Source: a virus (lineage: Duplodnaviria; Heunggongvirae; Uroviricota; Caudoviricetes). From it: a stretch of DNA of 64,000 nt. A model generated the notes under the pieces. It was given only the letters and a program-made list of their open reading frames with translations, ran no database searches and was not told the DNA's origin. Numbering within the stretch: position 1 is the stretch's first letter; the number at the start of each line of letters is the position of its first letter. A program made the position numbers and the translations under genes. Location: IMG/VR virus record IMGVR_UViG_3300031740_000001; one strand, 5' to 3'. Of the stretch, positions 1-64,000 are shown in pieces.

Positions 1-194
1 AGCTGGTGGACACTGCACCAACCGGCACGCTGGTGGTCACAGGATTCGATGATCATGACCCAGATGCGTTTCATCGTGACATTGGTCAGATTGGGCTCAA
101 TGCGCCGGTCTTCCCGGAAGTATTAGATCGTCGGCACGCGTGGAGCGCGCCTGCTGTTATTGAAAACCTGAAAGATAGGGGATTTGGCAAATGA
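1..194 (+). CDS. 3' end of a gene that begins upstream of the window (partial); hypothetical protein
   Basis: The open frame continues to position 1 without a stop. It ends at 192-194 and overlaps the next ATG (ATGA). Confidence 0.3.
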   Translation, partial: LVDTAPTGTLVVTGFDDHDPDAFHRDIGQIGLNAPVFPEVLDRRHAWSAPAVIENLKDRGFGK

Positions 195-1033
195 AGATTG
201 CAGTCACAGGTGGCGGTGGCTTCCTAGGACAAGCCGTCATGATGGCTGGTTCGATGGCAGGACATACCATGCTCTCTTTCGATAAGGCAAATGGCTTTGA
301 CGTGCTCGGCCAGCTGGACCAGCTCCACGACTTCAAGCCGGACAGCATCATCCACATGGCTGGAGTGCTTGGCACCCATGAGCTTTTCGACACTCCAGCA
401 ATGGCCATCGACGTGAACATCCATGGCACGTTGAGGATTCTGGAGAGCTGCCGCGTTCTCGGCGCTGGCTACGTAGGCATGAGTTTGCCGCCTGTCTTCC
501 CCTCCATCTACACGGCCACCAAGCTCTGCACGGACCACCTGGCCACGGCGTATCACCACACTTACGGTGTCCCAACGGCAAAGGTGCGCGCCTTCAACGC
601 TTTTGGGCCTGGCCAGAAGTTCGGCGCTGGCCATCCGCAGAAGATCATCCCGACTTTCTCGGTCTACAGCTGGGCGCGTAAGCCTATCCCGATCTGGGGC
701 GATGGCGAGCAGTGCGTGGACTTGATCGACGCTGCGCAGGTCGCTCGCGTGCTCATCGAGGCGACTGGCGTCGAGGATGACACGATGATTGACGCTGGTT
801 CTGGTGTCAGCGCAACCGTCAACGAGGTCGCAAATTACGTCAACGCTGTCACCGGATCACTGGTTGGAGTGGAATACTTGCCGATGCGCCGTGGTGAAAT
901 CCCCACGGAAATCGTTGCACTGGGCCAGGGGTGGGATCGGCTGTCATTTCGTCCCTCGTTCAACGATGACTTCTTGAAACAGACGATTTGGTCCTACCAA
1001 AGCCATCCAGCAGTCACCAGCGGTGAGCTGTGA
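191..1033 (+). CDS. NAD-dependent epimerase/dehydratase (SDR family nucleotide-sugar enzyme)
   Basis: N-terminal Rossmann motif VTGGGGFLGQAV. Length is 280 aa. It sits in an operon with glycosyltransferases. Confidence 0.7.
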   Translation: MKIAVTGGGGFLGQAVMMAGSMAGHTMLSFDKANGFDVLGQLDQLHDFKPDSIIHMAGVLGTHELFDTPAMAIDVNIHGTLRILESCRVLGAGYVGMSLPPVFPSIYTATKLCTDHLATAYHHTYGVPTAKVRAFNAFGPGQKFGAGHPQKIIPTFSVYSWARKPIPIWGDGEQCVDLIDAAQVARVLIEATGVEDDTMIDAGSGVSATVNEVANYVNAVTGSLVGVEYLPMRRGEIPTEIVALGQGWDRLSFRPSFNDDFLKQTIWSYQSHPAVTSGEL

Positions 1034-1719
1034 AAGTAGCCATTGTTACCGCTATTTACGGCGAATACGAGCACCCGAAAGCGCTTCCTGAAGAGCTAGC
1101 CAGCGGGAACTATGACCTCCCCTGCTATCTCTATACGGATAGCGAACGTGTCCAGTATGAAGCCTTGGACTTGGGGTATACAGCCATCTTGGACGAGATG
1201 GAAGATATTGCTACGCCGATGCTCAAGGCCAAGTACTGGAAGACCCATCCGACCAGCGCGGCACCGTTCCGTGACGCGTCAATCTGGCTGGATGGGTCAA
1301 TGATTATCACGTTATCAGGATCGGATTTCATCGCCAAGTGCGAGGCTGCATTGGGCGAAGATGACATTTCGTTTACCCCGCACCCGTTGCGCACCTGTAT
1401 CATGCCCGAGGCCAGCGTGACTGCCGCGCTCGCGCGCTACAGCGACTGCAAGCCGATCGAGCAGGTCGAGTTTTATCGTAACGTCGTTGGCCACCCGATG
1501 AACTGGGGGCTCATGGCCAGCGGGGCGTTCACGGTTCGCCATGGCGACAACACAGAGCAGTGGGGCAAGCTCTGGTGGGACGAGTGCAATAACTGGACCT
1601 ACCAGGACCAGCTCTCTTTGCCGGTGATTACCCGGCTCATGACGATGGAGGGGAAACTGAAGTGGAATTTGGGGATGCCGTGGGCTCAATGGTGGGGGAT
1701 AGCGGAGCACGGTCGCTAG
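1030..1719 (+). CDS. hypothetical protein, possibly a nucleotide-sugar transferase-like glycosylation accessory protein
   Basis: Its start overlaps the stop of the upstream gene (ATGA). It is co-oriented inside the glycosylation cassette. No confident motif was found. Confidence 0.45.
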   Translation: MKVAIVTAIYGEYEHPKALPEELASGNYDLPCYLYTDSERVQYEALDLGYTAILDEMEDIATPMLKAKYWKTHPTSAAPFRDASIWLDGSMIITLSGSDFIAKCEAALGEDDISFTPHPLRTCIMPEASVTAALARYSDCKPIEQVEFYRNVVGHPMNWGLMASGAFTVRHGDNTEQWGKLWWDECNNWTYQDQLSLPVITRLMTMEGKLKWNLGMPWAQWWGIAEHGR

Positions 1720-1836
1720 GAGAAACTTGGTGCAGCCATCCAGGTGGCAATACCGTGCATTACTTCGGCAACGGTATGGAGCTACCGTGCGAATGTGGTG
1801 AGCGTCCGTATTTTCAGAGCCTGTACATCGATCTAG

Positions 1837-2430
1837 ATGACGAAGGACCCGAAGATGGAATTTGATCCGGGCATCACCGTAGTCATCCCGAGCATTCCGC
1901 CACGGCGCGAGCTGCTCAAGCGCGCCATAGCGTCAGCCGTAGATCAGATCTACCCAGCGGCAGCCATTTCCGTTGCCGTGGATACGGAGCGGAAAGGTGC
2001 CTGGCACACGCGTAATCGTGCTCTTTCAGCTGCTAGAACCGAATGGACAGCCTTCCTTGACGACGATGATGAGTTCCTACCAGAACACCTCAACGTCCTT
2101 CATAATCATGTTGTCAACTTCGGTGCGGACATGGCGTACTCGTGGTTCAACACCGTTCCTTTCGGTGGTGACCCGTTCCCGGCTTGGTTCGCCGATGCGC
2201 CCTGGAATCCGGAAGAGCCTCGTCACACAACGATCGTCATGCTTGTTAGGACTCGACTTGCGCAAGAGATCAGCTTTACATCACCTGTCGAGGGAGATCC
2301 TTTCGGCAACGAAGATTGGCGCTTCATTCTTGAGTTGAACCAGCGCGGTAAGATCGTGCATGCACCTCACCGTACGTGGTTGTGGCATCACGATTCTGCA
2401 AATACCTCTGGAAGGCCGGACAGGTGGTGA
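1837..2430 (+). CDS. glycosyltransferase family 2 (GT-A fold)
   Basis: Carries ITVVIPSIPPRRELLKRAIASAVDQ followed by an acidic DXD-type motif (FLDDDDEF). Confidence 0.65.
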   Translation: MTKDPKMEFDPGITVVIPSIPPRRELLKRAIASAVDQIYPAAAISVAVDTERKGAWHTRNRALSAARTEWTAFLDDDDEFLPEHLNVLHNHVVNFGADMAYSWFNTVPFGGDPFPAWFADAPWNPEEPRHTTIVMLVRTRLAQEISFTSPVEGDPFGNEDWRFILELNQRGKIVHAPHRTWLWHHDSANTSGRPDRW

Positions 2431-2915
2431 ACTGTCTTCATTGCCTAAAAGAAATCCAAATAGTGCGAAGTAGAGACAGAAAAAAACGTTTCTGCACTCG
2501 ATGGTGTTGGACGCAATACCGGGGTGATCAGATCGAGACTAAAACAACACGTTTTTCGGGTGATACGTATAACGTATACGCGTTATCCCTTGATGGAGCT
2601 ACTTACCGATATGTAGGCGCAACAAATTACATAAACATTGATCAAAGACGTGTTCAATGGTTCGCGCAAAGATTCAGGTTCACGACACCTGTTTCTCGAT
2701 GGGTAACAGAGTTCTGCGCTCAAAACTCTGATTTGAAGATTGAGTTTCTTGGTTCGGATAATGACAAAGATCGTTTGCTCGAACGCCGATGGATTGAACA
2801 ACTTCAAGCATTAGGATTTGATCTCTTAAACCGGCAAACAGGTGGCGATCGTGGTTTCACCCAACCATCTTGGAGCAAAGGTCTGAAGACTGGACCTCGA
2901 AAGGGAAATAGATGA
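2427..2915 (+). CDS. putative GIY-YIG-like homing endonuclease with an N-terminal Cys-rich zinc-finger segment
   Basis: It sits in a locally AT-rich stretch (2440-2900) inside a GC-rich operon. The GTGA start overlaps the upstream stop. The motif YNVYALSLDGATYRYVGATNYIN...R...W resembles the GIY-YIG core. The N-terminal segment CLHCLKE...CTRWCW is Cys-rich. Confidence 0.45.
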   Translation: MNCLHCLKEIQIVRSRDRKKRFCTRWCWTQYRGDQIETKTTRFSGDTYNVYALSLDGATYRYVGATNYINIDQRRVQWFAQRFRFTTPVSRWVTEFCAQNSDLKIEFLGSDNDKDRLLERRWIEQLQALGFDLLNRQTGGDRGFTQPSWSKGLKTGPRKGNR

Positions 2916-3994
2916 AGGTATATGTATTTCCTGCCGATATGACTGGTTGTGGGATGTATCGCTTAATATGGCCATCCGAAGAGCTGATCCGGCGCGGCCA
3001 TGATGTTGTCGTGGTGCCGCCTCAACAGCGTGACAACATGATGCAGGCGACCTTGCGCAACGGCGTCGTGACTAGCGTGAAGATCCCCACTGACGCGGAT
3101 GTCATCGTTCTTCAGCGCGTCACTCACCGGTACCTGGCGCAGGCCATCAAGGTGATTCGGCAGTCTGGCGTAGCCGTTGTCGTGGACATGGACGACGATC
3201 TGACTTGCATCCATCCGTCAAATCCAGCGTTCAACGCGCTGCACCCGGTCAACGGCAACGTTGATCACAACTGGCAGAACACCTTGGCAGCCTGCGATAA
3301 CGCGACTATGGTCACGGTCTCCACGCCTGCGCTGGTCGGTCGTTACGGCAAGAAGACTCCAGCGCACGTTTTGTACAACATGGTTCCCGAACGCATGTTG
3401 GACGTTCCGCACGAAGACTCAGACGTTGTCGGATGGGGTGGAGCGGTCTTCAGCCACCCGACGGACCTCCAAGAGCTAGGACCGTCCATTGCCGGGGTTC
3501 TACGGGACGGTGGGGCGTTTAAAATCGCTGGCCCTATAGATGGGGTGCATCGGGCGCTCGGACTACCTAGCGACGCTCCTGTGGCGACTACGGGCATAAT
3601 TGCGGATATCCGGGCGTGGCCATTAGCGATCAACTCGATTGGTATCGGCGTGGCACCACTGGCGGATTCTCGTTTCAATAATGCCAAGAGCTGGCTGAAG
3701 CTGGCCGAATACGCGGCTGTAGGCGTGCCTTGTGTCGGCTCACCGCGTGAAGAGTACCGGCGTCTGCATCGTCTAGGCGTTGGCCTTATGGCTAAGAATC
3801 CGACCGAATGGGCCAAGCAGTTGCGCAGGTTGCGCGGCTCGGAGAGCTTGCGCGAAGAGCTGTCGTACAAGGGCCGTGCCGTCATGGAAACGTTGACGAT
3901 CGAAGACAATGCTGAGCTGTGGGTCGAGGCCTGGACCGAAGCGCTGATCCGTGATCGCGCTGGCCGTAACCCGCTGGTCCGTAGCGGAATCTAG
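2912..3994 (+). CDS. glycosyltransferase (GT-B / GT1-GT4-like, putative)
   Basis: 360 aa with an ATGA overlap with the upstream gene. The N-terminal segment MKVYVFPADMTGCGMYRLIWPSEEL is typical of GT-B enzymes. It lies in the glycosylation cassette. Confidence 0.5.
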   Translation: MKVYVFPADMTGCGMYRLIWPSEELIRRGHDVVVVPPQQRDNMMQATLRNGVVTSVKIPTDADVIVLQRVTHRYLAQAIKVIRQSGVAVVVDMDDDLTCIHPSNPAFNALHPVNGNVDHNWQNTLAACDNATMVTVSTPALVGRYGKKTPAHVLYNMVPERMLDVPHEDSDVVGWGGAVFSHPTDLQELGPSIAGVLRDGGAFKIAGPIDGVHRALGLPSDAPVATTGIIADIRAWPLAINSIGIGVAPLADSRFNNAKSWLKLAEYAAVGVPCVGSPREEYRRLHRLGVGLMAKNPTEWAKQLRRLRGSESLREELSYKGRAVMETLTIEDNAELWVEAWTEALIRDRAGRNPLVRSGI

Positions 3995-4308
3995 CCCCAC
4001 GACATACCGCAGGACAAACAAATCTGCACGTCATTGCCCTGGAAAAGGCTTTGAGCACCACACGCAGGACATGAGGCGCGTTGTCCGCCACGGCGGGCAG
4101 CGCGTCTGTCTGCTTCGCTGGTACCGCCCCATACGCCTGCCTCTTCGTTCTTGATGGCCCATTCTCGGCACGTGTTGATCACTGGACACTGATAGCAGTA
4201 GGCCTTGGCGGTCTCCTCATTGCCCTCTTCGTAAAAGATATCGGGGTTGGCCTGCATGATGGAGCAGTAGCCTCGGAGCATCCATTTAAGTTGCTGTAGA
4301 TCAATCAT
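3991..4308 (-). CDS. WhiB-family transcription factor with an extra C-terminal Cys4 zinc-ribbon
   Basis: It carries the four-Cys pattern plus the hallmark GVWGG turn (CYQCPVINTCREWA...GVWGGTSE...RR). A C-terminal CPACG...CLSCG segment adds a second Cys4 set. Confidence 0.7.
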   Translation of the reverse strand: MIDLQQLKWMLRGYCSIMQANPDIFYEEGNEETAKAYCYQCPVINTCREWAIKNEEAGVWGGTSEADRRAARRGGQRASCPACGAQSLFQGNDVQICLSCGMSWG

Positions 4309-4382
4309 CTCATCCTCATTTTCTGCATTCTAAAGCAATTAGGGCACCTGACCAAAGTCAGATGCCCTAATTGAACAGCTGT

Positions 4383-5324
4383 TCAGCTAGCCCGTGCAAG
4401 CACTTGAGCGGCTACATCGTTGATCGCCTTGTGGGTGTTGCCCGCAAGTGCGCCGAGGAAGCGGGACTCTGGCGTACCACCTTGGCGGTACCAGTCGAAC
4501 TGCTCGCTCACCGCGTTGACCAGTCCCCATCCGGTACCGGCGTAGCCGACCGTGGGGGACGACGTCCAAAGGCTCATGATCTGGTCGAGGCGTTCAGCAT
4601 ACTGACGCTCGACGCGCTCTGTCTTGCCCTTGGGCTGCGGAATCACAATCTTCAAGATGTCGTGCGCCGTGTCCTTCTCGATCTTCGTCGCTGCCATCTT
4701 GTCGACCAGCTCCACGAACCGGTCGCTGTACTTGCTCATCCGGGCAACCGTGTTGGTGGCCTCGGCAAGCCGCTCCTTCATGCTCTTCAGGTGCTTGATG
4801 CTCCAGCGCTGCTCCACGCCCTTCATGAAGGACTTGAGCGTGAGCTGGTTCATGCATTTGCCTCGGAGCATCATCACTGACAGCTCCACGGCCCTGGTGC
4901 AATCGTGGCTGGTGCGAAGTACCGCGTACATCTGGTGCGGGTCCTCACCGCCGAGCACGTCTACCGTTTGGCCGGTCTCCACAACCATGAAGCCCTGCCT
5001 GCGGTTGTACAGGTTGCCAGCGGCAACGAAGTGCGGGTTGATGGAGTCCATGAACCCGAACGCCTCGCCGTAGTTCAGGATGTTGTATCGGTCGCCCGAT
5101 GCAAAACCCATGAACTGGAAGTTGTCATCCGCCACCACAGCGCGCCGGTTATCGATGACAACATCTTCACCGTTCGGCTTAGTGAACTTGGTCGGAAGAA
5201 GTGAAACCGTGAAGTTCATTCCCCCCAGCTCAGCAGCCTCAGCAGCAGTTTGTGGGCGGTCCACCAGCTCGCCAAGCTTCATCCACTGGGCGGTGCGGGT
5301 GGTGAACATCTGGTCCTGTGACAT
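4383..5324 (-). CDS. DUF932 / phage-plasmid-like protein (TIGR03299-like), replication-associated
   Basis: It is 313 aa. Its composition and position next to the replication genes are typical of actinophage DUF932 proteins. The family assignment comes from memory, not from a search. Confidence 0.45.
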   Translation of the reverse strand: MSQDQMFTTRTAQWMKLGELVDRPQTAAEAAELGGMNFTVSLLPTKFTKPNGEDVVIDNRRAVVADDNFQFMGFASGDRYNILNYGEAFGFMDSINPHFVAAGNLYNRRQGFMVVETGQTVDVLGGEDPHQMYAVLRTSHDCTRAVELSVMMLRGKCMNQLTLKSFMKGVEQRWSIKHLKSMKERLAEATNTVARMSKYSDRFVELVDKMAATKIEKDTAHDILKIVIPQPKGKTERVERQYAERLDQIMSLWTSSPTVGYAGTGWGLVNAVSEQFDWYRQGGTPESRFLGALAGNTHKAINDVAAQVLARAS

Positions 5325-5428
5325 CTCATTCTCCTTCTCGTTGTTTCCTTATGATGACAGCCTAGCACACGTCGTCACCATAATGCAAATCCGGCTTCCT
5401 GTCGGGGCAGGAAGCCGGAAGTCCCTGG

Positions 5429-5710
5429 TCAAAGCTTGCCCGCATTTGACGGTGGGAACAGCCTGCGCGCAATGTAGGCCGTAGCCGACTGTAGCACCGT
5501 CTTGACGAGTAGCAGGCCGAGCGCACGCCAGTAGTTGGCGGTCCATTCGATGCTGGTAAAGGCAGTGGTCAGGACCACGATCACGAAAGCGGAGACGTCC
5601 AAGAACAGTCCCCACATGAACGAACGAATTGCCCGGATACGTGCATCTTTACCGGTAATTCGCTCGTTTTGCAGCTTGAGAAATTCGTTAGTGGGGGTCA
5701 CCCATACCAC
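5429..5710 (-). CDS. small membrane protein (2 predicted TM helices)
   Basis: A GTG start lies 2 nt after the upstream stop and has a GGAG Shine-Dalgarno. Hydrophobic stretches are LFLDVSAFVIVVLTTAF and ALGLLLVKTVL. Confidence 0.4.
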   Translation of the reverse strand: MVWVTPTNEFLKLQNERITGKDARIRAIRSFMWGLFLDVSAFVIVVLTTAFTSIEWTANYWRALGLLLVKTVLQSATAYIARRLFPPSNAGKL

Positions 5711-5711
5711 G

Positions 5712-6428
5712 CTACTTAACTCCAGCGTCCGCGAAAATGCTCCGAACGACGGACTCGATCTTCGGGCCGAGCTTCTCGACGATACGATCAATGTCCGCGT
5801 CGCTGATCTCGACGACGTCTGGCTTCTCGACGCTGGTCAGAATTTTATGCAGATTTTCCTTTAGCTTGTTGGGCTCTGTGATCGGAACACCACCGTTGTA
5901 CTGGGGCGTGTAGATCGCAGCGTCCTTCATGCCTAGCGCAGCGTCTAGCCGATAGGTATCGGCTAGCGCAGTGTCTTTGTCGTTGGCGTCCAACTCCATC
6001 GCCTCCAAGTTCGGCAAAATCCACGGTGAGACGTTCTCGTCCGCGTCGGCTTCACCAGAAGCATGCACATGATCGGTGTGCGGATCATCGCTGTTGTCGA
6101 CTGGTAGCCAGTTGTTCTTTCGATGCCACTGCTGATACATGTAGTTGACGTAGATCAGGCGTTTTTGGTTAGCGATTTGACTGGTCAGATCTTTAACCAA
6201 GGCCCACCCATGATCGACGGTAAAATCTGGACCGATCATGAAATCGAGTGCGCGATGCTCCGGCGTGCTATCCGCGTCCTGATCTTCGGCTTTTACGCCT
6301 GCCGTGTCGTCTTCGTTGTGGCCGGACGTGGATTGCTGGTGGTCCTTGTCGCCGATGCCGTAAATGACGGTTTTCGAGCGCACTGCCAGGACGTTATCAG
6401 TAAGAACCTGCATGCCATGGGCGCGCAT
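5712..6428 (-). CDS. hypothetical protein
   Basis: It is a 238-aa ORF. Its start is coupled to the upstream small ORF by a TAATG overlap. Confidence 0.5.
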   Translation of the reverse strand: MRAHGMQVLTDNVLAVRSKTVIYGIGDKDHQQSTSGHNEDDTAGVKAEDQDADSTPEHRALDFMIGPDFTVDHGWALVKDLTSQIANQKRLIYVNYMYQQWHRKNNWLPVDNSDDPHTDHVHASGEADADENVSPWILPNLEAMELDANDKDTALADTYRLDAALGMKDAAIYTPQYNGGVPITEPNKLKENLHKILTSVEKPDVVEISDADIDRIVEKLGPKIESVVRSIFADAGVK

Positions 6429-6547
6429 TAGTCCTCCTCTGCCGTCTGCTCAGCGTCGTCCAGTTCACCCTCGTCAAAATCAGGCTCTTCGTAGTCGCCT
6501 GGCATGAAGATGATCTGCATTTCAGGATCGGTGTCAAATCCGCTCAT
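6428..6547 (-). CDS. small acidic protein (39 aa)
   Basis: It is not in the ORF track because it is under 60 aa. It translates as MSGFDTDPEMQIIFMPGDYEEPDFDEGELDDAEQTAEED. A strong GGAGGG Shine-Dalgarno sits 6 nt upstream. Its stop overlaps the next start (TAATG). Confidence 0.45.
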   Translation of the reverse strand: MSGFDTDPEMQIIFMPGDYEEPDFDEGELDDAEQTAEED

Positions 6548-6569
6548 GGTTCCCTCCTTCCACCAGTGT

Positions 6570-6899
6570 CTAGGGTTGGAGCACGTTAATCAACACGTTG
6601 ATGATAGCCGTGAACACGCCTAATGCAGCGACGCTTGCGCCGATGGCGGTCCAGACAGCCTTGGGCTCCACGTAACGACGTTGCTCAAGAAGCCGGATTC
6701 GGTCCTCATGATCTCGTTCGCGCTGAATCATTTCTTCGCGCAGGCGCTGCGTCTCCAGCCGCTGGGTTTCCTCGCGGATAGTGGCCACCTGAATGAAGCT
6801 GTCCATGCGTCCGCGCAGGTCAGCAAGGGTGAAATATAATTGATCGTAATTAGAAGAATAGCCGGGGGATCCCCGGCTATCTGCCGCGTGTGAGGTCAT
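6570..6899 (-). CDS. hypothetical protein with a coiled-coil and a C-terminal TM anchor
   Basis: 109 aa. It has Q/R/E-rich heptads and a C-terminal hydrophobic helix, AIGASVAALGVFTAIINVLINVL. Confidence 0.5.
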   Translation of the reverse strand: MTSHAADSRGSPGYSSNYDQLYFTLADLRGRMDSFIQVATIREETQRLETQRLREEMIQRERDHEDRIRLLEQRRYVEPKAVWTAIGASVAALGVFTAIINVLINVLQP

Positions 6900-6904
6900 G
6901 TCGG

Positions 6905-7213
6905 CTACTCAGGCGAGCTGAATACCGCTGCAGGAATGAGGGCTGGCTGCTCGTCAGCTGGTGCAGGCTTGTCCAGCAGGCGATCGGACCAGTAGTGCTG
7001 CTTGCTGACGATATAGACACGAGAGATCCGGTGAGCTAGCGACAACCGGCGCAGACTGGTGTAAACCTTGTGCGCCGGAACACCAGTGCCAGCGGCAATC
7101 TCGTATTTGGTGACGGCTCGATCTGATCCGGCGATCGCCTGGAAAATCTGCTCGTCCCGGTCGATGACCTCTTGTGTGCGCGGCCTACCGCGAGAGCGCT
7201 TGGTGGCATCCAT
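6905..7213 (-). CDS. HTH DNA-binding protein with an N-terminal AT-hook (putative transcriptional regulator)
   Basis: It has an RGRPR AT-hook followed by a winged-helix-like segment (TKYEIAAGTGVPAHKVYTSLRRL). Confidence 0.5.
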   Translation of the reverse strand: MDATKRSRGRPRTQEVIDRDEQIFQAIAGSDRAVTKYEIAAGTGVPAHKVYTSLRRLSLAHRISRVYIVSKQHYWSDRLLDKPAPADEQPALIPAAVFSSPE

Positions 7214-7335
7214 GATCTTTCCTTACCTCTTTGAATACACGAATAACGTGCCTGTTTAGCATATAGTACGGCCCGCCACGGGCTAGTCGTGACGGGCCGT
7301 TCGCCGTGCTCAGCGCCTTTGCGAGGCACCACTCC

Positions 7336-7995
7336 CTAAAAGGCGGGCACTGGCGGGGGTGCTGTCATCGGTTCCGCGCCAACGGACTCCGGGACAGCTT
7401 CAGAAGTACTTGCAGGAGCATCAAGAACCGGAGTCGGAACGATGCCGTTGGTCGGAGTAGTTGTCATGCCAGGGCCAATGGGGTTACTGGTATATGCGCT
7501 CGGAGAAGGGTTTCCAAGCGGGCTGCTGGTTACTGCACCGCCAATGCTGGTACCGAGGCCAGCCACGAAGCTGCCGCCACCATGACCGCCGAGCGCAGGT
7601 TTGTAGCTCTTGATCTCTTCGCGTTCTGCGCCCTGCCAGACACCCTTACCAACGATGGCGACAGCCTTGCGACCGTCCAGGGCCTGCGCGATAGCCGCTG
7701 GCGGCTGGCCCGCGATGCTGGCGAAGAATGCGGCATCCAGGCCGAACACGGCGAGCTGGGTGAAGAACATGCGCATTGCGCCGGGAGACTCCGGACTGAT
7801 CACGAAGTTCGAGAAGAGCGCGCGGCCCGCGTGGGTGCCGGACTCAATCTTGAACTTAGCCTTGATCATGTCCTTGCCGTTGGACGACTTCACCGCCTCG
7901 GACTTGACCACGACGATGGGAAACTCACCCTCAAGAACGATGGTGGCTTCCTTCTGCATATCCGCCCAGTTATAGGTGGAATCATCCCAGCTCAT
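7336..7995 (-). CDS. putative ssDNA-binding / DUF669-like partner of the Sak4-like ATPase, with a disordered Gly/Pro/Ser-rich C-terminal tail
   Basis: The N-terminal ~140 aa are globular. The C-terminal ~80 aa are G/P/S/T-rich and end in PVPAF, an SSB-tail-like tip. It lies immediately upstream of the AAA ATPase. Confidence 0.4.
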   Translation of the reverse strand: MSWDDSTYNWADMQKEATIVLEGEFPIVVVKSEAVKSSNGKDMIKAKFKIESGTHAGRALFSNFVISPESPGAMRMFFTQLAVFGLDAAFFASIAGQPPAAIAQALDGRKAVAIVGKGVWQGAEREEIKSYKPALGGHGGGSFVAGLGTSIGGAVTSSPLGNPSPSAYTSNPIGPGMTTTPTNGIVPTPVLDAPASTSEAVPESVGAEPMTAPPPVPAF

Positions 7996-7996
7996 G

Positions 7997-8818
7997 CTAG
8001 TTCTCCTGAGTGTTTTGTGAGATCGTGTTAGGGAAGATGTGGTTCATGATGTTCGCAAAGTGCGGGTTGTCGATGATGTCTGGTAGTCGGCCCTGCACGC
8101 GCTCGCCCACAATATGCGAAGGAGAAACGCCAGCGCCAATCAGAAGCTTTTTCGTTTTGATTGGTGTCTGGTCACCGTTGGGCTTCATCTCCGTAAAGAG
8201 GAAACCGCAGATGTCCACCCAGTAAGGCAAGGTGTCGCGGATGGCTCCCTGCATGTTCGGACGCCAGCGGCCGTCCTTCATCACGGTCTCCGCGTTGAAC
8301 AGGACGAAGCGCACGGAGTTCGGCAGCAGCGTGAGGTCACGGAATCCCCGAATCACGCCATCCATCCTTTCGAGCAGGTCGCCCCACTGCTGATACTCCA
8401 TTTTGGCTGTCGCGCCACGGATGTTGGCCTTGCAGCGACGTTGAATTTCCGTAATGGAGTCGAGAACGATGGAGGTGAAGTCATGCGGGCTTTCGCGAAG
8501 ATGGCGATAGCAGGACTCCATGGTCTCCCAGCGGTCGATGTGCACCCGGCACACCTCCCAGGTGCCGTCCCATCGTGGCGGTGGTCCCTGTAGCGGATCC
8601 CAGCGGGGAGTGGACCGGAGAGGCACGCCTGATCGGTAACCGGCCTGGTCAATGAACTTCCAGGACCCTTCCGCATCAATCACGAGGATGGGCGGCGGAG
8701 CCGTGCTGGAGAGTGTGCTTTTACCCTCCTTGGAGTCCGAATGCACCAGGGCGGACAGGACGCTGTCCGTTTCAATGATCATTTTGCCCCCATCTGCACG
8801 AATGCGGCAAACGCGCAT
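7997..8818 (-). CDS. RecA-fold AAA_24 / Sak4-like ATPase
   Basis: It has a Walker A-like SKEGKST and a Walker B ILVIDAEG. It is about 270 aa and sits in the replication module. Confidence 0.5.
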   Translation of the reverse strand: MRVCRIRADGGKMIIETDSVLSALVHSDSKEGKSTLSSTAPPPILVIDAEGSWKFIDQAGYRSGVPLRSTPRWDPLQGPPPRWDGTWEVCRVHIDRWETMESCYRHLRESPHDFTSIVLDSITEIQRRCKANIRGATAKMEYQQWGDLLERMDGVIRGFRDLTLLPNSVRFVLFNAETVMKDGRWRPNMQGAIRDTLPYWVDICGFLFTEMKPNGDQTPIKTKKLLIGAGVSPSHIVGERVQGRLPDIIDNPHFANIMNHIFPNTISQNTQEN

Positions 8819-8866
8819 ATCAAAAGCCCAATGCCAAGCAAGAGCATGAATATGAACCGGTCAACC

Positions 8867-9883
8867 CTATTGTGTTTGCTCATACTCACCTTCCTTTTCC
8901 CTTGCACCATAATAGCTCAGCGGGTCCTGGACCTGGTAGAGGTCATCCAGGGCAGCTTCCACGCGGCTACCGTCGTCGAACATGGTGCACACTTTCATGA
9001 ACGGGCACCAGGTGCAGTGTCGTCCGACGTTGGCGGGCATGATTTCCGTTGCCCTGCTTGGGATTTCGGCCAGTGCGTAGTGGGCGTGCAGAATCTCGCC
9101 AATCAGCGTGTCCAGCTGGCGCTGGTAGCTCAGAATTTGGTGCCGGTTATGGTCAATGGGCACGCGAGCGTAGTACGGCGGCTTGGATGCTCTGGTGCGC
9201 TTGACTTTCCGCAGCATGTTGTAGAGTGCACCATCGCTGCGCGGCTCGCCTTCGGGAGTGGTCAGTTCTTCCAGCAGGTGATAGTGCAGCATCTGCCGGT
9301 TCATGTTCAGGGTCGCGTCACGCACGCTTTGCACGGTCTTGTGGTCGATGAACTTGCGGCGTCCGGTGATACGGCTACGCACGCGGGAGTCGATCTTACC
9401 GATCAACTTCACCTTCTCGATGTTGCTGTACGCGTAGTCGATCTCTAAGTACTGCTCAACGCCTATGACCTCTAGATCCCGGTCAATGCCGGTGTCCTGG
9501 ATCCAATCCAGATAACCCTCCAGCATGATTCGCTCAAGATCGAAGTCACTGAGGAGTTTTGCCTCTCGCATAGAAAGATCTTCATCAAATTCGTATTGGG
9601 CTCGAAGATTATTCATGTCTTCGTGTTGTGCGTCACTGAGAACCTTTTGGGCATAGGCACCTGGAGCGATGAGACGTTCAAAGACAGCGATGTCATACAG
9701 CGCGCCAAGCGCTAGGTGTATACGGGTACCGGTGGACCGCGGCCCCTGCACCTCGTGCAGTCGTGGTGTCAAGCCCCGATACCAGGCCAGCCACCACTTA
9801 CGCGGGCACGTCTGAAAAGTTGTTATCTCCGAGTTGGAGAAAAGGTAAGTGTCTTCTACACGAGTCATCGTGCACACGGACAT
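8867..9883 (-). CDS. PD-(D/E)XK Cas4/RecB-family exonuclease with a 4-Cys Fe-S/Zn cluster
   Basis: An N-terminal Cys (TFQTCPRKWWL) plus a C-terminal CTWCPFMKVC arrangement is typical of Cas4-like phage exonucleases. Length is 338 aa. Confidence 0.6.
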   Translation of the reverse strand: MSVCTMTRVEDTYLFSNSEITTFQTCPRKWWLAWYRGLTPRLHEVQGPRSTGTRIHLALGALYDIAVFERLIAPGAYAQKVLSDAQHEDMNNLRAQYEFDEDLSMREAKLLSDFDLERIMLEGYLDWIQDTGIDRDLEVIGVEQYLEIDYAYSNIEKVKLIGKIDSRVRSRITGRRKFIDHKTVQSVRDATLNMNRQMLHYHLLEELTTPEGEPRSDGALYNMLRKVKRTRASKPPYYARVPIDHNRHQILSYQRQLDTLIGEILHAHYALAEIPSRATEIMPANVGRHCTWCPFMKVCTMFDDGSRVEAALDDLYQVQDPLSYYGAREKEGEYEQTQ

Positions 9884-10041
9884 TCTTCGTAGTGTTCAGC
9901 TGCATAATCGTATGGGCATCCGTCCAGAAATTCGCGAAGACCCCCGATAACCTGCATAGCCACTTGGAGTCGTTCTTCCAACGGCACAGCGCGGTTACAT
10001 GCCCATCCTTCAAGGGCGGCTAGCTCTTCTCTCTTGTCCAT
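9865..10041 (-). CDS. small Cys-containing protein (58 aa)
   Basis: It fills the 160-nt gap between the helicase stop and the exonuclease start. It begins with ATG 2 nt after the helicase TAG and overlaps the exonuclease start by about 19 nt. Translation: MDKREELAALEGWACNRAVPLEERLQVAMQVIGGLREFLDGCPYDYAAEHYEECPCAR. Confidence 0.35.
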   Translation of the reverse strand: MDKREELAALEGWACNRAVPLEERLQVAMQVIGGLREFLDGCPYDYAAEHYEECPCAR

Positions 10042-10043
10042 TC

Positions 10044-11903
10044 CTAATCCTTATCTGCTCGTAATGCCTGGCCAGCGCCAGCGAGATCACTGGCGAGGAT
10101 TTGAGACTGCAAAATGTCCAGGTGACTCGTGTCCAGGCCAGCGGCCCGCAATTTCGCGATGTCCCGGGCGATCTCTTCCAGCCGTGCGGACTTCTCCAGC
10201 AGCGTGATGAGCTGCGGCTCTTCCACCGTATCGCGCGTCACGATGTCAATGACGTGCACGGACTCGTGAACCTCTGAGCCGATGCGATGCACCCGGTCCT
10301 CGGTCTGCTTGTTGTCGATCATTGACCAGGAGCGTTGCATACGGACGATGGTGTTCGCGGCGGTCAGCGTGATGCCAGTACCGCCCGTAGCCATGGTGAA
10401 GGCGATAACCTGCAGCTTACCGGCCTGGAAGTCGCGGATAGCCAGCTCGCGTTCGAAGTCCTTCTGGTCTCCGGTCACCAGGCCGTAGGTGATCTTCTCC
10501 TTGTCCATGCGCGCGGCGAGCAGGTTGATCAGCTGCTTGTGGTACGCGGCGACAGCTAGCGGCCGTCCGCCCATTTCTTCAATGATGTCGAGGACTTCGT
10601 CAACCTTAGGGGATGGATCGTGCATTCGCCAGCCTTCGGACGTTTCTTCGAGCGCGGCGCTGGAGAGCTGCAGTAAACGGAGACGCGCTTCCAGATCGTT
10701 CGGGGCAACGAGCAGGCTGCCGTCCGGCTGGAATACCGCCATTTCCTCTTCGAAGACCTTATACGCCTTCATTTGCTTGGGTGCCAGCTCGACATAGCGC
10801 GTGCTCTGCTGCTTGGGCGGAAGCTGGGGCAGGACAAGAGCTTTCGGCATACGCCGGAATCGGGGATCGAAGAACTTATAGAACTCCGCCTTGGTATCTG
10901 GGTGCAGGCCCTTGATTTCCAGTCCGCCATAGGTGCCGTAAGCGGCCAAACAATACCGCCCGATGAACTTGGACTTTACCGGATATTCAATATGGTCGAC
11001 AAAATGCATGATGGCCCACAGATCGCTCGGGTTATTGGCGATCGGGGTACCGGTGAGCGCGTAGCGCCTGGCTACGGTGTTTTGCTGGCCTAGCGCCCAG
11101 ACAGCACGAGTCTGCTTAGCGTTAGGATCCTTGATGTGATGTGCTTCGTCGCAAACGACAGTGCGCCACGGGATCCGGTTCAGTTCCTTGGTGTGCGCTT
11201 CGCAGCTCGCGACCTTGATCTTTGGGTCTTTCCCGCCGCATGATGTGCATCGGCGAAGCGCCTGGCTTCCAAACCCAGCAAGGCGAGAGAGAATTCGAGT
11301 TGCCTCAAGGTTGACAATAACGAGGGCAAATGGATCTCCAGCAGCCTTTTCGAGAATTCTTCTACGCTCTGTTGCGCTTCCGTAGACGACGTAGGGCTGA
11401 GCTGTGGGACACCATTCGGCAGCTTCCCGTTCCCAGTTGAATTTAACGGAGTTGGGGCAGATGACGAGAGCGGGGAATCCTTGCTCACCAAGAGTCTCCA
11501 ATACGGTTAAGGTCTGAATTGTCTTGCCGCCGCCCATTTCATCAGCAAGTAGAGCGCTTTTTGAAATCATCATCCACTCCACGCCTACCCGCTGAAACGG
11601 GAAAAGACGTGAATCAAAATGTGCTCGGTGAAGTTCACGATGTTCAGTGAGATCACGAAGATTGAGTGATGGAGAAATTCTTTCAATGTGTTCTCGCTGG
11701 GACCAAGCAGCCAGCGACGCACCAACCGTCAACCGGTCGCCAAAGATGCCTCTGAGCTGGATACACGCGGTCCAGTTGACCGGGCAGCGCCACACTCGGC
11801 GCTCTTCGTGCCAGCGGATCCCCGGAACCTGGCCAATCAGCTCGGACTCATTCCAGTGGGTCTGGACCAGGATTTCCCCGTCTACCAGTTCAGCATGTGG
11901 CAT
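10044..11903 (-). CDS. SNF2-family DEAD/DEAH helicase
   Basis: It has the SNF2_N Walker A LADEMGGGKT and a DEAH-like VVCDEAHHIK. The C-terminal helicase domain carries ...GGTGITLTAANTIV. Confidence 0.8.
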   Translation of the reverse strand: MPHAELVDGEILVQTHWNESELIGQVPGIRWHEERRVWRCPVNWTACIQLRGIFGDRLTVGASLAAWSQREHIERISPSLNLRDLTEHRELHRAHFDSRLFPFQRVGVEWMMISKSALLADEMGGGKTIQTLTVLETLGEQGFPALVICPNSVKFNWEREAAEWCPTAQPYVVYGSATERRRILEKAAGDPFALVIVNLEATRILSRLAGFGSQALRRCTSCGGKDPKIKVASCEAHTKELNRIPWRTVVCDEAHHIKDPNAKQTRAVWALGQQNTVARRYALTGTPIANNPSDLWAIMHFVDHIEYPVKSKFIGRYCLAAYGTYGGLEIKGLHPDTKAEFYKFFDPRFRRMPKALVLPQLPPKQQSTRYVELAPKQMKAYKVFEEEMAVFQPDGSLLVAPNDLEARLRLLQLSSAALEETSEGWRMHDPSPKVDEVLDIIEEMGGRPLAVAAYHKQLINLLAARMDKEKITYGLVTGDQKDFERELAIRDFQAGKLQVIAFTMATGGTGITLTAANTIVRMQRSWSMIDNKQTEDRVHRIGSEVHESVHVIDIVTRDTVEEPQLITLLEKSARLEEIARDIAKLRAAGLDTSHLDILQSQILASDLAGAGQALRADKD

Positions 11904-12429
11904 TTTCGTGTTCCTCGTCCTTGATGATGTCCCTGAACAGATCCTTGTGAAACCTTGCTGCCGTAATGAGAATCTGCCTGCGTGCGTCTGTCTCGTGCCC
12001 GTTCTTCGTGTACTTGTACCAGCCGATCCTACGCATCCGGTCGTTGTTTGCCAACTTCTTAGCCGGGCTCGCGCCGTTGGTGGTGAGAGAACAGTTCATC
12101 TCGTCTGCGATCGTGCGCAACACACCGATCACGCGGAGTGCGTCTGGCTGATTGGTGAGCGGCTGACCACCTTTAGCCTGCGTAAAATTCTCGGTAGCGA
12201 TTAAACACGGATTAACAGGTGTCTGCTGGATGAGCGACACCCGCATGATCTGAGTCATCATCCAAGACTTGATTTCGTCACGCATTAGCTCAGCGGACGC
12301 GAAGACCGTGAGGTGAGTAATGGAGGGCACCCAAAGTGCTACGCCGCTTACCTTTCCGGGATCCACGCCGAAGATGGCGTGGTCTTCTAGACTGCCAAAA
12401 GGCTTGAAGTGGCTCATGCGTACACCCAC
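11890..12429 (-). CDS. RuvC-like Holliday junction resolvase
   Basis: It carries GVDPGKVSGVALW, the RuvC/YqgF catalytic D-containing motif. An alternative ATG at 12417 overlaps the polymerase stop (ATGA). Confidence 0.55.
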   Translation of the reverse strand: MGVRMSHFKPFGSLEDHAIFGVDPGKVSGVALWVPSITHLTVFASAELMRDEIKSWMMTQIMRVSLIQQTPVNPCLIATENFTQAKGGQPLTNQPDALRVIGVLRTIADEMNCSLTTNGASPAKKLANNDRMRRIGWYKYTKNGHETDARRQILITAARFHKDLFRDIIKDEEHENATC

Positions 12430-14177
12430 TCAGACTTCTCGCCCCAACGTGGGCCGAAGGACACACTGGCCGTGATCGGCACAGGGTACTCGTTGCTGTT
12501 CATGACCTGCTGGAGGGTGTGCGCCGCGTCCTTCATCAGCTCTTGGGGAATGTCCAGGATGATCTCATCGTGAACGGGAAGGATCATGTACGGGCCGAGG
12601 CCAGCGGCGTGAAGCTCAAGCTGCTTCTGCTTGAACATGCTCGCGGCCCATCCGGAGATCAGGTAGTTGATGAGCGCGTACTCCTTGCCGGGGTCGGCAA
12701 TGTGATGCCGTCCAGTGAGCGGGCACTGGATGAAACCTTGCTGCATACCTAGTCTGTAGACGTAATTGATGTATTGCTCGATCTTCGGGTATGCCGCGTT
12801 CAGCTGGTTGTTGATGAACAGCATTTGCTCGAACGAGACACCAGCGGTGACCGCTTGACGGGCGATACCCGCGCCATAAACCTTGGCGTACATGGCGCTC
12901 TTGGTGGGGGAGCGCCGTGGATCTGACTTCATCAGGTGTGGATCCTGGAAAATCTGACGCGCGATGGTAACGAAGAAATCGTCTGGTCCATGGAATGCGG
13001 ATCGCAGGCCTTCATCACCCGAGAGGATGGCTAGCCCGCGCATCTCGATCTGGTCGAAGTCGCAAAACATCATGATGTTGCCAGGACGTGCCGTGATGCT
13101 GTTGCGGACCACCTTCACACCAGGCGTGTCTGTGTTGGTGCGGGGGAGGTTCTGGAAGTTCGGCTCACTCATGCTGCAGCGACCATGCCGCGCGCCGAGC
13201 GTGTTCAAGCTGGGGCGGATGATCGAATTTGAATCTGCGTTATTGAGATAGAATTGTAGGTAGGTGCTGGCCATCTTCTGCAACTGGCGACGGGAGAGAA
13301 CGGCCTTGGCCAGCGGGTGGTCGATGCCTTCCAGAACGTCAGCGTCCAGGCTCAGCGCACCCTTCTCGGTTTGCTTGTCGAACTGGAAGCCAGCGCGTTG
13401 CAGCACCTCGATCACTTTCTGGTTGGAACCAGGCGTGATTCCGTACTCAGCCTTGACCCACTTCTCGACCGAAACGCAGTACTCGCGAAACTGCTTCAGA
13501 TAGGTCTCCACGTGCGGAATGTCCACGTGAACGCCGTTTTGCATCATGTCGCGCGCTACCCACTGGTAGGCAGTCTCCAGCTCCACGGCGAACTGCGCGC
13601 CGTGCTGGGCGACGATAGGCTCGTGGTGCTCACGAAGCTGGTAGGTCAAGACAGGGTCCAGCGCGCCATATCGCCAGTACCAGGGGTAATCCCACGGCAC
13701 AGTCGCCCACGTCCAGCCGTTCTGCTCCATCGCTTCGTCCAGGTACTTCTGACCTGCATAAGCGGTAGGGTCCACGTGCCGGGAAGCCTGCGCCTTGAGC
13801 GCGCGGGACATATGCGGCTCAATGACGTGGCTCATTACACCAACGTCTTTGATCCGGTGCTTTTCCAGCGTGACGCCCGCCTTTTCCAACATGGAGTAGT
13901 CGAAAATGGCGTTCATCAGGTCTATCGGGCCTTCGTGCTGGCGCACGATGTCGAGAAATAGTCCCCACCAGAGGTCTTTGGGCAGCAACCAGCCGTGCTC
14001 AGCGTTTCCTATCTGAACGGTGCGGACGTAATCGTCTCCCTGCCACTTCAGCCCGGTTGTTTCAGTATCTATAGCTATCGATCCATTAAGGCCTACATCC
14101 TGCCGAAACCAGTCACACATGTTTTTTGCGTCATCAAAATTTCGGACAAGATGTAATTGCACATTATCAAGACTCAT
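12414..14177 (-). CDS. family A DNA polymerase (Pol I-like) with a 3'-5' exonuclease domain
   Basis: Exo I motif is IAIDTETTGL. Pol motif B is RRSPTKSAMYAKVYGAG and motif C is LPVHDEIILD. Confidence 0.85.
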   Translation of the reverse strand: MSLDNVQLHLVRNFDDAKNMCDWFRQDVGLNGSIAIDTETTGLKWQGDDYVRTVQIGNAEHGWLLPKDLWWGLFLDIVRQHEGPIDLMNAIFDYSMLEKAGVTLEKHRIKDVGVMSHVIEPHMSRALKAQASRHVDPTAYAGQKYLDEAMEQNGWTWATVPWDYPWYWRYGALDPVLTYQLREHHEPIVAQHGAQFAVELETAYQWVARDMMQNGVHVDIPHVETYLKQFREYCVSVEKWVKAEYGITPGSNQKVIEVLQRAGFQFDKQTEKGALSLDADVLEGIDHPLAKAVLSRRQLQKMASTYLQFYLNNADSNSIIRPSLNTLGARHGRCSMSEPNFQNLPRTNTDTPGVKVVRNSITARPGNIMMFCDFDQIEMRGLAILSGDEGLRSAFHGPDDFFVTIARQIFQDPHLMKSDPRRSPTKSAMYAKVYGAGIARQAVTAGVSFEQMLFINNQLNAAYPKIEQYINYVYRLGMQQGFIQCPLTGRHHIADPGKEYALINYLISGWAASMFKQKQLELHAAGLGPYMILPVHDEIILDIPQELMKDAAHTLQQVMNSNEYPVPITASVSFGPRWGEKSEWVYA

Positions 14178-14599
14178 GATCTGCTCCGTGCTGCTTTAGA
14201 CATTTTTTCACGAGCTTCAGGAGAATGTTTCTTACCAAAAAATGGGTTCTTTTCACCATTCAAATCTGGACGAGTGCGTTTTCCCTCTGCGTAGCTTTTT
14301 CGTAGACTTGCACTTATTCTTTGTTTTATTTCTTCAGAATGAGGTTTATTTAATCGTGGCGGGTGAATACGTTGGTGACAACTGCGACAAAGCCAGATCA
14401 AATCGAGGATGTGTTCATCGCTGTAGCCATTATGGTGATGCCCATCTAGATCTCTATCCGGAGAACTTCCTCCACAATGATCGCAACAAGAACTTCTGAT
14501 CAGGGCACCGTCTCGGAGAGCTTTTTGCACAGCAGCATGAACTTTCCGGCGACGATAACGGCTAATCGGAGCAGGTGGGTTGACGTTTTCCAGTCCCAT
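14174..14599 (-). CDS. HNH endonuclease (free-standing, likely homing)
   Basis: It has CCDHCGGS...DGHHHNGY...LCRSCHQRIH. Base composition is locally AT-rich. It is inserted between the polymerase and the dCMP deaminase with ATGA/stop coupling. Confidence 0.75.
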   Translation of the reverse strand: MGLENVNPPAPISRYRRRKVHAAVQKALRDGALIRSSCCDHCGGSSPDRDLDGHHHNGYSDEHILDLIWLCRSCHQRIHPPRLNKPHSEEIKQRISASLRKSYAEGKRTRPDLNGEKNPFFGKKHSPEAREKMSKAARSRS

Positions 14600-14607
14600 T
14601 CGTACTC

Positions 14608-15186
14608 CTAGTCACAAGACGTGGTGCTGGGGTCACAACCGTGTGCACACGGAGCTATCCATCCCCTTGCTGCGGTAATGAGGGGCTCGCTGAAGTGGCG
14701 GTTGTCCTCGAACGATACCCAGAAACCTAGCTTGCGCACAGTCCAGTAATCGTCTTCTTGATAACGGTATTCGTGCTTACCATCCACGCCGATGTGTATC
14801 CGGCGCAGGCCGGAATTCGAAATAAGCTTCAGGCAACCAGTACACGGAAAGCTGGTCACGTAGATCGTGCCCTGTAACCGCTGAGTGCGGTCAGACATCA
14901 TCAGCGCGTTGGCCTCTGCGTGCAGGGATGGGCAGTCCGAATAGTCAATCATTTGACTATGTTTTCCGCCTGTCGTCGCCATCTTCACGCGTTTACACCA
15001 TTCGGTGCACGGTTCGTCGTTGTGCTGAAAGCCAGCGGGCGGCCCGTTGTAGCCCTCCCCGATGATCCGGTTTCGGGCATCGGTGATGACCGCGCCTACC
15101 TGGTCGCGAACGCACAAGCTGCGCTTGGCGATCTCGCGGGCCATGGATAGGCGCGTTTGGTCCCAGTTAGGCCGTTCTAGCTGCAC
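14608..15186 (-). CDS. dCMP deaminase (cytidine/deoxycytidylate deaminase fold)
   Basis: Zinc motifs are HAEANAL and PCTGCLKLI. Confidence 0.8.
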   Translation of the reverse strand: MQLERPNWDQTRLSMAREIAKRSLCVRDQVGAVITDARNRIIGEGYNGPPAGFQHNDEPCTEWCKRVKMATTGGKHSQMIDYSDCPSLHAEANALMMSDRTQRLQGTIYVTSFPCTGCLKLISNSGLRRIHIGVDGKHEYRYQEDDYWTVRKLGFWVSFEDNRHFSEPLITAARGWIAPCAHGCDPSTTSCD

Positions 15187-15749
15187 TCCCAGTGCCTTCC
15201 CGTGCTCGGGTGAAAGATGCTGTGCTCATCACGAATGACCTGGATCAGGCCAGCCATGTGGCTGACCCAATACTCAGGCAGAGGGAAGTAGCTTGATAAG
15301 ACACCCTCCTTGGTGCGGCTGGTCTGCTGAGCGCGCATACGCCGCTCACGCGTGATGACTACTGCTGAGGCCGTGGAGCGCTGGCGACCGTACCAGGCTG
15401 AGGCTGTGTGGTGCTTGCCCTTGTAACCGAAGAACCGGTTCCGGAAGCGGGTGATGAGCTTCGGGTTCGGGATCTCGCTGAAGAGCCACGCCGTGGCCTC
15501 CCTGACGGTCGCTACGGCCTTGGCAATGCTTACCTTGACTCGGCTTAGGGTACGGCGGAAAAGTCCGCGAGAACGGCGTACAGCGGGCTTAACAGGTGTC
15601 TTGGGCCATGCCTTGACGATGGCGTACTCACCAGTCGCGTCCTGCTTCTTGGCAAGCATCGTGACGAGCAGCTCCATCCCGCCCGTCTCATCCGGCAGAA
15701 GCGCGTGGCGCTGGATGACTTCGGTGTCGTCGATTTCCATGATGGTCAT
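15177..15749 (-). CDS. hypothetical protein
   Basis: 190-aa ORF with good GC3 codon usage, tightly coupled to its neighbours. Confidence 0.5.
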   Translation of the reverse strand: MTIMEIDDTEVIQRHALLPDETGGMELLVTMLAKKQDATGEYAIVKAWPKTPVKPAVRRSRGLFRRTLSRVKVSIAKAVATVREATAWLFSEIPNPKLITRFRNRFFGYKGKHHTASAWYGRQRSTASAVVITRERRMRAQQTSRTKEGVLSSYFPLPEYWVSHMAGLIQVIRDEHSIFHPSTGRHWECS

Positions 15750-15862
15750 GGGATCCTTCTCCTTTTCGATGATTATGGTTGATGGTTCAACAAAGAAGGC
15801 CAGCTGAGGATCTCCCTACGGGGTAGGAGTGGAGAGAGATCTCAGCTGGCCATAAGTGGATC

Positions 15863-16552
15863 CTAACGTGTTTTCCGGGTGTCCGGGCCGATGAGCCCTT
15901 GCAATGCGTCCCAACGGGCAGCCTTGTCCGCGAGAACAGGATCCACGACCGGACCAGCGTTGGAGAGGTCTTCAAGTGCTCCGACCGCGTTCTCGACGGT
16001 TTTCCTGATGTTGTCGAGGACAGTACCGATACGGTCCAGGCCTTCAGCTGCGCCTTCCAGTGAAGTCTGAACGTTGTCGATCTTCTGCTGCTGGTCCTTG
16101 ACTGTCACGACCGTCGCTCCATTTCCGTTCTCAGTACCGTTTGAGTTTGAATTTGCGGCTGCAGCAGCGGCATTTGCGCGCCGAACTGCTGCGGCCTTGA
16201 GAGCGCCAAGCTTGTGGTTTTGCTTGCGTTGCGCTTCCTTGAGCCGCAGTTCATCACGTTCCGCGATGATCGCGGCCGTTTCCTGCTCCTTCTTGGCGTT
16301 GGTGTGTAGACGCAGGTGAGAGCGCACGCTCACTCCTTCTAGATGCCAGTAGGTGCAGGTCGGCGGATCCGGATGCACGCACTGGTGGACCACGCGGCCA
16401 TCATCGAGAACGCACTTGTCCACGCCGTAGGTGGGTGAAAGCCCATCTGAGTACTTGGACAAGGGGGTGAAGATCTTCGCGGTTTCACGATGAACCACCC
16501 TGCATCCGTCAATCACGTCCTTGTCTGTGACGGGTGTTGCAGCTTCCGTCAT
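15863..16552 (-). CDS. hypothetical protein with an N-terminal Cys/His cluster and a C-terminal coiled-coil
   Basis: It has CRVVHRE...CVLDDGRVVHQCVHPDPPTC, then an Ala/Gln-rich coiled coil. Confidence 0.5.
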   Translation of the reverse strand: MTEAATPVTDKDVIDGCRVVHRETAKIFTPLSKYSDGLSPTYGVDKCVLDDGRVVHQCVHPDPPTCTYWHLEGVSVRSHLRLHTNAKKEQETAAIIAERDELRLKEAQRKQNHKLGALKAAAVRRANAAAAAANSNSNGTENGNGATVVTVKDQQQKIDNVQTSLEGAAEGLDRIGTVLDNIRKTVENAVGALEDLSNAGPVVDPVLADKAARWDALQGLIGPDTRKTR

Positions 16553-16965
16553 GTTCTTTCTCCTTTTGGTTCTTGGGTTGTTCCTTATTTGATAATCAGG
16601 AGGTTAGCATATTCTGGCACGCCTGCAAGTCAGCCACAACCACAGCAGGTGCATATTGCCATTACCAGGGCAAACACGGCGTACAAGAAACGATCAAGGT
16701 TGCCTTGCTGTCCTCTTCTCATTCCTTCTCCTTCCGGAATTGATGTTGGGCCGCAGGGTAAATCCGGAAACCCCTGCGGCCCGCACCAGCCTGTACGTCG
16801 GCTGTCCACCGTCCAGATCTTTCTGTCCTAGGAAACAGGGCAACTGGAGTCCCAGTCAGAATCCCATCTGACCAGCGGGGATGTTACTTTTGTTTTAACC
16901 ATCTCCCCCTGTTGAGAGTTTGATGGGCTGGAAGTCGTCATCGCACATCCAATATTTCGACCTCG

Positions 16966-17051
16966 GGCGAACGGGAGGACTCGAACCTCCAACCAACGGT
17001 GACTTCTCGCGCGATCCCTCACCGCTGCTCTGCCAATTGAGCTACCTTCAC
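16966..17051 (-). ncRNA. tRNA-like element (Leu-type acceptor and D-arm, canonical T-arm, aberrant 16-nt anticodon-region loop); possible pseudo-tRNA
   Basis: The minus-strand RNA has a 6/7-bp acceptor, then a D-arm GCTC-AATTGGCA-GAGC. A CGGTGA/TCACCG stem encloses 16 nt. The T-arm is GGAGG-TTCGAGT-CCTCC. No 7-nt anticodon loop can be formed. Confidence 0.35.
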
Positions 17052-17225
17052 CATTGAGTGAGTTTCTGTGTTTAGCGTCGTAAAACCCAGCTCCGGAAAA
17101 TCCGACGTTGCCCACCTGTTAAGGCGTCGTAACCCCGGTGGCCCGAGTTACGCCGTGCGACGCTCTGCCAAGCTGAGCTACAGGATAGTACCGGACTAGC
17201 TCTCATTCGAGCGTGGCGGGTATTT

Positions 17226-17253
17226 TATCCAGCCTGGATTTGAACCAGGGACC
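17226..17253 (-). ncRNA. orphan tRNA 3'-half-like module (T-arm CCTGG-TTCAAAT-CCAGG plus a 7-nt acceptor-like tail)
   Basis: It has a perfect canonical T-loop. No matching 5' acceptor lies within 100 nt. Confidence 0.3.
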
Positions 17254-17262
17254 TTCGCAACG

Positions 17263-17338
17263 TGGGAAGGACAGGATTCGAACCTGCATTACGCCATGCT
17301 TTTGCCCGGAGCTGTTGCCTGATCAGCTACTTCTTCCC
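17263..17338 (-). ncRNA. tRNA-like element (6/7-bp acceptor and canonical T-arm GCAGG-TTCGAAT-CCTGT; no anticodon stem-loop)
   Basis: The body is of tRNA length (76 nt). Only a GCTG-loop-CAGC hairpin is formed in place of the D and anticodon arms. Confidence 0.3.
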
Positions 17339-17659
17339 TTGAAGATGAGTTCTTGTTATTTTACGTCGTTGAAACCCATCCCCACAAACTTCGACGTTTG
17401 CCCAGAGTTATACAGATGTGGGCGTCTCTGCCTGGATTGATACTCGCCAAATGATGCCACATACCAGGTAAGGCGGCGTGAAGATGAGAGGGCTCGCACC
17501 TCCATTACCACCCTTGCGAGTGGCGTCCTGCATGTGGCTTTGGGATTGGTTACCTACCGGCACTTTTAAACGACATCTTCTCCGCCACGGGAGCCTATAC
17601 GGCTGAGCTGCCGAAGCCCTCTAGCACGATCGTGTTCCGTGACTTGCACTGCAGTACCG

Positions 17660-17733
17660 TAGCGGAGGCTGGATTTGAACCAGCGACCTACAGGTTATGA
17701 GCCTGGCGGGCTACCGAGCTGCCCTACTCCGCT
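17660..17733 (-). tRNA. tRNA-Met (anticodon CAU; elongator type, could be Ile2 if lysidinylated)
   Basis: It forms a canonical cloverleaf: AGCGGAG-TA-GGGC-AGCTCGGTA-GCCC-G-CCAGG-CTCATAA-CCTGT-AGGTC-GCTGG-TTCAAAT-CCAGC-CTCCGCT-A. It is 74 nt with no encoded CCA. Confidence 0.75.
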
Positions 17734-17746
17734 TTGGCGGGCTTGC

Positions 17747-17760
17747 GGTGGATACTCACC
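17747..17760. repeat. conserved hairpin GGTG-GATACT-CACC, one member of the GGYG-GATACT-CRCC family. Other copies lie at 17862-17875 and, degenerate, at 17424-17438.
   Basis: It has an identical 6-nt loop with compensatory stem changes (GGTG/CACC versus GGCG/CGCC). It occupies the T-arm position of a degenerate repeat unit. Confidence 0.4.
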
Positions 17761-17824
17761 CGTTGCCCAATTCGAACACCTTAACCCTAGTATCAGGGAG
17801 AGGTAGACCTCCAAGGTATTCGAC

Positions 17825-17847
17825 ACCAGGGTATCTCTCCCCGGTCG
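17825..17847. repeat. 23-nt direct repeat ACCAGGGTATCTCTCCCCGGTCG (copy 1; copy 2 at 18045-18067)
   Basis: The two copies are exact. On the minus strand it folds into a 6-bp stem with a G·U pair and a 7-nt loop. Each copy follows a CACCAAG linker downstream of a tRNA-like or hairpin module. Confidence 0.5.
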
Positions 17848-18066
17848 CTTTGGTGGATCGCGGCGGATACTCGCCTTGACCCTTGCACCACCGTTAACCA
17901 GTATCGGTTGGCCCTTTCGGGCGGGCAATGGTGCCTTCAGGTACCACGCACTAGGTGCCGTACCCTCTGGGTCGCCTGAGGCGGCTTCCCAGGTCCTGCT
18001 CACGCGGTGCTGTTGCCAGTCCGTAGCGAGCAGTACCAGGGTATCTCTCCCCGGTCGTTCTTGGTG

Positions 18067-18153
18067 TCTAGACGGTCCGACTCGAACGGACTGTACACCC
18101 CGGAGGACCCTTCTACGGGACTGCCCTTGGATCCGGTTTTGAGTAGCGTCTAG
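18067..18153 (-). ncRNA. tRNA-like element (perfect 7-bp acceptor CTAGACG/CGTCTAG within a palindromic GTCTAGAC pair, canonical T-arm GTCCG-TTCGAGT-CGGAC, 52-nt non-canonical body)
   Basis: It is 87 nt. No anticodon stem-loop with U33 can be formed. Confidence 0.3.
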
Positions 18154-18266
18154 ACAGGTCTTCATCATCCAAGCATCACAGGATTGTCGCCCCGCACTGC
18201 CCAGGTCGTACTGCTTTTTGTTGCTCCGTGGCCTTGCTAACCACTTGGTTCCACTAGATTAGCGAA

Positions 18267-18548
18267 TTAGAACTTCGCTGTCAACTTGCGGCGTTTGTCC
18301 TGGTCAGGCGCGAATGGGCTTTTCTTGATCTCTGCCGGTTTGTCGATCTTGTGGCTGGAAATGACCGTGTTGCTGGTTTCCAGCCCTTCGAGCATGCGCG
18401 CCACTTCGGCGCGTTGCCTGCGTGGCCCAGTGATCATGTCGTATCCGAGCCACACCAGGAAACCGACGAAGGCAAGGATAATAGCCCAAATCAGACCATT
18501 CGCAACGTTACCAAACCATTCAACGTCAGAGGTGTAGAAAACGTTCAT
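18267..18548 (-). CDS. small membrane protein
   Basis: It has a TM helix LIWAIILAFVGFLVWLGY. Its ATGA start overlaps the upstream stop. Confidence 0.5.
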   Translation of the reverse strand: MNVFYTSDVEWFGNVANGLIWAIILAFVGFLVWLGYDMITGPRRQRAEVARMLEGLETSNTVISSHKIDKPAEIKKSPFAPDQDKRRKLTAKF

Positions 18549-19078
18549 CAGGCAACCACCGTCCGGTAGACCTCGCGCAGTTTGTCGTCGTGGCTGGCTG
18601 CTTGGGCCAGCGCGCGAGCATGCTGCGGAGGAAGGAACGTGCTCTGCGTGCCGCGAGTCTTGCGCACGGTGAGTAGCTCTACCACTTCGTACTCAGACTC
18701 CGTAAAGGAGATCTTCTCGTAGTCGCGCTCACCCTCGCAGATGCTCGGGCCACGCGTCACCACGATGTACGTTTGTGGGTCTTCGTCTATACGCCGGTAG
18801 ATCTCCACCTCAAGCCACCTGCATGCAGAGCACTTGACGCCTTTCGGCGCGGTGTCCGTGTCCGGGTGATCACGGTGGGTATCGGCCTGGCTGCTGCCTT
18901 CTGCCAGCAAGACACCGGCAAACTCGTAGTCGATATTCTCGATTTTGAGCTGCATGATGTACGGCTGCGCGATGTCGGGCAGTTCCTTGTCCACGTTGAT
19001 GACTTCGAGATCGCTCACGTCGAGTTCACTCGCGTCAGAAGATGGGTGTTTCACCTTTTTCGTTATCGTCATCCTCAT
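18548..19078 (-). CDS. hypothetical protein
   Basis: 176-aa ORF. It is the first gene of the leftward transcription unit that starts in the 19.1-kb divergent region. Confidence 0.5.
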   Translation of the reverse strand: MRMTITKKVKHPSSDASELDVSDLEVINVDKELPDIAQPYIMQLKIENIDYEFAGVLLAEGSSQADTHRDHPDTDTAPKGVKCSACRWLEVEIYRRIDEDPQTYIVVTRGPSICEGERDYEKISFTESEYEVVELLTVRKTRGTQSTFLPPQHARALAQAASHDDKLREVYRTVVA

Positions 19079-19259
19079 TTTCCCTTTCTTCGGGGTTGTT
19101 TTTCTTGCGTGTGGCTAGTGTAGCGCATCTGCCGTAAGTGGCTAGACTGCTGTCACACCTTGTGTTCGGCTATCGCCTTTTGTGTTTTGATGATCAAAAT
19201 GGTGGCCGAACGTCTGAGGGATTCTCAACCTTTTTAGCTACACGCGAGGAGAATCGAAT
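19079..19259. promoter_or_regulatory. divergent intergenic control region with duplicated GTGGCTAG(T/A) boxes
   Basis: A 180-bp non-coding gap lies between the divergent genes. The boxes are GTGGCTAGTGTAG and GTGGCTAGACTG, 25 bp apart. An AGGAG Shine-Dalgarno precedes ATG 19260. Confidence 0.4.
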
Positions 19260-22109
19260 ATGACGGTATCACAATTTAACAACGAAGGTGGATCAAAAGG
19301 CTCTGACCAGGGGATTCCCTCGGTAGAAGATCACTTGGAACAAGGCCGGAAGATCCTTTCCACGGCGCTGGATCTGGCTGGTCGCGGATTTCGCGTGTTC
19401 CCGGTGCACGGTCTGCGGTGGGTCAAGTCGATCGTTCCGGTCGGCTCGGCCACTGCTGTGCCGGGTGGAGATTTGGGGGGTGGTCGTGGGGGAGGCAGCG
19501 GTGATCAGGGAGAAGGAGCGGGAGCAGGACGAGAGGAAGAGCTGGAGGTCGCGCAAAGGATAGAGCTGCGGTGCACGTGCGGGGTGGTTTCGTGCGCGAA
19601 CATCGGCAAGCACCCGGTAGGCGGGCTGGTGCCACACGGCTCCAAGGACGCGAGCAAAGACCAGCTGCAGGTGGGCAGCTGGTTCGCAGTGCCGAACCTG
19701 GAAGCGGCCCGAGAGCGTTCGTGGGTGCCGTGGAATCTGGCTGTCGCCACGGGCGAAGGCCTCGTTGTCATCGACGCGGAAGCGCGCCAGATTAACGCGG
19801 CAATGCCCACGGGCTTGGACGTGCTGGACGACTGGGAGAACTGGACGCGAGGCACCTCGTTGCCGCCAGCCGCTGGTGTCGTGAATTCCGTTATCGTAAT
19901 AGCGGAAGATGGCTCGATCGCTGTGCAGAGCAGCGGGGATCTGAAGCCTTCCGCCATAGAGGGAGAGGTGGAACGGGAGGCCTACTGGCCAGGCACGTTG
20001 CGGGTCAGAACAGGATCAGGCGGTTTGCATGTCTACGTGCGGGTGAGCCCGGAATTGCGGGTGAAGTCGCGAAATCGCGTACTGCCAGCGGTGGACATCA
20101 AGGCAGATGGCGGATATGTGCTGGCACCACCCAGTAGGCACGCCTCGGGCGGGGTGTACTCCATCGCAGAAGGTAAATGGAGTGGGATCGCTGCAGCTGC
20201 GGAAGACTTGGTGGGATGGCTTCTCACGGTAAAGGGCGGCCGGTATGCGACTAGGCGGCTGCAGGATACCGGCGCTGGTGCCAGCGAGCCTGTGGACTAT
20301 GACTTTCACAGAATCGTTGCTGGTAGCGGCTGTCCGGCAGGGTTCCGGGACTACTTCATCAATGACTTGTGCTTCCGGTTGCGTCGTGCCGGGACGCGGC
20401 TGGAAGACGCCAGTGCCGCACTCCGCAAGGAGTGGACGAAGATGGAGCAGCCCAAGGACGAGTTCTATGACTGGAACACGTGTCTCTACAAGCTGCGGCG
20501 GGTGTGGGAAGAGGTCACCCCGGAAGACGTGACGGAGTTGCCCGCGTGGCGTCCGCCTGGTGTAGGAGAAGTCCCTCATGTCGTTAACGTCCCGATGCCC
20601 GCTATTGCGGCGGCAAGTGGTGCAGGGGAAGTCATCGTCATGCGTGCTACGGGCGCGCCAGCTGGAGACCTGGTGGAGGTCGCAGAAGACGGTGGGGTGA
20701 GCATCGGTCCCGGCAGCACGTGGGAGCTGCTGGGCCGTCGTGACCTCACCATGCAGCTTTCAGACACTGGAAATGCGAAAAGATATGCACAGCGTATGCG
20801 CGAAACTGTGCGTTTCTGTGCAGATGAGGGCAAATGGTACGTGTGGGACGGCAGTAGGTGGGCCGTGGACACACTCAACCGAGCGCTCCAGCTAACAGAA
20901 GAGATCATCAAGGATCTGTACGCGGAAGCACAAAATCCAGCCATCACAGAAGACGAGCAAACAGCCGTCCTGCGGTGGGCTGCACAAAGTGAGGCTGCCG
21001 CCAAGCGCAAAAACATGCTTGAGCTGGCAGAAGTGGAAAAGGGCATTGCTATTGCCGCAGACAAGCTGGACGCAGACCCGTGGACGCTGGTCGTGGAGAA
21101 CGGGACACTGGACCTGAGATCAGGCATGATTCGCGAATCACGTGCAGAGGATCTGAACACCAAGAGCGCGGCTGTTGCCTACAACCCTGCCGCCACGTGC
21201 CCGAACTGGATAAGGCACATCGAGTTTGTGACGGGTGGAGACCAGGTCCTCGCGAGGTATTTGCAGCGGGCTGTGGGCTACTCGCTGACCGGTTCGATCG
21301 TAGAGCAAAAGGTGCTTTTTCTGCACGGAGATGGCGCAAACGGAAAAAACACCTTTATGGATGTCATTGCGGCCATGTTGGGTGATTACGCGATGGCTGC
21401 AGACGAGAATTTCCTCAGTGGGGACCACCACGAACACCCGACGCAACTCGCGGTTCTACGAGGCAAGCGTCTGGTATATGCGGACGAAACGGACGAAGGA
21501 AAGAAGATCAAAGAGAGCCGGATCAAGCACTTGACCGGCTCGAAGACCATTCGCGCGAGGTTTATGCGGCAGGACAGCTTCGAGTTCCCAGCCCAGTTCA
21601 AGATCTGGATCATGGGCAATCACAAACCGCAGATTGCGGGCAATGATCAGGGGATCTGGCGAAGGCTGAAGCTTGTGCCCTTTTCGCAAACGCTTACAGA
21701 TGATCAAAAGATCCTCGGCTATGACGAGATTCTCATGCAAGAGCTTTCGGGGATTTTGGTGTGGGCGCTGGAGGGGTTGAAGGCCTGGCACCAGCTCGGC
21801 GGGCTGGGTGAAGCGGAACAGGTCACCAAGGCCACCAAGGAGTATCGGGAAGAGGAAGACCTGCTGGGGCAGTGTTTCCAGGAGCTGACGGTGGCAGGGG
21901 AAGAGGAGTTCTTCGAGCCGCAGACGTTTTACGACGGCTATGCATCCTGGTGTCATCGTAATGGAATTAAGGACATCAAGACCAAGAACATGATTGGGCG
22001 TGAGCTGGCGAAGCCAGCGTTCGGCCTGCGCAAGGGGCAGAAGTGGCCCCACGGGCGCGTGTGGTTCGGAGCGCGGATGCGGTTGTCGCAGGAAGAAATG
22101 GTTTCTTGA
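19260..22109 (+). CDS. bifunctional DNA primase-polymerase (prim-pol) N-terminal domain fused to a D5/P4-alpha-type SF3 helicase
   Basis: The N-terminal motif is GFRVFPVHG.... The central region resembles a D5_N domain. The Walker A is FLHGDGANGKNTF. A low-complexity Gly-rich insert (GGDLGGGRGGGSGDQGEGAGAG) lies near residues 60-85. Confidence 0.75.
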   Translation: MTVSQFNNEGGSKGSDQGIPSVEDHLEQGRKILSTALDLAGRGFRVFPVHGLRWVKSIVPVGSATAVPGGDLGGGRGGGSGDQGEGAGAGREEELEVAQRIELRCTCGVVSCANIGKHPVGGLVPHGSKDASKDQLQVGSWFAVPNLEAARERSWVPWNLAVATGEGLVVIDAEARQINAAMPTGLDVLDDWENWTRGTSLPPAAGVVNSVIVIAEDGSIAVQSSGDLKPSAIEGEVEREAYWPGTLRVRTGSGGLHVYVRVSPELRVKSRNRVLPAVDIKADGGYVLAPPSRHASGGVYSIAEGKWSGIAAAAEDLVGWLLTVKGGRYATRRLQDTGAGASEPVDYDFHRIVAGSGCPAGFRDYFINDLCFRLRRAGTRLEDASAALRKEWTKMEQPKDEFYDWNTCLYKLRRVWEEVTPEDVTELPAWRPPGVGEVPHVVNVPMPAIAAASGAGEVIVMRATGAPAGDLVEVAEDGGVSIGPGSTWELLGRRDLTMQLSDTGNAKRYAQRMRETVRFCADEGKWYVWDGSRWAVDTLNRALQLTEEIIKDLYAEAQNPAITEDEQTAVLRWAAQSEAAAKRKNMLELAEVEKGIAIAADKLDADPWTLVVENGTLDLRSGMIRESRAEDLNTKSAAVAYNPAATCPNWIRHIEFVTGGDQVLARYLQRAVGYSLTGSIVEQKVLFLHGDGANGKNTFMDVIAAMLGDYAMAADENFLSGDHHEHPTQLAVLRGKRLVYADETDEGKKIKESRIKHLTGSKTIRARFMRQDSFEFPAQFKIWIMGNHKPQIAGNDQGIWRRLKLVPFSQTLTDDQKILGYDEILMQELSGILVWALEGLKAWHQLGGLGEAEQVTKATKEYREEEDLLGQCFQELTVAGEEEFFEPQTFYDGYASWCHRNGIKDIKTKNMIGRELAKPAFGLRKGQKWPHGRVWFGARMRLSQEEMVS

Positions 22110-22120
22110 TGTAGAAAAAT

Positions 22121-22156
22121 CCGCCCTGCTCTGGAAAGAGCGGGGCGGATTTTCGT
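22121..22156. terminator. bidirectional rho-independent terminator
   Basis: The sequence CCGCCCTGCTCT-GGAA-AGAGCGGGGCGG has a T-run on the + strand (ATTTTCGTTGTCGTTTTT) and an A-run upstream. It therefore works for the convergent genes on both strands. Confidence 0.6.
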
Positions 22157-22179
22157 TGTCGTTTTTGTGTTTCTAGAGG

Positions 22180-22500
22180 TTAGAGGTCATCTGCCAGCTG
22201 GACCATGGATCGATAGAGGGACCACGGCGTGTCGATGATCGTGGAATAGCGCACCACGTGGAGGACGCCAGGTGGAATGGTGTGTTGTGGAGCTACCTCA
22301 AAGGTCTCCACGATAAAGCTGGCGTCAGTATGGTCGATGCTGTTTCCGACCTTCTCGACAATTCGCCCAGAAAAGCGCTCTCCAGTTTCGTCGACGTAGG
22401 TGAACCACATGCCGACCAAGGGCGAGAGCGCCTTGCGGTCAGGTGAGATCTCGTAGAAACCCATCAGGTCGTCGCCAGAGGGTTCGAAGTTCGTCGTCAT
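22180..22500 (-). CDS. hypothetical protein
   Basis: 106-aa ORF that ends at the bidirectional terminator. Confidence 0.5.
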   Translation of the reverse strand: MTTNFEPSGDDLMGFYEISPDRKALSPLVGMWFTYVDETGERFSGRIVEKVGNSIDHTDASFIVETFEVAPQHTIPPGVLHVVRYSTIIDTPWSLYRSMVQLADDL

Positions 22501-23060
22501 GAGCTAAATGGTAGCGCGTGGGCGGGGTACGCGTGGGATAGAAGGATGAAGATGAGTAGGAATAGGAGGAGCTGGATACGGGGAGGTAGGGATTTTGCAA
22601 ACGAATCTCGCTGAGAATGTGTTAGAAACGCGTTAGGGCAGAGATTTGTTAGGTTCGATGCATATCGGATTTCTAACGGATTCCTAGCGGATTTCCTAAC
22701 GGAATTTTTGGTAGGTTGAGTAAGTTGACGAACCATAGTTTATTAGGAGTTATTCTTATGTAGTATTTATGTTTTTATATGTCCTAACAAATATATCAGA
22801 TATTTATACTCTGATACTCTAAGAGAAGAGAGGGAGAAAAGAGAGAGAGATAAAGGGGCAATTAAATAGAATAGGAGTTCTGCCCTAATATAGGTATGGT
22901 TTGTCCGTTTCTTCTCGACAAACGCAAGGGGGGTCCCTTATAGGGGAATGGGGGGTCAAAAATGCGATATTCCGTTAGGCCAGAGATGGGAGTCAACCTC
23001 TACCGTCTCGGTTTGGGCCTTCGGTACGCTTGTTTTTGAGGTAGGGATCAAGAGAAGGGG
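22501..23060. promoter_or_regulatory. AT-rich iteron/operator region, a candidate origin of replication and/or divergent immunity-control region
   Basis: Three 11-bp-phased repeats CTAACGGAtt / CTAGCGGAtt / CTAACGGAat lie at 22673-22706, with an inverted copy TCCGTTAGG at 22969. GTTAGGGCAGAG occurs at 22633, inverted at 22878, and as GTTAGGCCAGAG at 22970. GTTAG occurs three times at 22620-22660. A 38-nt polypurine tract (GA repeats) lies at 22821-22858. The region is far more AT-rich than its flanks. Confidence 0.5.
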
Positions 23061-23066
23061 ACCGAT

Positions 23067-23861
23067 GTGGAACCGGTGGAGCCTCCGTTTGACCAGTCAC
23101 TTTATGAGCTGCTTGGAGGGCAAGAGTACAGGAGGGTCCAGGAGCGGATCAAGCGGGCCTGGAGTCCTTGGGTGACGACGGGGATGGTTCCGCTGGTCAA
23201 GGTGGGGGAGGATCAGGCGGGTCCGTGGTGGGAAGTGGTGCTCAAGGGTGGGGATGCACTCACCTGCTTGGCACCGATAAGGCCTGGTCAGGTGGGGTGG
23301 GGAACGACCAAGACAGTGGGGGTGTGCGATAAGCGCGCGGGGTGGGGAACGGTGCACGAGGGTGCGGGGTACTGCCGCTGGCATGAGAAACTGGTAGATG
23401 GGAAAATGGCTGGTGGGGATGGTTATCGAGGAAGAACGGGAGCGTGGGTGATGGCACACGGTTTTGCTCGGGCGCTGGACGTGTCGCCGTGGGAGGCGCT
23501 GCTCACGGCGGTGAAGATTGCCGCTGGTCGAGTGGCGTTTATCGAGGCCAAGCTGGGTGAGGCGAACCGGGACGAGGACTTGATGCCCGAAGGTGAGCTG
23601 GCCTGGTGGGTCCGGCAGGCGGAGATGTGGCACGACCGGATGGCGAAGGTCGCGAAGATGGCGATCGACGCCGGGGTAGCTGAGCGCATGGTTCGGCAGG
23701 TGGAGCTTGAGGCGGAGATGATGCTCAAGGCCACGCAGTTGACGTTTGCCGAGCTGGGGCTCGATGATGTGACGCGCGAGCGTGCGTTGGGTATGATGGG
23801 TAAACACCTGCTGGAGCTGGAGTCCGCTGAAGCGGTGGACGCGCTTGAGGTGCTGAAATAA
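23067..23861 (+). CDS. hypothetical protein with an internal Cys/His cluster
   Basis: It has a GTG start with a GAAGGGGA Shine-Dalgarno. It is the first gene of the rightward arm. Cys/His motif: CDKRAGWGTVHEGAGYCRWHE. Confidence 0.5.
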   Translation: MEPVEPPFDQSLYELLGGQEYRRVQERIKRAWSPWVTTGMVPLVKVGEDQAGPWWEVVLKGGDALTCLAPIRPGQVGWGTTKTVGVCDKRAGWGTVHEGAGYCRWHEKLVDGKMAGGDGYRGRTGAWVMAHGFARALDVSPWEALLTAVKIAAGRVAFIEAKLGEANRDEDLMPEGELAWWVRQAEMWHDRMAKVAKMAIDAGVAERMVRQVELEAEMMLKATQLTFAELGLDDVTRERALGMMGKHLLELESAEAVDALEVLK

Positions 23862-23877
23862 CGACATCGAGAGGAAA

Positions 23878-24483
23878 ATGAACATGGTAGGAAAGAGCGA
23901 GCAGCTGCGCAGGCAGGCGGCTGAGGACATGGGCAAAGTGGCGTCGCTGGACGACAAGGCGTTTGCGCTGGCTGGCTTGGCGACGATCGTTGCTGTGCTG
24001 ATCGGCTACGCGGGTTTCGTAGCGTTTGCTGGCGAGTGGATCGATCTCGCGTGGACCGAGACCAGCAGGCCTGCGGCCGTGGAGATCACGTACAACGTGC
24101 TGGTCATCGTGGGTGGCTTCATCTGGGCCATGCTGGCTGCTTCCGCGTGGATGCTGTACAGGGTGACCAAACTTCGCAAGGGTGCTAAGGCGCTGTTGAT
24201 GCAGGCTGCCGAAGTCGAGACGCAGGAAAAGGCGCTCGCGGCCAAGAAGGCGGAAACGGCCAAGGCGGCAGAAGTCTCCGAAGTGCAGCGAATTACACAA
24301 AAGCGTCTTGAAGAGCAGCGCCAGCTCGAAGAGGCTGAGCTGGCGGATCACGCTTTCCGGAAGGCCGAGCAAGCACAGCGCGTGGCCAAGGCTGTGCAGG
24401 ACACCCGCGTAGAGCGCCAGGGGCGAGATTCTGGCGGCTCGAACAAGCCGGGGGGTACCTCAACCCAGGGCAAGGGGCGTTAG
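23878..24483 (+). CDS. membrane protein with a long coiled-coil
   Basis: Two TM helices near the N-terminus, then an A/E/K/Q-rich coiled coil. Confidence 0.5.
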   Translation: MNMVGKSEQLRRQAAEDMGKVASLDDKAFALAGLATIVAVLIGYAGFVAFAGEWIDLAWTETSRPAAVEITYNVLVIVGGFIWAMLAASAWMLYRVTKLRKGAKALLMQAAEVETQEKALAAKKAETAKAAEVSEVQRITQKRLEEQRQLEEAELADHAFRKAEQAQRVAKAVQDTRVERQGRDSGGSNKPGGTSTQGKGR

Positions 24484-24512
24484 ACGCTCTACGGACTGCT
24501 GACGGGCTCCGT

Positions 24513-24827
24513 TTGACGGCTCCAGTGCTTGTGCTAGGCTGGAGCCACGAAGACGAAGAGAAGGGGAGGCAAGTGAGCAGACGACGTTGGGTACTGCCGT
24601 TCTGGTCTGAGGTCGCGAGTTGGGTGGCGCAAAGGCTGCCCAACCGCGTCAAGGCGCATATCTGGCTTCAGGCGTACGAAGAGCTTGAGCTGCACTACCG
24701 TTCTGTTATGGAGAAGGAAGAAGACGGCTATACAATCCTGGACACTGTTTCGGCGGTACAGGTCGAGAATTTGCGCCGTTGGCTTTTCCGGGATCAGCTC
24801 AAGGGCGAATTAAAAGAGGTATCATGA
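24513..24827 (+). CDS. hypothetical protein
   Basis: 104-aa ORF. Confidence 0.4.
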   Translation: MTAPVLVLGWSHEDEEKGRQVSRRRWVLPFWSEVASWVAQRLPNRVKAHIWLQAYEELELHYRSVMEKEEDGYTILDTVSAVQVENLRRWLFRDQLKGELKEVS

Positions 24828-25018
24828 ACGTAAACGTTGAGGCACCTGCGCAAGCGGGTGCCCCTTCTATTGCAGTCATCATTACTAAGAATGGGGTGCA
24901 ATATGCTCTTGAACAGGACATTCCTGTTTGGATGATCGCAGAAAGTGATATTGCAGGAGTTGCTTATGAACTTGCAGTTTCACTCGCTGTGATGATTGAA
25001 AACGAAGAGGAGGGCTGA
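24824..25018 (+). CDS. hypothetical protein (64 aa)
   Basis: ATG with an AAAGAGG Shine-Dalgarno. The start overlaps the upstream stop. Confidence 0.45.
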   Translation: MNVNVEAPAQAGAPSIAVIITKNGVQYALEQDIPVWMIAESDIAGVAYELAVSLAVMIENEEEG

Positions 25019-25261
25019 TGAACCAATCACTGGAGGACTGGCTAGCTGATCGACCGCAGATCATCAAGGATCTCGCGAGGAGTCACCCGCCAGACGGTGA
25101 GTATCAGCCTGGCCAACGGCCTAGACGATGACCTCTATGCGGTCTACAGCTACCACGAGGACGGCACCTTGACGGTTTCTCGATACTCACGCCCGACGCT
25201 GCTTTTCATGTGGAACGTTTTCGGAATGAAGCCAGAGGATCTAGTGAGAATCGATGAATGA
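25018..25261 (+). CDS. small gene with a possible +1 frameshift or disruption. An ATG-initiated frame (25018-25131) and a higher-GC3 downstream frame (25097-25261) overlap.
   Basis: The ATG overlaps the upstream TGA. Frame A stops at 25129-25131. Frame A+1 encodes ...YAVYSYHEDGTLTVSRYSRPTLLFMWNVFGMKPEDLVRIDE and ends in an ATGAATGA overlap with the next gene. Confidence 0.3.
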
Positions 25262-25535
25262 AACGTTGCAAGAGCGCAAACTCCAGCATGGCTGCTCGCG
25301 CTGCTCAGAGCGCTGGAATGGGAAGAAAACTGCACATTGCGGATCATGTCATGAAACGTTCAGCGGACCGAGCGCTTTCGACCAGCACCGGGTAGGCGGC
25401 ATGTGCGTGCAGGCAGACGCGACGACGATGCTGCGGTATCTGCTCGCGCGCCAAGAACGTGCCGGGTACGTGGTGTGGGGGTATGCTGGCGCGGACGAAC
25501 GCTGGGACAACGAAGATGGGGATGAAGACGAATGA
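25254..25535 (+). CDS. zinc-finger-like small protein
   Basis: CSRCSERW...HCGSCHE motif. Confidence 0.5.
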   Translation: MNETLQERKLQHGCSRCSERWNGKKTAHCGSCHETFSGPSAFDQHRVGGMCVQADATTMLRYLLARQERAGYVVWGYAGADERWDNEDGDEDE

Positions 25536-25765
25536 CAAACGAAAAGGCATATGCAGTTGTATTTACCGAATTAGTTGACGGACAAATGGTCAACAGCCAG
25601 TGGCACTTCAGCGAAGATGATTTCCGTGAAATCATGAGACACGTGAAAGTGCACTACGGTTCACCCGATCGCGCCTGGATGGTATCCATGGATGACGTGC
25701 TCATGGTGCGGAACGAAATGGAGGGCAGAGTTTCCTCCATGGTGGTAGTGGACAAAGAGGACTAA
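25532..25765 (+). CDS. hypothetical protein
   Basis: 77 aa, ATGA coupling. Confidence 0.5.
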   Translation: MTNEKAYAVVFTELVDGQMVNSQWHFSEDDFREIMRHVKVHYGSPDRAWMVSMDDVLMVRNEMEGRVSSMVVVDKED

Positions 25766-25993
25766 ATGGCAACGGGCGTCGACCAGTGCATCCTATGTCT
25801 AGCAGGGCATATGCAGCACGTCGCTGCCCTTTGCCGTGAAACACATACGCCGTGGAAGAATTGCGGGGTAGACTGTTGCGTAGAGGAGGAAATGGAAAAT
25901 GATGACGATAATGTGGATTCTGCTCATTTTGCTCGCACGGCTGATCTTTGCGGTGATCATGCAACTGGTGGTTATCCGGATCGCGCTTCATGA
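25766..25993 (+). CDS. Cys-rich small protein (uncertain 3' end)
   Basis: It has CILCLAGH...C...C..CC. Its last ~95 nt overlap the next ORF and have poor GC3, so the true end or extent is uncertain. Confidence 0.35.
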   Translation: MATGVDQCILCLAGHMQHVAALCRETHTPWKNCGVDCCVEEEMENDDDNVDSAHFARTADLCGDHATGGYPDRAS

Positions 25994-26123
25994 TGCGAAA
26001 GAGCCGTACTGGAGTGAGATTCGTGATGCGCTGTGGGAAGTGCACGCGGCAGTGGGGCTGAAATGGCTAGCCAGGGGCACGATGTGGATTGGCGTACGGC
26101 TGTGGCCAGCGGTGAAGGAATGA
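25899..26123 (+). CDS. small membrane protein
   Basis: It has a hydrophobic N-terminus, MWILLILLARLIFAVIMQLVVI, and good GC3. The start may be downstream, at 25911 or 25959. Confidence 0.45.
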   Translation: MMTIMWILLILLARLIFAVIMQLVVIRIALHDAKEPYWSEIRDALWEVHAAVGLKWLARGTMWIGVRLWPAVKE

Positions 26124-26305
26124 AAATTCCTGTTTTATGCATGTGTCCGGAATTTGTATGCTGGTACTACGATTCCGAACAAGATCCGCTTTGGGATGTT
26201 TGCGAATGCGGGCATCCTCGCCATGAGCATCTTCTTCAACAGGGATCTTGCCTAGGAGGAAGTGAAATATCTTTTGAAAAAGGAGAAGGAAATGAGTCTT
26301 GCTGA
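26120..26305 (+). CDS. Cys/His-rich small protein (61 aa)
   Basis: ATGA overlap with the upstream gene. Motif: MKIPVLCMCPEFVCWYY...CECGHPRHEH. Confidence 0.45.
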   Translation: MKIPVLCMCPEFVCWYYDSEQDPLWDVCECGHPRHEHLLQQGSCLGGSEISFEKGEGNESC

Positions 26306-26768
26306 TTTGCAGGCTTGCCCGTGGTGCGCGTTCGTCGGCACGCCCCATATGTTCGATATCCATATGGATAAATACCACAACGAAGGTGAGCTGCGGCGCA
26401 ATCACGACCAGGACATCTTGGACGAGATCTTCGCGGAGCGTCTGCGTCAGGATGACAAATGGGGTGAACAGAATCATCCGAGCGGCACAGGTGATCAATG
26501 GACCAGGCATCTTGAGCCGTTCGAATGGCGTGAGGACAGAGCGGCACATATTGCTTATCTAGCCAAAGCGCACTGCGAGCGTAAAGCCCGTGGCGAGAAT
26601 TTGACCTTCTTGGACATTGCGCTGGAAGAGATCGCAGAAGCCTTCGCCGAGACGGACGAACATTTGCTCAGGGCGGAGCTTTTGCAGTCTGCTGCTGTGC
26701 TTGTGAATTGGATTGGCGCGATTGACCGGCGTGCTACAATGAACCGGAAGCAATCAACAGGAGAATGA
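26292..26768 (+). CDS. putative MazG-like nucleotide pyrophosphohydrolase (all-alpha NTP-PPase), low confidence
   Basis: ATG with a GGAGAAGGAAATG Shine-Dalgarno. It has the acidic helix motifs DEIFAERLRQDDKWGEQ and LEEIAEAFAETDE. Confidence 0.4.
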   Translation: MSLADLQACPWCAFVGTPHMFDIHMDKYHNEGELRRNHDQDILDEIFAERLRQDDKWGEQNHPSGTGDQWTRHLEPFEWREDRAAHIAYLAKAHCERKARGENLTFLDIALEEIAEAFAETDEHLLRAELLQSAAVLVNWIGAIDRRATMNRKQSTGE

Positions 26769-26771
26769 AAA

Positions 26772-27005
26772 ATGATAACGAAGATGTGGCGGTGGTTGAC
26801 CCTAGCTGATCTACCAGTACCGAAACCTGAAACGGTCGTCTCGATATACTGGGAAGACCGATCCCGAGAGCAGAAGCGTATTACCGCGCCGTATGCTCTC
26901 GGTTGGGAGGAAGGCTTCCAGGCAGCGTATCGGCTGTTTCTCGTAACAGGTCAAGTACCAAAACTCACTACAAGAAGGGAAAATGACAGTGAACCCAAAG
27001 GATGA
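26772..27005 (+). CDS. hypothetical protein
   Basis: 77-aa ORF. Confidence 0.45.
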   Translation: MITKMWRWLTLADLPVPKPETVVSIYWEDRSREQKRITAPYALGWEEGFQAAYRLFLVTGQVPKLTTRRENDSEPKG

Positions 27006-27165
27006 ACTGATCCTCGCAGTGCTCGCTTGGGCGGACTTCGAACAGGCTATGTTCGACGCGGAGACGGGACCTGAACTTATGCACGCGATGGCCGATTCCG
27101 TCCAGGCGGACGCGGATCTTCGCGCGGCGGTCGACAAGTATCGCACTGAGGTCATGGGCGTATGA
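26983..27165 (+). CDS. hypothetical protein
   Basis: 60-aa ORF with an AAGGGAAAATG Shine-Dalgarno. Confidence 0.4.
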   Translation: MTVNPKDELILAVLAWADFEQAMFDAETGPELMHAMADSVQADADLRAAVDKYRTEVMGV

Positions 27166-27440
27166 ACCCTACATGCTTCTACTGCGGAACGGAGGACGGT
27201 TTGAGGCCATACGGCCCGGATCGTTCTCCGGTCTGCCACCCATGCGTGAGCAGCGATCCTGAACGTAATCGTGCAGCTGAGAAGATGTTTCACGAGGAAG
27301 TTTTCGGCGTGCTGGAGAGCATGCCGGAAGGTGGAATCCTTCTTCTTAATTCCGTGACTGGCGAGATGATGGTAATGTCTGCGGAAGAGCTGGAAGAGAT
27401 CGGCGGAATGCCGACAACGGACAAGGAGAACGACGAATGA
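27162..27440 (+). CDS. Cys4 zinc-ribbon protein
   Basis: CFYCGTE...CHPC motif. Confidence 0.5.
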   Translation: MNPTCFYCGTEDGLRPYGPDRSPVCHPCVSSDPERNRAAEKMFHEEVFGVLESMPEGGILLLNSVTGEMMVMSAEELEEIGGMPTTDKENDE

Positions 27441-27868
27441 TCGAGTACAACAGCAAGTACGATGGCCTCACGTTTTTTCCGGAGCCACGACTTCTGATCA
27501 AGCCAGGTACCTTCAAAGGCTCTACGCAGGAGCTTCGTGAGCTGGTGCTTAAGCAGATCGAAGAGTACCCAGAGAGCTTCCACATGGATTCTTGGATCCA
27601 TAATGAAAAAGGCGATGAATCGTTGTTCGCAGAGCCTAGCGTTTCGTGGCTTGAAAACGTAGGCGAAGGCACTTCTCATTGCGGTACGACAATGTGTATC
27701 GCGGGCTACGTGCAGACGTTTGTCGAAGGCAAGATTGACAACGATGTGGAGAAGGTAGCCAAGGATGCTCTCGGCCTGGAAAGTACGGCTCTGTTCTACA
27801 TGAGCAATGAGGACGCACGGCGTGAGCTGGAGCGTCTGGTTAATGAAGGTACAGACGCCAACGCGTAA
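27437..27868 (+). CDS. hypothetical protein
   Basis: 143-aa ORF, followed by a terminator. Confidence 0.55.
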   Translation: MIEYNSKYDGLTFFPEPRLLIKPGTFKGSTQELRELVLKQIEEYPESFHMDSWIHNEKGDESLFAEPSVSWLENVGEGTSHCGTTMCIAGYVQTFVEGKIDNDVEKVAKDALGLESTALFYMSNEDARRELERLVNEGTDANA

Positions 27869-27879
27869 ATAAGATCGGT

Positions 27880-27915
27880 CCATGCCTTTCGGAAGGAGGC
27901 ATGGGCCGTTTTTCG
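27880..27915 (+). terminator. rho-independent terminator
   Basis: CCATGCC-loop-GGCATGG, followed by GCCGTTTTTCG. Confidence 0.55.
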
Positions 27916-27936
27916 TTATGGGTAGGAAAAACTGAA

Positions 27937-28101
27937 ATGACTGAGCACGAGGTGCTTCCAGAGCACGAGCATGATTTCGACGACTGCAAGTGTTGCGGCC
28001 AGAACAGCTACTGTCTGATCTGCGGAAGGACAGAATACGAGCTTGAGCTGATCGACGCGCTCGCTGAGATGACCTGGCGAATTGCTGGGCTCGAAAAGTA
28101 G
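27937..28101 (+). CDS. zinc-ribbon small protein (54 aa)
   Basis: MTEHEV... CKCCGQNSYCLICG. Confidence 0.45.
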   Translation: MTEHEVLPEHEHDFDDCKCCGQNSYCLICGRTEYELELIDALAEMTWRIAGLEK

Positions 28102-28111
28102 GAGGTGTTCG

Positions 28112-28213
28112 ATGGACCCGAAAGACGAAAACGGCCTGATTCTTATTTCCCTGGTGATTCTTGCTGGACTCATTGCTGGAATCATTCAATTCTTCAAGCC
28201 GAAAGGCAAATGA
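28112..28213 (+). CDS. membrane peptide (33 aa)
   Basis: AGGAGG Shine-Dalgarno 6 nt upstream. Translation: MDPKDENGLILISLVILAGLIAGIIQFFKPKGK. Confidence 0.45.
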   Translation: MDPKDENGLILISLVILAGLIAGIIQFFKPKGK

Positions 28214-28299
28214 CCAGGGCGTTTGCAACTAGGTTGTTGATCTGGTAAAGTAGACATCAGCAACGAGGAAGACGGAAAGGGAACAGAAGGGAAGAAAGT

Positions 28300-28497
28300 A
28301 TGAGTAATGGGGTAGCAGTCCTGCTCACTATGGGGCTCACCGCCGTTTTCATATTCATGTTCAGGCCGATCACGCTGCCCAAGGTCGCGGGGTTCGTCCT
28401 GTTCATCGCCGCAATCTGGCTTATTCGCCAGGTGATCGACTTCGGGTACAACCCTCTTGAGGGAAAAGTCCCGGACGTTCAGATCAACAAGAGATAG
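28300..28497 (+). CDS. small membrane protein (65 aa, 2 TM)
   Basis: GGGAAGAAAGT Shine-Dalgarno. Two hydrophobic helices. Confidence 0.5.
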   Translation: MSNGVAVLLTMGLTAVFIFMFRPITLPKVAGFVLFIAAIWLIRQVIDFGYNPLEGKVPDVQINKR

Positions 28498-28500
28498 CTC

Positions 28501-28620
28501 GATGGGAGACAACGGCGTCCAGTCTTGGGACTGCATCGGGTTGGCAATACTCGTTTTATGTTGCATCGGGTTGATGTATCTCAACCGGAAGTGGCGCGAT
28601 TTTATCAACAAGAAGAAATA
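28501..28620 (+). CDS. membrane peptide (39 aa)
   Basis: MGDNGVQSWDCIGLAILVLCCIGLMYLNRKWRDFINKKK. Confidence 0.35.
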
Positions 28621-28630
28621 GGAGAAGAAA

Positions 28631-28723
28631 ATGAAGGCTCTCAAGGAGATCTTCTACGCTGTCTGCGGCATCGCTCTTGCGGCCGGGCTCATCTACGTGG
28701 GCGTGCAGCTCGGATGGTGGTAA
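28631..28723 (+). CDS. membrane peptide (30 aa)
   Basis: AATAGGAGAAGAAAATG Shine-Dalgarno. Translation: MKALKEIFYAVCGIALAAGLIYVGVQLGWW. Confidence 0.4.
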   Translation: MKALKEIFYAVCGIALAAGLIYVGVQLGWW

Positions 28724-28857
28724 CCGGCGTAGCGGAACACTGGATGGACGGTCCAGACCGGCTTATTGGTCTGAACGGCTTCCAGTACATAGCTTTGCTG
28801 GTCGGCCTGGCCTGTTTGGGTTGGGCGATTAGCGGCTGGTTCCGGAGGAAGAAATGA
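28714..28857 (+). CDS. membrane peptide (47 aa)
   Basis: Its ATG overlaps the end of the previous peptide gene. Translation: MVVTGVAEHWMDGPDRLIGLNGFQYIALLVGLACLGWAISGWFRRKK. Confidence 0.4.
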   Translation: MVVTGVAEHWMDGPDRLIGLNGFQYIALLVGLACLGWAISGWFRRKK

Positions 28858-29044
28858 GACCGGTGATTTGGGTGCTCGTGGGGTTGGTGTGTTTTATTCT
28901 TACCACCCTCTATACCAGATCTTTTCCGTGAGCTTAGGCAAGGTGGTAGCGGTCATCGTTGCGGTGGCCGCTATCACCATTTGTGTGGGAAAGTGGATTG
29001 CCATGATTGTGTCAGGAAGTTGACACTTTGCCGTCTTGCGGAAT

Positions 29045-29100
29045 CTCTGTAATCGTGTTAGGATTTAGGTACAAGCAAGAACGAAGACAGGGAGAACGAG
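29045..29100 (+). promoter_or_regulatory. conserved promoter/leader cassette, copy 1 (extended -10 TGtTAGGAT, then TTTAGGTAC, then purine-rich leader, then ATG)
   Basis: ATCGTGTTAGGATTTAGGTACAAGCAAGAACGAAGACAGGGAGAACGAG-ATG. It is one of at least 10 related copies. Confidence 0.55.
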
Positions 29101-29310
29101 ATGAACATCGAGGCTAGCAAGATTCGTCCCGGAATGATCCTCAGCATCTACGGAAACAAAGAGCGGTTCGATGTCGAGGCGGTTCAGGCGAACGAGTTCG
29201 GCGCAGTGATCATCACGAACTGGTCCAACAAGAGCCGCGGACTGAGCAAGGACGAGACGGTCGAGGTCCTCGGATACTTCAACCCCTCCGGAGTTGGGGT
29301 CTACGCTTAA
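29101..29310 (+). CDS. hypothetical protein
   Basis: 69 aa, directly after cassette copy 1. Confidence 0.5.
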   Translation: MNIEASKIRPGMILSIYGNKERFDVEAVQANEFGAVIITNWSNKSRGLSKDETVEVLGYFNPSGVGVYA

Positions 29311-29354
29311 GGGATTCGTCAAATGCCCAGGTAACTGGGCATTTGCCAAATCTG

Positions 29355-29400
29355 CTTAATCGTGATACGATTTAGCTAGACAACGAGAAGGAGAACGAAA
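29355..29400 (+). promoter_or_regulatory. conserved promoter/leader cassette, copy 2
   Basis: ATCGTGATACGATTTAGCTAGACAACGAGAAGGAGAACGAAA-ATG. Confidence 0.55.
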
Positions 29401-29601
29401 ATGACAAAGGACCAGGTAGCCACTGCCGGATCGTTCCTCGTGCTAGTGCGCAACTTTCCCGGAACCGCGCTTCTGCTGGGCAAGGAGCTGTTCGATCTGA
29501 TTGCGATCGCGCAGAAAGTTTACAGCGGCAAGGCTGCGAGCAACACGGATATGATCAAGGTCGCGAAAGCGACCACCCAAATGTGTGACATGCTCGGCTG
29601 A
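29401..29601 (+). CDS. hypothetical protein
   Basis: 66 aa, after cassette copy 2. Confidence 0.5.
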   Translation: MTKDQVATAGSFLVLVRNFPGTALLLGKELFDLIAIAQKVYSGKAASNTDMIKVAKATTQMCDMLG

Positions 29602-29617
29602 GCGCCACCCGTGCTCT

Positions 29618-29637
29618 ACCCGCGAAAGCGGGTAGGG
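29618..29637 (+). terminator. GAAA-tetraloop hairpin (CTACCCGC-GAAA-GCGGGTAG) without a U-tract. It may be an I-shaped terminator or an RNA processing site.
   Basis: It has a perfect 8-bp GC-rich stem. It lies 16 nt after a stop codon and is followed by the conserved GAGGTTCAG. Confidence 0.4.
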
Positions 29638-29673
29638 TGCGGCAGAGGTTCAGACGATGAAGAGGAGAAGGAA

Positions 29674-29886
29674 ATGCATTTGAACATGAGTACCCTGATT
29701 GCCTGGCTTTGTGAGACCTACGATGCGAAGAATATCGTAGGTGGGCGGATCGGCGCGAAGGAGTGGCGTAACGCAGCCTTCGACACGCTGGTGCAGGCCG
29801 CAATGCAGAGCGAGGGATGCACCAAGGAATACGCCGAAACGTGGCTGGCCGAAGAGGTCACGGAGTACTACGCAAGCAAGGGTTAG
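29674..29886 (+). CDS. hypothetical protein (70 aa)
   Basis: GAGGAGAAGGAAATG leader. Confidence 0.5.
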   Translation: MHLNMSTLIAWLCETYDAKNIVGGRIGAKEWRNAAFDTLVQAAMQSEGCTKEYAETWLAEEVTEYYASKG

Positions 29887-29920
29887 CTCGGGTGCAACAC
29901 GATAACGAGGATTTGACAGA

Positions 29921-29975
29921 ATCTCCGTTATCGTGTTAGACTTTAGCTACAAGCAACGAGGACAAGGAGAAGGAA
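29921..29975 (+). promoter_or_regulatory. conserved promoter/leader cassette, copy 3 (with -35 TTGACA at 29913-29918)
   Basis: TTGACA-18-TAGACT, inside CCGTTATCGTGTTAGACTTTAGCTACAAGCAACGAGGACAAGGAGAAGGAA-ATG. A 12-bp inverted repeat, AACACGATAACG...CGTTATCGTGTT, flanks the -35 element. Confidence 0.55.
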
Positions 29976-30125
29976 ATGGAACTGAGCATCAAGGACCTGT
30001 GGAAGATCAAGGAAGCGTTGGGAGTCTTGGATTCTGAATACACGGACGAAGCGGCAGTTGAGCTGATGGGCCGCGTGACCGAAGCGATTACCCGGCGCGT
30101 CGAGGAAGCACGGAACATGTTCTGA
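29976..30125 (+). CDS. small protein (49 aa)
   Basis: Not in the ORF track. Translation: MELSIKDLWKIKEALGVLDSEYTDEAAVELMGRVTEAITRRVEEARNMF. It lies right after cassette copy 3. Confidence 0.5.
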   Translation: MELSIKDLWKIKEALGVLDSEYTDEAAVELMGRVTEAITRRVEEARNMF

Positions 30126-30140
30126 ACGGCTCCCCTAGAT

Positions 30141-30158
30141 GTCCCCCGAAAGGGGGAC
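30141..30158 (+). terminator. GAAA-tetraloop hairpin (GTCCCCC-GAAA-GGGGGAC), followed by GAAGAGGTTCAG
   Basis: Same architecture as the hairpin at 29618. Confidence 0.4.
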
Positions 30159-30184
30159 AAACTGGGAAGAGGTTCAGCACGAAC

Positions 30185-30270
30185 GAACTTCGATTAGGGT
30201 TTCCGCCGAATCAGGATAGGGCTAATCGCCGAAACACGAATAGGGAATCCCGCCGAAACTAGGGAGGCCA
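30185..30270. repeat. three tandem ~23-bp iteron-like repeats (tAGGGnnTCCGCCGAAnC)
   Basis: The copies are ATTAGGGTTTCCGCCGAATC, AGGATAGGGCTAATCGCCGAAAC and ACGAATAGGGAATCCCGCCGAAAC, followed by TAGGGAGGCC. They sit inside a 300-bp non-coding gap. Confidence 0.5.
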
Positions 30271-30345
30271 GCGCGCGGCGAGTATTGCGCGACCGAGAGT
30301 GCCACTGGGGAAAAAGGCAGCGTGTGCAGGGCGTGAATCCTGTGG

Positions 30346-30397
30346 GGAGTGGAGCTGAGTAACGGCAGCCTGTCAGGTTCGAGTCCTGGCCACTCAC
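30346..30397 (+). ncRNA. tRNA-like minihelix (acceptor stem, a short hairpin, canonical T-arm TCAGG-TTCGAGT-CCTGG), no anticodon arm
   Basis: GGAGTGG-AG-GCTG AGTAACGG CAGC-CTG-TCAGGTTCGAGTCCTGG-CCACTCA. The acceptor has 6/7 bp. It is 52 nt long and lies in a non-coding region, 35 nt upstream of gene 30431. Confidence 0.35.
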
Positions 30398-30430
30398 GTA
30401 AGATAAAGACAACGAGGAAGGAAGACGGAA

Positions 30431-30844
30431 ATGGGTTATTCCAGCTCAGTGACAGGCGAGATCTATGTCAGCCCTGTTCCAGCGCCGAATCTGCTCGACC
30501 TGGTGGCGCTGCGGAAAGACCGCAACGTTAGCCGAGCGCTGGAGTGTCTGAAGGTTGAGTTCGAGTTCGATACCACGACGGAGATCGAGACGGACGGAAC
30601 TGAGGTGACACGACGCAAGGTGACTGCCGCAAAGCTGATGACTCGCTGTGAGGGCGTGGAGCATTCTCACTATTACCTGCAAGAAGGTCTGCAAGCACTG
30701 GTAAACAGCCTTGGCAAGAACCGGAAGTACAGCGGCTGGTTCGACTTCCGAGGCGAGGCTGGAGATCTTATGCGATACGCCATCGTCGATGGTGTCGCGC
30801 GCGAGTTCGAGCCGACGATCACGTGGCCAGCGGAGGTGAACTGA
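30431..30844 (+). CDS. hypothetical protein
   Basis: 137-aa ORF with a GAGGAAGGAAGACGGAAATG leader. Confidence 0.55.
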   Translation: MGYSSSVTGEIYVSPVPAPNLLDLVALRKDRNVSRALECLKVEFEFDTTTEIETDGTEVTRRKVTAAKLMTRCEGVEHSHYYLQEGLQALVNSLGKNRKYSGWFDFRGEAGDLMRYAIVDGVAREFEPTITWPAEVN

Positions 30845-30846
30845 CA

Positions 30847-30951
30847 TGCACCTTCCAGGCTGGTTCACCTCGTACATCCTAGGATGGGTGTGCGGCTGGA
30901 TAGCCGCGTCGGTGTTCGTGCTCTATCTGGCGCGAAAGCGTAAGCGCTGAA
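30847..30951 (+). CDS. membrane peptide (34 aa)
   Basis: MHLPGWFTSYILGWVCGWIAASVFVLYLARKRKR. Confidence 0.4.
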
Positions 30952-30964
30952 CAGTTCCCTTGAG

Positions 30965-30984
30965 CCACCTGCGAAAGCAGGTGG
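30965..30984 (+). terminator. GAAA-tetraloop hairpin (CCACCTGC-GAAA-GCAGGTGG), followed by GGAAAAGGTTCAG
   Basis: Third member of the hairpin + GGTTCAG family. It is followed by the promoter TTGACT-16-TGtTATGAT (31009-31036). Confidence 0.4.
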
Positions 30985-31065
30985 TGATAGGAAAAGGTTC
31001 AGATCAATTTGACTGAATCGAAATCTCTGTTATGATGGAGATACGGAAATGACAAGGGAGGGAAA

Positions 31066-31446
31066 GTGGCAACAGGAACTAAATCAAGTGCAGGCAGCAA
31101 ACTTGCTGGTTTCGTCGCGCTAATCGTGCTTCTCGGGTTCGGATACGGACTGGTCAAGCGCATTCCGAGCGATGAGCGATCGGGAGCGTTGTTTTCGGTT
31201 GTTTTCGAATCGAAAACGCGTGTTATTGCAGTGAATATCGTCATTCTTGTGGATGGCGTTCTTGTTCACTCGGCTAAGCCCAGAAAGTCTCCGTGGGAGC
31301 AACTCGTATTGCTCAATAGGGGGCAGACGGCAGTGCTCACCGCAGAGCAAAAGATACCAGCTAGGCTGTCTTGTGCCGTCAACGGTGAGGTTCAGGAGAT
31401 TCGGGAGTTTCCGGGGATCGTGACCTGTGCGTATAGGCGGGCGTGA
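31066..31446 (+). CDS. hypothetical membrane-associated protein
   Basis: GTG start after a GGGAGGGAAA Shine-Dalgarno. Hydrophobic N-terminus: AGFVALIVLLGFGYGLV. Confidence 0.45.
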   Translation: MATGTKSSAGSKLAGFVALIVLLGFGYGLVKRIPSDERSGALFSVVFESKTRVIAVNIVILVDGVLVHSAKPRKSPWEQLVLLNRGQTAVLTAEQKIPARLSCAVNGEVQEIREFPGIVTCAYRRA

Positions 31447-31543
31447 TCTGCTGAACAGAACCCTTGCGCCATCGCGCTAAGCTCGGTGGCGTCTAGGAAG
31501 CGGTTCAGCCGAATCGTGAAATGAAGACAACGAAAGGGAAGAA

Positions 31544-32485
31544 ATGGGAATTCTGATCGGGCTCATCATCTTGACGTTGATCGGGCTTGTTGCGGCAGTG
31601 TTCGTAGCTGCACCTACTCCGGCGAAACCGGAACGCAGGGACGGCTATGGCCGAACGTCTGCAGCAGTTCCCGCTAGCCGGGTGTACTGGGAGCGTGGCG
31701 TTGCTGTTCTGCTGGCAATCGCTGCTTTGTGGTTCGTGTGCTCGATTTCGATCGTGGACGCTCGGGCGCAGAAGGTGCAAACCAGCTTTGGCAAGGTGAC
31801 GGGCGTCAACGGTTCAGGGTTCAACCTGGTCGCTCCGTGGTCCAGCGGTACTCAGTTCTCGACCAGCAAGCAGTGGATCGAGTTCGAGGCCGATGGCAAG
31901 GACGACAAAGAGCCACAGATCAAGGTACGGCTTGCAGGCCAGGCGACGGCTGTTGTCTGGGGCACTGTGTACTACGAGCAGCCTGCAAGTGAGATCGATG
32001 ATCTGTACCTGGACTGGAAGGAAGAGGCTCGTATCCGCGAGAAGTTCGTTTTCCCGCTGGTCCAGCAGGCGCTGAATGAGGCCTTCGGAGTTTATGACCC
32101 GCTGGCTGCCGCAAAGCAGGACGCTGAGGTGCTTTCCACCTATAGCAAGACGGCAACCGAGGCTCTGAGGTCGAAGATCGGCGGCAAGCTTGCTGACGTA
32201 CAGATTCAGCTTCGTGACATCGACTATGACGATGATACGGAGAGGCGTCTGCGGGACATTCAGACCGCTATCGCAGACTTCCGTGTAGCCACACAGAAGG
32301 CCGCGACAGCAGAGCAGATCGCCTTGGCAAATACCCGGATCGCCGCGTCATTGAGCAACGATCCGGTGACTGCGTTCTACCAGTGTTCGCAGATGTGGGC
32401 GGACGTCATCAAGGAGACCAAGCCCGGCACGCTGAACCTAGCGAGCATCTGCAGTCAGTACATCCCGCTAACTGCAACACGGTAA
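31544..32485 (+). CDS. SPFH/band-7 (prohibitin/stomatin-like) domain membrane protein
   Basis: An N-terminal TM helix is followed by QKVQTSFGKVTG...VWGTVYY... and a coiled-coil, AEQIALANTRIAAS, typical of the SPFH family. Confidence 0.6.
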   Translation: MGILIGLIILTLIGLVAAVFVAAPTPAKPERRDGYGRTSAAVPASRVYWERGVAVLLAIAALWFVCSISIVDARAQKVQTSFGKVTGVNGSGFNLVAPWSSGTQFSTSKQWIEFEADGKDDKEPQIKVRLAGQATAVVWGTVYYEQPASEIDDLYLDWKEEARIREKFVFPLVQQALNEAFGVYDPLAAAKQDAEVLSTYSKTATEALRSKIGGKLADVQIQLRDIDYDDDTERRLRDIQTAIADFRVATQKAATAEQIALANTRIAASLSNDPVTAFYQCSQMWADVIKETKPGTLNLASICSQYIPLTATR

Positions 32486-32528
32486 CAAGGAGCGCGCAGG
32501 GCACCTCAGAGACGGCCCTGCGTGCACT

Positions 32529-32575
32529 CAGAAATTGTGTTATGATTTAGGCAACGACAACGGAAGGAGCAAGAA
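32529..32575 (+). promoter_or_regulatory. conserved promoter/leader cassette, copy 4
   Basis: ATTGTGTTATGATTTAGGCAACGACAACGGAAGGAGCAAGAA-ATG (extended -10 TGtTATGAT). Confidence 0.55.
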
Positions 32576-32941
32576 ATGAGCACTGCACCGACGCGTGAGG
32601 AAGGCCGCTGGAACGAGGTCTACATTGACCTCTACGCACTTACTCCGGACCAGCGCGAAGAGTTGCTTCGTAGCCGCGTTGCGGCAGGGATTGCTCTGCT
32701 CAACGAGCGGGAGTGGTCTGCGCCGTGGTACTTCCAGGTGAACGTGAACACGTTGGACATTGAGGATCCGTATTACTGCGTTCTTGGCCAGCTGTTCACT
32801 GAGGACGGCTATATGGAGGGTTTGCGGGCGCTCAATTTGATGATGGGCATCCTGTACGGGTTCTCAGGTGCCTACCCGCAGGCGCTCACGAGCATCTGGT
32901 GTGAAGAAATCCTCAAGCTTCGCGAAAATCACGTACAATAA
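32576..32941 (+). CDS. hypothetical protein
   Basis: 121 aa. Confidence 0.5.
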   Translation: MSTAPTREEGRWNEVYIDLYALTPDQREELLRSRVAAGIALLNEREWSAPWYFQVNVNTLDIEDPYYCVLGQLFTEDGYMEGLRALNLMMGILYGFSGAYPQALTSIWCEEILKLRENHVQ

Positions 32942-33020
32942 GCACAGCTTCAACGGCCTGCTCTCGTTTAGGGACGACAGCGGACCGTTGGAGAAGTTCT
33001 TATCGTAAAGGAGAACGAGA

Positions 33021-33248
33021 ATGGGCATGACGTGGGGTGAATTCGCTGCGCTGATAGGGTTTCCGCCCCAAGAGATCGAGGGGGACTGGGACTACTACGG
33101 CAGGGAGTGGGTAGAATTTCGCCAGTGGGCAGGGTTCCGCTGGGATGATGACCATGTCGCACCGGACAAGCCGATAGGCACCGACAAGGCGTTTCAGCTG
33201 CTTTTGCTTCGTATGGGGCAGCTCGGAATGTTCAAGGAAAAGGAGTAG
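33021..33248 (+). CDS. hypothetical protein
   Basis: 75 aa with a TATCGTAAAGGAGAACGAGA-ATG leader. Confidence 0.5.
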   Translation: MGMTWGEFAALIGFPPQEIEGDWDYYGREWVEFRQWAGFRWDDDHVAPDKPIGTDKAFQLLLLRMGQLGMFKEKE

Positions 33249-33252
33249 GAGA

Positions 33253-33465
33253 TTGGGAAATCTTCCGCCAGCTGGTTCCTGGGAAGGTAATTGGGGCGCG
33301 AATCAGCCTTATCAGTCCAAGGGTCCGGAGGGTAATTGGTCAACCAACAACAAACCGCCGAAAAAAGGCGGGCGCGGTGGTTGCCGAAACCTTATCTTTT
33401 GGGTGATCGCGATCCTCGCGGTCATCATCTGCTTGGCGAATCTCGCTAGTCACAGCCACTTCTAG
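33253..33465 (+). CDS. small membrane protein (non-ATG start)
   Basis: C-terminal TM helix LIFWVIAILAVIICLANL. A TTG start follows AAGGAG. Confidence 0.4.
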   Translation: MGNLPPAGSWEGNWGANQPYQSKGPEGNWSTNNKPPKKGGRGGCRNLIFWVIAILAVIICLANLASHSHF

Positions 33466-33473
33466 GAGGAAAA

Positions 33474-33560
33474 ATGAGTTGGATTGAGGGATTAGTGCAG
33501 GTAGTTGCCATTATTGTAGGCGGCGTTATTGCATTAGCATTGATTTACAAGCTTCTCTAG
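33474..33560 (+). CDS. membrane peptide (28 aa)
   Basis: TAGGAGGAAAAATG Shine-Dalgarno. Translation: MSWIEGLVQVVAIIVGGVIALALIYKLL. Confidence 0.4.
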   Translation: MSWIEGLVQVVAIIVGGVIALALIYKLL

Positions 33561-33566
33561 CAAGGC

Positions 33567-33639
33567 GCGGGCGTAGCTCAGCTGGCAGAGCTTCCGACTT
33601 TTACTCGGAATGTCGCAGGTTCGATCCCTGCCGCCCGTA
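33567..33639 (+). tRNA. tRNA-Lys (anticodon UUU)
   Basis: GCGGGCG-TA-GCTC-AGCTGGCA-GAGC-T-TCCGA-CTTTTAC-TCGGA-ATGTC-GCAGG-TTCGATC-CCTGC-CGCCCGT-A. It is 73 nt with no encoded CCA. Confidence 0.8.
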
Positions 33640-33675
33640 CGTAAGGACATCATCGAAACAGAAAAGGAGAGCACC

Positions 33676-34215
33676 ATGGGTCTTGACCACGGTTTGCGGT
33701 ACGGACAGCCTGCACCCAACGAGGACGGTGTTGACTGGAGCGATGACGCAGCGTCTCGGGCGTATTTCGAGGCGTACCGGACCTGGCGCGAGGCTGTCGA
33801 GATCATCGACTGGCGCAAGGAAAATCACATCCATGCCTGGTTTGTACACAATGTGCAGGCTGACGTGGATCAGTGCGAGGACGCGATCGTCTCGAAGGAG
33901 AAACTTGCGGAGTTCGTTCGCCTCTGTGAAGAGATGATTGCGGGCTGCGAGCTAGTCCCTGGTGACGTCTACAACGGAGAGACCTTTACACCTGCTACGG
34001 GGTGGGTCACGAACTATGAATCGGGCAACGTGCTCAGTGCAGACTCACAGGCGCTTTGCGAGCGTCTCATGCCCACGCAGAGCGGTTTTTTCTTCGGGAG
34101 TACTCAGTACAACGAGTGGTACCTGAAATCGCTCCAGAATGCCGTACAGGCCGTTAAACCGGTACTGGAGAAGATGGCAGACGACGACACCGTCATCTAC
34201 TGGTCCAGCTGGTGA
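33676..34215 (+). CDS. hypothetical protein
   Basis: 179 aa from ATG after a GAAAAGGAGAGCACC Shine-Dalgarno. Confidence 0.5.
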   Translation: MGLDHGLRYGQPAPNEDGVDWSDDAASRAYFEAYRTWREAVEIIDWRKENHIHAWFVHNVQADVDQCEDAIVSKEKLAEFVRLCEEMIAGCELVPGDVYNGETFTPATGWVTNYESGNVLSADSQALCERLMPTQSGFFFGSTQYNEWYLKSLQNAVQAVKPVLEKMADDDTVIYWSSW

Positions 34216-34295
34216 TTTTTGGCCGCGTGAACCGCGATGCTCACCGCCTCTATGGGAACTGGCCCGAGGCAACGAGCAGGGATGTGGGAGGCCAT

Positions 34296-34333
34296 AAGAA
34301 AGGGAGCCCGTTAACGGCGGGCTCCCTTTCTTA
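34296..34333. terminator. rho-independent (bidirectional) terminator
   Basis: AAGAAAGGGAGCCCG-TTAACGG-CGGGCTCCCTTTCTT. Confidence 0.6.
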
Positions 34334-34371
34334 TGCTATACTGGTGTTACGATAACGAAAAGGAGGAAGAA

Positions 34372-34737
34372 ATGGACATCGAAAGTACTCAGTGTCCTGA
34401 ATGCGGTCGACTCAATACACTTCGTATTGAAAATGTGTTAGACGCTAAGCCGATTGGCGATTTTTCGCTTGCAGGTGCAGCGATGAAGTTTTCAGCACGT
34501 AGCAGACCTAAACTAGTATGCGCGGAATGTCCATATCAGAACCTCGGCGAGTATGACGGCAGATACGCGGTTTTCCAGCCAGAGGTGAAGGAAGTTAGCT
34601 TTCCAGCGCCACTGCCGATCAAGGAATCACAGCACTGCACGTCCAAGGAGTGCCCTTATACGATCAGCCACACGGCAACTTGGTGCGGTTACGAACAGCC
34701 GCGTAGGTGCGGCTGTCCGTACTGCTACCCGAAGTAG
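34372..34737 (+). CDS. Cys-rich protein with multiple zinc-ribbon motifs
   Basis: CPECG...CAECPY...CTSKECPY...CGCPYCYPK. It is preceded by a GTGTTACGATAACGAAAAGGAGGAAGAA leader (cassette-like). Confidence 0.5.
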   Translation: MDIESTQCPECGRLNTLRIENVLDAKPIGDFSLAGAAMKFSARSRPKLVCAECPYQNLGEYDGRYAVFQPEVKEVSFPAPLPIKESQHCTSKECPYTISHTATWCGYEQPRRCGCPYCYPK

Positions 34738-34750
34738 GAGAAGGAGAAAC

Positions 34751-35051
34751 GATGTTAGTTGATCTACCAGAGAATTGGTCGAGTTGGGAGCCGGAAACTG
34801 AGGACTACTTCCGATCTCTTCGGCTGCTCACTTTGGGCGGAAGGATTGAGAACCCTGTCCGGCTCTCAAAAGGCGTCTATATGTCTCATTTCAACTTTGA
34901 TCATGAGATCGAGCATCTGACCTGGGACAAGGATCACTACGAGCTTGACTACGCTAGCGCGGTATGTCGGCTGTGGGTTCACGAGATATATGGAGGTGTT
35001 GAGGACGAGTATGAGGGGTGGATTTACCCTCAAATCGTTCAAAACGCCTAA
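34751..35051 (+). CDS. hypothetical protein
   Basis: 100 aa with a GAAGGAGAAACG-ATG leader. Confidence 0.5.
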
Positions 35052-35117
35052 GAGAACTACGGCGTCTGCGATCACTGGTCGCAGATCCTGGTCAAGTTTC
35101 CGCACATTCAGACCAGC

Positions 35118-35321
35118 ATGATCCCGTACCTGATTCGGGTTGCTCCGGTCCGTAAGGCTGAGCAGCCTGCGTATGGCGGCTGGCGCTGGCACAAGTGGGG
35201 TCCGTACATCGGAGCCTTCAAGGATCACGCCAAGCGTAGCGAATACCTTTATGACACGTTAGAAGTCGAAGAGGTCTTCGTTTACGAGGTGCACGAGATG
35301 CGGTACCCGTGGCCTAAGTGA
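35118..35321 (+). CDS. hypothetical protein
   Basis: 67 aa. Confidence 0.5.
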   Translation: MIPYLIRVAPVRKAEQPAYGGWRWHKWGPYIGAFKDHAKRSEYLYDTLEVEEVFVYEVHEMRYPWPK

Positions 35322-35399
35322 TCAAAGGGGGAGTTCGGATTTCCGGGCTCCCCTTCGTCGTGCTAGGATTAACGCAGGATCAAGAAAGGAGCAAGATAT

Positions 35400-36215
35400 A
35401 TGGGGCGCAGTATCGTGATAGTCCCCAATCAAGCGCATATCGAGGAAGAAATTTACGCGGGAGTGCAGCGTTTTCGCTGGAGTTGCCGCTGTAAGCTGGA
35501 TAAACCTTGGTCAATACGTGAAGGTACGCGTGATGCCTCGGCAGCTCTAGAAGCTTTTCGGCAGCACTGGGCCTCTGTGCACATTGGCTTCCGACCAGTG
35601 ATCGACTGGTACGGGGTTCATAAGAAAATTCCGTGGCTGATTACCGGTGATGAAGAGCATTCTGAGCTTGAGACTCTGCATAGGATTTATGGTGAGCATG
35701 CGACTGTTCGCGTCACCAATTTGAAAACAGGGGCATCGTCCACGGTTTCAGGTGCAGCAATGTCAATCAACATGGAAGAGGAGAAGGTAGGTATGTCCCG
35801 ATTCGAGGACATCCAGGCGCGCTTGCGCGAGCTGGAGAAGGAAGCGGCCAAGTACGCGCGCTTTGAGCGCGTGGACCCGTGGCCGAGCGGTACGGTCGTT
35901 GTCTATGACCAGGAATCGACCACCGGTGAGAAGTACACCTACGGCGTGCTCAAGTGCGCTAATGATAAGTGGTACTGGACCGGGCACGGCGTCTTCACGA
36001 AGTCTGGCGCGAGCTATGACCACCTGGTAGAGCACCTGGCGCATGATCGGACCAGCAACATCCGGGTTGCTGTGCCGGACGACTTCAAGCCGCTCTTCCC
36101 GGAGACGCTGGTTGAGGCTGTCGGCCCGGAGATCGCGGCCAAGGCTGAGCAGGGTCTGAAAGACATCGAAGACGGCAAGGGCGTTTACGCGGTCCGTCCG
36201 GGGAAGTCTGGCTAG
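35400..36215 (+). CDS. hypothetical protein
   Basis: 271 aa with an AAAGGAGCAAGATAT-ATG leader. Confidence 0.55.
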   Translation: MGRSIVIVPNQAHIEEEIYAGVQRFRWSCRCKLDKPWSIREGTRDASAALEAFRQHWASVHIGFRPVIDWYGVHKKIPWLITGDEEHSELETLHRIYGEHATVRVTNLKTGASSTVSGAAMSINMEEEKVGMSRFEDIQARLRELEKEAAKYARFERVDPWPSGTVVVYDQESTTGEKYTYGVLKCANDKWYWTGHGVFTKSGASYDHLVEHLAHDRTSNIRVAVPDDFKPLFPETLVEAVGPEIAAKAEQGLKDIEDGKGVYAVRPGKSG

Positions 36216-36228
36216 GTCCGGTGCTTCC

Positions 36229-36514
36229 GTGGAGATCAACTTCATAGAGGAAGCGGCCAAGGCGCTTGACGCACTTAGCGTTGAGCGCCTTGTTCGTTCA
36301 TCAGCACCCGGTGCTGTGCGCTGTAGGCCGTGCGACAAAAGGCTGTACACCTACACGCAGGCGCGTTTTGTGGTTATCCGTATGAGAATGAACGAAGAAA
36401 CGTATACGGAAGAGTATCCATGCGCTGAGCAGGAAGGAGAGCTTTTCCACATCACCAATATCGATAAACATCTTGAAAAAGCTAGGGTTAAGTACCCATG
36501 GGAGGTGAAAAGAC
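36229..36514 (+). CDS. hypothetical protein (extent uncertain). The frame stays open to 36981 but is probably not coding beyond about 36510.
   Basis: GTG start. It lies in a locally lower-GC region. GC3 is only moderate, so this should be treated with caution. Confidence 0.3.
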
Positions 36515-36781
36515 TTGAAAGGTCTAAAAAATACTTGGACGGACTTACAAGCCGTTCGTTTGTGGCTGGAGCATCACGAAATCTCGTGGTTGTGGATGGC
36601 CGTACTGGGGATAACACTTACCCCAAAGCTCTACGTCTTAAAATCAGGCGGGCACTGGTGGTTCCTGTGCAAGGCCTGCGCAAACCAAGACCGCACCTTG
36701 TGCGTCGCGGCCTCCGGCCATTCCGAAGCACTCCACGCCGCGATACTGCACGCTTTGATCTTCCACGGGGTGAGACTATGA
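36515..36781 (+). CDS. hypothetical protein (88 aa, TTG start)
   Basis: It is embedded in the +1 frame of the long 36229 ORF, but it has the higher GC3. A GGGAGGTGA Shine-Dalgarno precedes the TTG. Confidence 0.4.
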   Translation: MKGLKNTWTDLQAVRLWLEHHEISWLWMAVLGITLTPKLYVLKSGGHWWFLCKACANQDRTLCVAASGHSEALHAAILHALIFHGVRL

Positions 36782-36981
36782 CGAAGATGCTGAGCTGGGC
36801 GAACGGAAAGCACGTTGGCTTCAATCGGCGGTTGATTGGCTATCTGCAGCTTCAAGAGCTGAAGCGCGGGCGCTCCCACGCGATGCGCAGACGCAACCGG
36901 GCTCGGGAAGCCGAGGCGGTGCGTCAGGAGATTAGAGCGGAGGTGATCTACATGGGAGATGGAGGTGATTCTCGTGGGTGA
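36778..36981 (+). CDS. hypothetical basic protein (67 aa)
   Basis: ATGA overlap with the stop of the 36515 ORF. Translation: MTKMLSWANGKHVGFNRRLIGYLQLQELKRGRSH... Confidence 0.4.
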   Translation: MTKMLSWANGKHVGFNRRLIGYLQLQELKRGRSHAMRRRNRAREAEAVRQEIRAEVIYMGDGGDSRG

Positions 36982-37092
36982 GGACGGCGGCTAACTCAAC
37001 GCGCTGGCTGGGGAAACCTGGCCAGCGCGATTTTCGTAGTGTCGTGTATAATGGGGTTATTCGAATATACGAAAAAGGAAAGGATAAAGAAA

Positions 37093-37308
37093 ATGACCAA
37101 GATAGGGCGTGCACCAGGCTCTCCAATCCAGCTCAAGGATTCACGCGAGACACTATCGTCTCAAGAAATTCCCATGACGGTAAAGAAATCTGCTCAGCTG
37201 GTCGTGTGCGAATACGTCCAGGCCTGGCACGCAGGAGACTCCGAAGAGGATCGGATTGCAGTCGCTAACGAACTTCTTGAAATTCTCGGGCTGCTGGAGC
37301 GGCGGTGA
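37093..37308 (+). CDS. hypothetical protein (71 aa)
   Basis: GAAAGGATAAAGAAA-ATG leader. Confidence 0.45.
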   Translation: MTKIGRAPGSPIQLKDSRETLSSQEIPMTVKKSAQLVVCEYVQAWHAGDSEEDRIAVANELLEILGLLERR

Positions 37309-37577
37309 GCCGTCGCGGTCCTGGACCTCATACCGTGTGGGCTGGTGTCGTCATTAAATTGGATGACGGCACCACTCATGCAGTGGAATTTCGGGCCGGT
37401 CTGGATAATGTGGTGTTTGCTGATATCGTCCTGGCGCGGCGGATTGATACTCCCACGATCGTGAAAATCGAAGGGAAAGGCCGTTACTGGACCGAAGGTG
37501 CGAATATGGGGCCGGATGTGTTCAAACAAAAAGAATTGCCCGAAGGGCAAAAATCTATTGAAGGGAAAGTTTTATGA
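37305..37577 (+). CDS. hypothetical protein
   Basis: 90 aa with GTGA start coupling. Confidence 0.45.
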   Translation: MSRRGPGPHTVWAGVVIKLDDGTTHAVEFRAGLDNVVFADIVLARRIDTPTIVKIEGKGRYWTEGANMGPDVFKQKELPEGQKSIEGKVL

Positions 37578-37813
37578 AGCAGGCCGGTGGCTGTGAATCG
37601 CTGAACTGCATTCAGGTTGACGTGTACACGGGGGAATATCTGGCTGAGCCTGTGGTGCGTGTTCGCTCCACAGAAACTCATACGGTCATGCAGGCCAGGA
37701 TCTCGGAGTGGCGCATGTTCGTCGAACAGGTCAGAGCAGGCGACTGGAACCACGTGAGTACGGATTTCGAGTTCTTGCTTTCAGGAATTGCGGCGGTTTC
37801 CGGTGATAAGTAG
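37574..37813 (+). CDS. hypothetical protein
   Basis: 79 aa with ATGA coupling. Confidence 0.5.
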   Translation: MKQAGGCESLNCIQVDVYTGEYLAEPVVRVRSTETHTVMQARISEWRMFVEQVRAGDWNHVSTDFEFLLSGIAAVSGDK

Positions 37814-38108
37814 TAAAACCTATACGGAGTACGGCGTTTTCGAGGACGCGGACTTCTGGGAGCCTATCTTCGCTAGCGGCGAGCTTCCTGAGTCTATGCG
37901 CAACATCGTTGATGAGCCCAAGGATGGTAGTACCGGGCTCTCGCTATGGCGCAGTTACAAGTGGGCTGAGCTGCAGAACGGAGAGCGGGCCAAGGACGTT
38001 CTCAAGGTCGACAAATACGGCCTGATGATCGTTCAAAAGCGAGTAATCACCGAGAATCCGTGGACTCGTGTCACCATTGAAGAAATTGAGGCGGCAAGAC
38101 GATCATGA
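37788..38108 (+). CDS. hypothetical protein (a small terminase subunit candidate by position only)
   Basis: 106 aa, two genes upstream of the large terminase. No motif supports the call. Confidence 0.4.
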   Translation: MRRFPVISSKTYTEYGVFEDADFWEPIFASGELPESMRNIVDEPKDGSTGLSLWRSYKWAELQNGERAKDVLKVDKYGLMIVQKRVITENPWTRVTIEEIEAARRS

Positions 38109-38299
38109 AAAAGTTCTCGATCAAGCTAGATTCGTTCGTCGCGAGCGATGTTGCCGCGACAGGTGATTTGGCATCTTACGAACGTCGTGCGCATGACGGA
38201 CCCGTGGATTACGTGGTAAAGCGCGATGGAAAAGAAGTCCTTCGTGTCACGGCGAGCCACATTCTCTATGTGGAAATCGCTGAAGTGTCAACTATCTGA
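38105..38299 (+). CDS. hypothetical protein
   Basis: 64 aa with ATGA coupling. Confidence 0.45.
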   Translation: MKKFSIKLDSFVASDVAATGDLASYERRAHDGPVDYVVKRDGKEVLRVTASHILYVEIAEVSTI

Positions 38300-38367
38300 T
38301 CATGCCAACTTGACATCTGTGCTATCCTATTTATCAAATTTCGATTTGATAGATGGGAGTGAGTACT

Positions 38368-38562
38368 ATGTCAAGGAAAATGCAGCTCAAGGTGATGAGC
38401 GCGGGCGTGCTCGCTTTCATCGTCATCGGAGTGACTACGGTGGCCGTGGCGCTCGATCGTTGGGACATCTACACCCAGTACGACCAGACGATTTACTACG
38501 GCGCGGCCTTCGTGATCTTCGTGGTTGGCCAGCTGATGAGACGCCTTGTATCGCGGAAATGA
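38368..38562 (+). CDS. small membrane protein
   Basis: MSRKMQLKVMSAGVLAFIVIGVTTVAVAL... and a second hydrophobic helix. Confidence 0.45.
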   Translation: MSRKMQLKVMSAGVLAFIVIGVTTVAVALDRWDIYTQYDQTIYYGAAFVIFVVGQLMRRLVSRK

Positions 38563-38625
38563 TTCATTACCGTAAAGTGAGGGTTAGACCTGGTCTAGCC
38601 CTCATTTTCTATTACGGAGATAGCG

Positions 38626-40212
38626 TTGGCACGATCCCAGCTTGAAGCGTCGTCCATGGCCGGAAAGACCAGGGCGCAGATTTTCGCTGAGCGGGCCACC
38701 CCACCGGAGATGCGCTGGCGCAGGGATCCTGTCGCGTGGGCCGAGGAAAGGGCAGGGCTGGAGCTGTGGAGCAAGCAGAAAGAGATTCTTCGCTCATTGG
38801 TGGACAATCGGAACACAGCGGTCAAGAGCTGCCACAGTGCGGGGAAGAGCTTCATATCTTCCGTGGCTACGTGCTGGTGGCTGGACGTTCATTTGCCTGG
38901 TACAGCACGTGTGGTTACGACTGCGCCCACGTCGGCCCAGGTAGATGCCGTTTTGTGGTACGAGATCAACAAAATGCACCGAAAGCTGGGGCTGCAGGGT
39001 CAATGCAATCTTCGTGAGTGGTACATCGGATCTCAGCTGGTCGCGCTCGGCCGAAAGCCTCCGGACCACCAGCAAGCCGCTTTCCAGGGGCTGCACGCTG
39101 AGTTTCTGCTGGTCGTTTATGATGAGGCGTACGGAATCCCGCGTAATCTCTGGACAGAGGGCAGCTCACTGGCGTCAAACGCCAAGGCACGTCAGCTTGC
39201 AATCGGCAACCCGGACGGGCCAGGGGCATTTCAGGAGAACTGCGGCGATGGCGGATGGAATGTCATCCACATCAGCTACCGGAACACGCCCAACTTCACT
39301 GGTGAGACAATTTCGCTGGAGTTGTCCGACATGCTCATTCACCCGGATTGGGTTGATGAGCGGAGGAAAAAATGGGGCGAATCGAGCGCTCTCTTCGTCA
39401 GCAAGTGCGAAGGGGACTTCCCTGCTGTAGGTGGTGACCCCTGGCAAGTCATTCCGCGTGCGTGGCTGGACCAGTGCCTGTTTCTCGACTACCCAGCAGG
39501 TCAGCAGCCAATTGAGGCCGGAATTGACGTCGGCAAGACGCATGACCGGACCGTGGTTACGGTGCGCGAAGGCAAGAAAATCACTCATATCGAAACCTTC
39601 GTCAATCCCGACCCGATGCAGACGGTTGCCCAGCTCGCGAACGTTTTGCGTGATCATAACGTTCAAACCGCCAAGGTGGATAGCATCGGCATCGGGTGGG
39701 GCATCTACGGGCGCTTGCGCGAGCTGTCCAGCGTGGACAATACGACGTCAGCCTTCACCACGCACAGCGCGAATGTGGTGCCGATCAACGTCTCGCTTAG
39801 CCCGACCTACGGCAATGAGCACCTCTACTACAACCGGCGATCGGAAATGTGGTGGCTTGGCCGCGAACTGTCCCGCGTCAAGGCGTGGGACTTGTCCGCC
39901 TTGCCGATGGACCAGCAGACCGACTTGCTGCATGAGCTGACCATGGCGCGGTTTGAGATCGTGGACAGCCAGGGCAAGGTGAAGGTCGAGAGCAATGAGC
40001 TGATCATCAAGCGCCTCGGCAACTCACCCGACATCGCGACAGCCGCATTGCTGGCGTTCGTGCCTGCAAGCTGGGCTGGCGACACGTCTACGTCTACAAT
40101 GCTGGAGACGCCTTCCTTGATCGGGTCGTTCAGCGCGTTCGATGCGATGGTTCCGGCCAGTGGAGCGATGGGCGGGCTCGGCATCGGGGGGAGCAAGGCG
40201 TGGTACGAGTGA
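38626..40212 (+). CDS. terminase large subunit
   Basis: 528 aa. An N-terminal ATPase-like segment (VKSCHSAGKSF..., Walker-A-like, and LLVVYDEAYGIP, Walker-B-like) plus an acidic C-terminal nuclease-like region. It is located upstream of the portal and capsid module. The TTG start has a GGAGA Shine-Dalgarno. Confidence 0.65.
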   Translation: MARSQLEASSMAGKTRAQIFAERATPPEMRWRRDPVAWAEERAGLELWSKQKEILRSLVDNRNTAVKSCHSAGKSFISSVATCWWLDVHLPGTARVVTTAPTSAQVDAVLWYEINKMHRKLGLQGQCNLREWYIGSQLVALGRKPPDHQQAAFQGLHAEFLLVVYDEAYGIPRNLWTEGSSLASNAKARQLAIGNPDGPGAFQENCGDGGWNVIHISYRNTPNFTGETISLELSDMLIHPDWVDERRKKWGESSALFVSKCEGDFPAVGGDPWQVIPRAWLDQCLFLDYPAGQQPIEAGIDVGKTHDRTVVTVREGKKITHIETFVNPDPMQTVAQLANVLRDHNVQTAKVDSIGIGWGIYGRLRELSSVDNTTSAFTTHSANVVPINVSLSPTYGNEHLYYNRRSEMWWLGRELSRVKAWDLSALPMDQQTDLLHELTMARFEIVDSQGKVKVESNELIIKRLGNSPDIATAALLAFVPASWAGDTSTSTMLETPSLIGSFSAFDAMVPASGAMGGLGIGGSKAWYE

Positions 40213-40279
40213 TTCAGGAAACTCTGAACAACCGCAGGTGAGTTCAGGTTTGTGCCAAGTTTCCTGAATTCCTTGCAAT

Positions 40280-40327
40280 CTTCGTTATGGTGATGTAGAG
40301 TAGAGATTAGACGAAGGGAGAACGGCA
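40280..40327 (+). promoter_or_regulatory. conserved promoter/leader cassette, copy 5
   Basis: GTTATGGTGATGTAGAGTAGAGATTAGACGAAGGGAGAACGGCA-ATG. Confidence 0.5.
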
Positions 40328-40507
40328 ATGAGGCTTCAAACGCTAAGGGTGAACTGCGACGACTACTGCAGCGATTGCGGAAGGTGTCACGACTTCGCAT
40401 CTCGCGCGATCAACTGGGGCGAGATCGCTCCGAAGTGCCAGATTGGTAGTCTTGACGACAACGATCTCATGGTCGAGTGCCAAGGCGGACACAGCGACTA
40501 TGATTAG
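40328..40507 (+). CDS. Cys-rich small protein (59 aa)
   Basis: MRLQTLRVNCDDYCSDCGRCHDF...CQIGSLDDNDLMVECQGGH. Confidence 0.45.
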   Translation: MRLQTLRVNCDDYCSDCGRCHDFASRAINWGEIAPKCQIGSLDDNDLMVECQGGHSDYD

Positions 40508-40547
40508 CAGCGAGTTTCTTTCATGGTGATGGGGGTTTGACATTCCC

Positions 40548-40594
40548 ATCACGGTGATGTAGACTTTAGGCAGACGAGGAAGAGGGGGAAGAAA
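40548..40594 (+). promoter_or_regulatory. conserved promoter/leader cassette, copy 6
   Basis: CACGGTGATGTAGACTTTAGGCAGACGAGGAAGAGGGGGAAGAAA-ATG. Confidence 0.5.
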
Positions 40595-40735
40595 ATGACA
40601 ACTCGATGGGATGTCGTCATCTGGATGTGGGAGCACCCCTGGTCAATCGCACTTAACGCGCTGATCTGGTTCGGAGCTACCATATGGCTCTACTTTTCAG
40701 GGAAAAAGCGGTTCAATCGCAGGAACGGACGCTGA
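40595..40735 (+). CDS. membrane peptide (46 aa)
   Basis: MTTRWDVVIWMWEHPWSIALNALIWFGATIWLYFSGKKRFNRRNGR. Confidence 0.4.
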   Translation: MTTRWDVVIWMWEHPWSIALNALIWFGATIWLYFSGKKRFNRRNGR

Positions 40736-40806
40736 GCAGCTTCAGGACGAGCCCAGAAATGGGCTCGGCTGTGGAAGTTCAGATGACAAGGAAAAGGAGC
40801 AAGAAA

Positions 40807-41223
40807 ATGCCGTACACAGGATACTCCAGCTATCTGACCAGCGCTTTCGAGACTACTGAGGAAATGGTCTCCAAGGCAAAAAATGTTCTTGATGGTGTCG
40901 ATTTCGATACCATGGTTGGTACTGGACTTTCTGGCGGGCTCGTGGTTCCGTTGCTCGCACGGATGCTCGATAAGAAATTTGCATTGATCCGTAAGTCTGG
41001 CGACAGCAGCCACCGAGAGCGTGAGGTGGAAGGTAGCGTGGGGGAGCGATGGATCTTTGTGGACGACTTCGTTTCCACTGGTGCGACGCTCGAAAGAGTG
41101 CAACTGACAATGAAGGACGTTCAGAAGGGTCAGCCTTACGGTTGGGAAGCGTTCACCACGGAGTACGCAGGCACCTATCAGTACGCGCGATCCAATTTTG
41201 TCCGTCCTGGTTGTCAGTTCTAG
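40807..41223 (+). CDS. phosphoribosyltransferase (PRT type I)-like protein
   Basis: It has the PRPP-binding signature IFVDDFVSTGATLERV (hydrophobic-DD-x-x-TG-x-T). An AAGGAGCAAGAAA-ATG leader precedes it. Confidence 0.5.
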   Translation: MPYTGYSSYLTSAFETTEEMVSKAKNVLDGVDFDTMVGTGLSGGLVVPLLARMLDKKFALIRKSGDSSHREREVEGSVGERWIFVDDFVSTGATLERVQLTMKDVQKGQPYGWEAFTTEYAGTYQYARSNFVRPGCQF

Positions 41224-41259
41224 TCTTCATTATCGAGACGAGGTTGATTTGACAATCTC

Positions 41260-41306
41260 GTCTCGGTAATGTAAACTTGAATCAAGCGAAGAGAAGGAGC
41301 AAGAAA
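41260..41306 (+). promoter_or_regulatory. conserved promoter/leader cassette, copy 7
   Basis: CTCGGTAATGTAAACTTGAATCAAGCGAAGAGAAGGAGCAAGAAA-ATG. Confidence 0.5.
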
Positions 41307-41507
41307 ATGGACATCAAGTACCCGAACGTCACGGTTAAGCTGGTCGGTACAGACGGCAATGCGTTCGCTCTTATGACGCTGGTGCGCAAAGCTATTGCGA
41401 GTGAGGTCAGCTACGAAGCAGCTAACGATTACGCCGAGGAAGCGATCAACGCGGAATCGTATGATGCTTTCCTCGCGCTGAACATGCGCACCGTGAACGT
41501 GATCTGA
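41307..41507 (+). CDS. hypothetical protein
   Basis: 66 aa. Confidence 0.5.
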   Translation: MDIKYPNVTVKLVGTDGNAFALMTLVRKAIASEVSYEAANDYAEEAINAESYDAFLALNMRTVNVI

Positions 41508-41519
41508 AAGGAAAAAGAA

Positions 41520-41747
41520 ATGGTTGAACTAGTCAGGTTCGGAGCGTACGAAGTCGAGGTCAAGGAGCTTCTGGGAGGCGTTCAGGCGATTTTCCAGTTT
41601 GAAAATGGCTACGGCGCTTCAGTCGTTCAGAGCAGACTGTCCTACGGCGGTGATAGCGGTCTCTGGGAGCTAGCAGTGTTGAAGTGGGACGGCGGAAAAT
41701 CGTCGCTCTGCTACAGCACGGAGATCGCGAATGACGTGATCGGCTAG
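41520..41747 (+). CDS. hypothetical protein
   Basis: 75 aa with a GAAAGGAAAAAGAA-ATG leader. Confidence 0.5.
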   Translation: MVELVRFGAYEVEVKELLGGVQAIFQFENGYGASVVQSRLSYGGDSGLWELAVLKWDGGKSSLCYSTEIANDVIG

Positions 41748-41975
41748 CAGACTCCACAGCAAATCGATGCGCTTCTGCAGCGTATCCAGGCACTATAAGG
41801 CCGAAACCGATCGCCGGGAGGCAGAGCGGTCTACGGGTAAAGCCCGTGCTGACGATGGCCAAACATCGAAAGGAATTACTATCGAAGGATGTGCTAAAAT
41901 GGAAAACGGTTTTGATACCGACCCCGAGTTCGTGATCATCTCAATGCCCCCTGTCAAGAAAAACGAAGACAAGGA

Positions 41976-42149
41976 GAAGGTAGCGGATGGGGAAAAGCAA
42001 AAAGCCACCGAACATCGGGAAAGTGATCAAGGCCGATGACGGCTACGGCATCATCGGCAAGATAGGCCGGAAGTTGTTCGGCCGAAAGACCGGCTGGGAC
42101 GACCCAGGCCAATACAACGGCCCGCGTACGGACCGGCGAGGCAAGGGAC
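41976..42149 (+). CDS. small basic protein (57 aa)
   Basis: CAAGGAGAAGGTAGCGG-ATG Shine-Dalgarno. Translation: MGKSKKPPNIGKVIKADDGYGIIGKIGRKLFGRKTGWDDPGQYNGPRTDRRGKGQNN. It overlaps an alternative ORF at 41767-42039. Confidence 0.35.
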
Positions 42150-42440
42150 AAAACAACTGAACAAAAGCCCGGGTGCGAGCGTTCAACGATCTCCCCCGGG
42201 CCTTATACAACTCGATAAGATGGATTCCCGAGCTTTAAGGATCCTGATGGGACGCTGAAAGCCGCGTAGTCTTGGCCCGAGCTGCGCGTGAGAAGACACA
42301 AGGGACGCTGAGCGCGAGTTCCAACCTTGTGCGAGGACGCGGAACACGGCATGTTGGATGCCGATCGGGCCTTCAAACTTGCTTCACACGGGAAACCGTG
42401 TTACGATAAAGGAAGAAGAAAACGACACGAGGAGGAAGCC

Positions 42441-42605
42441 ATGAACGAGGTTTCTCGCACCGCAAACCAAGGCGAACTGGAGCGTTGTGCAGATGGCTGT
42501 GGCCAGGTTGTGGCTGCTACCCTGATGATGCCCGTGATGGTGGACGGCAAGGAGATCGTGACCTGCCTGTTCTGCCACGTTGAGGCCAAGCGGATCTTCA
42601 TGTGA
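42441..42605 (+). CDS. zinc-ribbon small protein (54 aa)
   Basis: CADGCGQ...CLFCH motif. A GTGTTACGATAAAGGAAGAAGAAAACGACACGAGGAGGAAGCC-ATG cassette-like leader precedes it. Confidence 0.45.
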   Translation: MNEVSRTANQGELERCADGCGQVVAATLMMPVMVDGKEIVTCLFCHVEAKRIFM

Positions 42606-43084
42606 TCGAGGAATGGGAGAACGAAGCAATGGAAAATCTCTCAATCGCGGATTACGCCACGGGGACTCTGTTCCCCGTGCGTAACGTCTGTGGAGATTCA
42701 CGCTGCATGGTTGACCACGGAAGGTCGATTCTGCAGCTGCGCTGGTACTACAGCGAGCCGACTACGGTGTTTGCGCTGGCTGGCGAGGATGCGGAGACAA
42801 GCACGCCGCAGGATTTCATCGTAGGCAGAGAACTACTGCTCACAGCCCTTCGATCAGGTACTGGAACTGGATTTCCGGTCGTGGGCGAAGGCAACGTGAT
42901 GTGTCAGGTGATCAAGAACAATCGGAGCGCAATTGCGATCGGGTTCAACGAGGGTTTCATCATCCTTGCCGACCGAAACGCTCTCACGGAGTGGTTGATG
43001 GGCACTTATGTCCACGTTCCGCCTGACAAAGAAGAGGCCATCCTCGACCTGGACCGCGTGATCGCTGAACTGCTCTACAGGTAA
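42602..43084 (+). CDS. hypothetical protein
   Basis: 160 aa with ATGA coupling. Confidence 0.5.
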   Translation: MIEEWENEAMENLSIADYATGTLFPVRNVCGDSRCMVDHGRSILQLRWYYSEPTTVFALAGEDAETSTPQDFIVGRELLLTALRSGTGTGFPVVGEGNVMCQVIKNNRSAIAIGFNEGFIILADRNALTEWLMGTYVHVPPDKEEAILDLDRVIAELLYR

Positions 43085-43103
43085 ACATCACGATAAAAGA
43101 GAA

Positions 43104-43137
43104 CCGCTCATCCCGAAAACGGGGTGGGCGGTTTTTC
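43104..43137 (+). terminator. rho-independent terminator
   Basis: CCGCTCATCCC-GAAAAC-GGGGTGGGCGG, followed by TTTTTCTG. Confidence 0.55.
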
Positions 43138-43162
43138 TGTCTTCATATCGTATGATCCTCGC

Positions 43163-43567
43163 ATGTCGTACGAGAGCTTCAGTCTGGGCCAGCTGATTCT
43201 CATTACCGTGTTTTATTTCGGTGCCGTGCACCGGGTGACACGGCTATGGACGCGGGACGGCCTACCGCTTATTAAGGTCCCGCGTGAAGCGTTTATCCAG
43301 CGTTGGGGCGTTTACGATGACGACGAAGATAAGTCGACATCGATAAACGGAAAAAACACTAACATCGTCATGTCGAGTCTGGCCTACCTCTGGGAATGTG
43401 ATTGGTGCAGCTCGGTTTGGGTCGCCGCTGGGCTGGGATGGCTTACGTGGACGTGGCCTCACGTCATGTTCTGGCTGCTCGCGGGACTTTTCGCATCGTC
43501 CCTCACCGGTACGTGGGCGATCGCAGAAAAACTCATCACCGTAATGACGAAAAAGCACGAGGAGTAA
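43163..43567 (+). CDS. membrane protein (3-4 TM)
   Basis: MSYESFSLGQLILITVFYFGAV... and WVAAGLGWLTWTWPHVMFWLLAGLFASSL. Confidence 0.5.
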   Translation: MSYESFSLGQLILITVFYFGAVHRVTRLWTRDGLPLIKVPREAFIQRWGVYDDDEDKSTSINGKNTNIVMSSLAYLWECDWCSSVWVAAGLGWLTWTWPHVMFWLLAGLFASSLTGTWAIAEKLITVMTKKHEE

Positions 43568-43570
43568 GCC

Positions 43571-45184
43571 GTGGATCGTGCAGTAGCGCGTCGTCGCCCT
43601 AAGACTTTGCTTCAGGGCGAAATCATGCTGCCCGATCACGTGAAGGAAGACTTGCTTACCGCATCCGCGCAGATGCTGGGCGGCTCAGCGCGCGAGCAGT
43701 ATGCGGTCCAGTACAGGACCTGGCAGGACGAGCTTTGGGCTTATTCGCGCGCCGTAGGCGAGTATAGCAACGTCATGAACTGGTACGCCTCGGGAATCAG
43801 CCGGATGCACCTGGTTGCGGCGCTGGTGCGCCCTGGCCAACGTGAGCCTGAGATCATCGAAGACGAAGAGGATCCGGCCGTTCAGCTGGTCCACCGACTG
43901 GTAACGCACGCGAAGAACGGTGAAACGCAGTACCTCTACAAATGGGGTCGCCAGCTCGGGATTCCGGGCGTTGGTTTCTTTCTTGGTTATGAAGATGAGC
44001 GTAGCGGCGCAGAGATTTTCGACGTCAAAAGCGCAAAACAGATCCGCCGCTCTACTATTCCGTTCAAAGACGCCGGTGGCGTGATGCGCGACCAGTACGG
44101 CGAGGTGCTGACCGGATACGACCTGCGCACAGGCCCGCTGGAGTGGATGAAACTTCCCTTCAACCAGCTGGTAAGCCGGATTTTCCAACCAGACGACGAA
44201 TTGGATTATGAAGTTACGAGTTGGTCTCGCGGTGCGCTCACCACGCTACGTGAAATCGACTTGATGAACCGGCACATCGTGGCGACGTTGCTATCTCGTC
44301 TCGTATTTAACGGCATACTCTTCATCCCTCAAGAGGTCACGTTTCCGGTTAATCCCCAGTTCAAGGACGCGCCGGACCCATTCATCGCCGAGCTGATTGC
44401 CATCGCTTCGCGCGGCATCAAGGACCCCGGCAGTCCTGCTAGCGCTGTCCCGGTCCCCCTGCGTGTCCCCGCTGAATTCATTGACAAGTTCGTTCACTTG
44501 ATCCTCGCTAACGGTGTGGACCCCAAGCTGGTTGAAGCCCGCCAAGCAGCCATCACCAACCTATCGCAGATGCTCCCGAGCCCGCCAGAAGCGCTCAAGG
44601 GCAAGAGCGACATGAACCACTGGAACGCGTGGAAGGACTCCGAAGACAACGTCAAGATGTACTTCGGGCCGACCATGGAGATCCTGTGCGGCGGCCACAA
44701 CGACGCGTATCTGTGGCCGATGCTCAAGGCCGCTGGCGAGAAGATCGACGTTGATGGTGCACGCCGGGTGGTGTGGTACGACCCGAGTGACCTCGTTGTT
44801 CAGCCAGATAACTCCGCGAATGCCGAATTGCTGCACGCTGCCGGTGGAATCGATGATGACACTTGGCGCGAAGCGATGGGCTTTAGCATGGAAAACAAGC
44901 CTACTAAAAAGGAGAAGCGGGAGATCATTCTCACCCGCTTGGCGGTTCAGGGTCTGCCCACTCCTGATTCCTTCTACCTGCTGTATCCCGAAGACAAGCC
45001 AGATCCGATGGACACGGCTGTCGAAGGCGCAGAAGCGCAGGCAGAAGCGAACAAGATCCTCATAAACTCGATGCCGGAAGGTGCTGTCGCTGGCCCGTCC
45101 GCAACTTCCGGCATCGCTAAATCTGGTATGCCAGCTCAACCCGCGCGCGGGCCAGAGCGTAAGCCTATTGCCGCGGGGGGTTAA
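43571..45184 (+). CDS. portal protein (putative)
   Basis: 537 aa. It lies downstream of the large terminase and upstream of the MuF-like gene. The acidic composition and size fit a portal. No motif-level proof. Confidence 0.55.
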   Translation: MDRAVARRRPKTLLQGEIMLPDHVKEDLLTASAQMLGGSAREQYAVQYRTWQDELWAYSRAVGEYSNVMNWYASGISRMHLVAALVRPGQREPEIIEDEEDPAVQLVHRLVTHAKNGETQYLYKWGRQLGIPGVGFFLGYEDERSGAEIFDVKSAKQIRRSTIPFKDAGGVMRDQYGEVLTGYDLRTGPLEWMKLPFNQLVSRIFQPDDELDYEVTSWSRGALTTLREIDLMNRHIVATLLSRLVFNGILFIPQEVTFPVNPQFKDAPDPFIAELIAIASRGIKDPGSPASAVPVPLRVPAEFIDKFVHLILANGVDPKLVEARQAAITNLSQMLPSPPEALKGKSDMNHWNAWKDSEDNVKMYFGPTMEILCGGHNDAYLWPMLKAAGEKIDVDGARRVVWYDPSDLVVQPDNSANAELLHAAGGIDDDTWREAMGFSMENKPTKKEKREIILTRLAVQGLPTPDSFYLLYPEDKPDPMDTAVEGAEAQAEANKILINSMPEGAVAGPSATSGIAKSGMPAQPARGPERKPIAAGG

Positions 45185-45186
45185 CG

Positions 45187-46992
45187 ATGCGCACTGCCCG
45201 AACGCTGCGTCCGTGGAGTCTGGAAGCTTTGATTCAGCGGGAGAAGACCTTTGACGGTCTGATCGAAAAAGCCGTCAAGATGACGTTGCGTCCGCTGGCG
45301 ATGAACGTTGACGGGCTGCTGACTGCTGCTGTGGAAGCGGAGATGAGCCTGTCCTCTTCGCTAGCCGCAACGATGATTGGCCCTACGGTCAGCATGGATA
45401 GCGCTGGTGCATTGTCTGTGACCTGGGATCGATTCGTCGATGGTGAACTGCTGCCATTTCTCGCGGATACGTTTATGCATGGTGTGGTACAGGCTCATGT
45501 GGGTCTTCCAGCTGACACACCGATTGTCGCTGACTTCATTGCCCAGGATTACCTACTGACTGCGGCTAATAACCTGAAGAACATTGGTGATCTCGTCTGG
45601 ATGGCGATTCAGGCCGAACTTCAGGAAGGCGTCAATGCCGGAGAGGACATGCGGCAGCTCGCTGGAAGGGTCCGTGCGGCCTCTCAGGTGACCGCTGGGC
45701 GTGCAATGACGATTGCCCGTACCGAAGTGCACCGTGCGGCAGAAGCGGGCTCTCTGACGCAAATGAGGCTGTCCGGCTTTACCAACTTCGAATGCCAGAA
45801 GCGCTGGCTTGCGACCGAAGACGAGCGCACCAGACTTTGGCACATCCAGGCTGATGGCCAGACGGTGGGCCTGAACGAGGTCTTCGACGTAGGCGGGGAA
45901 GGGTTGCAGTTTCCTGGCGATCCGCACGGACGTGCGGATAACGTCATCAACTGCCGATGCACTATGGAGTATCTTTTCCCGGATGATGACGAGGACGACG
46001 CTCTGACCAGCTCTGGAGCGCCTAGCCAGATTACCTATGCGTTTTGGACCGAAGAGGACGAGCAGGCGCACCCGCGCGATCGTGCGGGTCGCTTCCGGCG
46101 CAAGGACGAGCACGTTGGCAAGGTGCTCAAGGACATCGAAGAGAAGGTGTCTGTTGCGTCCGAGCCTGAGATTTCGCTTCGGGACATCTTGCCGCTGGTC
46201 AACAAGGACACGATCAAACCCCCAAAGATTCCCGATGACATTGTCGATCAGCTGCATAGTGTATTCACCGGTACTTTTGGTGGATTTCGGGCAGAGGTGT
46301 CGAACGTCGAATGGGGCAAGGGCAATCATCGGATGATGGTGTCTGGCAACATTCTCAATGCTAAGGGCCAATCAGTCGGTAGTTTCGAGCGAGTTTTTAA
46401 GATCAACTATCAAGGTGTTTTCATGGTTGATCACACTGGTTTGTACATGGATCGAGACGTACAGGGCCAGGGGTTTGCTAAGGCGTTCAACAAGAATGCT
46501 TTCAAGAACTACAAGAAGATGGGCATCGAACGGGTACAGCTGCAGGCTGACATCGACGTAGGCGGCTACGCGTGGGCTCGCGAAGGGTATGACTGGGCAC
46601 CCGACGATGCTCCATCGCTTGCAGAAACTCTTTCTAGAATTGATGATGCCCGCGCGCCACAAATGACGGAACCTCCGCCAAGGACCCAAAAACAAATTGA
46701 TGATGTTTACTTCCCGATGTCACATCATCTTTATCGGATACCGGAAGAGCGTCGAGAAGAACAGGCCGCACTAGTTCGTAAGCTCTGGCTTGATGTTGGT
46801 GGCACAGTCGACATGGATACACCAGACGACGAAGTTCCTGACATCGTGGAAATGTGGCCGACCCCGTATGAGCTGAGTCAGCTCGGCCGCTGGGAAGGCG
46901 CTGGCAAAGATGACTGGTGGATCGGCAAGGCCATCATGATGGGCTCGAACTGGATCGGGGTGAGGTATCTTGACGATCTCGTTGACGCGTAG
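45187..46992 (+). CDS. MuF-like (SPP1 gp7 family) minor capsid protein with a ~340-aa C-terminal extension of unknown function
   Basis: Phage_Mu_F signatures are present: ...AMTIARTEVHRAAEAG... and the hallmark VINCRCTMEY (N-C-R-C). They end near residue 260. About 340 residues follow. Confidence 0.6.
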   Translation: MRTARTLRPWSLEALIQREKTFDGLIEKAVKMTLRPLAMNVDGLLTAAVEAEMSLSSSLAATMIGPTVSMDSAGALSVTWDRFVDGELLPFLADTFMHGVVQAHVGLPADTPIVADFIAQDYLLTAANNLKNIGDLVWMAIQAELQEGVNAGEDMRQLAGRVRAASQVTAGRAMTIARTEVHRAAEAGSLTQMRLSGFTNFECQKRWLATEDERTRLWHIQADGQTVGLNEVFDVGGEGLQFPGDPHGRADNVINCRCTMEYLFPDDDEDDALTSSGAPSQITYAFWTEEDEQAHPRDRAGRFRRKDEHVGKVLKDIEEKVSVASEPEISLRDILPLVNKDTIKPPKIPDDIVDQLHSVFTGTFGGFRAEVSNVEWGKGNHRMMVSGNILNAKGQSVGSFERVFKINYQGVFMVDHTGLYMDRDVQGQGFAKAFNKNAFKNYKKMGIERVQLQADIDVGGYAWAREGYDWAPDDAPSLAETLSRIDDARAPQMTEPPPRTQKQIDDVYFPMSHHLYRIPEERREEQAALVRKLWLDVGGTVDMDTPDDEVPDIVEMWPTPYELSQLGRWEGAGKDDWWIGKAIMMGSNWIGVRYLDDLVDA

Positions 46993-49900
46993 GCAGCGTT
47001 TGGCGGCTGTCGCCAAGGCTCACGACGCATGGGTTGAGCAGAATTTGTCTGCTGTAGCAGGTGAATTCGATCCTGCCGCGCACCCGAAGGACGGTTCGGA
47101 CTACAACCAGCACAATTTGGACGTTGACGCGACGGGTGGGATGGAAGACGAACTTGCGCAGCTGCTGGCGGGCGTATTTGACGACCCACTGACTGCCGCT
47201 GGGGATCCCGATTGGGATCCGTCCGAGCATCCGCGCGGCCCAGACGGCAAGTTCATTGAGAGCGTCGGCGCTGCTGACGCGGCAATAAAAGAGCTGGAGC
47301 AAGCTCAAGCAGTTGCTTCGCTGGCCAAGAGTGTTGCTTATCTTAAGGGTGAAAACTACAAGGCTCTTGAAATCCAAGCAGACTTGTTGAACATCCAGAA
47401 GGATATTGATACTTACGAGAAGGGGAAAAAGGCCCTCCTCAAAAAGGGGAAGACTGGCCCTAGCCCAGCTGGGGCTACTACCAAGGTCACGCCGAAAAAC
47501 CTTCAGGTGGGTCAGTACGTCAATAGTCAGAGCAGAGATTATCTCAAGGAGTCGCCCAAACAGATCAAATCGATTAGCAAAAAGGGCGATCATCACTATC
47601 TTCTTGATTTTGAAGATGGCTCCAACCTTTATGTGACGAATAACGAAAAGGTTGTTCTGCACTCGCAGCCTGCTGCGAAGGAACCTCTTACAGCGGTTAA
47701 AGCAGACGATCCGGATGTCAAAAATAAGGTCCTTATCGGTCTCCCAGATGGCCGTGGCGCGTATGTCGAGCGCGATGATCCTGCTGCGCCGAAGGTGCGC
47801 GACATCGAGACGGACGAAATTCTTTTCACCGGAAAGAATGACGCTGATCTTTATCAGCAAATGGCAGATCACTTTGGTGTTGAGCTGAAGTATACCGAAG
47901 ATCTCACCAGTAAGATGAAGATCTTTACGCCCAAGAAAAAGGGTGCAGCTAAGCCGATTACCGCTTGGACCAAGACGATCTTCAGTGGAAAATACGGAGA
48001 TGGTGAGGTAGTTGCTGTCAAGGATGATGGCAGCGCGCGGCTGACCTGGGACGAAGGCAGCAAAAAATTCCAGTGGGAAAAGAAGACTCCTGGCGGCTGG
48101 AAGCTCGCCGGGCTGCTCACCAAAAAGGACGCTTACGCGAAGTTCAAAGACGAGAAGACCAGCTGGCAGTATCCTGTGCCTGGCGCGGCAGTCACGGAGG
48201 ATGCACCACCTTCACCTTTGGAAAACTTGCAGTCGCATAGCCTTATCGATAGTGCAATAGCTAAAGGAGATTTCTCCCAGCTTAAGCAGATAGGTGGAAA
48301 CGCTGGCACGACACCAGGCGGCTTCTTTGAGGCACCAGACGGCTCACGCTGGTACGTGAAAGGACAGAAGACACAAGAACATGCTAATAATGAGGCTCTC
48401 GCTTCAGCTCTATACCGCGCAGCTGGCATCGATGTACCCGAAGTAATTCGGGGTAGTGGTACGCCAGGACTTCCAGGCACGGCGCATACGGCTACACGAA
48501 TAGTCGAAGGTGCGAATCAAAATCTGCCAGAAGCATTAAATGATCAAGATTATGTCGATAAGATACGAGAAGGATTCGCTCTTGATGCATGGCTTGCCAA
48601 CTGGGATGTCGTTGGTGAAGGCGATGAAAATCCTTGGGGCAATATTATTGAAGGATCAGACGGAAAGCCGCATCGAATTGATGTTGGCGGAGCATTACTT
48701 TTCCGTGGGCTAGGAACGTATAAAGGCTCAGCTTTCGGTAAAGAAGTTACTGAATTCGAGCGTATGCGTGATACCAGCAAGCCTTCACGCCATGTCAAAA
48801 TTTTCTCGGGCATGAGTCAAGAGCAGATTGACGCATCTGTTGCACGAGTTAAAGCGATTTCTCCTGATCAAATCCGGGAGCTTACATCAAAATATGGTAT
48901 GGATCCGGAACTCGCAGATCTTCTTATTGATCGTCGCGAAAACCTTATTATGAAGGTACCTGCTCCTGATCCCGTCAAAATTCCTGCGCCTACACCAGTT
49001 ATTTCTCCTACCTCTAGCGCAAAGAAGACTGTCTGGACCAAGGGTAAGTTCAACACGACACTTGCGTACAAGAGCAATTACCAACATCGTGAAATTGTTG
49101 GTATGACGGAATCTGCTGGAGAGACGAAACTTATCCTGTGGGAAAGCGGAAAGTTTCGTTCATACCGCCATGTCTTCGGCAGCGGATGGCAGTACGAAGG
49201 CACTTGGACGAGCAAGAAAGCTGCTCTTGAGGCGCTTAAAGATGCGCCACTTTATCGGCCCCCAGCGGGCACGATGGCGGACACGAACAAGGACTTCATT
49301 CATGCGGATCTCTTGAATCATGGCGGTCCGACCATTACGGCGACGGATAGCACTGATCTTTTTCAAGAGCTATACGACGCTGTTCCGCCCATAAGCACTG
49401 AAACTACCATAGTAGACGGTATCGGCATTATTAAGTCACTTGATGGTGACAAGGCAATTGCCTACAACAACGGCGGCGACAACCTAGGTGGCATTCACCA
49501 GAACTCAAAGGGTGAGTGGGTTGTTACCCCAAAGAATTACCTACATCCGTTTATGTCAACTAGCAAAACTTACGCATCGAAAGAAGCAGCGCTCAAGGCA
49601 CTTGTACAGGCAGATAACGCCTACATGGGCTCTATCGGAGCGCGTTCTGACGTTCCTGCCGCGCCTGCCGCGCCTGACATTGAAGAAATCCCGCTGACCA
49701 AGAAAATGCCGAAACTGACTGCTGCTCAAATCGAGAAGCAGAACGGCGCTATTCCGAAGAGCCTAAAACAGGCCCAGCGGACGGATTTCTTGAAAAACTT
49801 CAAGGAAAACAGTTCGGTCGGCTTTGTGCACTCTGGTGAAGACGATGCGCAAAAGGTCTTCACAGCAGTGGTGTACGCGGTAAAGAAGCACAACGCTACC

Positions 49901-50704
49901 GAGTCGCCAAAGCTGAACTACCTACAGGGCCTTAATCTTCTGGACAGCGTCTATGGGACAGGGCAAAAAGCTAGGGTCGTCAGCTGGCTTCAAACGAGTG
50001 AAGGTAAAGCACTCGCGCCTGTGCTCACTAGTGGGCTTGACAGCGGGCATGGGTTGGTCATTCCTGCCGACGCACACGTTGGTGTGCCTTCTCCATACTC
50101 CATCGGCAAGCCTAAAAAGGTAGCTCAAAATGCTTTCCAGAAAATGTCACTTGCAGACATGCTGGAAATGCACGAGAAGATGTACGCGAAAAAGCCCATG
50201 ACCTCCGGCCAACGGTCAAGAATTAGCCAGTACAAGGACGGTTCGAACGAATTTAACCAACCACTTCGCGGACACGCGTACTCACCTCTGGATGAGTACA
50301 GTCTTCCTAAAATTCAAGAGCTTCAGGAAGCTATGCGACCCGTGACACGTTCATTCGTCGTATTTCGGGGAACGGATGGTTTAGGTTCTGCCATTAATAA
50401 AGATACGATCAAAACTTTGGATGATTTGAAAAAATTCGAAGGATCAGTAATTGGTGATCCTGCGTTTCTTTCAACATCATTCGATCCAAATTCAGCCTTT
50501 ACAGGCAAAAAGTTCAAGTTGTTCATTAGTATTCCAGAGGGAACACCAGGAACTTTTGCATATGCAGCTGACAGCAGTTTCCACAACGAGAAAGAGTTCA
50601 CGTTAGCGGCTGGACTGCATTACCGCATCGATCGAGTAGAAGAAACACCTTATTCTGGGTTCAATGTCTACATGACAGTAGTACCGGAGGTGAAGAAGAA
50701 ATGA
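46970..50704 (+). CDS. 1244-aa virion-module protein with a C-terminal ADP-ribosyltransferase toxin-like domain (R / S-T-S / E-x-E)
   Basis: The last ~200 aa carry VVFRGTD (catalytic Arg), AFLSTSFD (STS motif) and FHNEKEFTLAAG (ExE in the ARTT loop), with spacing typical of C3/iota/Alt-type ARTs. A central domain has a kinase-like DAWLANWDVVG...IDVGGAL segment. The start overlaps the MuF gene by 23 nt. Confidence 0.6.
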   Translation: MTISLTRRQRLAAVAKAHDAWVEQNLSAVAGEFDPAAHPKDGSDYNQHNLDVDATGGMEDELAQLLAGVFDDPLTAAGDPDWDPSEHPRGPDGKFIESVGAADAAIKELEQAQAVASLAKSVAYLKGENYKALEIQADLLNIQKDIDTYEKGKKALLKKGKTGPSPAGATTKVTPKNLQVGQYVNSQSRDYLKESPKQIKSISKKGDHHYLLDFEDGSNLYVTNNEKVVLHSQPAAKEPLTAVKADDPDVKNKVLIGLPDGRGAYVERDDPAAPKVRDIETDEILFTGKNDADLYQQMADHFGVELKYTEDLTSKMKIFTPKKKGAAKPITAWTKTIFSGKYGDGEVVAVKDDGSARLTWDEGSKKFQWEKKTPGGWKLAGLLTKKDAYAKFKDEKTSWQYPVPGAAVTEDAPPSPLENLQSHSLIDSAIAKGDFSQLKQIGGNAGTTPGGFFEAPDGSRWYVKGQKTQEHANNEALASALYRAAGIDVPEVIRGSGTPGLPGTAHTATRIVEGANQNLPEALNDQDYVDKIREGFALDAWLANWDVVGEGDENPWGNIIEGSDGKPHRIDVGGALLFRGLGTYKGSAFGKEVTEFERMRDTSKPSRHVKIFSGMSQEQIDASVARVKAISPDQIRELTSKYGMDPELADLLIDRRENLIMKVPAPDPVKIPAPTPVISPTSSAKKTVWTKGKFNTTLAYKSNYQHREIVGMTESAGETKLILWESGKFRSYRHVFGSGWQYEGTWTSKKAALEALKDAPLYRPPAGTMADTNKDFIHADLLNHGGPTITATDSTDLFQELYDAVPPISTETTIVDGIGIIKSLDGDKAIAYNNGGDNLGGIHQNSKGEWVVTPKNYLHPFMSTSKTYASKEAALKALVQADNAYMGSIGARSDVPAAPAAPDIEEIPLTKKMPKLTAAQIEKQNGAIPKSLKQAQRTDFLKNFKENSSVGFVHSGEDDAQKVFTAVVYAVKKHNATESPKLNYLQGLNLLDSVYGTGQKARVVSWLQTSEGKALAPVLTSGLDSGHGLVIPADAHVGVPSPYSIGKPKKVAQNAFQKMSLADMLEMHEKMYAKKPMTSGQRSRISQYKDGSNEFNQPLRGHAYSPLDEYSLPKIQELQEAMRPVTRSFVVFRGTDGLGSAINKDTIKTLDDLKKFEGSVIGDPAFLSTSFDPNSAFTGKKFKLFISIPEGTPGTFAYAADSSFHNEKEFTLAAGLHYRIDRVEETPYSGFNVYMTVVPEVKKK

Positions 50705-52950
50705 GTGGATTCAGTAGTGATCCTAGCTTCTACGTCGTCTCCGGCCATGGCGCTGACCAGGGGTTTACCGAAGATGAAGCGTACGCGCTGCTCGCTGGTC
50801 TTGATGACACCAGCTCCACAGCCGTCATGCCGATGGTTGCTGCCGTGGATTCGGACGGGGAAGAGCACACGGGTGCGATGGTCGCGCTGGTGCCTACGGA
50901 TGCGGATATCGAGCGGCTGCTAGTCGAGGATGGGGAACCAGCTGATCAATTGCACCTCACGCTTATGTTTCTCGGTGAAGCGGCGGACATTTCCGAGAAC
51001 AGCCGTGCACAGATCATCGCTGCTGTGGAGCGTTATGCCGATGCTCAGCTGAGCGCGAATGGCTTCAGCGTCAACGTTTTCAACCCGATGGCGAGCAACT
51101 CGTGCATCGTGATGGGCGTTGGCAACGACGACGGAAGCCTGCAAGAGCTGCAGATGAACGTCGCGTCATCGCTGCGCGGGCTCGCTGGTCTGATGATCCC
51201 AGACCAGCACACTCCTTGGGTTCCGCATGTCACGTTGGCGTACACGGATGAGTTTGGCAAGGTAGAAGAGCTGGGTACGCGTACTGGACCCATCACTTTC
51301 GACAAGATTCGCGTTGCCTTCGGCGGCGAAGTACACGACATCCCGCTAGGAGGGACGATGACGGCATCTATTGAGGAGTTCGCAGAACGCGACGTTAACG
51401 CCCCCGGCGGAGGGCATGATCTACGTAATTACTGGACTAAAGGCGAGGGCGCAGCCAAGATCGGATGGGGTACGGACGGATCTTTCGCGCGCTGCGTGGC
51501 GCAGCTCGGGAAACACGTTCGTGACCCGCAAGGCCTGTGCGCGGAATATCATCATGCTGCGACAGGCGAATGGCCTGCGGAAAAAGGCGTGAAGAGCGGC
51601 GGCACCATGACGGAGTTCACGACTGAGGGTGTCATCCTCACAGCAGCTCAAGCAGCGAAGCAGGCGGAAGATGAGCCGTGGGAGGGTGTGCTCACCGTCG
51701 AGGGCGAAGAGTCCGGAGACGGGCGTCTCTTCGGCCATGGCTCCTTGGACTGGGCCGAACTGCCAATGCCCCTTATGTACCAGCCTGCGAGTGTGGGCGG
51801 CCATGACGCAAGCGTTCTCGCGGGTGCGATAACTTTTGCCGCGCGCAAGGGCAGCCAGATCTTTGGCCGTGGTCACGTCTTCGGCAACATGCTGGACAGC
51901 GAGCACGGTGACGGAATTCGCAACATGATGTCAACAGGCGGCGTTTCCGTTGATGTGGACAAGGTCAAGGATGTGGACGTGGAGATGGTCTTCGCCGATG
52001 GTGAAGCTGGGCTCATGTCCAAGCCTGAACTGACCGTGTTCCACCGTGGCCGGATCCGTGGCGCGACGCTGGTTGCCTTCCCGGCATTCGTGGAAGCCAA
52101 ACTTGCCTTCACCAATGAGGCGATGCTGACTGCTGCAGCTGGCGAAAGTTGTGACTGTTCAATGGGCGGGGATTCGTACGTTCTGAACGCCGCTAGCCAC
52201 ACGATCACCATTCCGGATGTTCCCCCGGCGGAGTGGTTTCAAGAGCCGACCGACGTGCAGGCAAAGGGCGCGCTGACCATCACGGACGAAGGCCGCGTGT
52301 TCGGCTGGCTGGCACCAGCGGGCGTCACCCATCGTTCGGTCCGTAAGACCGTACCTATGGGCGCGAACGTGGATTACAGCCGCTTCATGAAGAGCGAAAC
52401 CATTGTCGCTGGCGGTGGGCGCGTGGTGTCTGGAGTCATCACGGGCAATTGCGGTCACGCGGACACGGAGAACTACGGCACGCTAGCGAATCGGAAAAAG
52501 CATTATGATGATTCGTGTTCGGTCTTCGCGAATATTGCAGTTGGCCAGCGCCCTGGAAAAGGCGTCTGGGTCGCTGGTGCGCTCCGCCATGGCGTCACAG
52601 CAGAGCAGGTTGCGACGGCAATGGGATGCACGCTCTCAGGTGACTGGCAGCCACACCCGGACCGTCCTGGGGTGCAGGAGTTCATCGCGGCGTTGCTTGT
52701 ACCTGTGCCGGGATTTGCCATGGCTCGTACGCAGGCCTCGGTAACTACAGCATCGGCATCTGTCCTTTATCAAGATGGAGTTCTGACCGCTGCGGCGATT
52801 CCGGTCCAGTTCGGAGAGGCAATTCCGCGTAGCGAAATCGAAATTGCACAAGACATCATCACGGAGTACAAGGATCTGCTGCTGGCAAGCCTTGACCTCG
52901 ATCCTCAGAGCCGCAAAGATGCGGTTATGGCAGAACTAGAAATGGAGTAG
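50701..52950 (+). CDS. fusion protein: N-terminal 2H phosphoesterase (LigT/2',5'-RNA-ligase-like) domain plus a putative prohead protease/scaffold-like C-terminal region
   Basis: Two H-x-T-x motifs are present, LHLTLMFLGE and VPHVTLAYTD, about 100 aa apart as in LigT/CPDase. The downstream region has HD...VSVD segments that weakly resemble the S78 prohead protease. It lies between the ART gene and the major capsid gene with an ATGA overlap. Confidence 0.5.
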   Translation: MSGFSSDPSFYVVSGHGADQGFTEDEAYALLAGLDDTSSTAVMPMVAAVDSDGEEHTGAMVALVPTDADIERLLVEDGEPADQLHLTLMFLGEAADISENSRAQIIAAVERYADAQLSANGFSVNVFNPMASNSCIVMGVGNDDGSLQELQMNVASSLRGLAGLMIPDQHTPWVPHVTLAYTDEFGKVEELGTRTGPITFDKIRVAFGGEVHDIPLGGTMTASIEEFAERDVNAPGGGHDLRNYWTKGEGAAKIGWGTDGSFARCVAQLGKHVRDPQGLCAEYHHAATGEWPAEKGVKSGGTMTEFTTEGVILTAAQAAKQAEDEPWEGVLTVEGEESGDGRLFGHGSLDWAELPMPLMYQPASVGGHDASVLAGAITFAARKGSQIFGRGHVFGNMLDSEHGDGIRNMMSTGGVSVDVDKVKDVDVEMVFADGEAGLMSKPELTVFHRGRIRGATLVAFPAFVEAKLAFTNEAMLTAAAGESCDCSMGGDSYVLNAASHTITIPDVPPAEWFQEPTDVQAKGALTITDEGRVFGWLAPAGVTHRSVRKTVPMGANVDYSRFMKSETIVAGGGRVVSGVITGNCGHADTENYGTLANRKKHYDDSCSVFANIAVGQRPGKGVWVAGALRHGVTAEQVATAMGCTLSGDWQPHPDRPGVQEFIAALLVPVPGFAMARTQASVTTASASVLYQDGVLTAAAIPVQFGEAIPRSEIEIAQDIITEYKDLLLASLDLDPQSRKDAVMAELEME

Positions 52951-52953
52951 GGC

Positions 52954-53121
52954 ATGTGTGGATGTGGGCGGAGTCGTAATCGCGAAGTGGTCACCACGGC
53001 GCAGGCGCAGGGCGACGCGGAAGCGCGGGCACTCATGAATCAGCTAGAGCAGCAGACTGTTTCTGCAGCTGAGGCCATGCTGAAGTCGGCAACGAACGCA
53101 GTAGGCAACGCGCGTTCATAG
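52954..53121 (+). CDS. small protein (55 aa)
   Basis: GAAATGGAGTAGGGC-ATG Shine-Dalgarno. Translation: MCGCGRSRNREVVTTAQAQGDAEARALMNQLEQQTVSAAEAMLKSATNAVGNARS. It is followed by a terminator. Confidence 0.4.
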   Translation: MCGCGRSRNREVVTTAQAQGDAEARALMNQLEQQTVSAAEAMLKSATNAVGNARS

Positions 53122-53140
53122 TCCGAATTAACGCGAAATC

Positions 53141-53170
53141 AGGAGGCATTTGCTTATGCCTCCTTTTTTC
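53141..53170 (+). terminator. rho-independent terminator
   Basis: GGAGGCAT-TTGCTT-ATGCCTCC, followed by TTTTTTC. Confidence 0.6.
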
Positions 53171-53231
53171 TCTATCATCACGCTTAGACGGGCCGGTCTA
53201 GCAAAACACATACCCATGAAGGGGTTGACCG

Positions 53232-54923
53232 GTGTCTAAGGACGAAAAACTGAGTCTCCCAGAGGACATCACAACCCTCAGTGGAGCAGACCTTGATGCT
53301 TTCGTAGCGCAGGCTAGCGAGCGTGTGAAGCAGCTGCACAGCAGCGGCAGCACCGAATTCGCGCAGCAGACCGCCGAGGCAGACGAGATGGCCAGCTTGG
53401 CTGGCGACGTGCGCAAGGTGCGGCTTGAGAAGGCTCGCCGTAACGACCAATTCGCGAAGAACGACAGCGCGAAGGCCGATGCACAGGCGCTTCTGGATGA
53501 GCTGGCGGCTGAAGAGGCTGCAGCGGCCGAGGCCGTACAGGCTGAAGCACCGGCTGTGGAGACCGTTACCGCGTCAGCTCGGCCGCACGGTGGCGCGATC
53601 ACCAATCCCGTGCAGCGGGGCACTTTCAAGAACCCGAGTCTTGCCGATGCGCAGCAGACGGTAAAGCAGCAGCCTGCAGAGCGTCGTGAGAGCGTGCTTA
53701 CCGCTAGTGCTGACATTCCGGGCTTCGGCGCTGGCGTCAAGATGGACGGCATGGAGGACCTCACCCGCGCGTTGACCGCTCGGGCGAAAAGCCTCCCGAT
53801 CACGCACCGTGGCGACGACGCTCCGCGTTATCCGATTGCTTCGCTCAATCGCGAGTTCAAGTACTCGCTAGACATGCAGTCCACCCCGGAGCAGATCAAC
53901 GAGGTTCTCACGGCGGCGATGAACCCGGAGATCCTGATCGCGGCCGGTGGCTGGTGTTCGCCGAGTGAGATCTCTTACGACTTTTTCAACCTCGTCTGTG
54001 ATGACGGTGCGCTCGATCTCCCCACGGTTGGTATCAACCGGGGTGGTATCCGCTGGCCGATTTCGCCGAGCTTCGCAGATGTCACCAGCTCGACTGCACT
54101 ATGGTCCTGGACCGAGACTCAGGACATCGCGGCCGTCACCGGTACCGCTCAGTCAGGCACCAAGACCTGCGGCCGTGTGCCGTGTGTGACCTTCGACGAA
54201 GAGCGTCTGCACTGCGATGGTATCTGCCTCACGGTCGGTAACCTGACCGAGGACAGCTACCCGGAGTTGATCTCCAACTTCACGAAGCTGCTCTTCGCAG
54301 CCCACTTCCACAAGATGAACCGTGCACGGATCAACGAGCTGCGTACCTTGTCGGCTTCGTTCACCGTGACCAACGGCGACGCTGGTTCTGGTGTTGTGGC
54401 ACCGGTTCTCGGCGCGCTGGAGCTTCAGGCGATCGACTACCGCTCGCGTTATGCGATGTGCGAAAACGCTCTCCTTGAGGTTATTGCGCCCCGCTGGCTG
54501 CGTGGCGCAATGCGCTCTGACCTGCGCAAGCGTATGGGTTCCGGCACTGACATGCTCAGCGCCTCGGACGCCTACCTCATGCAGCTCTTCGATGCGATCA
54601 ACATCCGCATTCAGTGGGTTTCGGACTACCAGGAGCGGACTACCGGCTTCCCGGGTATGCCGAGCACGCTGATGACCGCGTGGCCGACCACGGTTGAGTT
54701 CATGATGATGGCTCCCGGCACTGCGGTGCTTGGCCAGGGTCTTCGCCTGGACTTGGGTATCATCCGCGACTCTGTCCTCAACGCCACGAACGACCACACG
54801 GCGGAGTGGATGGAAGAGTGCTGGTTGATCTTCAACCCGGGCCACGAGATCCGGCGTCTGACTGTCAACATCTGCCCGGACGGCACGACCGGCGCGGCCG
54901 ACCTGACCGCGTGCGGCGTCTAA
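53232..54923 (+). CDS. major capsid protein (HK97-fold) with an N-terminal scaffolding-like delta domain
   Basis: 563 aa. The N-terminal ~150 aa form an A/E/Q-rich coiled coil. The remainder has a capsid-like composition. It sits after the protease-like gene. Confidence 0.65.
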   Translation: MSKDEKLSLPEDITTLSGADLDAFVAQASERVKQLHSSGSTEFAQQTAEADEMASLAGDVRKVRLEKARRNDQFAKNDSAKADAQALLDELAAEEAAAAEAVQAEAPAVETVTASARPHGGAITNPVQRGTFKNPSLADAQQTVKQQPAERRESVLTASADIPGFGAGVKMDGMEDLTRALTARAKSLPITHRGDDAPRYPIASLNREFKYSLDMQSTPEQINEVLTAAMNPEILIAAGGWCSPSEISYDFFNLVCDDGALDLPTVGINRGGIRWPISPSFADVTSSTALWSWTETQDIAAVTGTAQSGTKTCGRVPCVTFDEERLHCDGICLTVGNLTEDSYPELISNFTKLLFAAHFHKMNRARINELRTLSASFTVTNGDAGSGVVAPVLGALELQAIDYRSRYAMCENALLEVIAPRWLRGAMRSDLRKRMGSGTDMLSASDAYLMQLFDAINIRIQWVSDYQERTTGFPGMPSTLMTAWPTTVEFMMMAPGTAVLGQGLRLDLGIIRDSVLNATNDHTAEWMEECWLIFNPGHEIRRLTVNICPDGTTGAADLTACGV

Positions 54924-54965
54924 TCCTTACCCGATAACAGATTTCGGATACACGAAAGGGTGTGA

Positions 54966-55874
54966 GTGTCAATGGTTAGTCCACGTGACTGGGCGTCACC
55001 ACCGACGTTCACCCCTTTCCCGTACCGTCTCAAGACTGTCGCGACGGAAGTTGAGCAGTTCACGGGACATCAGAAGCTCGGAATCATGTACCAGTCCGAT
55101 GCTTGTGTGCGTCCGCTGGAGACGAGCACGCAATGCCTGACAGGTGTTGGTGCAGTGAAGACTCCGCTGTCCGGTGCGAACTGGCGCGGCGCGAATCCGT
55201 TCGTCGTCTACACCTGGCTTGACTGCGATCTGGTCGGCGTTGGTGAGGAGGAGCTTCGTTCTCGTACGCTTCGCGCACATCAGAACAACGTGCAGTGGCA
55301 GGTGGAGAACATCTTCTGGACGGGTGGGCTCTACAACACCTATCCACACCTTGCCTACACCGGCGCTGATGTGGTGGAGATTTCAGGTGGTTCTGAGGTT
55401 CTGCTTCAGACCTCTGCAATCACTCCTGTCACCGGCGCGTACGACATCGTTGAAGGCCTTGGGCTGCTGGAGTACTACATGGGCAACTGCTACGGCGGGC
55501 GTCCAGTAATCCACATGGCGCAGATGGGCCTAGCTCATCTGGCGGCAAACCATCTTCTCGTGGAAAAGAACGGCAAGCTCTACACACCAGGCGGCAGCTT
55601 GGTAGTAGCTGCGCCGGGCTATGGGCGCACCGGTCCTAATGGGATTGCTCCCGCAAGCGGTGGGTTCTGGATGTATGGAACTGGCGCTATCAAAATGTGG
55701 CAGAGCGATGTCCAGCTTATGGCGCGGGACACCAAAGAAATGCTTTTGCGTACGAACAATGACACCGTCCTTATCGCGGAGCAATGGTTCGCGGTGGGTT
55801 GGGATTGTTGCCACTACGCAGTTCAAATCTCATCTGGTGGCGTGATCACCGGTACCCCGATTTCTGCGACGTAG
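54966..55874 (+). CDS. virion structural protein (head-tail connector or adaptor candidate)
   Basis: 302 aa, immediately downstream of the capsid gene. Confidence 0.4.
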   Translation: MSMVSPRDWASPPTFTPFPYRLKTVATEVEQFTGHQKLGIMYQSDACVRPLETSTQCLTGVGAVKTPLSGANWRGANPFVVYTWLDCDLVGVGEEELRSRTLRAHQNNVQWQVENIFWTGGLYNTYPHLAYTGADVVEISGGSEVLLQTSAITPVTGAYDIVEGLGLLEYYMGNCYGGRPVIHMAQMGLAHLAANHLLVEKNGKLYTPGGSLVVAAPGYGRTGPNGIAPASGGFWMYGTGAIKMWQSDVQLMARDTKEMLLRTNNDTVLIAEQWFAVGWDCCHYAVQISSGGVITGTPISAT

Positions 55875-55885
55875 GAGGAGTTCAG

Positions 55886-56569
55886 ATGGTTGCCTACTGC
55901 GGTCCCGCAGCTCAGGGAACAGTTATCCGAGTGGTCAAGCTCAACGTCTGTGGTGCTCCGGTCACCGGCGCATCCAGTGCGGTTGTGGTGACCGATGGCT
56001 ACACGCAGGTGAGCCCGGAACCTCAATATGAAGATGGCGATACCTTCCGCACCAAGAACGCGGCTGGTGAGCTGTGTGGCAACAAGGTGGGGCCGAACAT
56101 CTACGTCAACTCCAACATCACAGTAAACATGTGTGTGGCGGATCCTGACGTGAGTGCACTCATCACCGGTAGCCGACTGCTGCTTACTAACAGCGTGACT
56201 GGTACGGGCGCGGCCTACGGGTACAACAACCCAGAGGCTCACTTCTCCCTAGAGACGTGGCAGCCTATCACCGGCCGTGGTCGCTGCGATCCGGTCACCG
56301 GGCTCCAGCGGTATCTGTACTGGGCCTGGATGCACGTGTGGAACGCGAAGGTCTCCAGCTTCAATATCGGCAATGAGGCTCTGATCCTCGGCTTCGAGGC
56401 GATGACGGAATACCCGTCAGCGTTGTGGGGTCGCGGTCCTGGTTCTGCGCCGTACTGGATTGACAGTGCGATCGACACCACGAACTACATCGACGACTTC
56501 CTGTGGAACATCACCACGACCCCGCCTCCCACCGTGCCGACCAACTGCGGCGCATTCCTGCTGACGTAA
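55886..56569 (+). CDS. virion structural protein (major tail or decoration candidate)
   Basis: AGGAGGAG Shine-Dalgarno 6 nt upstream of the ATG. 227 aa, Gly/Thr/Asn-rich. Confidence 0.45.
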   Translation: MVAYCGPAAQGTVIRVVKLNVCGAPVTGASSAVVVTDGYTQVSPEPQYEDGDTFRTKNAAGELCGNKVGPNIYVNSNITVNMCVADPDVSALITGSRLLLTNSVTGTGAAYGYNNPEAHFSLETWQPITGRGRCDPVTGLQRYLYWAWMHVWNAKVSSFNIGNEALILGFEAMTEYPSALWGRGPGSAPYWIDSAIDTTNYIDDFLWNITTTPPPTVPTNCGAFLLT

Positions 56570-56579
56570 GATCAAAGCC

Positions 56580-56858
56580 ATGCTGATGTCGTGTCCAGAG
56601 TGCCCAAAAAAGCTGATGGTCCCTAATGGGAAATCAGTGCTTCACAACTGCTCTGGACACGGCGGCCTGCTGGTCCCGATGGTCCCAGACGGCACGCGGG
56701 CAAAGGTCACGATCGTCGAGCGTGAAGACTACGTGGGCGATCAGCTGGTAAGACTGCACGAAGGTCGTCCAGTCATGGCGGTTGTAGTAACACGAGAAGA
56801 GGGCGAAGACCGAGTGGTCTTCGCGCCCACGGCAGTAGGCGGAGGAGGTACGTCATGA
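56580..56858 (+). CDS. hypothetical structural-module protein
   Basis: 92 aa. Confidence 0.45.
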   Translation: MLMSCPECPKKLMVPNGKSVLHNCSGHGGLLVPMVPDGTRAKVTIVEREDYVGDQLVRLHEGRPVMAVVVTREEGEDRVVFAPTAVGGGGTS

Positions 56859-57328
56859 GCTGGTCAGCTGGCAAGATTTTCCGGCCGTTCCTCGCTGATG
56901 TCCTGGGTAACGTTGCGGCATTCGACTTGGACGCGGACTCCATCAAGGTTGCGCTGTACAACAACAGCATCACACCTGACTCCAACGTGAGCAGCGCAAA
57001 CAGCGCCTACAATGCAGGGCAATGGGCGCTGGCGAACGAGGTTTCGCAGGCGGTGCAGTGGCCTGCTGGTGGAGTGGCGCTGGCTGGACAGGTCGTCAAT
57101 TCTGCGACTTCTGACGTGGTCTTCTTTGATGCTAACGACACAGCATCTGGTGCTGCAGCAACGCTTTCCAACGTTTTCGGGTGCCTGGTCTATGACGACA
57201 CCCTTGCCGCACCAGTGGCGGATCAGGGTATCTGCTTCAACTACTTTGGTGGGACCAACTCGGTCGTCAACGGCACTCTCACGGTCGTCTGGAACGTACT
57301 AGGTATCTTCCGGTACACCCATACGTAG
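56855..57328 (+). CDS. virion structural protein (putative)
   Basis: 157 aa, Ala/Ser/Asn-rich, ATGA coupling. Confidence 0.45.
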   Translation: MSWSAGKIFRPFLADVLGNVAAFDLDADSIKVALYNNSITPDSNVSSANSAYNAGQWALANEVSQAVQWPAGGVALAGQVVNSATSDVVFFDANDTASGAAATLSNVFGCLVYDDTLAAPVADQGICFNYFGGTNSVVNGTLTVVWNVLGIFRYTHT

Positions 57329-57339
57329 GAGGGTGAGCC

Positions 57340-59037
57340 GTGGCGGGTACGTTCCTCTTCAACAACGGTAACGCTGGTCATCTTTGCGATATGGGTGTCG
57401 CTCCAGCTGTGGGCGAAACCACTGTTTTGTGCATCAACTCTGATACCGTCGTTACAGCGGTAACTTCGTCAGCTGGTGCTGCTTGGGTGTTGGCTGAGTC
57501 TTCAGTGGCTGCTCAAGGCTCATATATCTATTATCGTAAAGCAACTGGTGGCGAGCCCAGTACCTTTACCGTGACGACAACCGGTAATTTCAACACTCAC
57601 GTCGGCTGGAGTGGCTGGCCCAGTCTCAATGCACTGGACACGTCTACCAACACACAAGCATCCAGCGCAAATGTCATTACCCCCATACACTCCACTGGTG
57701 TGATGGCCGAAAACACTGAGCTAGTCATTGCCTTCGGTGCGCTGCATGCAATTGGTATTGCAGATCAAAACACTCCTATCTGGTCCACCGGTTTTACTGA
57801 GCTGACCTCTTCGGCTGCTCAGGGTACCGGTGGCTCTGGCGTGCGCGGGTATGTCGGTTACAAGCAGAACGCTGGCACAGCAGCAGAAGCACCACGGGTT
57901 CAGTGGTCCGGCGACAACGTCACCGACCGATACATGCTCACCGTGTCATTCACGACGATCGGTGCCAACGTCAACGTTCCGGCGAGCAACGCCGCTGGAA
58001 CCGGAACCGCAAGCAACCCGAAAATGGCCGTCAGCCCCTCTGTGGGCGTAGATCTCGGTACAGGGGTAGCCAACCCTGCATCTATACTCATTAGCCCGTC
58101 TGTGGGCGTCTCAGCGGGCTCTGGGGCTGCCCTAGACGCTAGTACTACCATTGCCACGTCAGGCGTTGGAACCGCCGCTGGAATCGGGGCAGCGCCTAAC
58201 CCCTCGATTTCTATCGAAATGGGGGGAGATGTGCATCTCTACAAGTTTGGGCCGTGCGAGCCCTGGGATCCGATCTGGACATGCAATATCTCACTGATTA
58301 CCGGTGCGGCCGAGGTCACCGGGGTAGCGGTACAAGCAGCGTCCGAGATACTTTATCAGCTTAGTGCACAACGTTTCGGACTGTGCTCTGTCCAGCTGCG
58401 GCCCTGCCGGAAGTCCTGCCAGAGCAGCTTCCCGTGGTACAGCTGGTGGCAGTACGGCACCTATCCGCAGCCTTACTGGTGGAACGGCACCTGGTACAAC
58501 CTAGCCTGCAATAGCTGCCCGGAGAACAGCTGCTCTTGTATCGGCCTGGCCGAGACTGAGCTTCCCGGACCAGTGCACAGCATCGTGGAAGTCAAGCTGA
58601 ACGGTGAAGTCCTGGTTGAAGGCGTGGACTACCGCGTGGACGACTACCGGAAGCTGGTGCGTCTCGGCGGGGACCAATGGCCTTATTGCCAGGACATGCG
58701 GCTGGCGGACACCGAAGATAACACCTGGTCAGTAACGGCTGAGTACGGCGAAGTGGTGCCGACCATCGGCCGGATGGCTGTGGGTGAGCTGGCGCTGGAA
58801 TTCGTCAAGTACCTGTTGTGCGATGACAACTGCCAATTCCCTTACGGAGTTGTCGACATCTCGCGGCAGGGCGTTTCCATGTCCATCCAGAGCATCGCTG
58901 ACCTGATCAAGACCGGTATGCTCAATTTGCGGATGTGCGACATGTTCATTATGGCGACCAATCCGCAGCACATGACCGCGCGTGCAGCCGTATATGACCT
59001 GGATGCGCCTACGTATCGGGCGGTGGGTACGACATGA
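57340..59037 (+). CDS. large structural protein with a Cys-rich C-terminal domain
   Basis: 565 aa. An internal imperfect repeat reads SPSVGVDLGTGVANPASILISPSVGVSAGSGAAL. The C-terminus has at least 14 Cys. Confidence 0.45.
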   Translation: MAGTFLFNNGNAGHLCDMGVAPAVGETTVLCINSDTVVTAVTSSAGAAWVLAESSVAAQGSYIYYRKATGGEPSTFTVTTTGNFNTHVGWSGWPSLNALDTSTNTQASSANVITPIHSTGVMAENTELVIAFGALHAIGIADQNTPIWSTGFTELTSSAAQGTGGSGVRGYVGYKQNAGTAAEAPRVQWSGDNVTDRYMLTVSFTTIGANVNVPASNAAGTGTASNPKMAVSPSVGVDLGTGVANPASILISPSVGVSAGSGAALDASTTIATSGVGTAAGIGAAPNPSISIEMGGDVHLYKFGPCEPWDPIWTCNISLITGAAEVTGVAVQAASEILYQLSAQRFGLCSVQLRPCRKSCQSSFPWYSWWQYGTYPQPYWWNGTWYNLACNSCPENSCSCIGLAETELPGPVHSIVEVKLNGEVLVEGVDYRVDDYRKLVRLGGDQWPYCQDMRLADTEDNTWSVTAEYGEVVPTIGRMAVGELALEFVKYLLCDDNCQFPYGVVDISRQGVSMSIQSIADLIKTGMLNLRMCDMFIMATNPQHMTARAAVYDLDAPTYRAVGTT

Positions 59038-59558
59038 TCGAAGCGTGGACCGCTGCAGCGATCGTTACCGGCGTGGGTATGTGCGTGGTGGAGCAGCTCG
59101 GGAACACGCCGGAAACCGGCGCGCTTCCGCAACGCATCATCCTCATGACACCAGGTGAGATCGCTTGGGACGGCTGTGATTGCGGCCAATTCGCTCAGAG
59201 CTTGCAGGCTGATTATCCGTCCAGCATCTTCCCGCAGGACACCAGCCAGCAGCCAGACCGTGGCGCAGGTTGCAATGATCCGCCACTGGCGTATCAGGTG
59301 CTAGCGTCCATCGCGCGTTGTGTGCCGGGAATGACTGGTGGTCAAGTACCGCAACCGCCTCTTCCAGAAAAGCTATTAGCAGCTGCCTTGCGTATGGAAG
59401 GTGACGCGTTCGCCCTACGTACGGGTGTGGAATGTTGCCTATCAGACTATAAGCGAGATCGCCGGATTACCGACTTCCGCGTGGGCCGTGCAGACAAGGC
59501 GGGACCAGAGGGCAATTGTGCGGCCGTGGTGATGCAGTACTGGTTTTCGCTGGTCTAA
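59034..59558 (+). CDS. structural-module protein
   Basis: 174 aa with ATGA coupling. Confidence 0.45.
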   Translation: MIEAWTAAAIVTGVGMCVVEQLGNTPETGALPQRIILMTPGEIAWDGCDCGQFAQSLQADYPSSIFPQDTSQQPDRGAGCNDPPLAYQVLASIARCVPGMTGGQVPQPPLPEKLLAAALRMEGDAFALRTGVECCLSDYKRDRRITDFRVGRADKAGPEGNCAAVVMQYWFSLV

Positions 59559-59623
59559 GGTCTAAAAATGTGGTCCTTAAGTCGCTTAAGGCCCAAGAAA
59601 GTGGACGTTAAGAGAGGAGAGCC

Positions 59624-60082
59624 GTGGCATCGTCGATACACCATAAGCTAGATCTCTCTGTCCTTCAGTACATGTTCCATAGCCCGAACGGCGCAGTAGC
59701 TAAAGACTTGATGAAGCGCGGTGCGCGTGTCGAGTCCCGTGCGAAGAGGAACGTTTCTGGCATTGGTGGGAGTGGTCCCAAGCGTGTGGACACGGGACAC
59801 CTACGCTCTAGCATCAATCACAAGTTGGTCATTCGGCCAGAAGGCTTCAGCGTTCGCGTCGGCACGAACGTTTACTACGCCCGTTGGGTACACGACGGTA
59901 CCGGACTTTATGGTCCAAAACATATGGTGATCAAGCCGAAGCGGGCGAAGGCCATGGTATGGCGGTCAAAGCTTCACGGCCATAAGACCGGAAAGTTCGC
60001 GGGCTTTGTCGTGTCCAAGAGCACCAAGGGCATGCGACCAAACCCGTTTCTAGCTGCGGCGTTGCCTGCGTTCCGGAACTGA
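59624..60082 (+). CDS. HK97 gp10-family head-tail joining protein
   Basis: ...KRVDTGHLRSSINHKL... matches the DTG-x-LR-x-SI signature of the HK97 gp10 family. Confidence 0.5.
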   Translation: MASSIHHKLDLSVLQYMFHSPNGAVAKDLMKRGARVESRAKRNVSGIGGSGPKRVDTGHLRSSINHKLVIRPEGFSVRVGTNVYYARWVHDGTGLYGPKHMVIKPKRAKAMVWRSKLHGHKTGKFAGFVVSKSTKGMRPNPFLAAALPAFRN

Positions 60083-60128
60083 AAACTGTTCGTGCAGGTC
60101 GGCCGTAGCTCTGTCGTAAAGTTAGCTC

Positions 60129-60566
60129 ATGTCCGAAACCGCGATTTTTAGGGATTTCACCAAGAAGCGCCGTGAAATCTTCTTTACCATTGATGAAGAG
60201 CGCTTTGATTGCCGTAAGGCGCTTGGTGCTGCCGATCTTCAACAGGCAATGCTCAAGTTCAAGAGTGCACGTTCTGATGACGAAGACGTTACTGCGGAAA
60301 ATGTGTTGGCAAAGATTTCAGCTGCTCTTGAGCTGCTGCTTTTGCCCGATGCGCACGCTCGTTTCATGGCCGCTGTGCTCGATCGCGACCGTCTAGAGCC
60401 TATCGATCTACCTCAACTGACTGAGATCTTTCAGTGGCTGATTGAGCAGTACACGGTCCGCCCTACACAAGCGTTGTCCGAATCCTCGACTTTATCGAGC
60501 ATAGACAACGCTGGCATCGGTTTTCTGGATGGTGCGCTGCCGCTGGATTCGACCCCCTTACCTTAG
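60129..60566 (+). CDS. tail assembly chaperone (G-like), with a candidate -1 frameshift extension to about 60811
   Basis: 145 aa, acidic, immediately upstream of the tape measure gene. The -1 frame stays open from about 60450 to 60811. A GGTTTTC slippery-like site lies at about 60527. Confidence 0.4.
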   Translation: MSETAIFRDFTKKRREIFFTIDEERFDCRKALGAADLQQAMLKFKSARSDDEDVTAENVLAKISAALELLLLPDAHARFMAAVLDRDRLEPIDLPQLTEIFQWLIEQYTVRPTQALSESSTLSSIDNAGIGFLDGALPLDSTPLP

Positions 60567-60807
60567 CTCTTCCTCGTTTCTTTGACCTGGTCAACTTCTG
60601 GATCGTTGAAGTCTTCATCATCGCCAGTAGTGAAGATCACCAAAGGGAGCGAACTAAACTGAATACGGAGCTTATCGGGCATATGGGCACATGGGTGCAG
60701 GAGCGTTCACCACGTGGAGTCCCTAGGCCGGATTGGTTCCAAGATGTCACCTTTGACGACATTGAACAGATGGCGCGGGTGATGCCTACACGAAGGAGGG
60801 CACAATC

Positions 60808-63066
60808 ATGACGCATCCGATTGACACTGCGTATGTGGACATTGTGCTCGTCGATAAATCGCTGGAAAAGCTGCAGCGTGACATCGACAAGGCAATGAAA
60901 CAGATGGAAAAAGATGCTGAAAAGGATCTTAAAAAGCTTGACAAAGATTTCGATGACGCGTTTGCTGAAATCGATAAGCATTTTGCAGACATGGAGAAAA
61001 CTGCCGAAAAAACTTGGCGCGAACAAGAACATATTGCTCGAAGCGCTTTTGACAATATCAAGCATAAATTTGAGGAAACTTCGCATTTCTTCCGTAACAT
61101 CTTCACGGGTTTTGGTGACGATTCAGACAGATCATTTAGGCGGATCCGTCAGCGATTTCTTGAGCCTCTAGTAGACGGCCTACAAAAAGCAGGATTGACG
61201 TTAGCGGATCTCGGCCGATCTATGGTGCAGCTGGTATCTGGTGTGGGTGGGGCGATTGGTTCCAACCCTCTGGCTGCTCTTATCATCATTCTGATCCCGC
61301 CGATCATTGCGCTTGCTGGTGCACTGAGTCAGCTCATCGGCCTGGTCGCCTTGTTACCAGCGGGCCTTAGCGTTCTGCTCGCGGCGATTTTGCCAGTAGT
61401 TGTCGCCTTCCAAGGGTTTGGAGAAGCAGTAAGCGCACTAGCGAGCGGCGATATCGATAAGATTAATGAAGCGCTCAAAAAGCTCTCACCTTCTGCCGCG
61501 TCTGTCGCGCGAGAAGTGGCGGCTCTGCTGCCTATGCTGAAATCATTTCAGCGAGTAGTGCAAGAAGCCTTCTTTTCCCAGGTCAAGGGTGACTTTACTA
61601 ATGTGGTCCGGACCCTTTTCCCTCTTATGGAGAAGGGTTTTGTTACGGTCGCTTCAGCAGTAGGCAAACTGGTTTCCAGTTTTGCCGACCTGCTGACCAA
61701 AGCAAGCTCTTTGCAGACTTTTCGAGAAATATTCGCGACGACTGGCCGAATCATTGAAAAGCTGACTCCATCCTTCGTAAAGTTTGCAGACATGCTGCTG
61801 GGTACAGTCCACGCTGCGCTGCCGTTTATCGAACGCATTGCAGTGGCCTTCGGCAAGGCACTTGACACGTTTAGCGCATTCGTCAATAAATCGATGGAAA
61901 CCGGGGATTTCAACCAATTCATTGAAGATGCAATTACTACTGTCAAGGAACTGATTGACCTAGGCAAGGCACTCGGGAAAGTGCTTGGCACTCTTTTCGC
62001 TGGCACTGAGGAATCCGGCCATGGACTGATAAAGACGCTTACGGACGTTTTGCTCAAACTTGATGCATTCTTGAAGACTGCTGAAGGACAAGATGCCATC
62101 AAATTACTAGTTATATCCGTCGAGGCGTTCGGTATTGCACTTTTCGCGACTCTCCAGACTCTCATCTTCTTCTGGCGCGTCTTCGAAAATACGCTGACTT
62201 TTCTGGAAAAAGTCGGTCGCGGATTCATCAGCTTTGTCACCACGATCGGCGAATGGCTAGGCAAAATCCCTGGCTTCATTACGGAGTTCATTAGCGGAAT
62301 TCCTGAAATGGTGGCAGGATTTTTCCAGTCAATGATTGATCGCGCACTTCAAGTCATCGGTATCGGTATCGGTCTCATTCTCTTTGCCGTATTCGAGTTG
62401 CCGAAGCAAATTATTAGCGCGATTGAGAATCTACCAGAGCAAATTTACAACGCGCTGGTAACTATTGGTCCTCTTGTTGTTGGAATCTTCAGCGATGCCT
62501 TGACGGCAGCCAAAAACTTTGTGGTTAACGGGTTCAATGAAATCATGGATTTCATTACCTCTGTGCCCGATCGGATCAAGAGCCTTATCCCGAGCTTCGG
62601 AAATGCTGGCCATAACCTGATCGAGTCGTTCATGAACGGATTCCGGTCTGTAGGCAGCTTTATCGGCGATATTGCGGGCGATATCGTCAACTCCGTGAAG
62701 GGATTCTTGAACAAGGCGATCGACAAGATCAACTCAGGCATAGCGATGGTTGACAACATCTTGCCTGGTGATCTAGGCCGTATTCCACGGCTAGCAGAAG
62801 GCGCGCTGATCCGTGCGCGTCCAGGCGGCATCCTCGCTAACGTTGGTGAAGGTAATGAAGATGAAGTTGTCGCGCCGTTGTCCAAGCTCGAAGGCTTGTT
62901 AGGCGGTGGGCCGACAATCACGTTTGGCCCTGGTTCGGTGAGCGTGAACTTCTCCGGGGTGGTGCCAACGATGGAGGAAGCGCGGCAAGTGGGTACCGCC
63001 GTGGGCGAAGGCATCGTAAACTTGATCAGCAGGCGGAACACTCGCGCGCAGGTGAGGGCGATCTGA
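60808..63066 (+). CDS. tape measure protein
   Basis: 752 aa. It has an N-terminal K/D/E-rich coiled coil, multiple central hydrophobic TM-like segments and a Gly-rich C-terminus. It is in the canonical position after the chaperone. Confidence 0.65.
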   Translation: MTHPIDTAYVDIVLVDKSLEKLQRDIDKAMKQMEKDAEKDLKKLDKDFDDAFAEIDKHFADMEKTAEKTWREQEHIARSAFDNIKHKFEETSHFFRNIFTGFGDDSDRSFRRIRQRFLEPLVDGLQKAGLTLADLGRSMVQLVSGVGGAIGSNPLAALIIILIPPIIALAGALSQLIGLVALLPAGLSVLLAAILPVVVAFQGFGEAVSALASGDIDKINEALKKLSPSAASVAREVAALLPMLKSFQRVVQEAFFSQVKGDFTNVVRTLFPLMEKGFVTVASAVGKLVSSFADLLTKASSLQTFREIFATTGRIIEKLTPSFVKFADMLLGTVHAALPFIERIAVAFGKALDTFSAFVNKSMETGDFNQFIEDAITTVKELIDLGKALGKVLGTLFAGTEESGHGLIKTLTDVLLKLDAFLKTAEGQDAIKLLVISVEAFGIALFATLQTLIFFWRVFENTLTFLEKVGRGFISFVTTIGEWLGKIPGFITEFISGIPEMVAGFFQSMIDRALQVIGIGIGLILFAVFELPKQIISAIENLPEQIYNALVTIGPLVVGIFSDALTAAKNFVVNGFNEIMDFITSVPDRIKSLIPSFGNAGHNLIESFMNGFRSVGSFIGDIAGDIVNSVKGFLNKAIDKINSGIAMVDNILPGDLGRIPRLAEGALIRARPGGILANVGEGNEDEVVAPLSKLEGLLGGGPTITFGPGSVSVNFSGVVPTMEEARQVGTAVGEGIVNLISRRNTRAQVRAI

Positions 63067-63506
63067 TGCCGAAAAAAGGACAAATTACAGTTGTCGACGG
63101 AGACACTAAAATTTGTCGTACCTGCGGAAAAGAAAAGACAATTAACAAGTTCCGTTTACGTGCTGACAAAAGGGCTACACGTCCACATTGCAATACTTGT
63201 TTAAATGCACGAGCGAATAGAAGCACTCCCGGCTACGAAGCGCGCACTAAGTATCAAATTCGTAAAAAATATGATATGAGCATGGAAGATTTCAATAATT
63301 TAGTTGAGCAACAACAAGGTACTTGCGCTATTTGTTTAAAATCCTCGAAAATTGAGGATCGACGTTTGTATGTGGATCATTGCCATAAAACTGGAAGAAT
63401 TCGCGGGCTACTTTGTAATACCTGTAATGCAAGATTGGGGCAATTTTCAGATAGTCTAATTTTGCTGGAAGCAGCAGCGGCCTATCTCCGGAAGAATGGC
63501 GGTTAG
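63066..63506 (+). CDS. HNH homing endonuclease
   Basis: CRTCGKEK...HCNTCLN...CAICL...LYVDHCHKTGRIRGLLCNTCN. The gene is strongly AT-rich relative to its neighbours. ATGA coupling to the tape measure gene. Confidence 0.75.
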   Translation: MPKKGQITVVDGDTKICRTCGKEKTINKFRLRADKRATRPHCNTCLNARANRSTPGYEARTKYQIRKKYDMSMEDFNNLVEQQQGTCAICLKSSKIEDRRLYVDHCHKTGRIRGLLCNTCNARLGQFSDSLILLEAAAAYLRKNGG

Positions 63507-64000
63507 GACGTTGGGAAATTACAACCCGCACGCGCCCTACATCATCGGTGAAGAGTGGGTACCGATCCGAGACGCGAGCTACACGCCAGAAGAGTTCGTT
63601 GAACGTGGGTATACGTTCCGAATTGATCATTCAGCTACGCCAGTCACTGGCGCGTACTACGTGGTTGAGGTGCCGCAAAATCGCGTCAACCAAGCATGCG
63701 ACTTGATCTCTGTCTACCCGATCGACCAAGAGCAGCTCAGTGGACCGATCAAAAAGATCAACATTCCCGTGTCGGCAATCTCAGTGAGCGGAACTTCGTT
63801 CAACTCATCGTCTGGTTATCAGGCTCTCTTGAATCCTTCTGATGACACGTCGATCCGCTTCAACGCACCTTCTGACTCCAACTCCTACCTAGCAATCAGT
63901 TTTGACTTTGCTTCATATTCCCAGCAGCTTATGGGAAAACGAATTCTTGATGTTTCGATTCGGTATTCGCTCGCTACAGGTAGTACAACAAGCGGAGGAA
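63496..64000 (+). CDS. tail protein (distal tail protein candidate), 5' portion only; it runs off the window
   Basis: The ORF is open to the window end. It lies in the position after the tape measure protein and the HNH insertion. Confidence 0.4.
   Translation, partial: MAVRTLGNYNPHAPYIIGEEWVPIRDASYTPEEFVERGYTFRIDHSATPVTGAYYVVEVPQNRVNQACDLISVYPIDQEQLSGPIKKINIPVSAISVSGTSFNSSSGYQALLNPSDDTSIRFNAPSDSNSYLAISFDFASYSQQLMGKRILDVSIRYSLATGSTTSGG

Follow-up and report, generated by a model that had tools for sequence, protein, structure and literature searches.

Why a phage should keep one decoding tRNA among many tRNA-shaped RNAs that lack an anticodon is the question raised by a non-coding locus in the 64,000-nucleotide stretch of viral DNA analysed here (the window). 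The usual explanations for phage tRNA genes are codon supply or the replacement of tRNAs that host defences have cut. A preliminary description of the locus offered two views, a tRNA array decaying into structured RNAs or acceptor/T-arm minihelices retained on purpose. The first is contradicted by modules that are conserved across phages, with stems kept by compensatory changes; the second gains support, in its general form, from the same conservation and compensatory changes. At least seven RNAs in the locus keep the tRNA top half with the anticodon arm replaced, and they form a maintained set of tRNA mimics. In our best reading, which we hold at a probability of about 0.6 on sequence comparison, positions 16630-18284 of the minus strand would be a dedicated transcription unit kept across a clade of uncultivated phages, and would yield one decoder together with stable non-decoding tRNA mimics that may serve as decoys or adaptors. 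The tRNA-like modules cannot decode, because their anticodon arm is replaced or their gene order is permuted.

Five canonical T-arms had been described within 16900-18260 on the minus strand. Scanning for a TTCRANY loop on a 5-bp stem yields exactly five, at 18075, 17668, 17271, 17233 and 16974 (lowest coordinate of each), whereas 2000 dinucleotide shuffles average 0.0035, and the remaining 62 kb hold just two more on both strands. The single full cloverleaf, tRNA-Met(CAU), is called by both ARAGORN and Rfam at 17659/60-17733 (66.8 bits); it is the only decoding tRNA of the locus and is found in every related locus. These predictors do not call all five T-arm units standard tRNAs. The RF00005 gathering score of 29 bits is passed by 17660-17733 and formally by TL2 (42.7 bits), which attains its score only if a 20-nt insert within the anticodon loop is passed over; the ARAGORN label 'Pro-AGG' for 16966-17051, which contains this insert, is meaningless. 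Besides the Met, TL2 and TL1 units, two of the five T-arms have no tRNA call, and M1, TL-G, the permuted module and U gave no RF00005 match. The other units had been said to lack a 7-nt anticodon loop, and indeed a 5-bp stem with a 7-nt loop, U33 and a purine at 37 occurs only in tRNA-Met, with no anticodon-type arm in M1, TL-G or U. The open reading frames over the region, already suspected to be spurious, are mechanical: the 157-aa frame and the others match no PHROG, lack conservation in relatives, and were rejected as genes. An exact-protein look-up of the 176-aa ORF returned no record.

The locus lies between a primase on one side and the DNA polymerase gene block on the other, in dsDNA phages with an apparently lytic lifestyle. 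Through homologues of the flanking 229-aa ORF (41-96% identical) we reached ten syntenic loci from related uncultivated phages; L001 denotes the same sequence as the window. A non-coding gap of 0.8-2.4 kb containing a tRNA-Met is present in every one (10/10). The RNA blocks are often conserved above the flanking proteins, neighbour proteins being 41-76% identical between phages: a 27-mer is 100% identical in L007, L008 and L009, and window positions 17851-17969 share 92% identity with L008/L009 over 119 nt, where the flanking protein reaches only 53%. Module content differs between loci. The position of the last module holds a seemingly complete tRNA-Tyr(GUA) in L005 and L014, and in L020 the D region is joined directly to tRNA-Met. 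No partner protein is encoded adjacent to the locus. No annotated close relative came to light: when 50,697 phage records were searched with the nucleotide sequence of the region, the tRNA-Met alone was matched, and a megablast with 12 kb gave no match. A primase-based search for related loci in IMG/VR found no relative, and exact scans of IMG/VR for the 23-mer described below and for the D-hairpin pattern had no match; the same two scans of JGI metagenomes gave one true locus, a duplicate of L003, and the chance matches L017 and L018. Scanning IMG/VR and 185,579 genomes for the H1 loop plus loop motif produced three matches, all within protein-coding genes and rejected as chance. The conserved modules match no Rfam family at threshold, TL2 formally passing RF00005. 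The features are collected in Table 1.

Table 1. Features of the locus in the order of the minus strand (window coordinates)
Feature	Position	Strand	Basis
P1, putative promoter	18256..18284	-	-35 TTGACA 18284-18279, 17-nt spacer, -10 TAATCT 18261-18256
U-a, long copy of U	17851..18206	-	Covariance model R1 matches
M1, 94-nt tRNA-like RNA within U-a	18062..18155	-	Sequence, fold, T-arm scan
U-b, short copy of U	17735..17847	-	R1, 106.6 bits
tRNA-Met (CAU), canonical	17659..17733	-	ARAGORN; Rfam 66.8 bits
Block F, structured spacer with UUCG-capped hairpin	17583..17658	-	Conserved
TL-G, acceptor/T-arm RNA	17480..17580	-	Alignment A7 with L002 and L007
Block H, hairpin CCUGG...CCAGG	17431..17468	-	Blocks conserved in L002, L009, L014, L019
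Leader X, GGGCAAACGUCG hairpin and A/C-rich tail	17346..17403	-	Repeat families D3, I5
TL1, tRNA-like RNA	17265..17338	-	Rfam tRNA 21.6 bits, below 29
Circularly permuted tRNA-like module	17156..17259	-	Rfam YrlA 32.2 bits, E = 1.5e-4
Hairpin CGUAAC-UCGGGCCACCGGG-GUUACG	17128..17152	-	Loop identical in L015
Leader Y, GGGCAACGUCGG...GGGUUUUACGACGCUAAACACAGAAACUCACUCAA	17054..17113	-	Orthologues in L013, L014, L015, L019
TL2, tRNA scaffold	16966..17051	-	Rfam tRNA 42.7 bits
D region, structured RNA	16744..16964	-	Starts at discriminator of last tRNA(-like); in all ten loci
30-aa ORF, MRRGQQGNLDRFLYAVFALVMAICTCCGCG	16630..16722	-	Translation; strong ribosome-binding site

U is a new tRNA-like RNA fold present in two copies, and it absorbs two elements that had been described separately. 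The 23-nt exact repeat is identical at 17825-17847 and 18035-18057 (0 expected), but it is no part of a repeated linker: the CACCA beside it belongs to one module as its encoded 3' NCCA end, and the 23-mer forms the first hairpin of the RNA that follows. The GGYG-GATACT-CRCC hairpins (plus strand, 17740-17760 and 17855-17875) are likewise real and differ by paired changes, but they belong to U and are not simple T-arm replacements. That linker and hairpins are parts of one larger RNA had been missed. U-a opens with a 5' domain, ACCUGGG...GCUUGGAUGA, for which no convincing structure was derived, and contains hairpin H1 (18035-18057, loop AGAGAUA) and a structured insert. A GAUACU loop caps the hairpin at 17896-17909 and an AGUAUC loop the T-position hairpin at 17862-17875; the acceptor-like stem GGGUC/GAUCC (17878-17882 with 17855-17859) includes G3.U70, and the 3' end is ACCA (17851-17854). 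U-b has H1 at 17825-17847, a long-range helix P2 (17813-17823 with 17772-17782), the GAUACU loop at 17789-17794, the AGUAUC hairpin at 17747-17760, and a GGGC/GCCC stem with G3-C70, G73 and GCCA (17735-17738). Its minimum-energy fold equals the structure derived by hand (z = -3.37). Comparison with relatives shows that the pairs of U covary, including the loop of the GGYG...CRCC hairpins. The 38 pairs are 96.7% paired, against 76.6% after shuffling and 38-49% with partners slid, and 26 have changes on both sides; most of these counts come from an alignment fitted to model R1, which is weak in its poorly aligned rows (the second U-a fragment, 17966-18057, at 30 bits; L002; L005). Although the model did not include the 6-bp kissing loop, its pairing is complete (100%), with AU, GU, CG and GC variants at one position, and the loops AGAGAUA and GAUACU/AGUAUC are invariant or co-vary. 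The predicted elbow of U is a pairing of the AGUAUC loop with the GAUACU loop of the upstream hairpin, in place of the T-loop/D-loop contact, and the short acceptor stem would stack on the AGUAUC hairpin.

The acceptor end of U reads G1-C72, G2-C71, G3.U70, (N4-N69), C5-G68, A73 and an encoded CCA, with G.U at position 3-70 in 9/12 aligned rows. The bacterial alanine identity set comprises A73, G2-C71, G3.U70 and G4-C69, and minihelices carrying G3.U70 accept alanine (PMC9976931). This alanine-type end (G3.U70, A73, CCA) is present in U-a and most homologues and absent from U-b; alanine identity is not universal in U, since U-b has G3-C70/G73 and L019 has A3-U70. In L005 and L007, U ends GGGGC...GCUCC-ACCA, which matches the end of E. 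coli tRNA-Ala and tmRNA. The CCA of U stands 1 nt upstream of tRNA-Met +1 in 7/10 loci, so that RNase P acting at the tRNA-Met 5' end would leave U ending in ACCA plus one nucleotide. G1 of U is joined to upstream RNA, and charging would thus need an RNase P cut there or tolerance of a 5' extension. U resembles tmRNA and tRNA-Ala minihelices in its alanine-type end. Unlike tmRNA, it has no T-loop, tag reading frame or pseudoknot series, its 5' acceptor strand is internal and just 5 bp, and the hairpin with which its kissing-loop elbow forms lies upstream of that strand. An identity as tmRNA was rejected, since ARAGORN made no tmRNA call, permuted forms included, in the window or any locus, and the tmRNA models of clan CL00001 gave no match at E up to 10. 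Known ribozymes were also rejected, with no Rfam support.

The remaining modules replace the anticodon arm in several ways. TL1 has acceptor, D-arm and T-arm, its anticodon arm giving way to a 6-bp stem capped AAAA (GAAA in L015), with compensatory changes in the D stem and the substitute stem between L001 and L015, the one relative available for TL1 and likewise for the permuted module. In TL2 the acceptor, D and T arms are kept, while the place of the anticodon arm is taken by a 16-nt loop, which contains the palindrome UCGCGCGA, on a stem of 8 bp. Across the eight members of the TL2 family, pairing in the acceptor, D and T stems reaches 97.7% and 9/16 pairs are changed on both sides, in a MAFFT alignment that is not structure-fitted. 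All eight (8/8) have an extended hairpin and no 7-nt anticodon loop; the outer stem is 5-10 bp, or 7-8 bp in the window copy and its closest relatives, and closes larger loops or hairpins. The palindrome has P about 0.01 by shuffling and is significant only in L001/L009, which share it, and in L015, where it is simply a hairpin; self-complementary apical loops are weakly supported as a general feature of TL2. M1, which lies in the window only and has no counterpart in relatives, has an acceptor stem of 8-9 bp, GUCUAGAC, together with a canonical T-arm (GUCCG UUCGAGU CGGAC) and an encoded ACCA, and lacks a D-arm and an anticodon loop; comparison with L007 shows that it splits the GGAUGAGAAC|GACCGGGG junction. 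A sixth acceptor/T-arm RNA, TL-G, had been overlooked at 17480-17580, its variant T-loop being UGCGAGC. It combines the acceptor GAAGAUG/CAUCUUC, the conserved UCGUUUAAAAG, an inner hairpin and the T-arm-like GGAGG-UGCGAGC-CCUCU, and is 85% identical to L002; in L007 the acceptor becomes GGUGAGA/UCUCACC (four compensatory pairs) and the inner hairpin covaries. Single-sequence folding energies are ordinary for most modules (z about 0 to -1.6).

Also overlooked was the circularly permuted order at 17156-17259: a 5-bp anticodon-like strand, the variable loop AGGUC, T-arm, acceptor-like stem (7 bp, closed by a 39-nt loop), D-arm and return strand. Two compensatory pairs distinguish the anticodon-like stems of L001 and L015. 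The best non-tRNA Rfam match, to YrlA (RF02553) over 17135-17274, scores 32.2 bits against a gathering score of 69, and the L015 counterpart scores 29 bits. The module shares with YrlA the permuted topology, the anticodon-like stem made from the two ends and the production, as predicted, of several tRNA-like RNAs from one precursor; its 7-bp acceptor-like stem is as in Mycobacterium smegmatis YrlA, and in the Rfam alignment this closed stem-loop separates T-arm from D-arm, as YrlA requires (Chen et al. 2014, PMC4201824). Unlike in YrlA, the module is flanked at its 5' side by the acceptor strand that belongs to the tRNA-like RNA before it. The flanks are CCCACGU-UGCGA and UCGCA-CGG, with no extended helix; both the motif GNCGAAN0-1G and the Ro-binding helix are absent at the module and not conserved in L015. 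YrlA is encoded within 4 kb of Rsr (PMC4201824), with a distance of about 4 kb on the same strand taken as the criterion here. Pfam scans of 40 larger window ORFs, including all of at least 450 aa, gave no TROVE domain, nor did the precomputed Pfam labels of genes in the related loci. With a score far below 69, no Ro60/Rsr gene among the ORFs and labels scanned, and neither the motif nor the helix of the 5' and 3' ends present, membership of YrlA was rejected.

The putative promoter P1 overlaps the stop of the upstream 93-aa ORF. The pattern TTGACA-N15-GCTAAT, equivalent to TTGACA-N17-TAATNT, stands at the same position in 9/9 syntenic loci checked, which suggests that P1 works as a promoter; a generic promoter scan missed it because the -10 matches at only 3/6 positions. 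At the other end, the D region spans the stretch from the last tRNA(-like) RNA to the ribosome-binding site of the 30-aa ORF in all loci. One of its hairpins, GAGGUCG...CGACUUC, is invariant, and a terminal one of 11 bp carries the conserved loop GUUUCCGGAUYUA (one base different in L009 and L020). RNAalifold gives 11 pairs changed on both sides, and Rfam gave no match. Homologous small ORFs are seen in every locus, and the 30-aa ORF is probably the last gene of the unit.

Under the reading we prefer, a precursor would start at the conserved promoter and be cut at each tRNA-like module by host RNase P together with 3' trimming or CCA-adding enzymes, releasing stable small RNAs in the manner of an engineered 'tRNA scaffold'. 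Comparable non-decoding RNAs or tRNA-like handles are phage T4 species 1 and 2 (rnaC, rnaD), MALAT1-mascRNA and the MHV68 TMERs; they lie in or beside tRNA clusters, undergo RNase P/RNase Z processing and CCA addition via acceptor/T-arm features, and the RNase P cut at a downstream tRNA(-like) RNA sets the 3' end of the RNA upstream. To our knowledge, their sequences and folds are unrelated to the locus and none has a kissing-loop elbow or an alanine-type end. The TL2 family resembles a natural version of the engineered scaffolds of Ponchon and Dardel, keeping acceptor, D and T arms while a hairpin replaces the anticodon stem-loop; such scaffolds are processed, stable and nuclease-resistant in E. 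coli (PMC3753655). Unlike them, the family is natural and phage-encoded, with 14-50-nt inserts and predicted processing. The mimics may act on proteins that recognise the top half or the CCA end of tRNA, by binding, titrating or recruiting them, with the replaced anticodon arms displaying phage-specific loops. For U, candidate partners would be AlaRS, EF-Tu and SmpB; for the set as a whole, they would be defence enzymes that target the acceptor end. The acceptor/T-arm half of tRNA is just what several newly described defences attack, and defence enzymes reading the acceptor stem, T-arm and CCA include MenT (PMC7450476), toxSAS (PMC11559606) and Cas12a3 (PMC12851939). A bolder version, put forward only tentatively, would make U an aminoacylatable new class (alanine end, kissing-loop elbow, 3' end matured by an RNase P cut at the neighbouring tRNA-Met) that forms, with the anticodon-less scaffolds and the Ro-independent permuted tRNA, a counter-defence or takeover kit, in which MenT/AbiE-type nucleotidyltransferases, toxSAS, Cas12a3-like nucleases or AlaRS/SmpB might be soaked up or redirected; alternatively, U might supply Ala-RNA to a tRNA-dependent transferase.

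Neutral drift of phage tRNA pseudogenes that have lost their anticodon arms would account for modules that are clearly tRNA-derived, for the tRNA-Tyr(GUA) of L005 and L014 and for a module content so variable that M1 is confined to the window. We nevertheless consider it highly improbable, as compensatory changes keep the stems across phages whose proteins are about 50-60% identical, loops are invariant or co-varying, non-coding blocks exceed the neighbouring proteins in conservation, and the replaced arms are regular extended hairpins rather than random debris. A Y RNA system, in which the permuted module and perhaps others would bind a host Ro60/Rsr ring, tether an exonuclease and remodel RNA decay, draws on the YrlA match with its shared order of T-arm, closed acceptor-like stem and D-arm. 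YrlA is found in 22 phages, one precursor can yield several Y RNAs, and RNase P cleaves the M. smegmatis RNA, to which CCA is added (PMC4201824). This system seems very doubtful here given the score, the missing TROVE protein among the window ORFs scanned and the missing motif and helix; its authors also caution that a T-arm followed by a D-arm is a source of false positives (PMC4201824).

A role in cis is unlikely but has some purchase on the arrangement: the modules would be mainly RNase P/Z cut sites and stabilisers that punctuate an operon transcript and, for the small ORF and replication genes downstream, set both 5' end and translation, with the released RNAs as by-products. The unit does lie within a co-directional gene block without intrinsic terminators, and the D region reaches the 30-aa ORF ribosome-binding site in all loci; in L020 it is joined to tRNA-Met. 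One tRNA would suffice for punctuation, however, and the conserved loops, the kissing-loop fold, the alanine-like CCA end and the tandem copies of U would be left unexplained; a second conserved promoter-like motif also precedes the 229-aa ORF. Alternatively, U, the tRNA-Met/linker and D might together form one large ornate RNA or assembly like GOLLD or ROOL, possibly of oligomers held by loops. Both GOLLD and ROOL occur in phages close to tRNA islands; one GOLLD lies downstream of a tRNA-Met, and tRNAs sometimes fall within the GOLLD linker (PMC12286853). The likeness extends to structured domains conserved around a variable, tRNA-containing middle and to loop-loop contacts, as the loops UCGCGCGA in TL2 and UCCGGA in the D hairpin are self-complementary, a weak hint of a homo-oligomeric cage, and the kissing-loop pair could form in trans too. 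We regard such an assembly as quite unlikely: the domains of the locus are smaller and have the shape of tRNA, a precursor that is cut up is suggested by the encoded CCA ends and the tRNA-like junctions, and the palindrome is significant in so few loci. Membership of GOLLD or ROOL was rejected: with lax filters and E up to 10, neither model matched the U and D regions, and the related loci gave no match either. It is finally conceivable that the tRNA fragments act as DNA, as attP-type sites or part of a replication origin. Sites of the attP type frequently contain a tRNA 3' end, and the locus sits between divergent primase and replication genes. This is extremely improbable because the kissing-loop covariation makes sense for RNA alone; moreover, the window ORFs scanned include no integrase, the modules all share one strand, G.U pairs have been retained, and the G.U/A.U/G.C exchanges show strand specificity.

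One decoder kept beside many anticodon-less acceptor/T-arm RNAs maintained under clear selection points to a function that depends on tRNA shape and not on decoding. U represents a new way of building a tRNA elbow, in which a 6-bp loop-loop helix that covaries is combined with an acceptor end of the alanine/tmRNA type. The modules would add several RNA families to Rfam and, given a host, a defined experimental system.

The intervening elements are conserved as well. Leader X stands upstream of TL1 and is a paralogue of leader Y, which stands upstream of TL2 and is almost invariant in L013, L014, L015 and L019, its stem CGUCG/CGACG becoming CGUUG/CAACG in L014. The A/C-rich leader was rejected as a T7-like promoter, as the window has no single-subunit RNA polymerase and the leader stem covaries. 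In L015, the hairpin at 17128-17152 has 3/6 pairs changed on both sides. Together, tRNA-Met and block F are 82% identical to L005, with one compensatory change beside the UUCG loop of block F, and the block H hairpin comes after tRNA-like modules in several loci.

The perfect T-arms from which the preliminary description had started were recovered. A scan for a 5-bp stem closing a loop TTCRANY found exactly five on the minus strand of 16900-18260 (at 18075, 17668, 17271, 17233 and 16974), compared with a mean of 0.0035 in dinucleotide shuffles, and only two further perfect T-arms on both strands of the rest of the window. That description had also recognized a single full tRNA, and ARAGORN and Rfam (66.8 bits) agree on one standard tRNA, tRNA-Met(CAU). 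Its exact 23-nt repeat, with zero copies expected by chance, and its hairpins with paired base changes are likewise real. With 42.7 bits the tRNA-like module TL2 passes the Rfam tRNA threshold, a pass that depends entirely on the model skipping 20 nt inserted in the anticodon loop of TL2; ARAGORN labels it 'Pro-AGG' in the window, and Asp-ATC, Phe-AAA or a 4-base anticodon in relatives. These shifting labels indicate that TL2 has no real anticodon. A second tRNA-like module, TL1, scores 21.6 bits as a tRNA in Rfam over 17265-17336. The features of the locus and of its surroundings are listed in the table.

Coordinates of the array, its flanking elements and other features of the window
Feature	Position	Strand	Description
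Promoter-like motif before RNA unit	18256-18284	-	TTGACA-N17-TAATNT, conserved
U-a	17851-18206	-	long copy of U, with extra structured domain and M1
M1, in U-a		-	94-nt tRNA-like insertion, also ends in ACCA
U-b	17735-17847	-	short copy of U, with G3-C70 and GCCA
tRNA-Met(CAU)	17659/60-17733	-	standard tRNA
TL-G	17480-17580	-	tRNA-like module
TL1	17265-17338	-	tRNA-like module
Permuted module	17156-17259	-	circularly permuted tRNA domain
TL2	16966-17051	-	tRNA-like module
TL2 apical loop	16990-17015	-	
D region	16744-16964	-	structured RNA
30-aa ORF	16630-16722	-	MRRGQQGNLDRFLYAVFALVMAICTCCGCG
Promoter-like motif before 229-aa ORF	16604-16629	-	TTGC..-N-TGTGCTAAC, conserved
Homing endonuclease gene	14174-14599	-	NUMOD3/HNH type
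Epimerase and glycosyltransferase cluster	191-3994	+	
tRNA-like element	30340-30400	+	in non-coding gap
tRNA-Lys(UUU)	33567-33640	+	67.8 bits
Structural region	46970-52950	+	

No close relative of the phage was found among deposited phages, and its DNA polymerase shares no more than 35% identity with actinobacterial phage DNA polymerases. The array is flanked by a primase-helicase gene of divergent orientation and by a gene block that runs in the same direction as the array (229-aa ORF, 190-aa ORF, dCMP deaminase, homing endonuclease, DNA polymerase A, SNF2 helicase and PD-(D/E)XK nuclease). Pfam scans of 40 larger window ORFs, including all of at least 450 aa, revealed no integrase, Ro60/TROVE, RtcB or CCA-adding enzyme. 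Related loci, given L numbers here, were located via homologues of the 229-aa ORF (41-96% identity) and traced to contigs of uncultivated phages. Besides L001, which is identical to the window, ten further distinct loci share the gene order of primase, ~170-aa ORF, ~90-aa ORF, a gap of 0.8-2.4 kb and 229-aa ORF, and tRNA-Met lies inside the gap of every related locus. Conservation of the non-coding blocks is striking: the 27-mer AAGAACGACCGGGGAGAGATACCCTGGT recurs with 100% identity in L007, L008 and L009, where the 229-aa proteins are 53-58% identical to that of the window, and L008/L009 share 92% identity with window 17851-17969. The gap 3' of tRNA-Met is a hot spot for insertions (L012 3855-4260, L002 3831-4154, L014 3434-3961), with an HNH-endonuclease-like ORF in L012 and L013, a small lipoprotein-like ORF in L002 and a 175-aa ORF in L014. 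Module content also varies by locus: L020 has no module between tRNA-Met and the downstream structured RNA, termed the D region, and L005 and L014 carry an apparently complete tRNA-Tyr(GUA). The homing endonuclease gene that separates the dCMP deaminase gene from the DNA polymerase gene is absent at that site from all relatives examined, e.g. L002, L005 and L007.

The sequences 5' of tRNA-Met, read in eleven loci, revealed an RNA, here named U, of which the 'linker' and 'hairpins' previously described as separate are parts. U comprises a 5' domain (ACCUGGG ... GCUUGGAUGA) that holds a canonical T-arm in three loci; 3' of it, H1, a hairpin whose AGAGAUA loop is invariant; P2, a long-range helix around one variable hairpin and one hairpin with the loop GRUACU; an acceptor-like stem of 5 bp (GGGNC/GNUCC), whose two strands flank a 4-bp hairpin with the loop AGUAUC; and a 3' end ACCA. 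A covariance model built from four sequences matched every complete relative and two copies in the window. In the alignment derived from this model search, the 38 pairs are 96.7% paired, compared with 76.6% for column shuffles and 38-49% for slid partners, and in 26 pairs both partners have changed. The model did not contain the loop-loop helix GAUACU/AGUAUC, yet no sequence breaks its pairing; one of its positions covaries (GGUACU/AGUACC in L002, GCUACU/AGUAGC in L015) and is G.U in L012 and L019. The minimum-energy fold of U-b agrees with the model (z = -3.37). U has no match in Rfam, and pattern scans of IMG/VR and 185,579 genomes returned only chance matches inside genes.

The acceptor end of U in most loci reads G1-C72, G2-C71, G3.U70, A73 and CCA, with G.U as the 3-70 pair in 9 of 12 rows. 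The identity set for alanine in bacteria, which is functional in minihelices too, consists of A73, G2-C71, G3.U70, G4-C69 and G20 (PMC9976931). U matches most of this set (A73, G2-C71, G3.U70), whereas G4-C69 differs among loci and G20 is not applicable; in the reading favored below, U would be an alanine/tmRNA-type acceptor mimic. In seven loci a single nucleotide separates the CCA of U from position +1 of tRNA-Met, a spacing at which RNase P, in cutting tRNA-Met, would form the 3' end of U.

The other modules are conserved in structure as well. In TL2 and seven homologues, aligned with MAFFT without fitting to structure, pairing reaches 97.7% across the acceptor, D and T stems (slid controls, ~50%), and 9 of 16 pairs are altered on both sides. 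The anticodon arm is in all eight an extended stem of 5-10 bp (7-8 bp in the window copy and its closest relatives) that closes a larger loop or hairpin, and the loop motif AUCGCGCG(A/U)GA is common to L001, L002 and L009. TL2-type RNAs would, by analogy, behave like the engineered tRNA scaffold (PMC3753655). Their apical loops are often self-complementary (UCGCGCGA in L001 and L009, CGCGCG in L002, UCGUACGA in L013, UGAUCA in L014), significantly by shuffling for L001/L009 and L015 only, and may hint at loop-loop dimerization. TL1 has an AAAA-capped stem in place of the anticodon arm (cap GAAA in L015), with compensatory changes in the D stem and the substitute stem. TL-G, a module absent from the preliminary description, has a 7-bp acceptor stem, fully re-paired in L007 as GGUGAGA/UCUCACC, and the variant T-loop UGCGAGC. 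The spacers (Block F, Block H, the CGUAAC hairpin and two 'leader' copies) are also conserved, with compensated stems.

The D region is a structured RNA of 210-255 nt in 10 of 10 loci, starting at the discriminator of the last tRNA or tRNA-like RNA. Its first hairpin (GAGGUCG...CGACUUC) is invariant, its terminal hairpin, of 11 bp, covaries strongly, and it also includes a single-stranded stretch, GUUAAAACAGAAGUAAC. The 13-nt loop of the terminal hairpin (GUUUCCGGAUYUA, one base different in L009 and L020) is conserved and contains the palindrome UCCGGA. The D region has no match in Rfam; it could be a leader or riboregulator, or act in partnership with the tRNA-like RNAs. Between it and the second promoter-like motif, the 30-aa ORF is conserved in every related locus. 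It has a strong ribosome-binding site, encodes one hydrophobic helix and a Cys-rich tail, and in L009 and L015 is part of a longer ORF, by fusion or extension. At the stop codon of the ORF upstream of the array, 9 of 9 loci checked carry TTGACA, 15 nt and then G(C/T)TAA(T/A), which by its sequence reads as a putative -35/-10 promoter with a 17-nt spacer. Together with the motif before the 229-aa ORF, it suggests that both belong to one phage promoter type with GCTAAY at its end. No intrinsic terminator was predicted at the locus.

Conservation and covariation exclude the decay of a tRNA array that had been proposed. The common denominator of the modules is that the acceptor/T-arm half of tRNA is kept, while the anticodon is lost or replaced. 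This half is read by RNase P, 3'-end and CCA enzymes, AlaRS and several acceptor-end-directed defense enzymes; we therefore favor a tRNA-mimic reading, inferring every functional step, in which the array would be a processed set of stable tRNA mimics acting as decoys or adaptors. Acceptor-directed defenses are plausible targets of such mimics (PMC7450476, PMC10435456, PMC11559606, PMC12851939), and Mom, a tRNA-dependent phage transferase (PMC13219725), represents another possible use for charged RNA.

A Y RNA is one rival to this reading. The permuted module, whose anticodon-like stem shows two compensated pairs in L015, matches Rfam YrlA at 32 bits; as a YrlA candidate it fails the defining features (score, Rsr neighbour, Ro-binding motif), and the YrlA paper warns that the order of T-arm then D-arm yields false positives. 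The locus might otherwise act in cis, as punctuation or as a leader for the small ORF, form a GOLLD-like assembly, or be a DNA element. As for the favored tRNA mimics, such mimicry is already known from tmRNA, YrlA, T4 stable RNAs and viral tRNA-like structures. Neither Rfam nor the searchable literature yielded counterparts of the kissing-loop tRNA-like fold of U, of natural tRNA scaffolds and a Ro-independent permuted tRNA, or of the assembly of these RNAs into one conserved phage unit.

Elsewhere in the window, a further tRNA-like element at 30340-30400 combines an acceptor GAGUGG/CCACUC, a D-arm-like GCUG...CAGC and a perfect T-arm (UCAGG UUCGAGU CCUGG) without any anticodon arm, and is called by neither ARAGORN nor Rfam. 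The second canonical tRNA, Lys-UUU, is distant from the array. The structural region encodes, directly after a 601-aa MuF-like protein, a 1244-aa protein with a C-terminal ADP-ribosyltransferase toxin domain; the adjoining gene encodes a 749-aa protein with a 2H/LigT-type 2'-5' RNA ligase-phosphoesterase domain. Both are possible ejected effectors, and the latter may act on RNA or tRNA ends. An NAD-dependent epimerase/dehydratase gene clusters with three glycosyltransferase-like genes; this cluster may function in the modification of DNA or surface glycans.

Follow-up and report, generated by a model that had tools for sequence, protein, structure and literature searches.

What a phage does with some five hundred base pairs of AT-rich, repeat-bearing DNA lying between its primase-helicase gene and the next rightward gene is the question raised by positions 22501–23060 of the stretch analysed here. 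This stretch, 64 kb in length, is called "the window" as a whole ("win" in pairwise comparisons), and L001, L002 and so on denote related loci. The source virus is a lytic-looking, uncultured siphovirus from soil of about 65–80 kb, which probably infects actinobacteria; a DNA similarity search of positions 19000–26000 against cultured phages gave no match. The first-pass annotation had proposed an origin of replication consisting of iterons and a DNA unwinding element, and/or a repressor-controlled divergent switch. Comparison of sequences makes it probable (roughly 0.6) that the gap at 22.6–23.0 kb is an iteron plus unwinding-element replication origin read by the adjacent primase-helicase, and the type of origin would most likely be one served by a self-loading SF3 primase-helicase. 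The parts to which the argument refers are the following:

19260–22109, plus strand: primase-helicase of 949 aa with Prim-Pol, D5_N and DUF5906/SF3 helicase domains (Pfam), the proposed initiator
21738–22106, plus strand: its C-terminal domain, modelled (AF2) as a winged helix with recognition helix DIKTKNMIGRELAKPAF, the proposed iteron reader
22116–22153, plus strand: strong hairpin terminator at the end of the primase gene (17-pair stem and T-run)
22180–22500, minus strand: ORF106 (106 aa), a non-conserved accessory gene between primase and module
22621–22652, minus strand: far-left cluster of three inverted iteron cores (GTTAG at 22621, 22632 and 22648)
22655–22668, no strand: small palindrome TCGATGCATATCGG (ATCGATTGnnACCGAT in relatives), from sequence and alignment
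22662–22703, plus strand: left-proximal direct iterons ATATCGGA, CTAACGGA, CTAGCGGA, CTAACGGA, with starts 11, 11 and 12 bp apart
22715–22753, plus strand: 39-bp conserved core GTTGAGTAAGTTGACGAACCATAGTTTATTAGGAGTTAT, from invariant alignment columns
22745: anchor AGGAGTTAT within the conserved core
22751–22783, no strand: AT-rich block, the proposed DNA unwinding element, at the stability minimum
22784–22802, plus strand: right-proximal pair, phage-specific CTAACAAA (+39) and invariant CAGATA (+52)
22821–22858, plus strand: purine tract of 30 uninterrupted nt, a T and AAAGGGG, within the C-poor spacer (about 180 bp)
22902–22907, plus strand: TGTCCG box conserved within the spacer; most relatives have AATGTCCGAWTC
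22943–22957, plus strand: G-rich box GGGGAATGGGGGGTC and the A-run behind it; GGGGGAACAGGC in relatives
22969–22979, minus strand: right-hand inverted iteron ATTCCGTTAGG, 100% complementary to 22695–22705
23067–23861, plus strand: ORF264, always the first gene past the module, with 204 homologues

The annotation had called this the most AT-rich stretch, which holds, though narrowly: the bin 22501–23000 has the lowest GC content of all 500-bp bins (0.428), the runners-up elsewhere having 0.432 and 0.434. The least stable duplexes of 30, 60 and 100 bp in the entire 64 kb all lie within 22731–22830, with the 30-mer starting at 22751 and the 100-mer at 22731; in the window, the stability minimum falls between the sites at −49 and +39 relative to the anchor. 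The top strand of the gap is poor in C (71 C in 527 nt) and carries the longest purine run of the window, 22821–22850; what had been described as a GA-only tract of 38 nt is indeed a purine run, but is pure for 30 nt only and then broken by a T at 22851. Cumulative GC skew, which had been suggested as a check, turns at about 19 kb and not at the gap; it follows the direction of transcription and is therefore uninformative as an origin marker here. The gap had also been taken to separate a leftward from a rightward arm; as the primase-helicase gene itself is on the plus strand this cannot be so, and the actual point of divergence of the two arms lies at 19079–19259.

The repeats are real, and so is their clustering. 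CTAACGGA is found at 22673 and 22696 with CTAGCGGA between them at 22684, preceded by a degenerate fourth copy, ATATCGGA, at 22662; the shared CGGAWT recurs at 22666, 22677, 22688 and 22700, so the exact 11-bp phasing claimed for these repeats has to be relaxed to 11, 11 and 12 bp. Exact CTAACGGA occurs three times in 64 kb, every time inside the gap region, and the inverted copy reported about 290 bp away was recovered as ATTCCGTTAGG. The shorter CTARCGG has 4 of its 11 window matches inside these 566 bp, its genome-wide count being that of shuffled sequence. GTTAG/CTAAC occurs seven times in the gap, where about 0.33 would be expected from the 37 occurrences elsewhere (Poisson P about 1e-7), and the annotated GTTAG triple is present. 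Altogether, the window has 8–9 iteron sites. Of a longer repeat, GTTAGGGCAGAG, which was said to occur in both orientations, only one exact copy exists (22632); the copy at 22974 has the same orientation and one mismatch (GTTAGGCCAGAG), the inverted copy at 22879–22888 is present but is merely 10 nt long, and the long left copy is not kept in L001, the closest relative. Two further candidates for parts of the element, the 15-nt direct repeat CGTTAGGGCAGAGAT/CGTTAGGCCAGAGAT and an 11-nt pair of GAGGTAGGGAT, were set aside because neither is conserved in L001; they are probably lineage-specific or chance extensions. Look-alikes of IHF and DnaA boxes (TATTAGTAGTTAT and TGTCCG) are, judged by eye, off consensus.

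Relatives were found in IMG/VR by an alignment-based scan, single-protein scans having returned no match. Seventeen distinct related loci have the same non-coding module 3′ of a Prim-Pol/D5 helicase gene, with its parts in the same order: three inverted sites, a palindrome, three to four direct sites one helical turn apart, the 39-bp core, AT-rich DNA, two direct sites, a purine-rich spacer of about 180 bp, one or two inverted sites and the gene for a 264-aa protein. In nine phages the direct sites are offset from the anchor by −72/−61/−49 and +39/+48 (CAGATA being the 3′ part of the AACAGATA site at about +48), and the inverted sites lie near −125/−114/−98 and at +221 to +263. The triplet −72/−61/−49 is kept in six of nine aligned phages (in L084 to within 1 bp), while L087, L088 and L003 have −61/−49; the far-left clusters of relatives are displaced by 0–12 bp, and the right-hand inverted iteron has two copies in most other relatives. 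The AT-rich block stays at a constant offset (−4 to +6) in ten phages. Spacers of relatives are likewise purine-rich and C-poor and do not contain a pure tract, and the TGTCCG box is independent of the phage-specific motif. A single-stranded stem-loop in the left half of the gap beats shuffled sequences in six of eight phages (z −2.5 to −6.3).

An nhmmer profile of core and AT-rich block matched once per locus in ten sequences, the window and nine loci (L089 duplicates L085), and always downstream of the primase gene; when the core was searched over all 169 loci, every match fell in the subclade whose primases are at least 55% identical. Loci of the more distant clade keep the architecture without the core sequence; the order of parts holds even in a clade of 49% identity and in a contig of 72% GC binned as Nocardioides. 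In those closer relatives whose genes were called, the first non-coding stretch past the primase-helicase gene is that of the module. It directly follows the primase stop codon in L002, L003, L086 and L088, follows a terminator in L001, and is preceded by one inserted minus-strand ORF in the window, L085 and L087. That the region begins 392 bp past the primase stop in the window, in agreement with the earlier estimate of 400 bp, is due to such a non-conserved insertion, ORF106. This gene, the only leftward one beside the region, is not part of the element: a family search gave no match, and of eight closer relatives whose genes were called, six (L001, L002, L003, L084, L086 and L088) have no leftward ORF in the slot, the minus-strand ORFs in L085 and L087 being unrelated to it. 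The terminator between primase gene and ORF106 can also serve the latter, which is convergent.

While positions are fixed to the base pair, the 8–10-bp motif occupying them differs among phages. At least 12 versions are found (CTAACGGA, CTAGCGG, GTTACAGAT, GTAGCAGAT, GTAACAGAT, GACAGAT, GTTTCCGGT, GTTACCGGT, GTTACGGA, ACGTAACA, GAAACAGGT and CGTAACC), and within each genome all copies have changed together, that is, by concerted turnover. Each relative has an enriched hexamer of its own; CGCTAG of L084, for example, occurs nine times in 565 bp versus three times in 7.3 kb, and GTAGCA of L086 seven times in the module region versus none in 10.4 kb.

The candidate reader of the motif is the primase-helicase. 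Its helicase profile matches PriRep5 of SaPI5 (7ola, E 7.5e-18), C962R of African swine fever virus (ASFV) and poxvirus D5; in the closest cultured primases the match is confined to the helicase half, at less than 41% identity, the largest tblastn group for this half being Streptococcus phages (392 records). The C-terminal domain can be regarded, with moderate confidence, as a winged helix: the pLDDT of its AF2 model is only 73.7, and in Foldseek, where nothing was found at E ≤ 0.001, the top match was an RFX DNA-binding domain on DNA (probability 0.99, E only 0.05), other top matches being RFX5, the C-terminus of ASFV PrimPol and the winged helices of forkhead proteins and ORC. Residues 1–880 of the primase are about equally diverged between the window and L001, which has the same motif (81.2%), and between the window and L084, which has a different one (80.9%). 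Over the last 55 residues, identity is 70.9% in the former pair versus 46% in the latter, and the recognition helices of the window and L001 are identical at 17 of 17 positions. The N-terminus of the ORF264 product, the 23067 product named as a possible binder in the annotation, shows the opposite pattern (win–L001 66%, win–L084 81%); it is thus closer between phages with different motifs than between those sharing one, and was dismissed as iteron reader. L005 and L008, 93.7% identical in DNA, have motifs one base apart, and 16 of the 27 differences between their primases fall within the last 53 residues; the N-terminus of ORF264 differs between them as well, so hitch-hiking of these changes in one recombined block is possible. 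As a correlation only, over a table of 16 rows and 14 distinct phages that rests on a handful of lineages, the motif co-varies with the C-terminal domain of the primase-helicase and not with the downstream protein.

The origin reading is supported by each of the comparisons made: the module is conserved at the same place in all relatives examined, its phased repeats are locus-specific, flank the melting minimum and co-vary with the winged helix of the primase, and the helicase is homologous to a self-loading initiator, PriRep5. The winged helix of the Prim-Pol/D5 protein would recognise the phage-specific iterons of 8–10 bp (CTAACGGA in the window); the three to four direct copies, together with the inverted copies further left, may nucleate oligomers beside the core and the AT-rich block. 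This block (22751–22783), the easiest-melting DNA, would then unwind and hexamers would load there, whereupon the Prim-Pol domain could prime synthesis. The +39/+48 pair and the inverted site or sites some 180–210 bp further on would bracket the purine-rich spacer; these right-hand sites may load a second hexamer, or else couple occupancy of the origin to expression of the next gene.

Staphylococcal pathogenicity islands (SaPIs), satellite phage P4 and plasmid pRN1 have origins of the same general design, and no concept is overturned. SaPI origins lie immediately downstream of rep and consist of 6–12 short iterons around an AT-rich centre; the C-terminal domain of Rep reads the iterons with its winged helix (PMC9371898). 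The module shares with them the position 3′ of the (putative) initiator gene, the short element-specific repeats with an AT-rich melting region among them, and a fused primase-helicase whose homologous SF3 helicase is followed by a predicted C-terminal winged helix apparently matched to the iteron. It differs in that the motif is longer (8–10 versus 5–6 bp), there are four clusters rather than two, and the sites beside the AT block (−72/−61/−49 and +39/+48) point alike with opposite sets 100–250 bp off, whereas SaPI sites are opposed; further, a 39-bp core is conserved between phages, the primase domain is a Prim-Pol (AEP) and the element is a siphovirus. We know of no SaPI counterpart of the spacer.

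In pRN1 of Sulfolobus the origin is 3′ of orf904, a prim-pol/SF3/winged-helix gene, and the same has been proposed for several phages (PMC4234260). The order of domains in the replication protein is the same as in the window, the pRN1 origin and the module are both placed just past the gene, after a terminator, and both have stem-loop potential. The origin of pRN1, however, is a single stem-loop of 100 nt without recognised iterons, whereas here the stem-loop arises from inverted iteron arrays, and an AT-rich block and a right half are added. In P4, the alpha protein combines primase, SF3 helicase and a C-terminal origin-binding winged helix and binds repeated octamers (type I iterons) at ori and crr; P4 requires both cis sites, which are several kb apart, and its primase domain is not a Prim-Pol. 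The 64 kb analysed here hold no second cluster. Origins of the Sfi21 type in Streptococcus thermophilus phages also consist of a non-coding, repeat-containing segment directly downstream of a putative primase-helicase gene; they have no sequence similarity to the window, and to our knowledge the four-cluster plan does not occur there. The ori of lambda and iteron plasmids such as RK2, pPS10 and P1 likewise have direct repeats beside an AT-rich unwinding element, and the inverted copies before the neighbouring gene are reminiscent of Rep autoregulation. Their iterons, however, are 17–22 bp long and spaced by about 22 bp, the ori of lambda is inside the O gene, and a dedicated Rep or O protein binds the iterons and recruits a separate helicase. 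As judged from the alignments, the layout of the module keeps its base-pair spacing from one relative to the next, while the version of the short repeat is particular to each phage.

Some of the same features could be explained if the gap were the promoter of a long rightward operon beginning with ORF264 and the repeats were operators of a phage regulator, for autoregulation or for an early-to-middle switch, where a DNA loop might join the left and right clusters. We regard this as rather unlikely, although it is compatible with an origin at the same place. With a strong terminator at the end of the primase gene in the window and in L001, the next operon must have a promoter of its own, and the gap is the largest non-coding stretch ahead of about 40 tightly packed plus-strand ORFs; however, no comparable hairpin is evident in L002 and L003 (for L086 and L088 the sequence inspected began at the stop codon), and a promoter is thus not required everywhere. 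A consensus scan for sigma-70-like promoters found none where 1.1 were expected, and the invariant columns yielded a TATnnT at 22768–22773 without a credible −35 element. In most relatives the right-hand inverted sites closely precede the start of ORF264, as would suit operators, and turnover of a phage-specific motif is typical of repressor-operator pairs, too; nine or more sites spread over 350–450 bp, with none elsewhere in 64 kb, would nevertheless be an atypical operator set. Neither gene flanking the gap gave an HTH in family searches, no conserved regulator gene adjoins it, and ORF264 matched no DNA-binding fold, its N-terminus also failing to follow the motif. The divergent version of this switch (lambda OR type), put forward in the annotation, is not supported: there is no conserved leftward gene, the region is not an arm junction, the promoter scan was negative, the motif is absent from the rest of the window and the 23067 product does not co-vary with it.

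Phage P1 has a pac site with repeat clusters on either side of bendable AT-rich DNA, and the single-locus, phage-specific clusters of the gap resemble it; a packaging site (pac or cos) or physical genome end bound by the small terminase, as at the pac sites of P1 and SPP1, might therefore be considered. No small terminase was identified, and the ORF upstream of the gene for TerL has no family match. This is nonetheless highly improbable: the TerL gene (38626–40212) is 15.6 kb away, five related contigs of 65–69 kb (L001, L002, L003, L004 and L010) contain the module at arbitrary internal positions, none of them starting or ending there, and the motif co-varies with the primase C-terminus. Equally remote is a structured RNA, be it leader, attenuator or sRNA, encoded by the spacer with its TGTCCG and GGGGGAACAGGC boxes. 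The C-poor top strand and a long-range complementarity, TGTTCCCC...GGGGGAACA, in four of six relatives point in this direction, as does the reading of the box as ATGTC(C/G)G(A/G) in seven of nine aligned relatives, where it could start an upstream ORF of 5–20 codons; that frame, however, is lost in the window and in L001. Rfam 15 gave no match at the gathering score, nor at E ≤ 1, RNAalifold on two subgroups returned one long-range stem without clean compensatory changes, and the putative hairpin and T-run before ORF264 do not fold more stably than shuffled sequence (z −0.6 to −1.2). An RNA would also leave the phased, oriented DNA repeats unexplained.

If the gap is an origin read by the primase-helicase, origin and origin-recognition domain would be pinned down for a large clade of uncultured soil phages that probably infect actinobacteria (about 60 close primase clusters, with many genomes of 65–69 kb). 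A constant scaffold in which iteron and winged-helix residues change together would be a natural series for a recognition code between the two; it is also relevant to the diversification of replicon specificity, such as might avoid cross-talk between co-infecting relatives, and would supply candidate orthogonal ori/initiator pairs.

ORF264 itself is more conserved than the primase. All 204 homologues are unnamed or "hypothetical"; a Cys/His motif, C-x19-C ... H ... C-x2-H, is invariant in the family, and the C-terminal domain is helical. Pfam and NCBIfam gave no match, leaving a PHROG of unknown function; a profile search of the PDB found nothing, and the AF2 model (pLDDT 81.5) had no informative fold match. 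It is conceivable, but we think it doubtful and more so than the operon promoter, that the origin is bipartite: its right half, that is, the spacer of about 180 bp, CAGATA, TGTCCG and the GGGGGAACAGGC-type boxes with the inverted iterons at the next gene, would be a second functional unit, and ORF264 an accessory of replication initiation whose expression is gated by origin occupancy. The protein might then, for example, remodel the origin or serve the primase-helicase as a coupling factor, and would represent a new family of origin-associated proteins in actinophage-like viruses. As a separate observation, in most relatives the ribosome-binding site of ORF264 directly adjoins the right-hand sites, an arrangement which fits a purely regulatory role, too.

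The 949-aa primase-helicase gene of the window's phage, a tailed phage with a GC content of about 56%, is followed by a terminator, a small minus-strand ORF and a stretch of AT-rich non-coding DNA (the gap; as compared among phages, the module), for which a replication origin, as put forward in the first-pass annotation, is the best-supported reading, with a probability of about 60%. The setting is as follows:

12414-14177, family A DNA polymerase gene, in the leftward replication arm
19260-22109 (+), primase-helicase gene (949 aa; domains Prim-Pol, D5_N and DUF5906)
22116-22153, hairpin terminator with a 17-pair stem, directly after the primase-helicase gene
22180-22500 (-), ORF106 (106 aa), between terminator and gap
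22501-23066, gap of 566 bp, non-coding
23067-23861 (+), ORF264, always the first gene after the module
38626-40212, large terminase (TerL) gene, in the rightward arm

The leftward arm also encodes a SNF2 helicase, a PD-(D/E)XK nuclease and an AAA_24 protein; the long rightward arm leads into the large terminase, portal, major capsid and tape-measure genes. From ORF264 on, about 40 plus-strand ORFs follow one another at intergenic distances of at most 305 bp, which makes the gap by far the largest non-coding stretch of this arm. It is not the boundary between the arms, as had been assumed; their junction is at 19079-19259, and the primase-helicase gene lies on the plus strand. Cumulative GC skew, a check proposed earlier, proved uninformative: its turning point, near 19 kb, follows gene orientation and is silent on the position of an origin. 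Over 1-19000, the part with leftward genes, the curve stays level, and between 19000 and about 53000 it climbs steadily; as the skew of the leftward genes is near 0 and not negative, the G-richness of the plus strand exceeds a coding-strand effect alone.

The first description of the region holds for the most part. Direct copies of a short repeat are present in the gap as first described (CTAACGGA at 22673 and 22696, CTAGCGGA at 22684 and a degenerate fourth copy, ATATCGGA, from 22662), but their starts are spaced by 11, 11 and 12 bp rather than exactly by 11; the inverted copy to their right (ATTCCGTTAGG, 22969-22979) and the GTTAG triple (22621, 22632 and 22648) were found again. Of three copies of GTTAGGGCAGAG announced in both orientations, only that at 22632 is exact: the one at 22974, which is oriented alike, deviates at one position, and the inverted copy comprises 10 nt; the purine tract, thought to span 38 nt (22821-22858), is the longest of the window, yet pure for 30 nt only (22821-22850), with a T at 22851. 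All three exact copies of CTAACGGA in the 64 kb lie within the gap region, which also holds 4 of the 11 window matches to CTARCGG, a sequence whose genome-wide count equals the shuffled expectation; the clustering of repeats in the gap is far beyond chance. As for the gap being the most AT-rich DNA of the window, in a nearest-neighbour stability scan the entire window's least stable 30-, 60- and 100-mers all fall at 22731-22830, but in GC content per 500 bp the gap is lowest by a slight margin only (0.428 vs 0.432 and 0.434 elsewhere).

Cultured phages gave no DNA match to the region; about 60 metagenome protein clusters are closely related to the primase-helicase, and many of these come from 65-69-kb contigs (the window's source contig has 79.6 kb). 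The downstream region was recovered for 17 distinct related loci (20 with three duplicate pairs counted), among them L001, L084, L085 (=L089), L002, L086, L087, L088 and L003 at 55-78% primase identity, L004, L005, L008 (=L090), L010, L091 and L092 (=L093) at about 49%, and L169 (JAICRP010000192.1), a contig with 72% GC that was binned with a Nocardioides sp. MAG. In all of them the primase gene is followed by 330-640 bp of non-coding module and then by an ORF264 homologue; L169 (4422-4690; iterons CGTAACC/GTTACA) keeps this order, interrupted by a single additional small ORF. A profile of core and AT block has exactly one match per locus in the 10 closer-subclade sequences (window and nine loci). 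Aligned on the invariant AG(T/G)A(G/C)TTAT (window 22745), from which offsets are counted, the modules follow one common plan:

about -125, -114 and -98, three inverted motif copies
small palindrome, ATCGATTGnnACCGAT; window version TCGATGCATATCGG
-72 (L084 -85), -61 and -49, two to four direct motif copies, one helical turn apart
conserved core, GTTGAnTnnGTnnAnnAA...TnTAnnAGnAnTTAT
AT-rich block, local stability minimum in 10 of 10 phages tested
+39, direct motif copy
about +48, invariant AACAGATA
spacer of 150-200 bp, C-poor and purine-rich, with a conserved TGTCCG box and a G-rich box
+221 to +263, one or two inverted motif copies, in most phages directly 5' of the next gene's ribosome-binding site

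The positions of the motif are fixed across phages; its sequence is variable.

Motif versions by phage
window and L001: CTAACGGA
L084: CTAGCGG
L085 and L004: GTTACAGAT
L002 and L086: GTAGCAGAT
L088 and L003: GTAACAGAT
L087: GACAGAT-type
L008: GTTTCCGGT
L005: GTTACCGGT
L091: GTTACGGA
L093: ACGTAACA
L010: GAAACAGGT
L169: CGTAACC

Within each genome all copies have a single version, and the matching hexamer is far more frequent in the module than in the remainder of the locus. Many fixed-position sites changing in concert point to a sequence-specific protein with evolving specificity; the most interesting property of the element is that, on a scaffold rigid to the base pair, its iterons turn over rapidly and in concert, apparently tied to the putative winged helix of the primase-helicase.

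The two flanking proteins were considered as readers of the motif. Residues 1-880 of the primase are equally diverged (81.2% identity between window and L001, 80.9% between window and L084); over the last 55 residues, identity is 70.9% with L001, which has the same motif, vs 46% with L084, which has a different one, and the predicted recognition helix DIKTKNMIGRELAKPAF is identical in window and L001, with about half its positions changed in L084. L005 and L008 share 93.7% DNA identity over 9.8 kb, with a single base distinguishing their motifs; the hot spot of divergence between them comprises the primase C-terminus (16 of 27 primase differences fall within the last 53 residues), the module and the ORF264 homologue up to about residue 40. 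In ACAGAT-type phages the helix SKKxFAQELERRG(F/Y) is conserved and the residue after it is T, Q and I in GTAGC, GTAAC and GTTAC phages, respectively, a link to the motif version that is suggestive only. The model of the C-terminal domain (pLDDT 73.7) has a strand-helix-helix-wing topology, and its best structural matches, with weak E-values, are the DNA-bound RFX DNA-binding domain, RFX5, the ASFV PrimPol C-terminus and forkhead/ORC winged helices, a fold class consistent with a winged helix. From these sequence comparisons the motif's partner appears to be the primase-helicase. ORF264, earlier proposed as repeat binder, was rejected: its N-terminal 110 residues are less alike in the same-motif pair (window and L001, 66%) than in the different-motif pair (window and L084, 81%), opposite to the primase C-terminus, and it therefore does not track the motif.

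The primase-helicase profile matches 7ola (cryo-EM chain, E 7.5e-18), ASFV C962R and poxvirus D5; 7OLA is PriRep5 of SaPI5. The SaPI origin, located directly 3' of rep, has an AT-rich centre and 6-12 penta- or hexanucleotide iterons, at least two per side with the sides in opposite directions, which are read by the C-terminal winged helix of the self-loading Rep (PMC9371898). The module is alike in position, repeats, AT-richness, initiator domain and specificity, but breaks the orientation rule at the AT block and has an extra conserved core, spacer boxes and right-hand sites beside the following gene. ORF904 of pRN1 has the same prim-pol/SF3/winged-helix order as the window's protein; a stem-loop of 100 nt directly 3' of this gene serves as the pRN1 origin, and an equivalent placement was proposed for phages (PMC4234260). 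The left half of the module is likewise able to form a stem-loop, folding as ssDNA better than shuffles in 6 of 8 phages, because it is built of inverted iteron arrays. Related themes are P4 alpha with ori/crr and, in Streptococcus phages, the Sfi21-type origin downstream of the primase gene. On the origin reading, the element is a new version of a known type, and the uncharacterised clade of phages that has it probably infects actinobacteria; hints to the host are weak homologues of ORF264 among Streptomyces phages, the Nocardioides-binned L169 and a DUF397 neighbour found in L084. At such an origin, we infer, the primase-helicase would bind the module, melt it, load at it and prime from it.

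The gap may also be a regulatory region, which could coexist with an origin: the right-hand sites could gate ORF264, and as a terminator precedes the module in window and L001, a promoter is needed. However, the scan found no promoter-like site in the gap, the motif is limited to a single locus in the window and its apparent partner is the primase; neither a conserved regulator nor a divergent gene adjoins the module, and the divergent switch once envisaged is thus abandoned. Minus-strand ORFs do occur between primase and module in the window (22180-22500), L085 (6809-7201) and L087 (6870-7253), but they are mutually unrelated (ORF106 has no family match) and therefore mark an insertion slot rather than part of a switch; in six other closer relatives for which genes were called the slot is empty, and it looks like a hot spot for accessory (moron-like) gene insertion. 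A packaging site is unlikely, with TerL 15.6 kb distant and the module never coinciding with the ends of the five long related contigs compared (L001, L002, L003, L004 and L010).

That the spacer is a structured RNA is unsupported. In L002 (13067-13075/13233-13243), L003, L086 and L088, two distant complementary segments, TGTTCCCC...GGGGGAACA, enclose about 170 nt of spacer; this pair shows no covariation and has no clear counterpart in the window. The TGTCCG box (window 22902-22907; L002 ~13127-13145) is conserved independently of the phage-specific motif and reads ATGTC(C/G)G(A/G) in 7 of 9 aligned relatives (for example L002, L086, L087, L088, L003 and L084), possibly as the start of an upstream ORF of 5-20 codons (MSE/MSD; MSG in L085), whose frame is broken in window and L001.

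ORF264 belongs to an uncharacterised family of 204 homologues, none with a Pfam domain; C-x19-C...AGxGTxHxGxGxCxxH is an invariant motif, and the helical C-terminus (AIDAGVAER) is very conserved. Among the closest relatives ORF264 is 83-86% identical, vs 76-78% for the primase, and Streptomyces phages, for example JackieB (gp66), encode distant homologues of its C-terminal half within their replication region. In most relatives the homologue starts at a conserved GGxGTCGATG (L002 13280-13300); in window (22980-23066), L001 and L084 the corresponding spot is GGGAGTCAAC(C/T)TC, without ATG, the start lies about 80 nt further downstream and the N-terminus is different, which at the sequence level indicates a start-site shift in this subgroup.

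Three phage tRNA genes are found in the window:

16965-17051 (-), tRNA-Pro(AGG), 87 nt, low Rfam score
17659-17733 (-), tRNA-Met(CAT)
33567-33640 (+), tRNA-Lys(TTT)

The ORF at 33610-34215, called 3' of the tRNA-Lys gene ("4 bp later"), overlaps the tRNA with its first 31 nt. At 15621-15639 (-), the HIV-1 splice-donor model of Rfam matches at gathering level (32.4 bits, E 0.0056); with a length of only 19 nt, this model has almost certainly matched by chance. In the head-morphogenesis block, 46970-50704 (+) encodes a 1244-aa protein with a C-terminal ADP-ribosyltransferase exoenzyme domain, and 50701-52950 (+) a 749-aa protein in which a 2'-5' RNA ligase-like domain occurs together with a region that matches portal/virion structural PHROGs; both may be ejected effector proteins.
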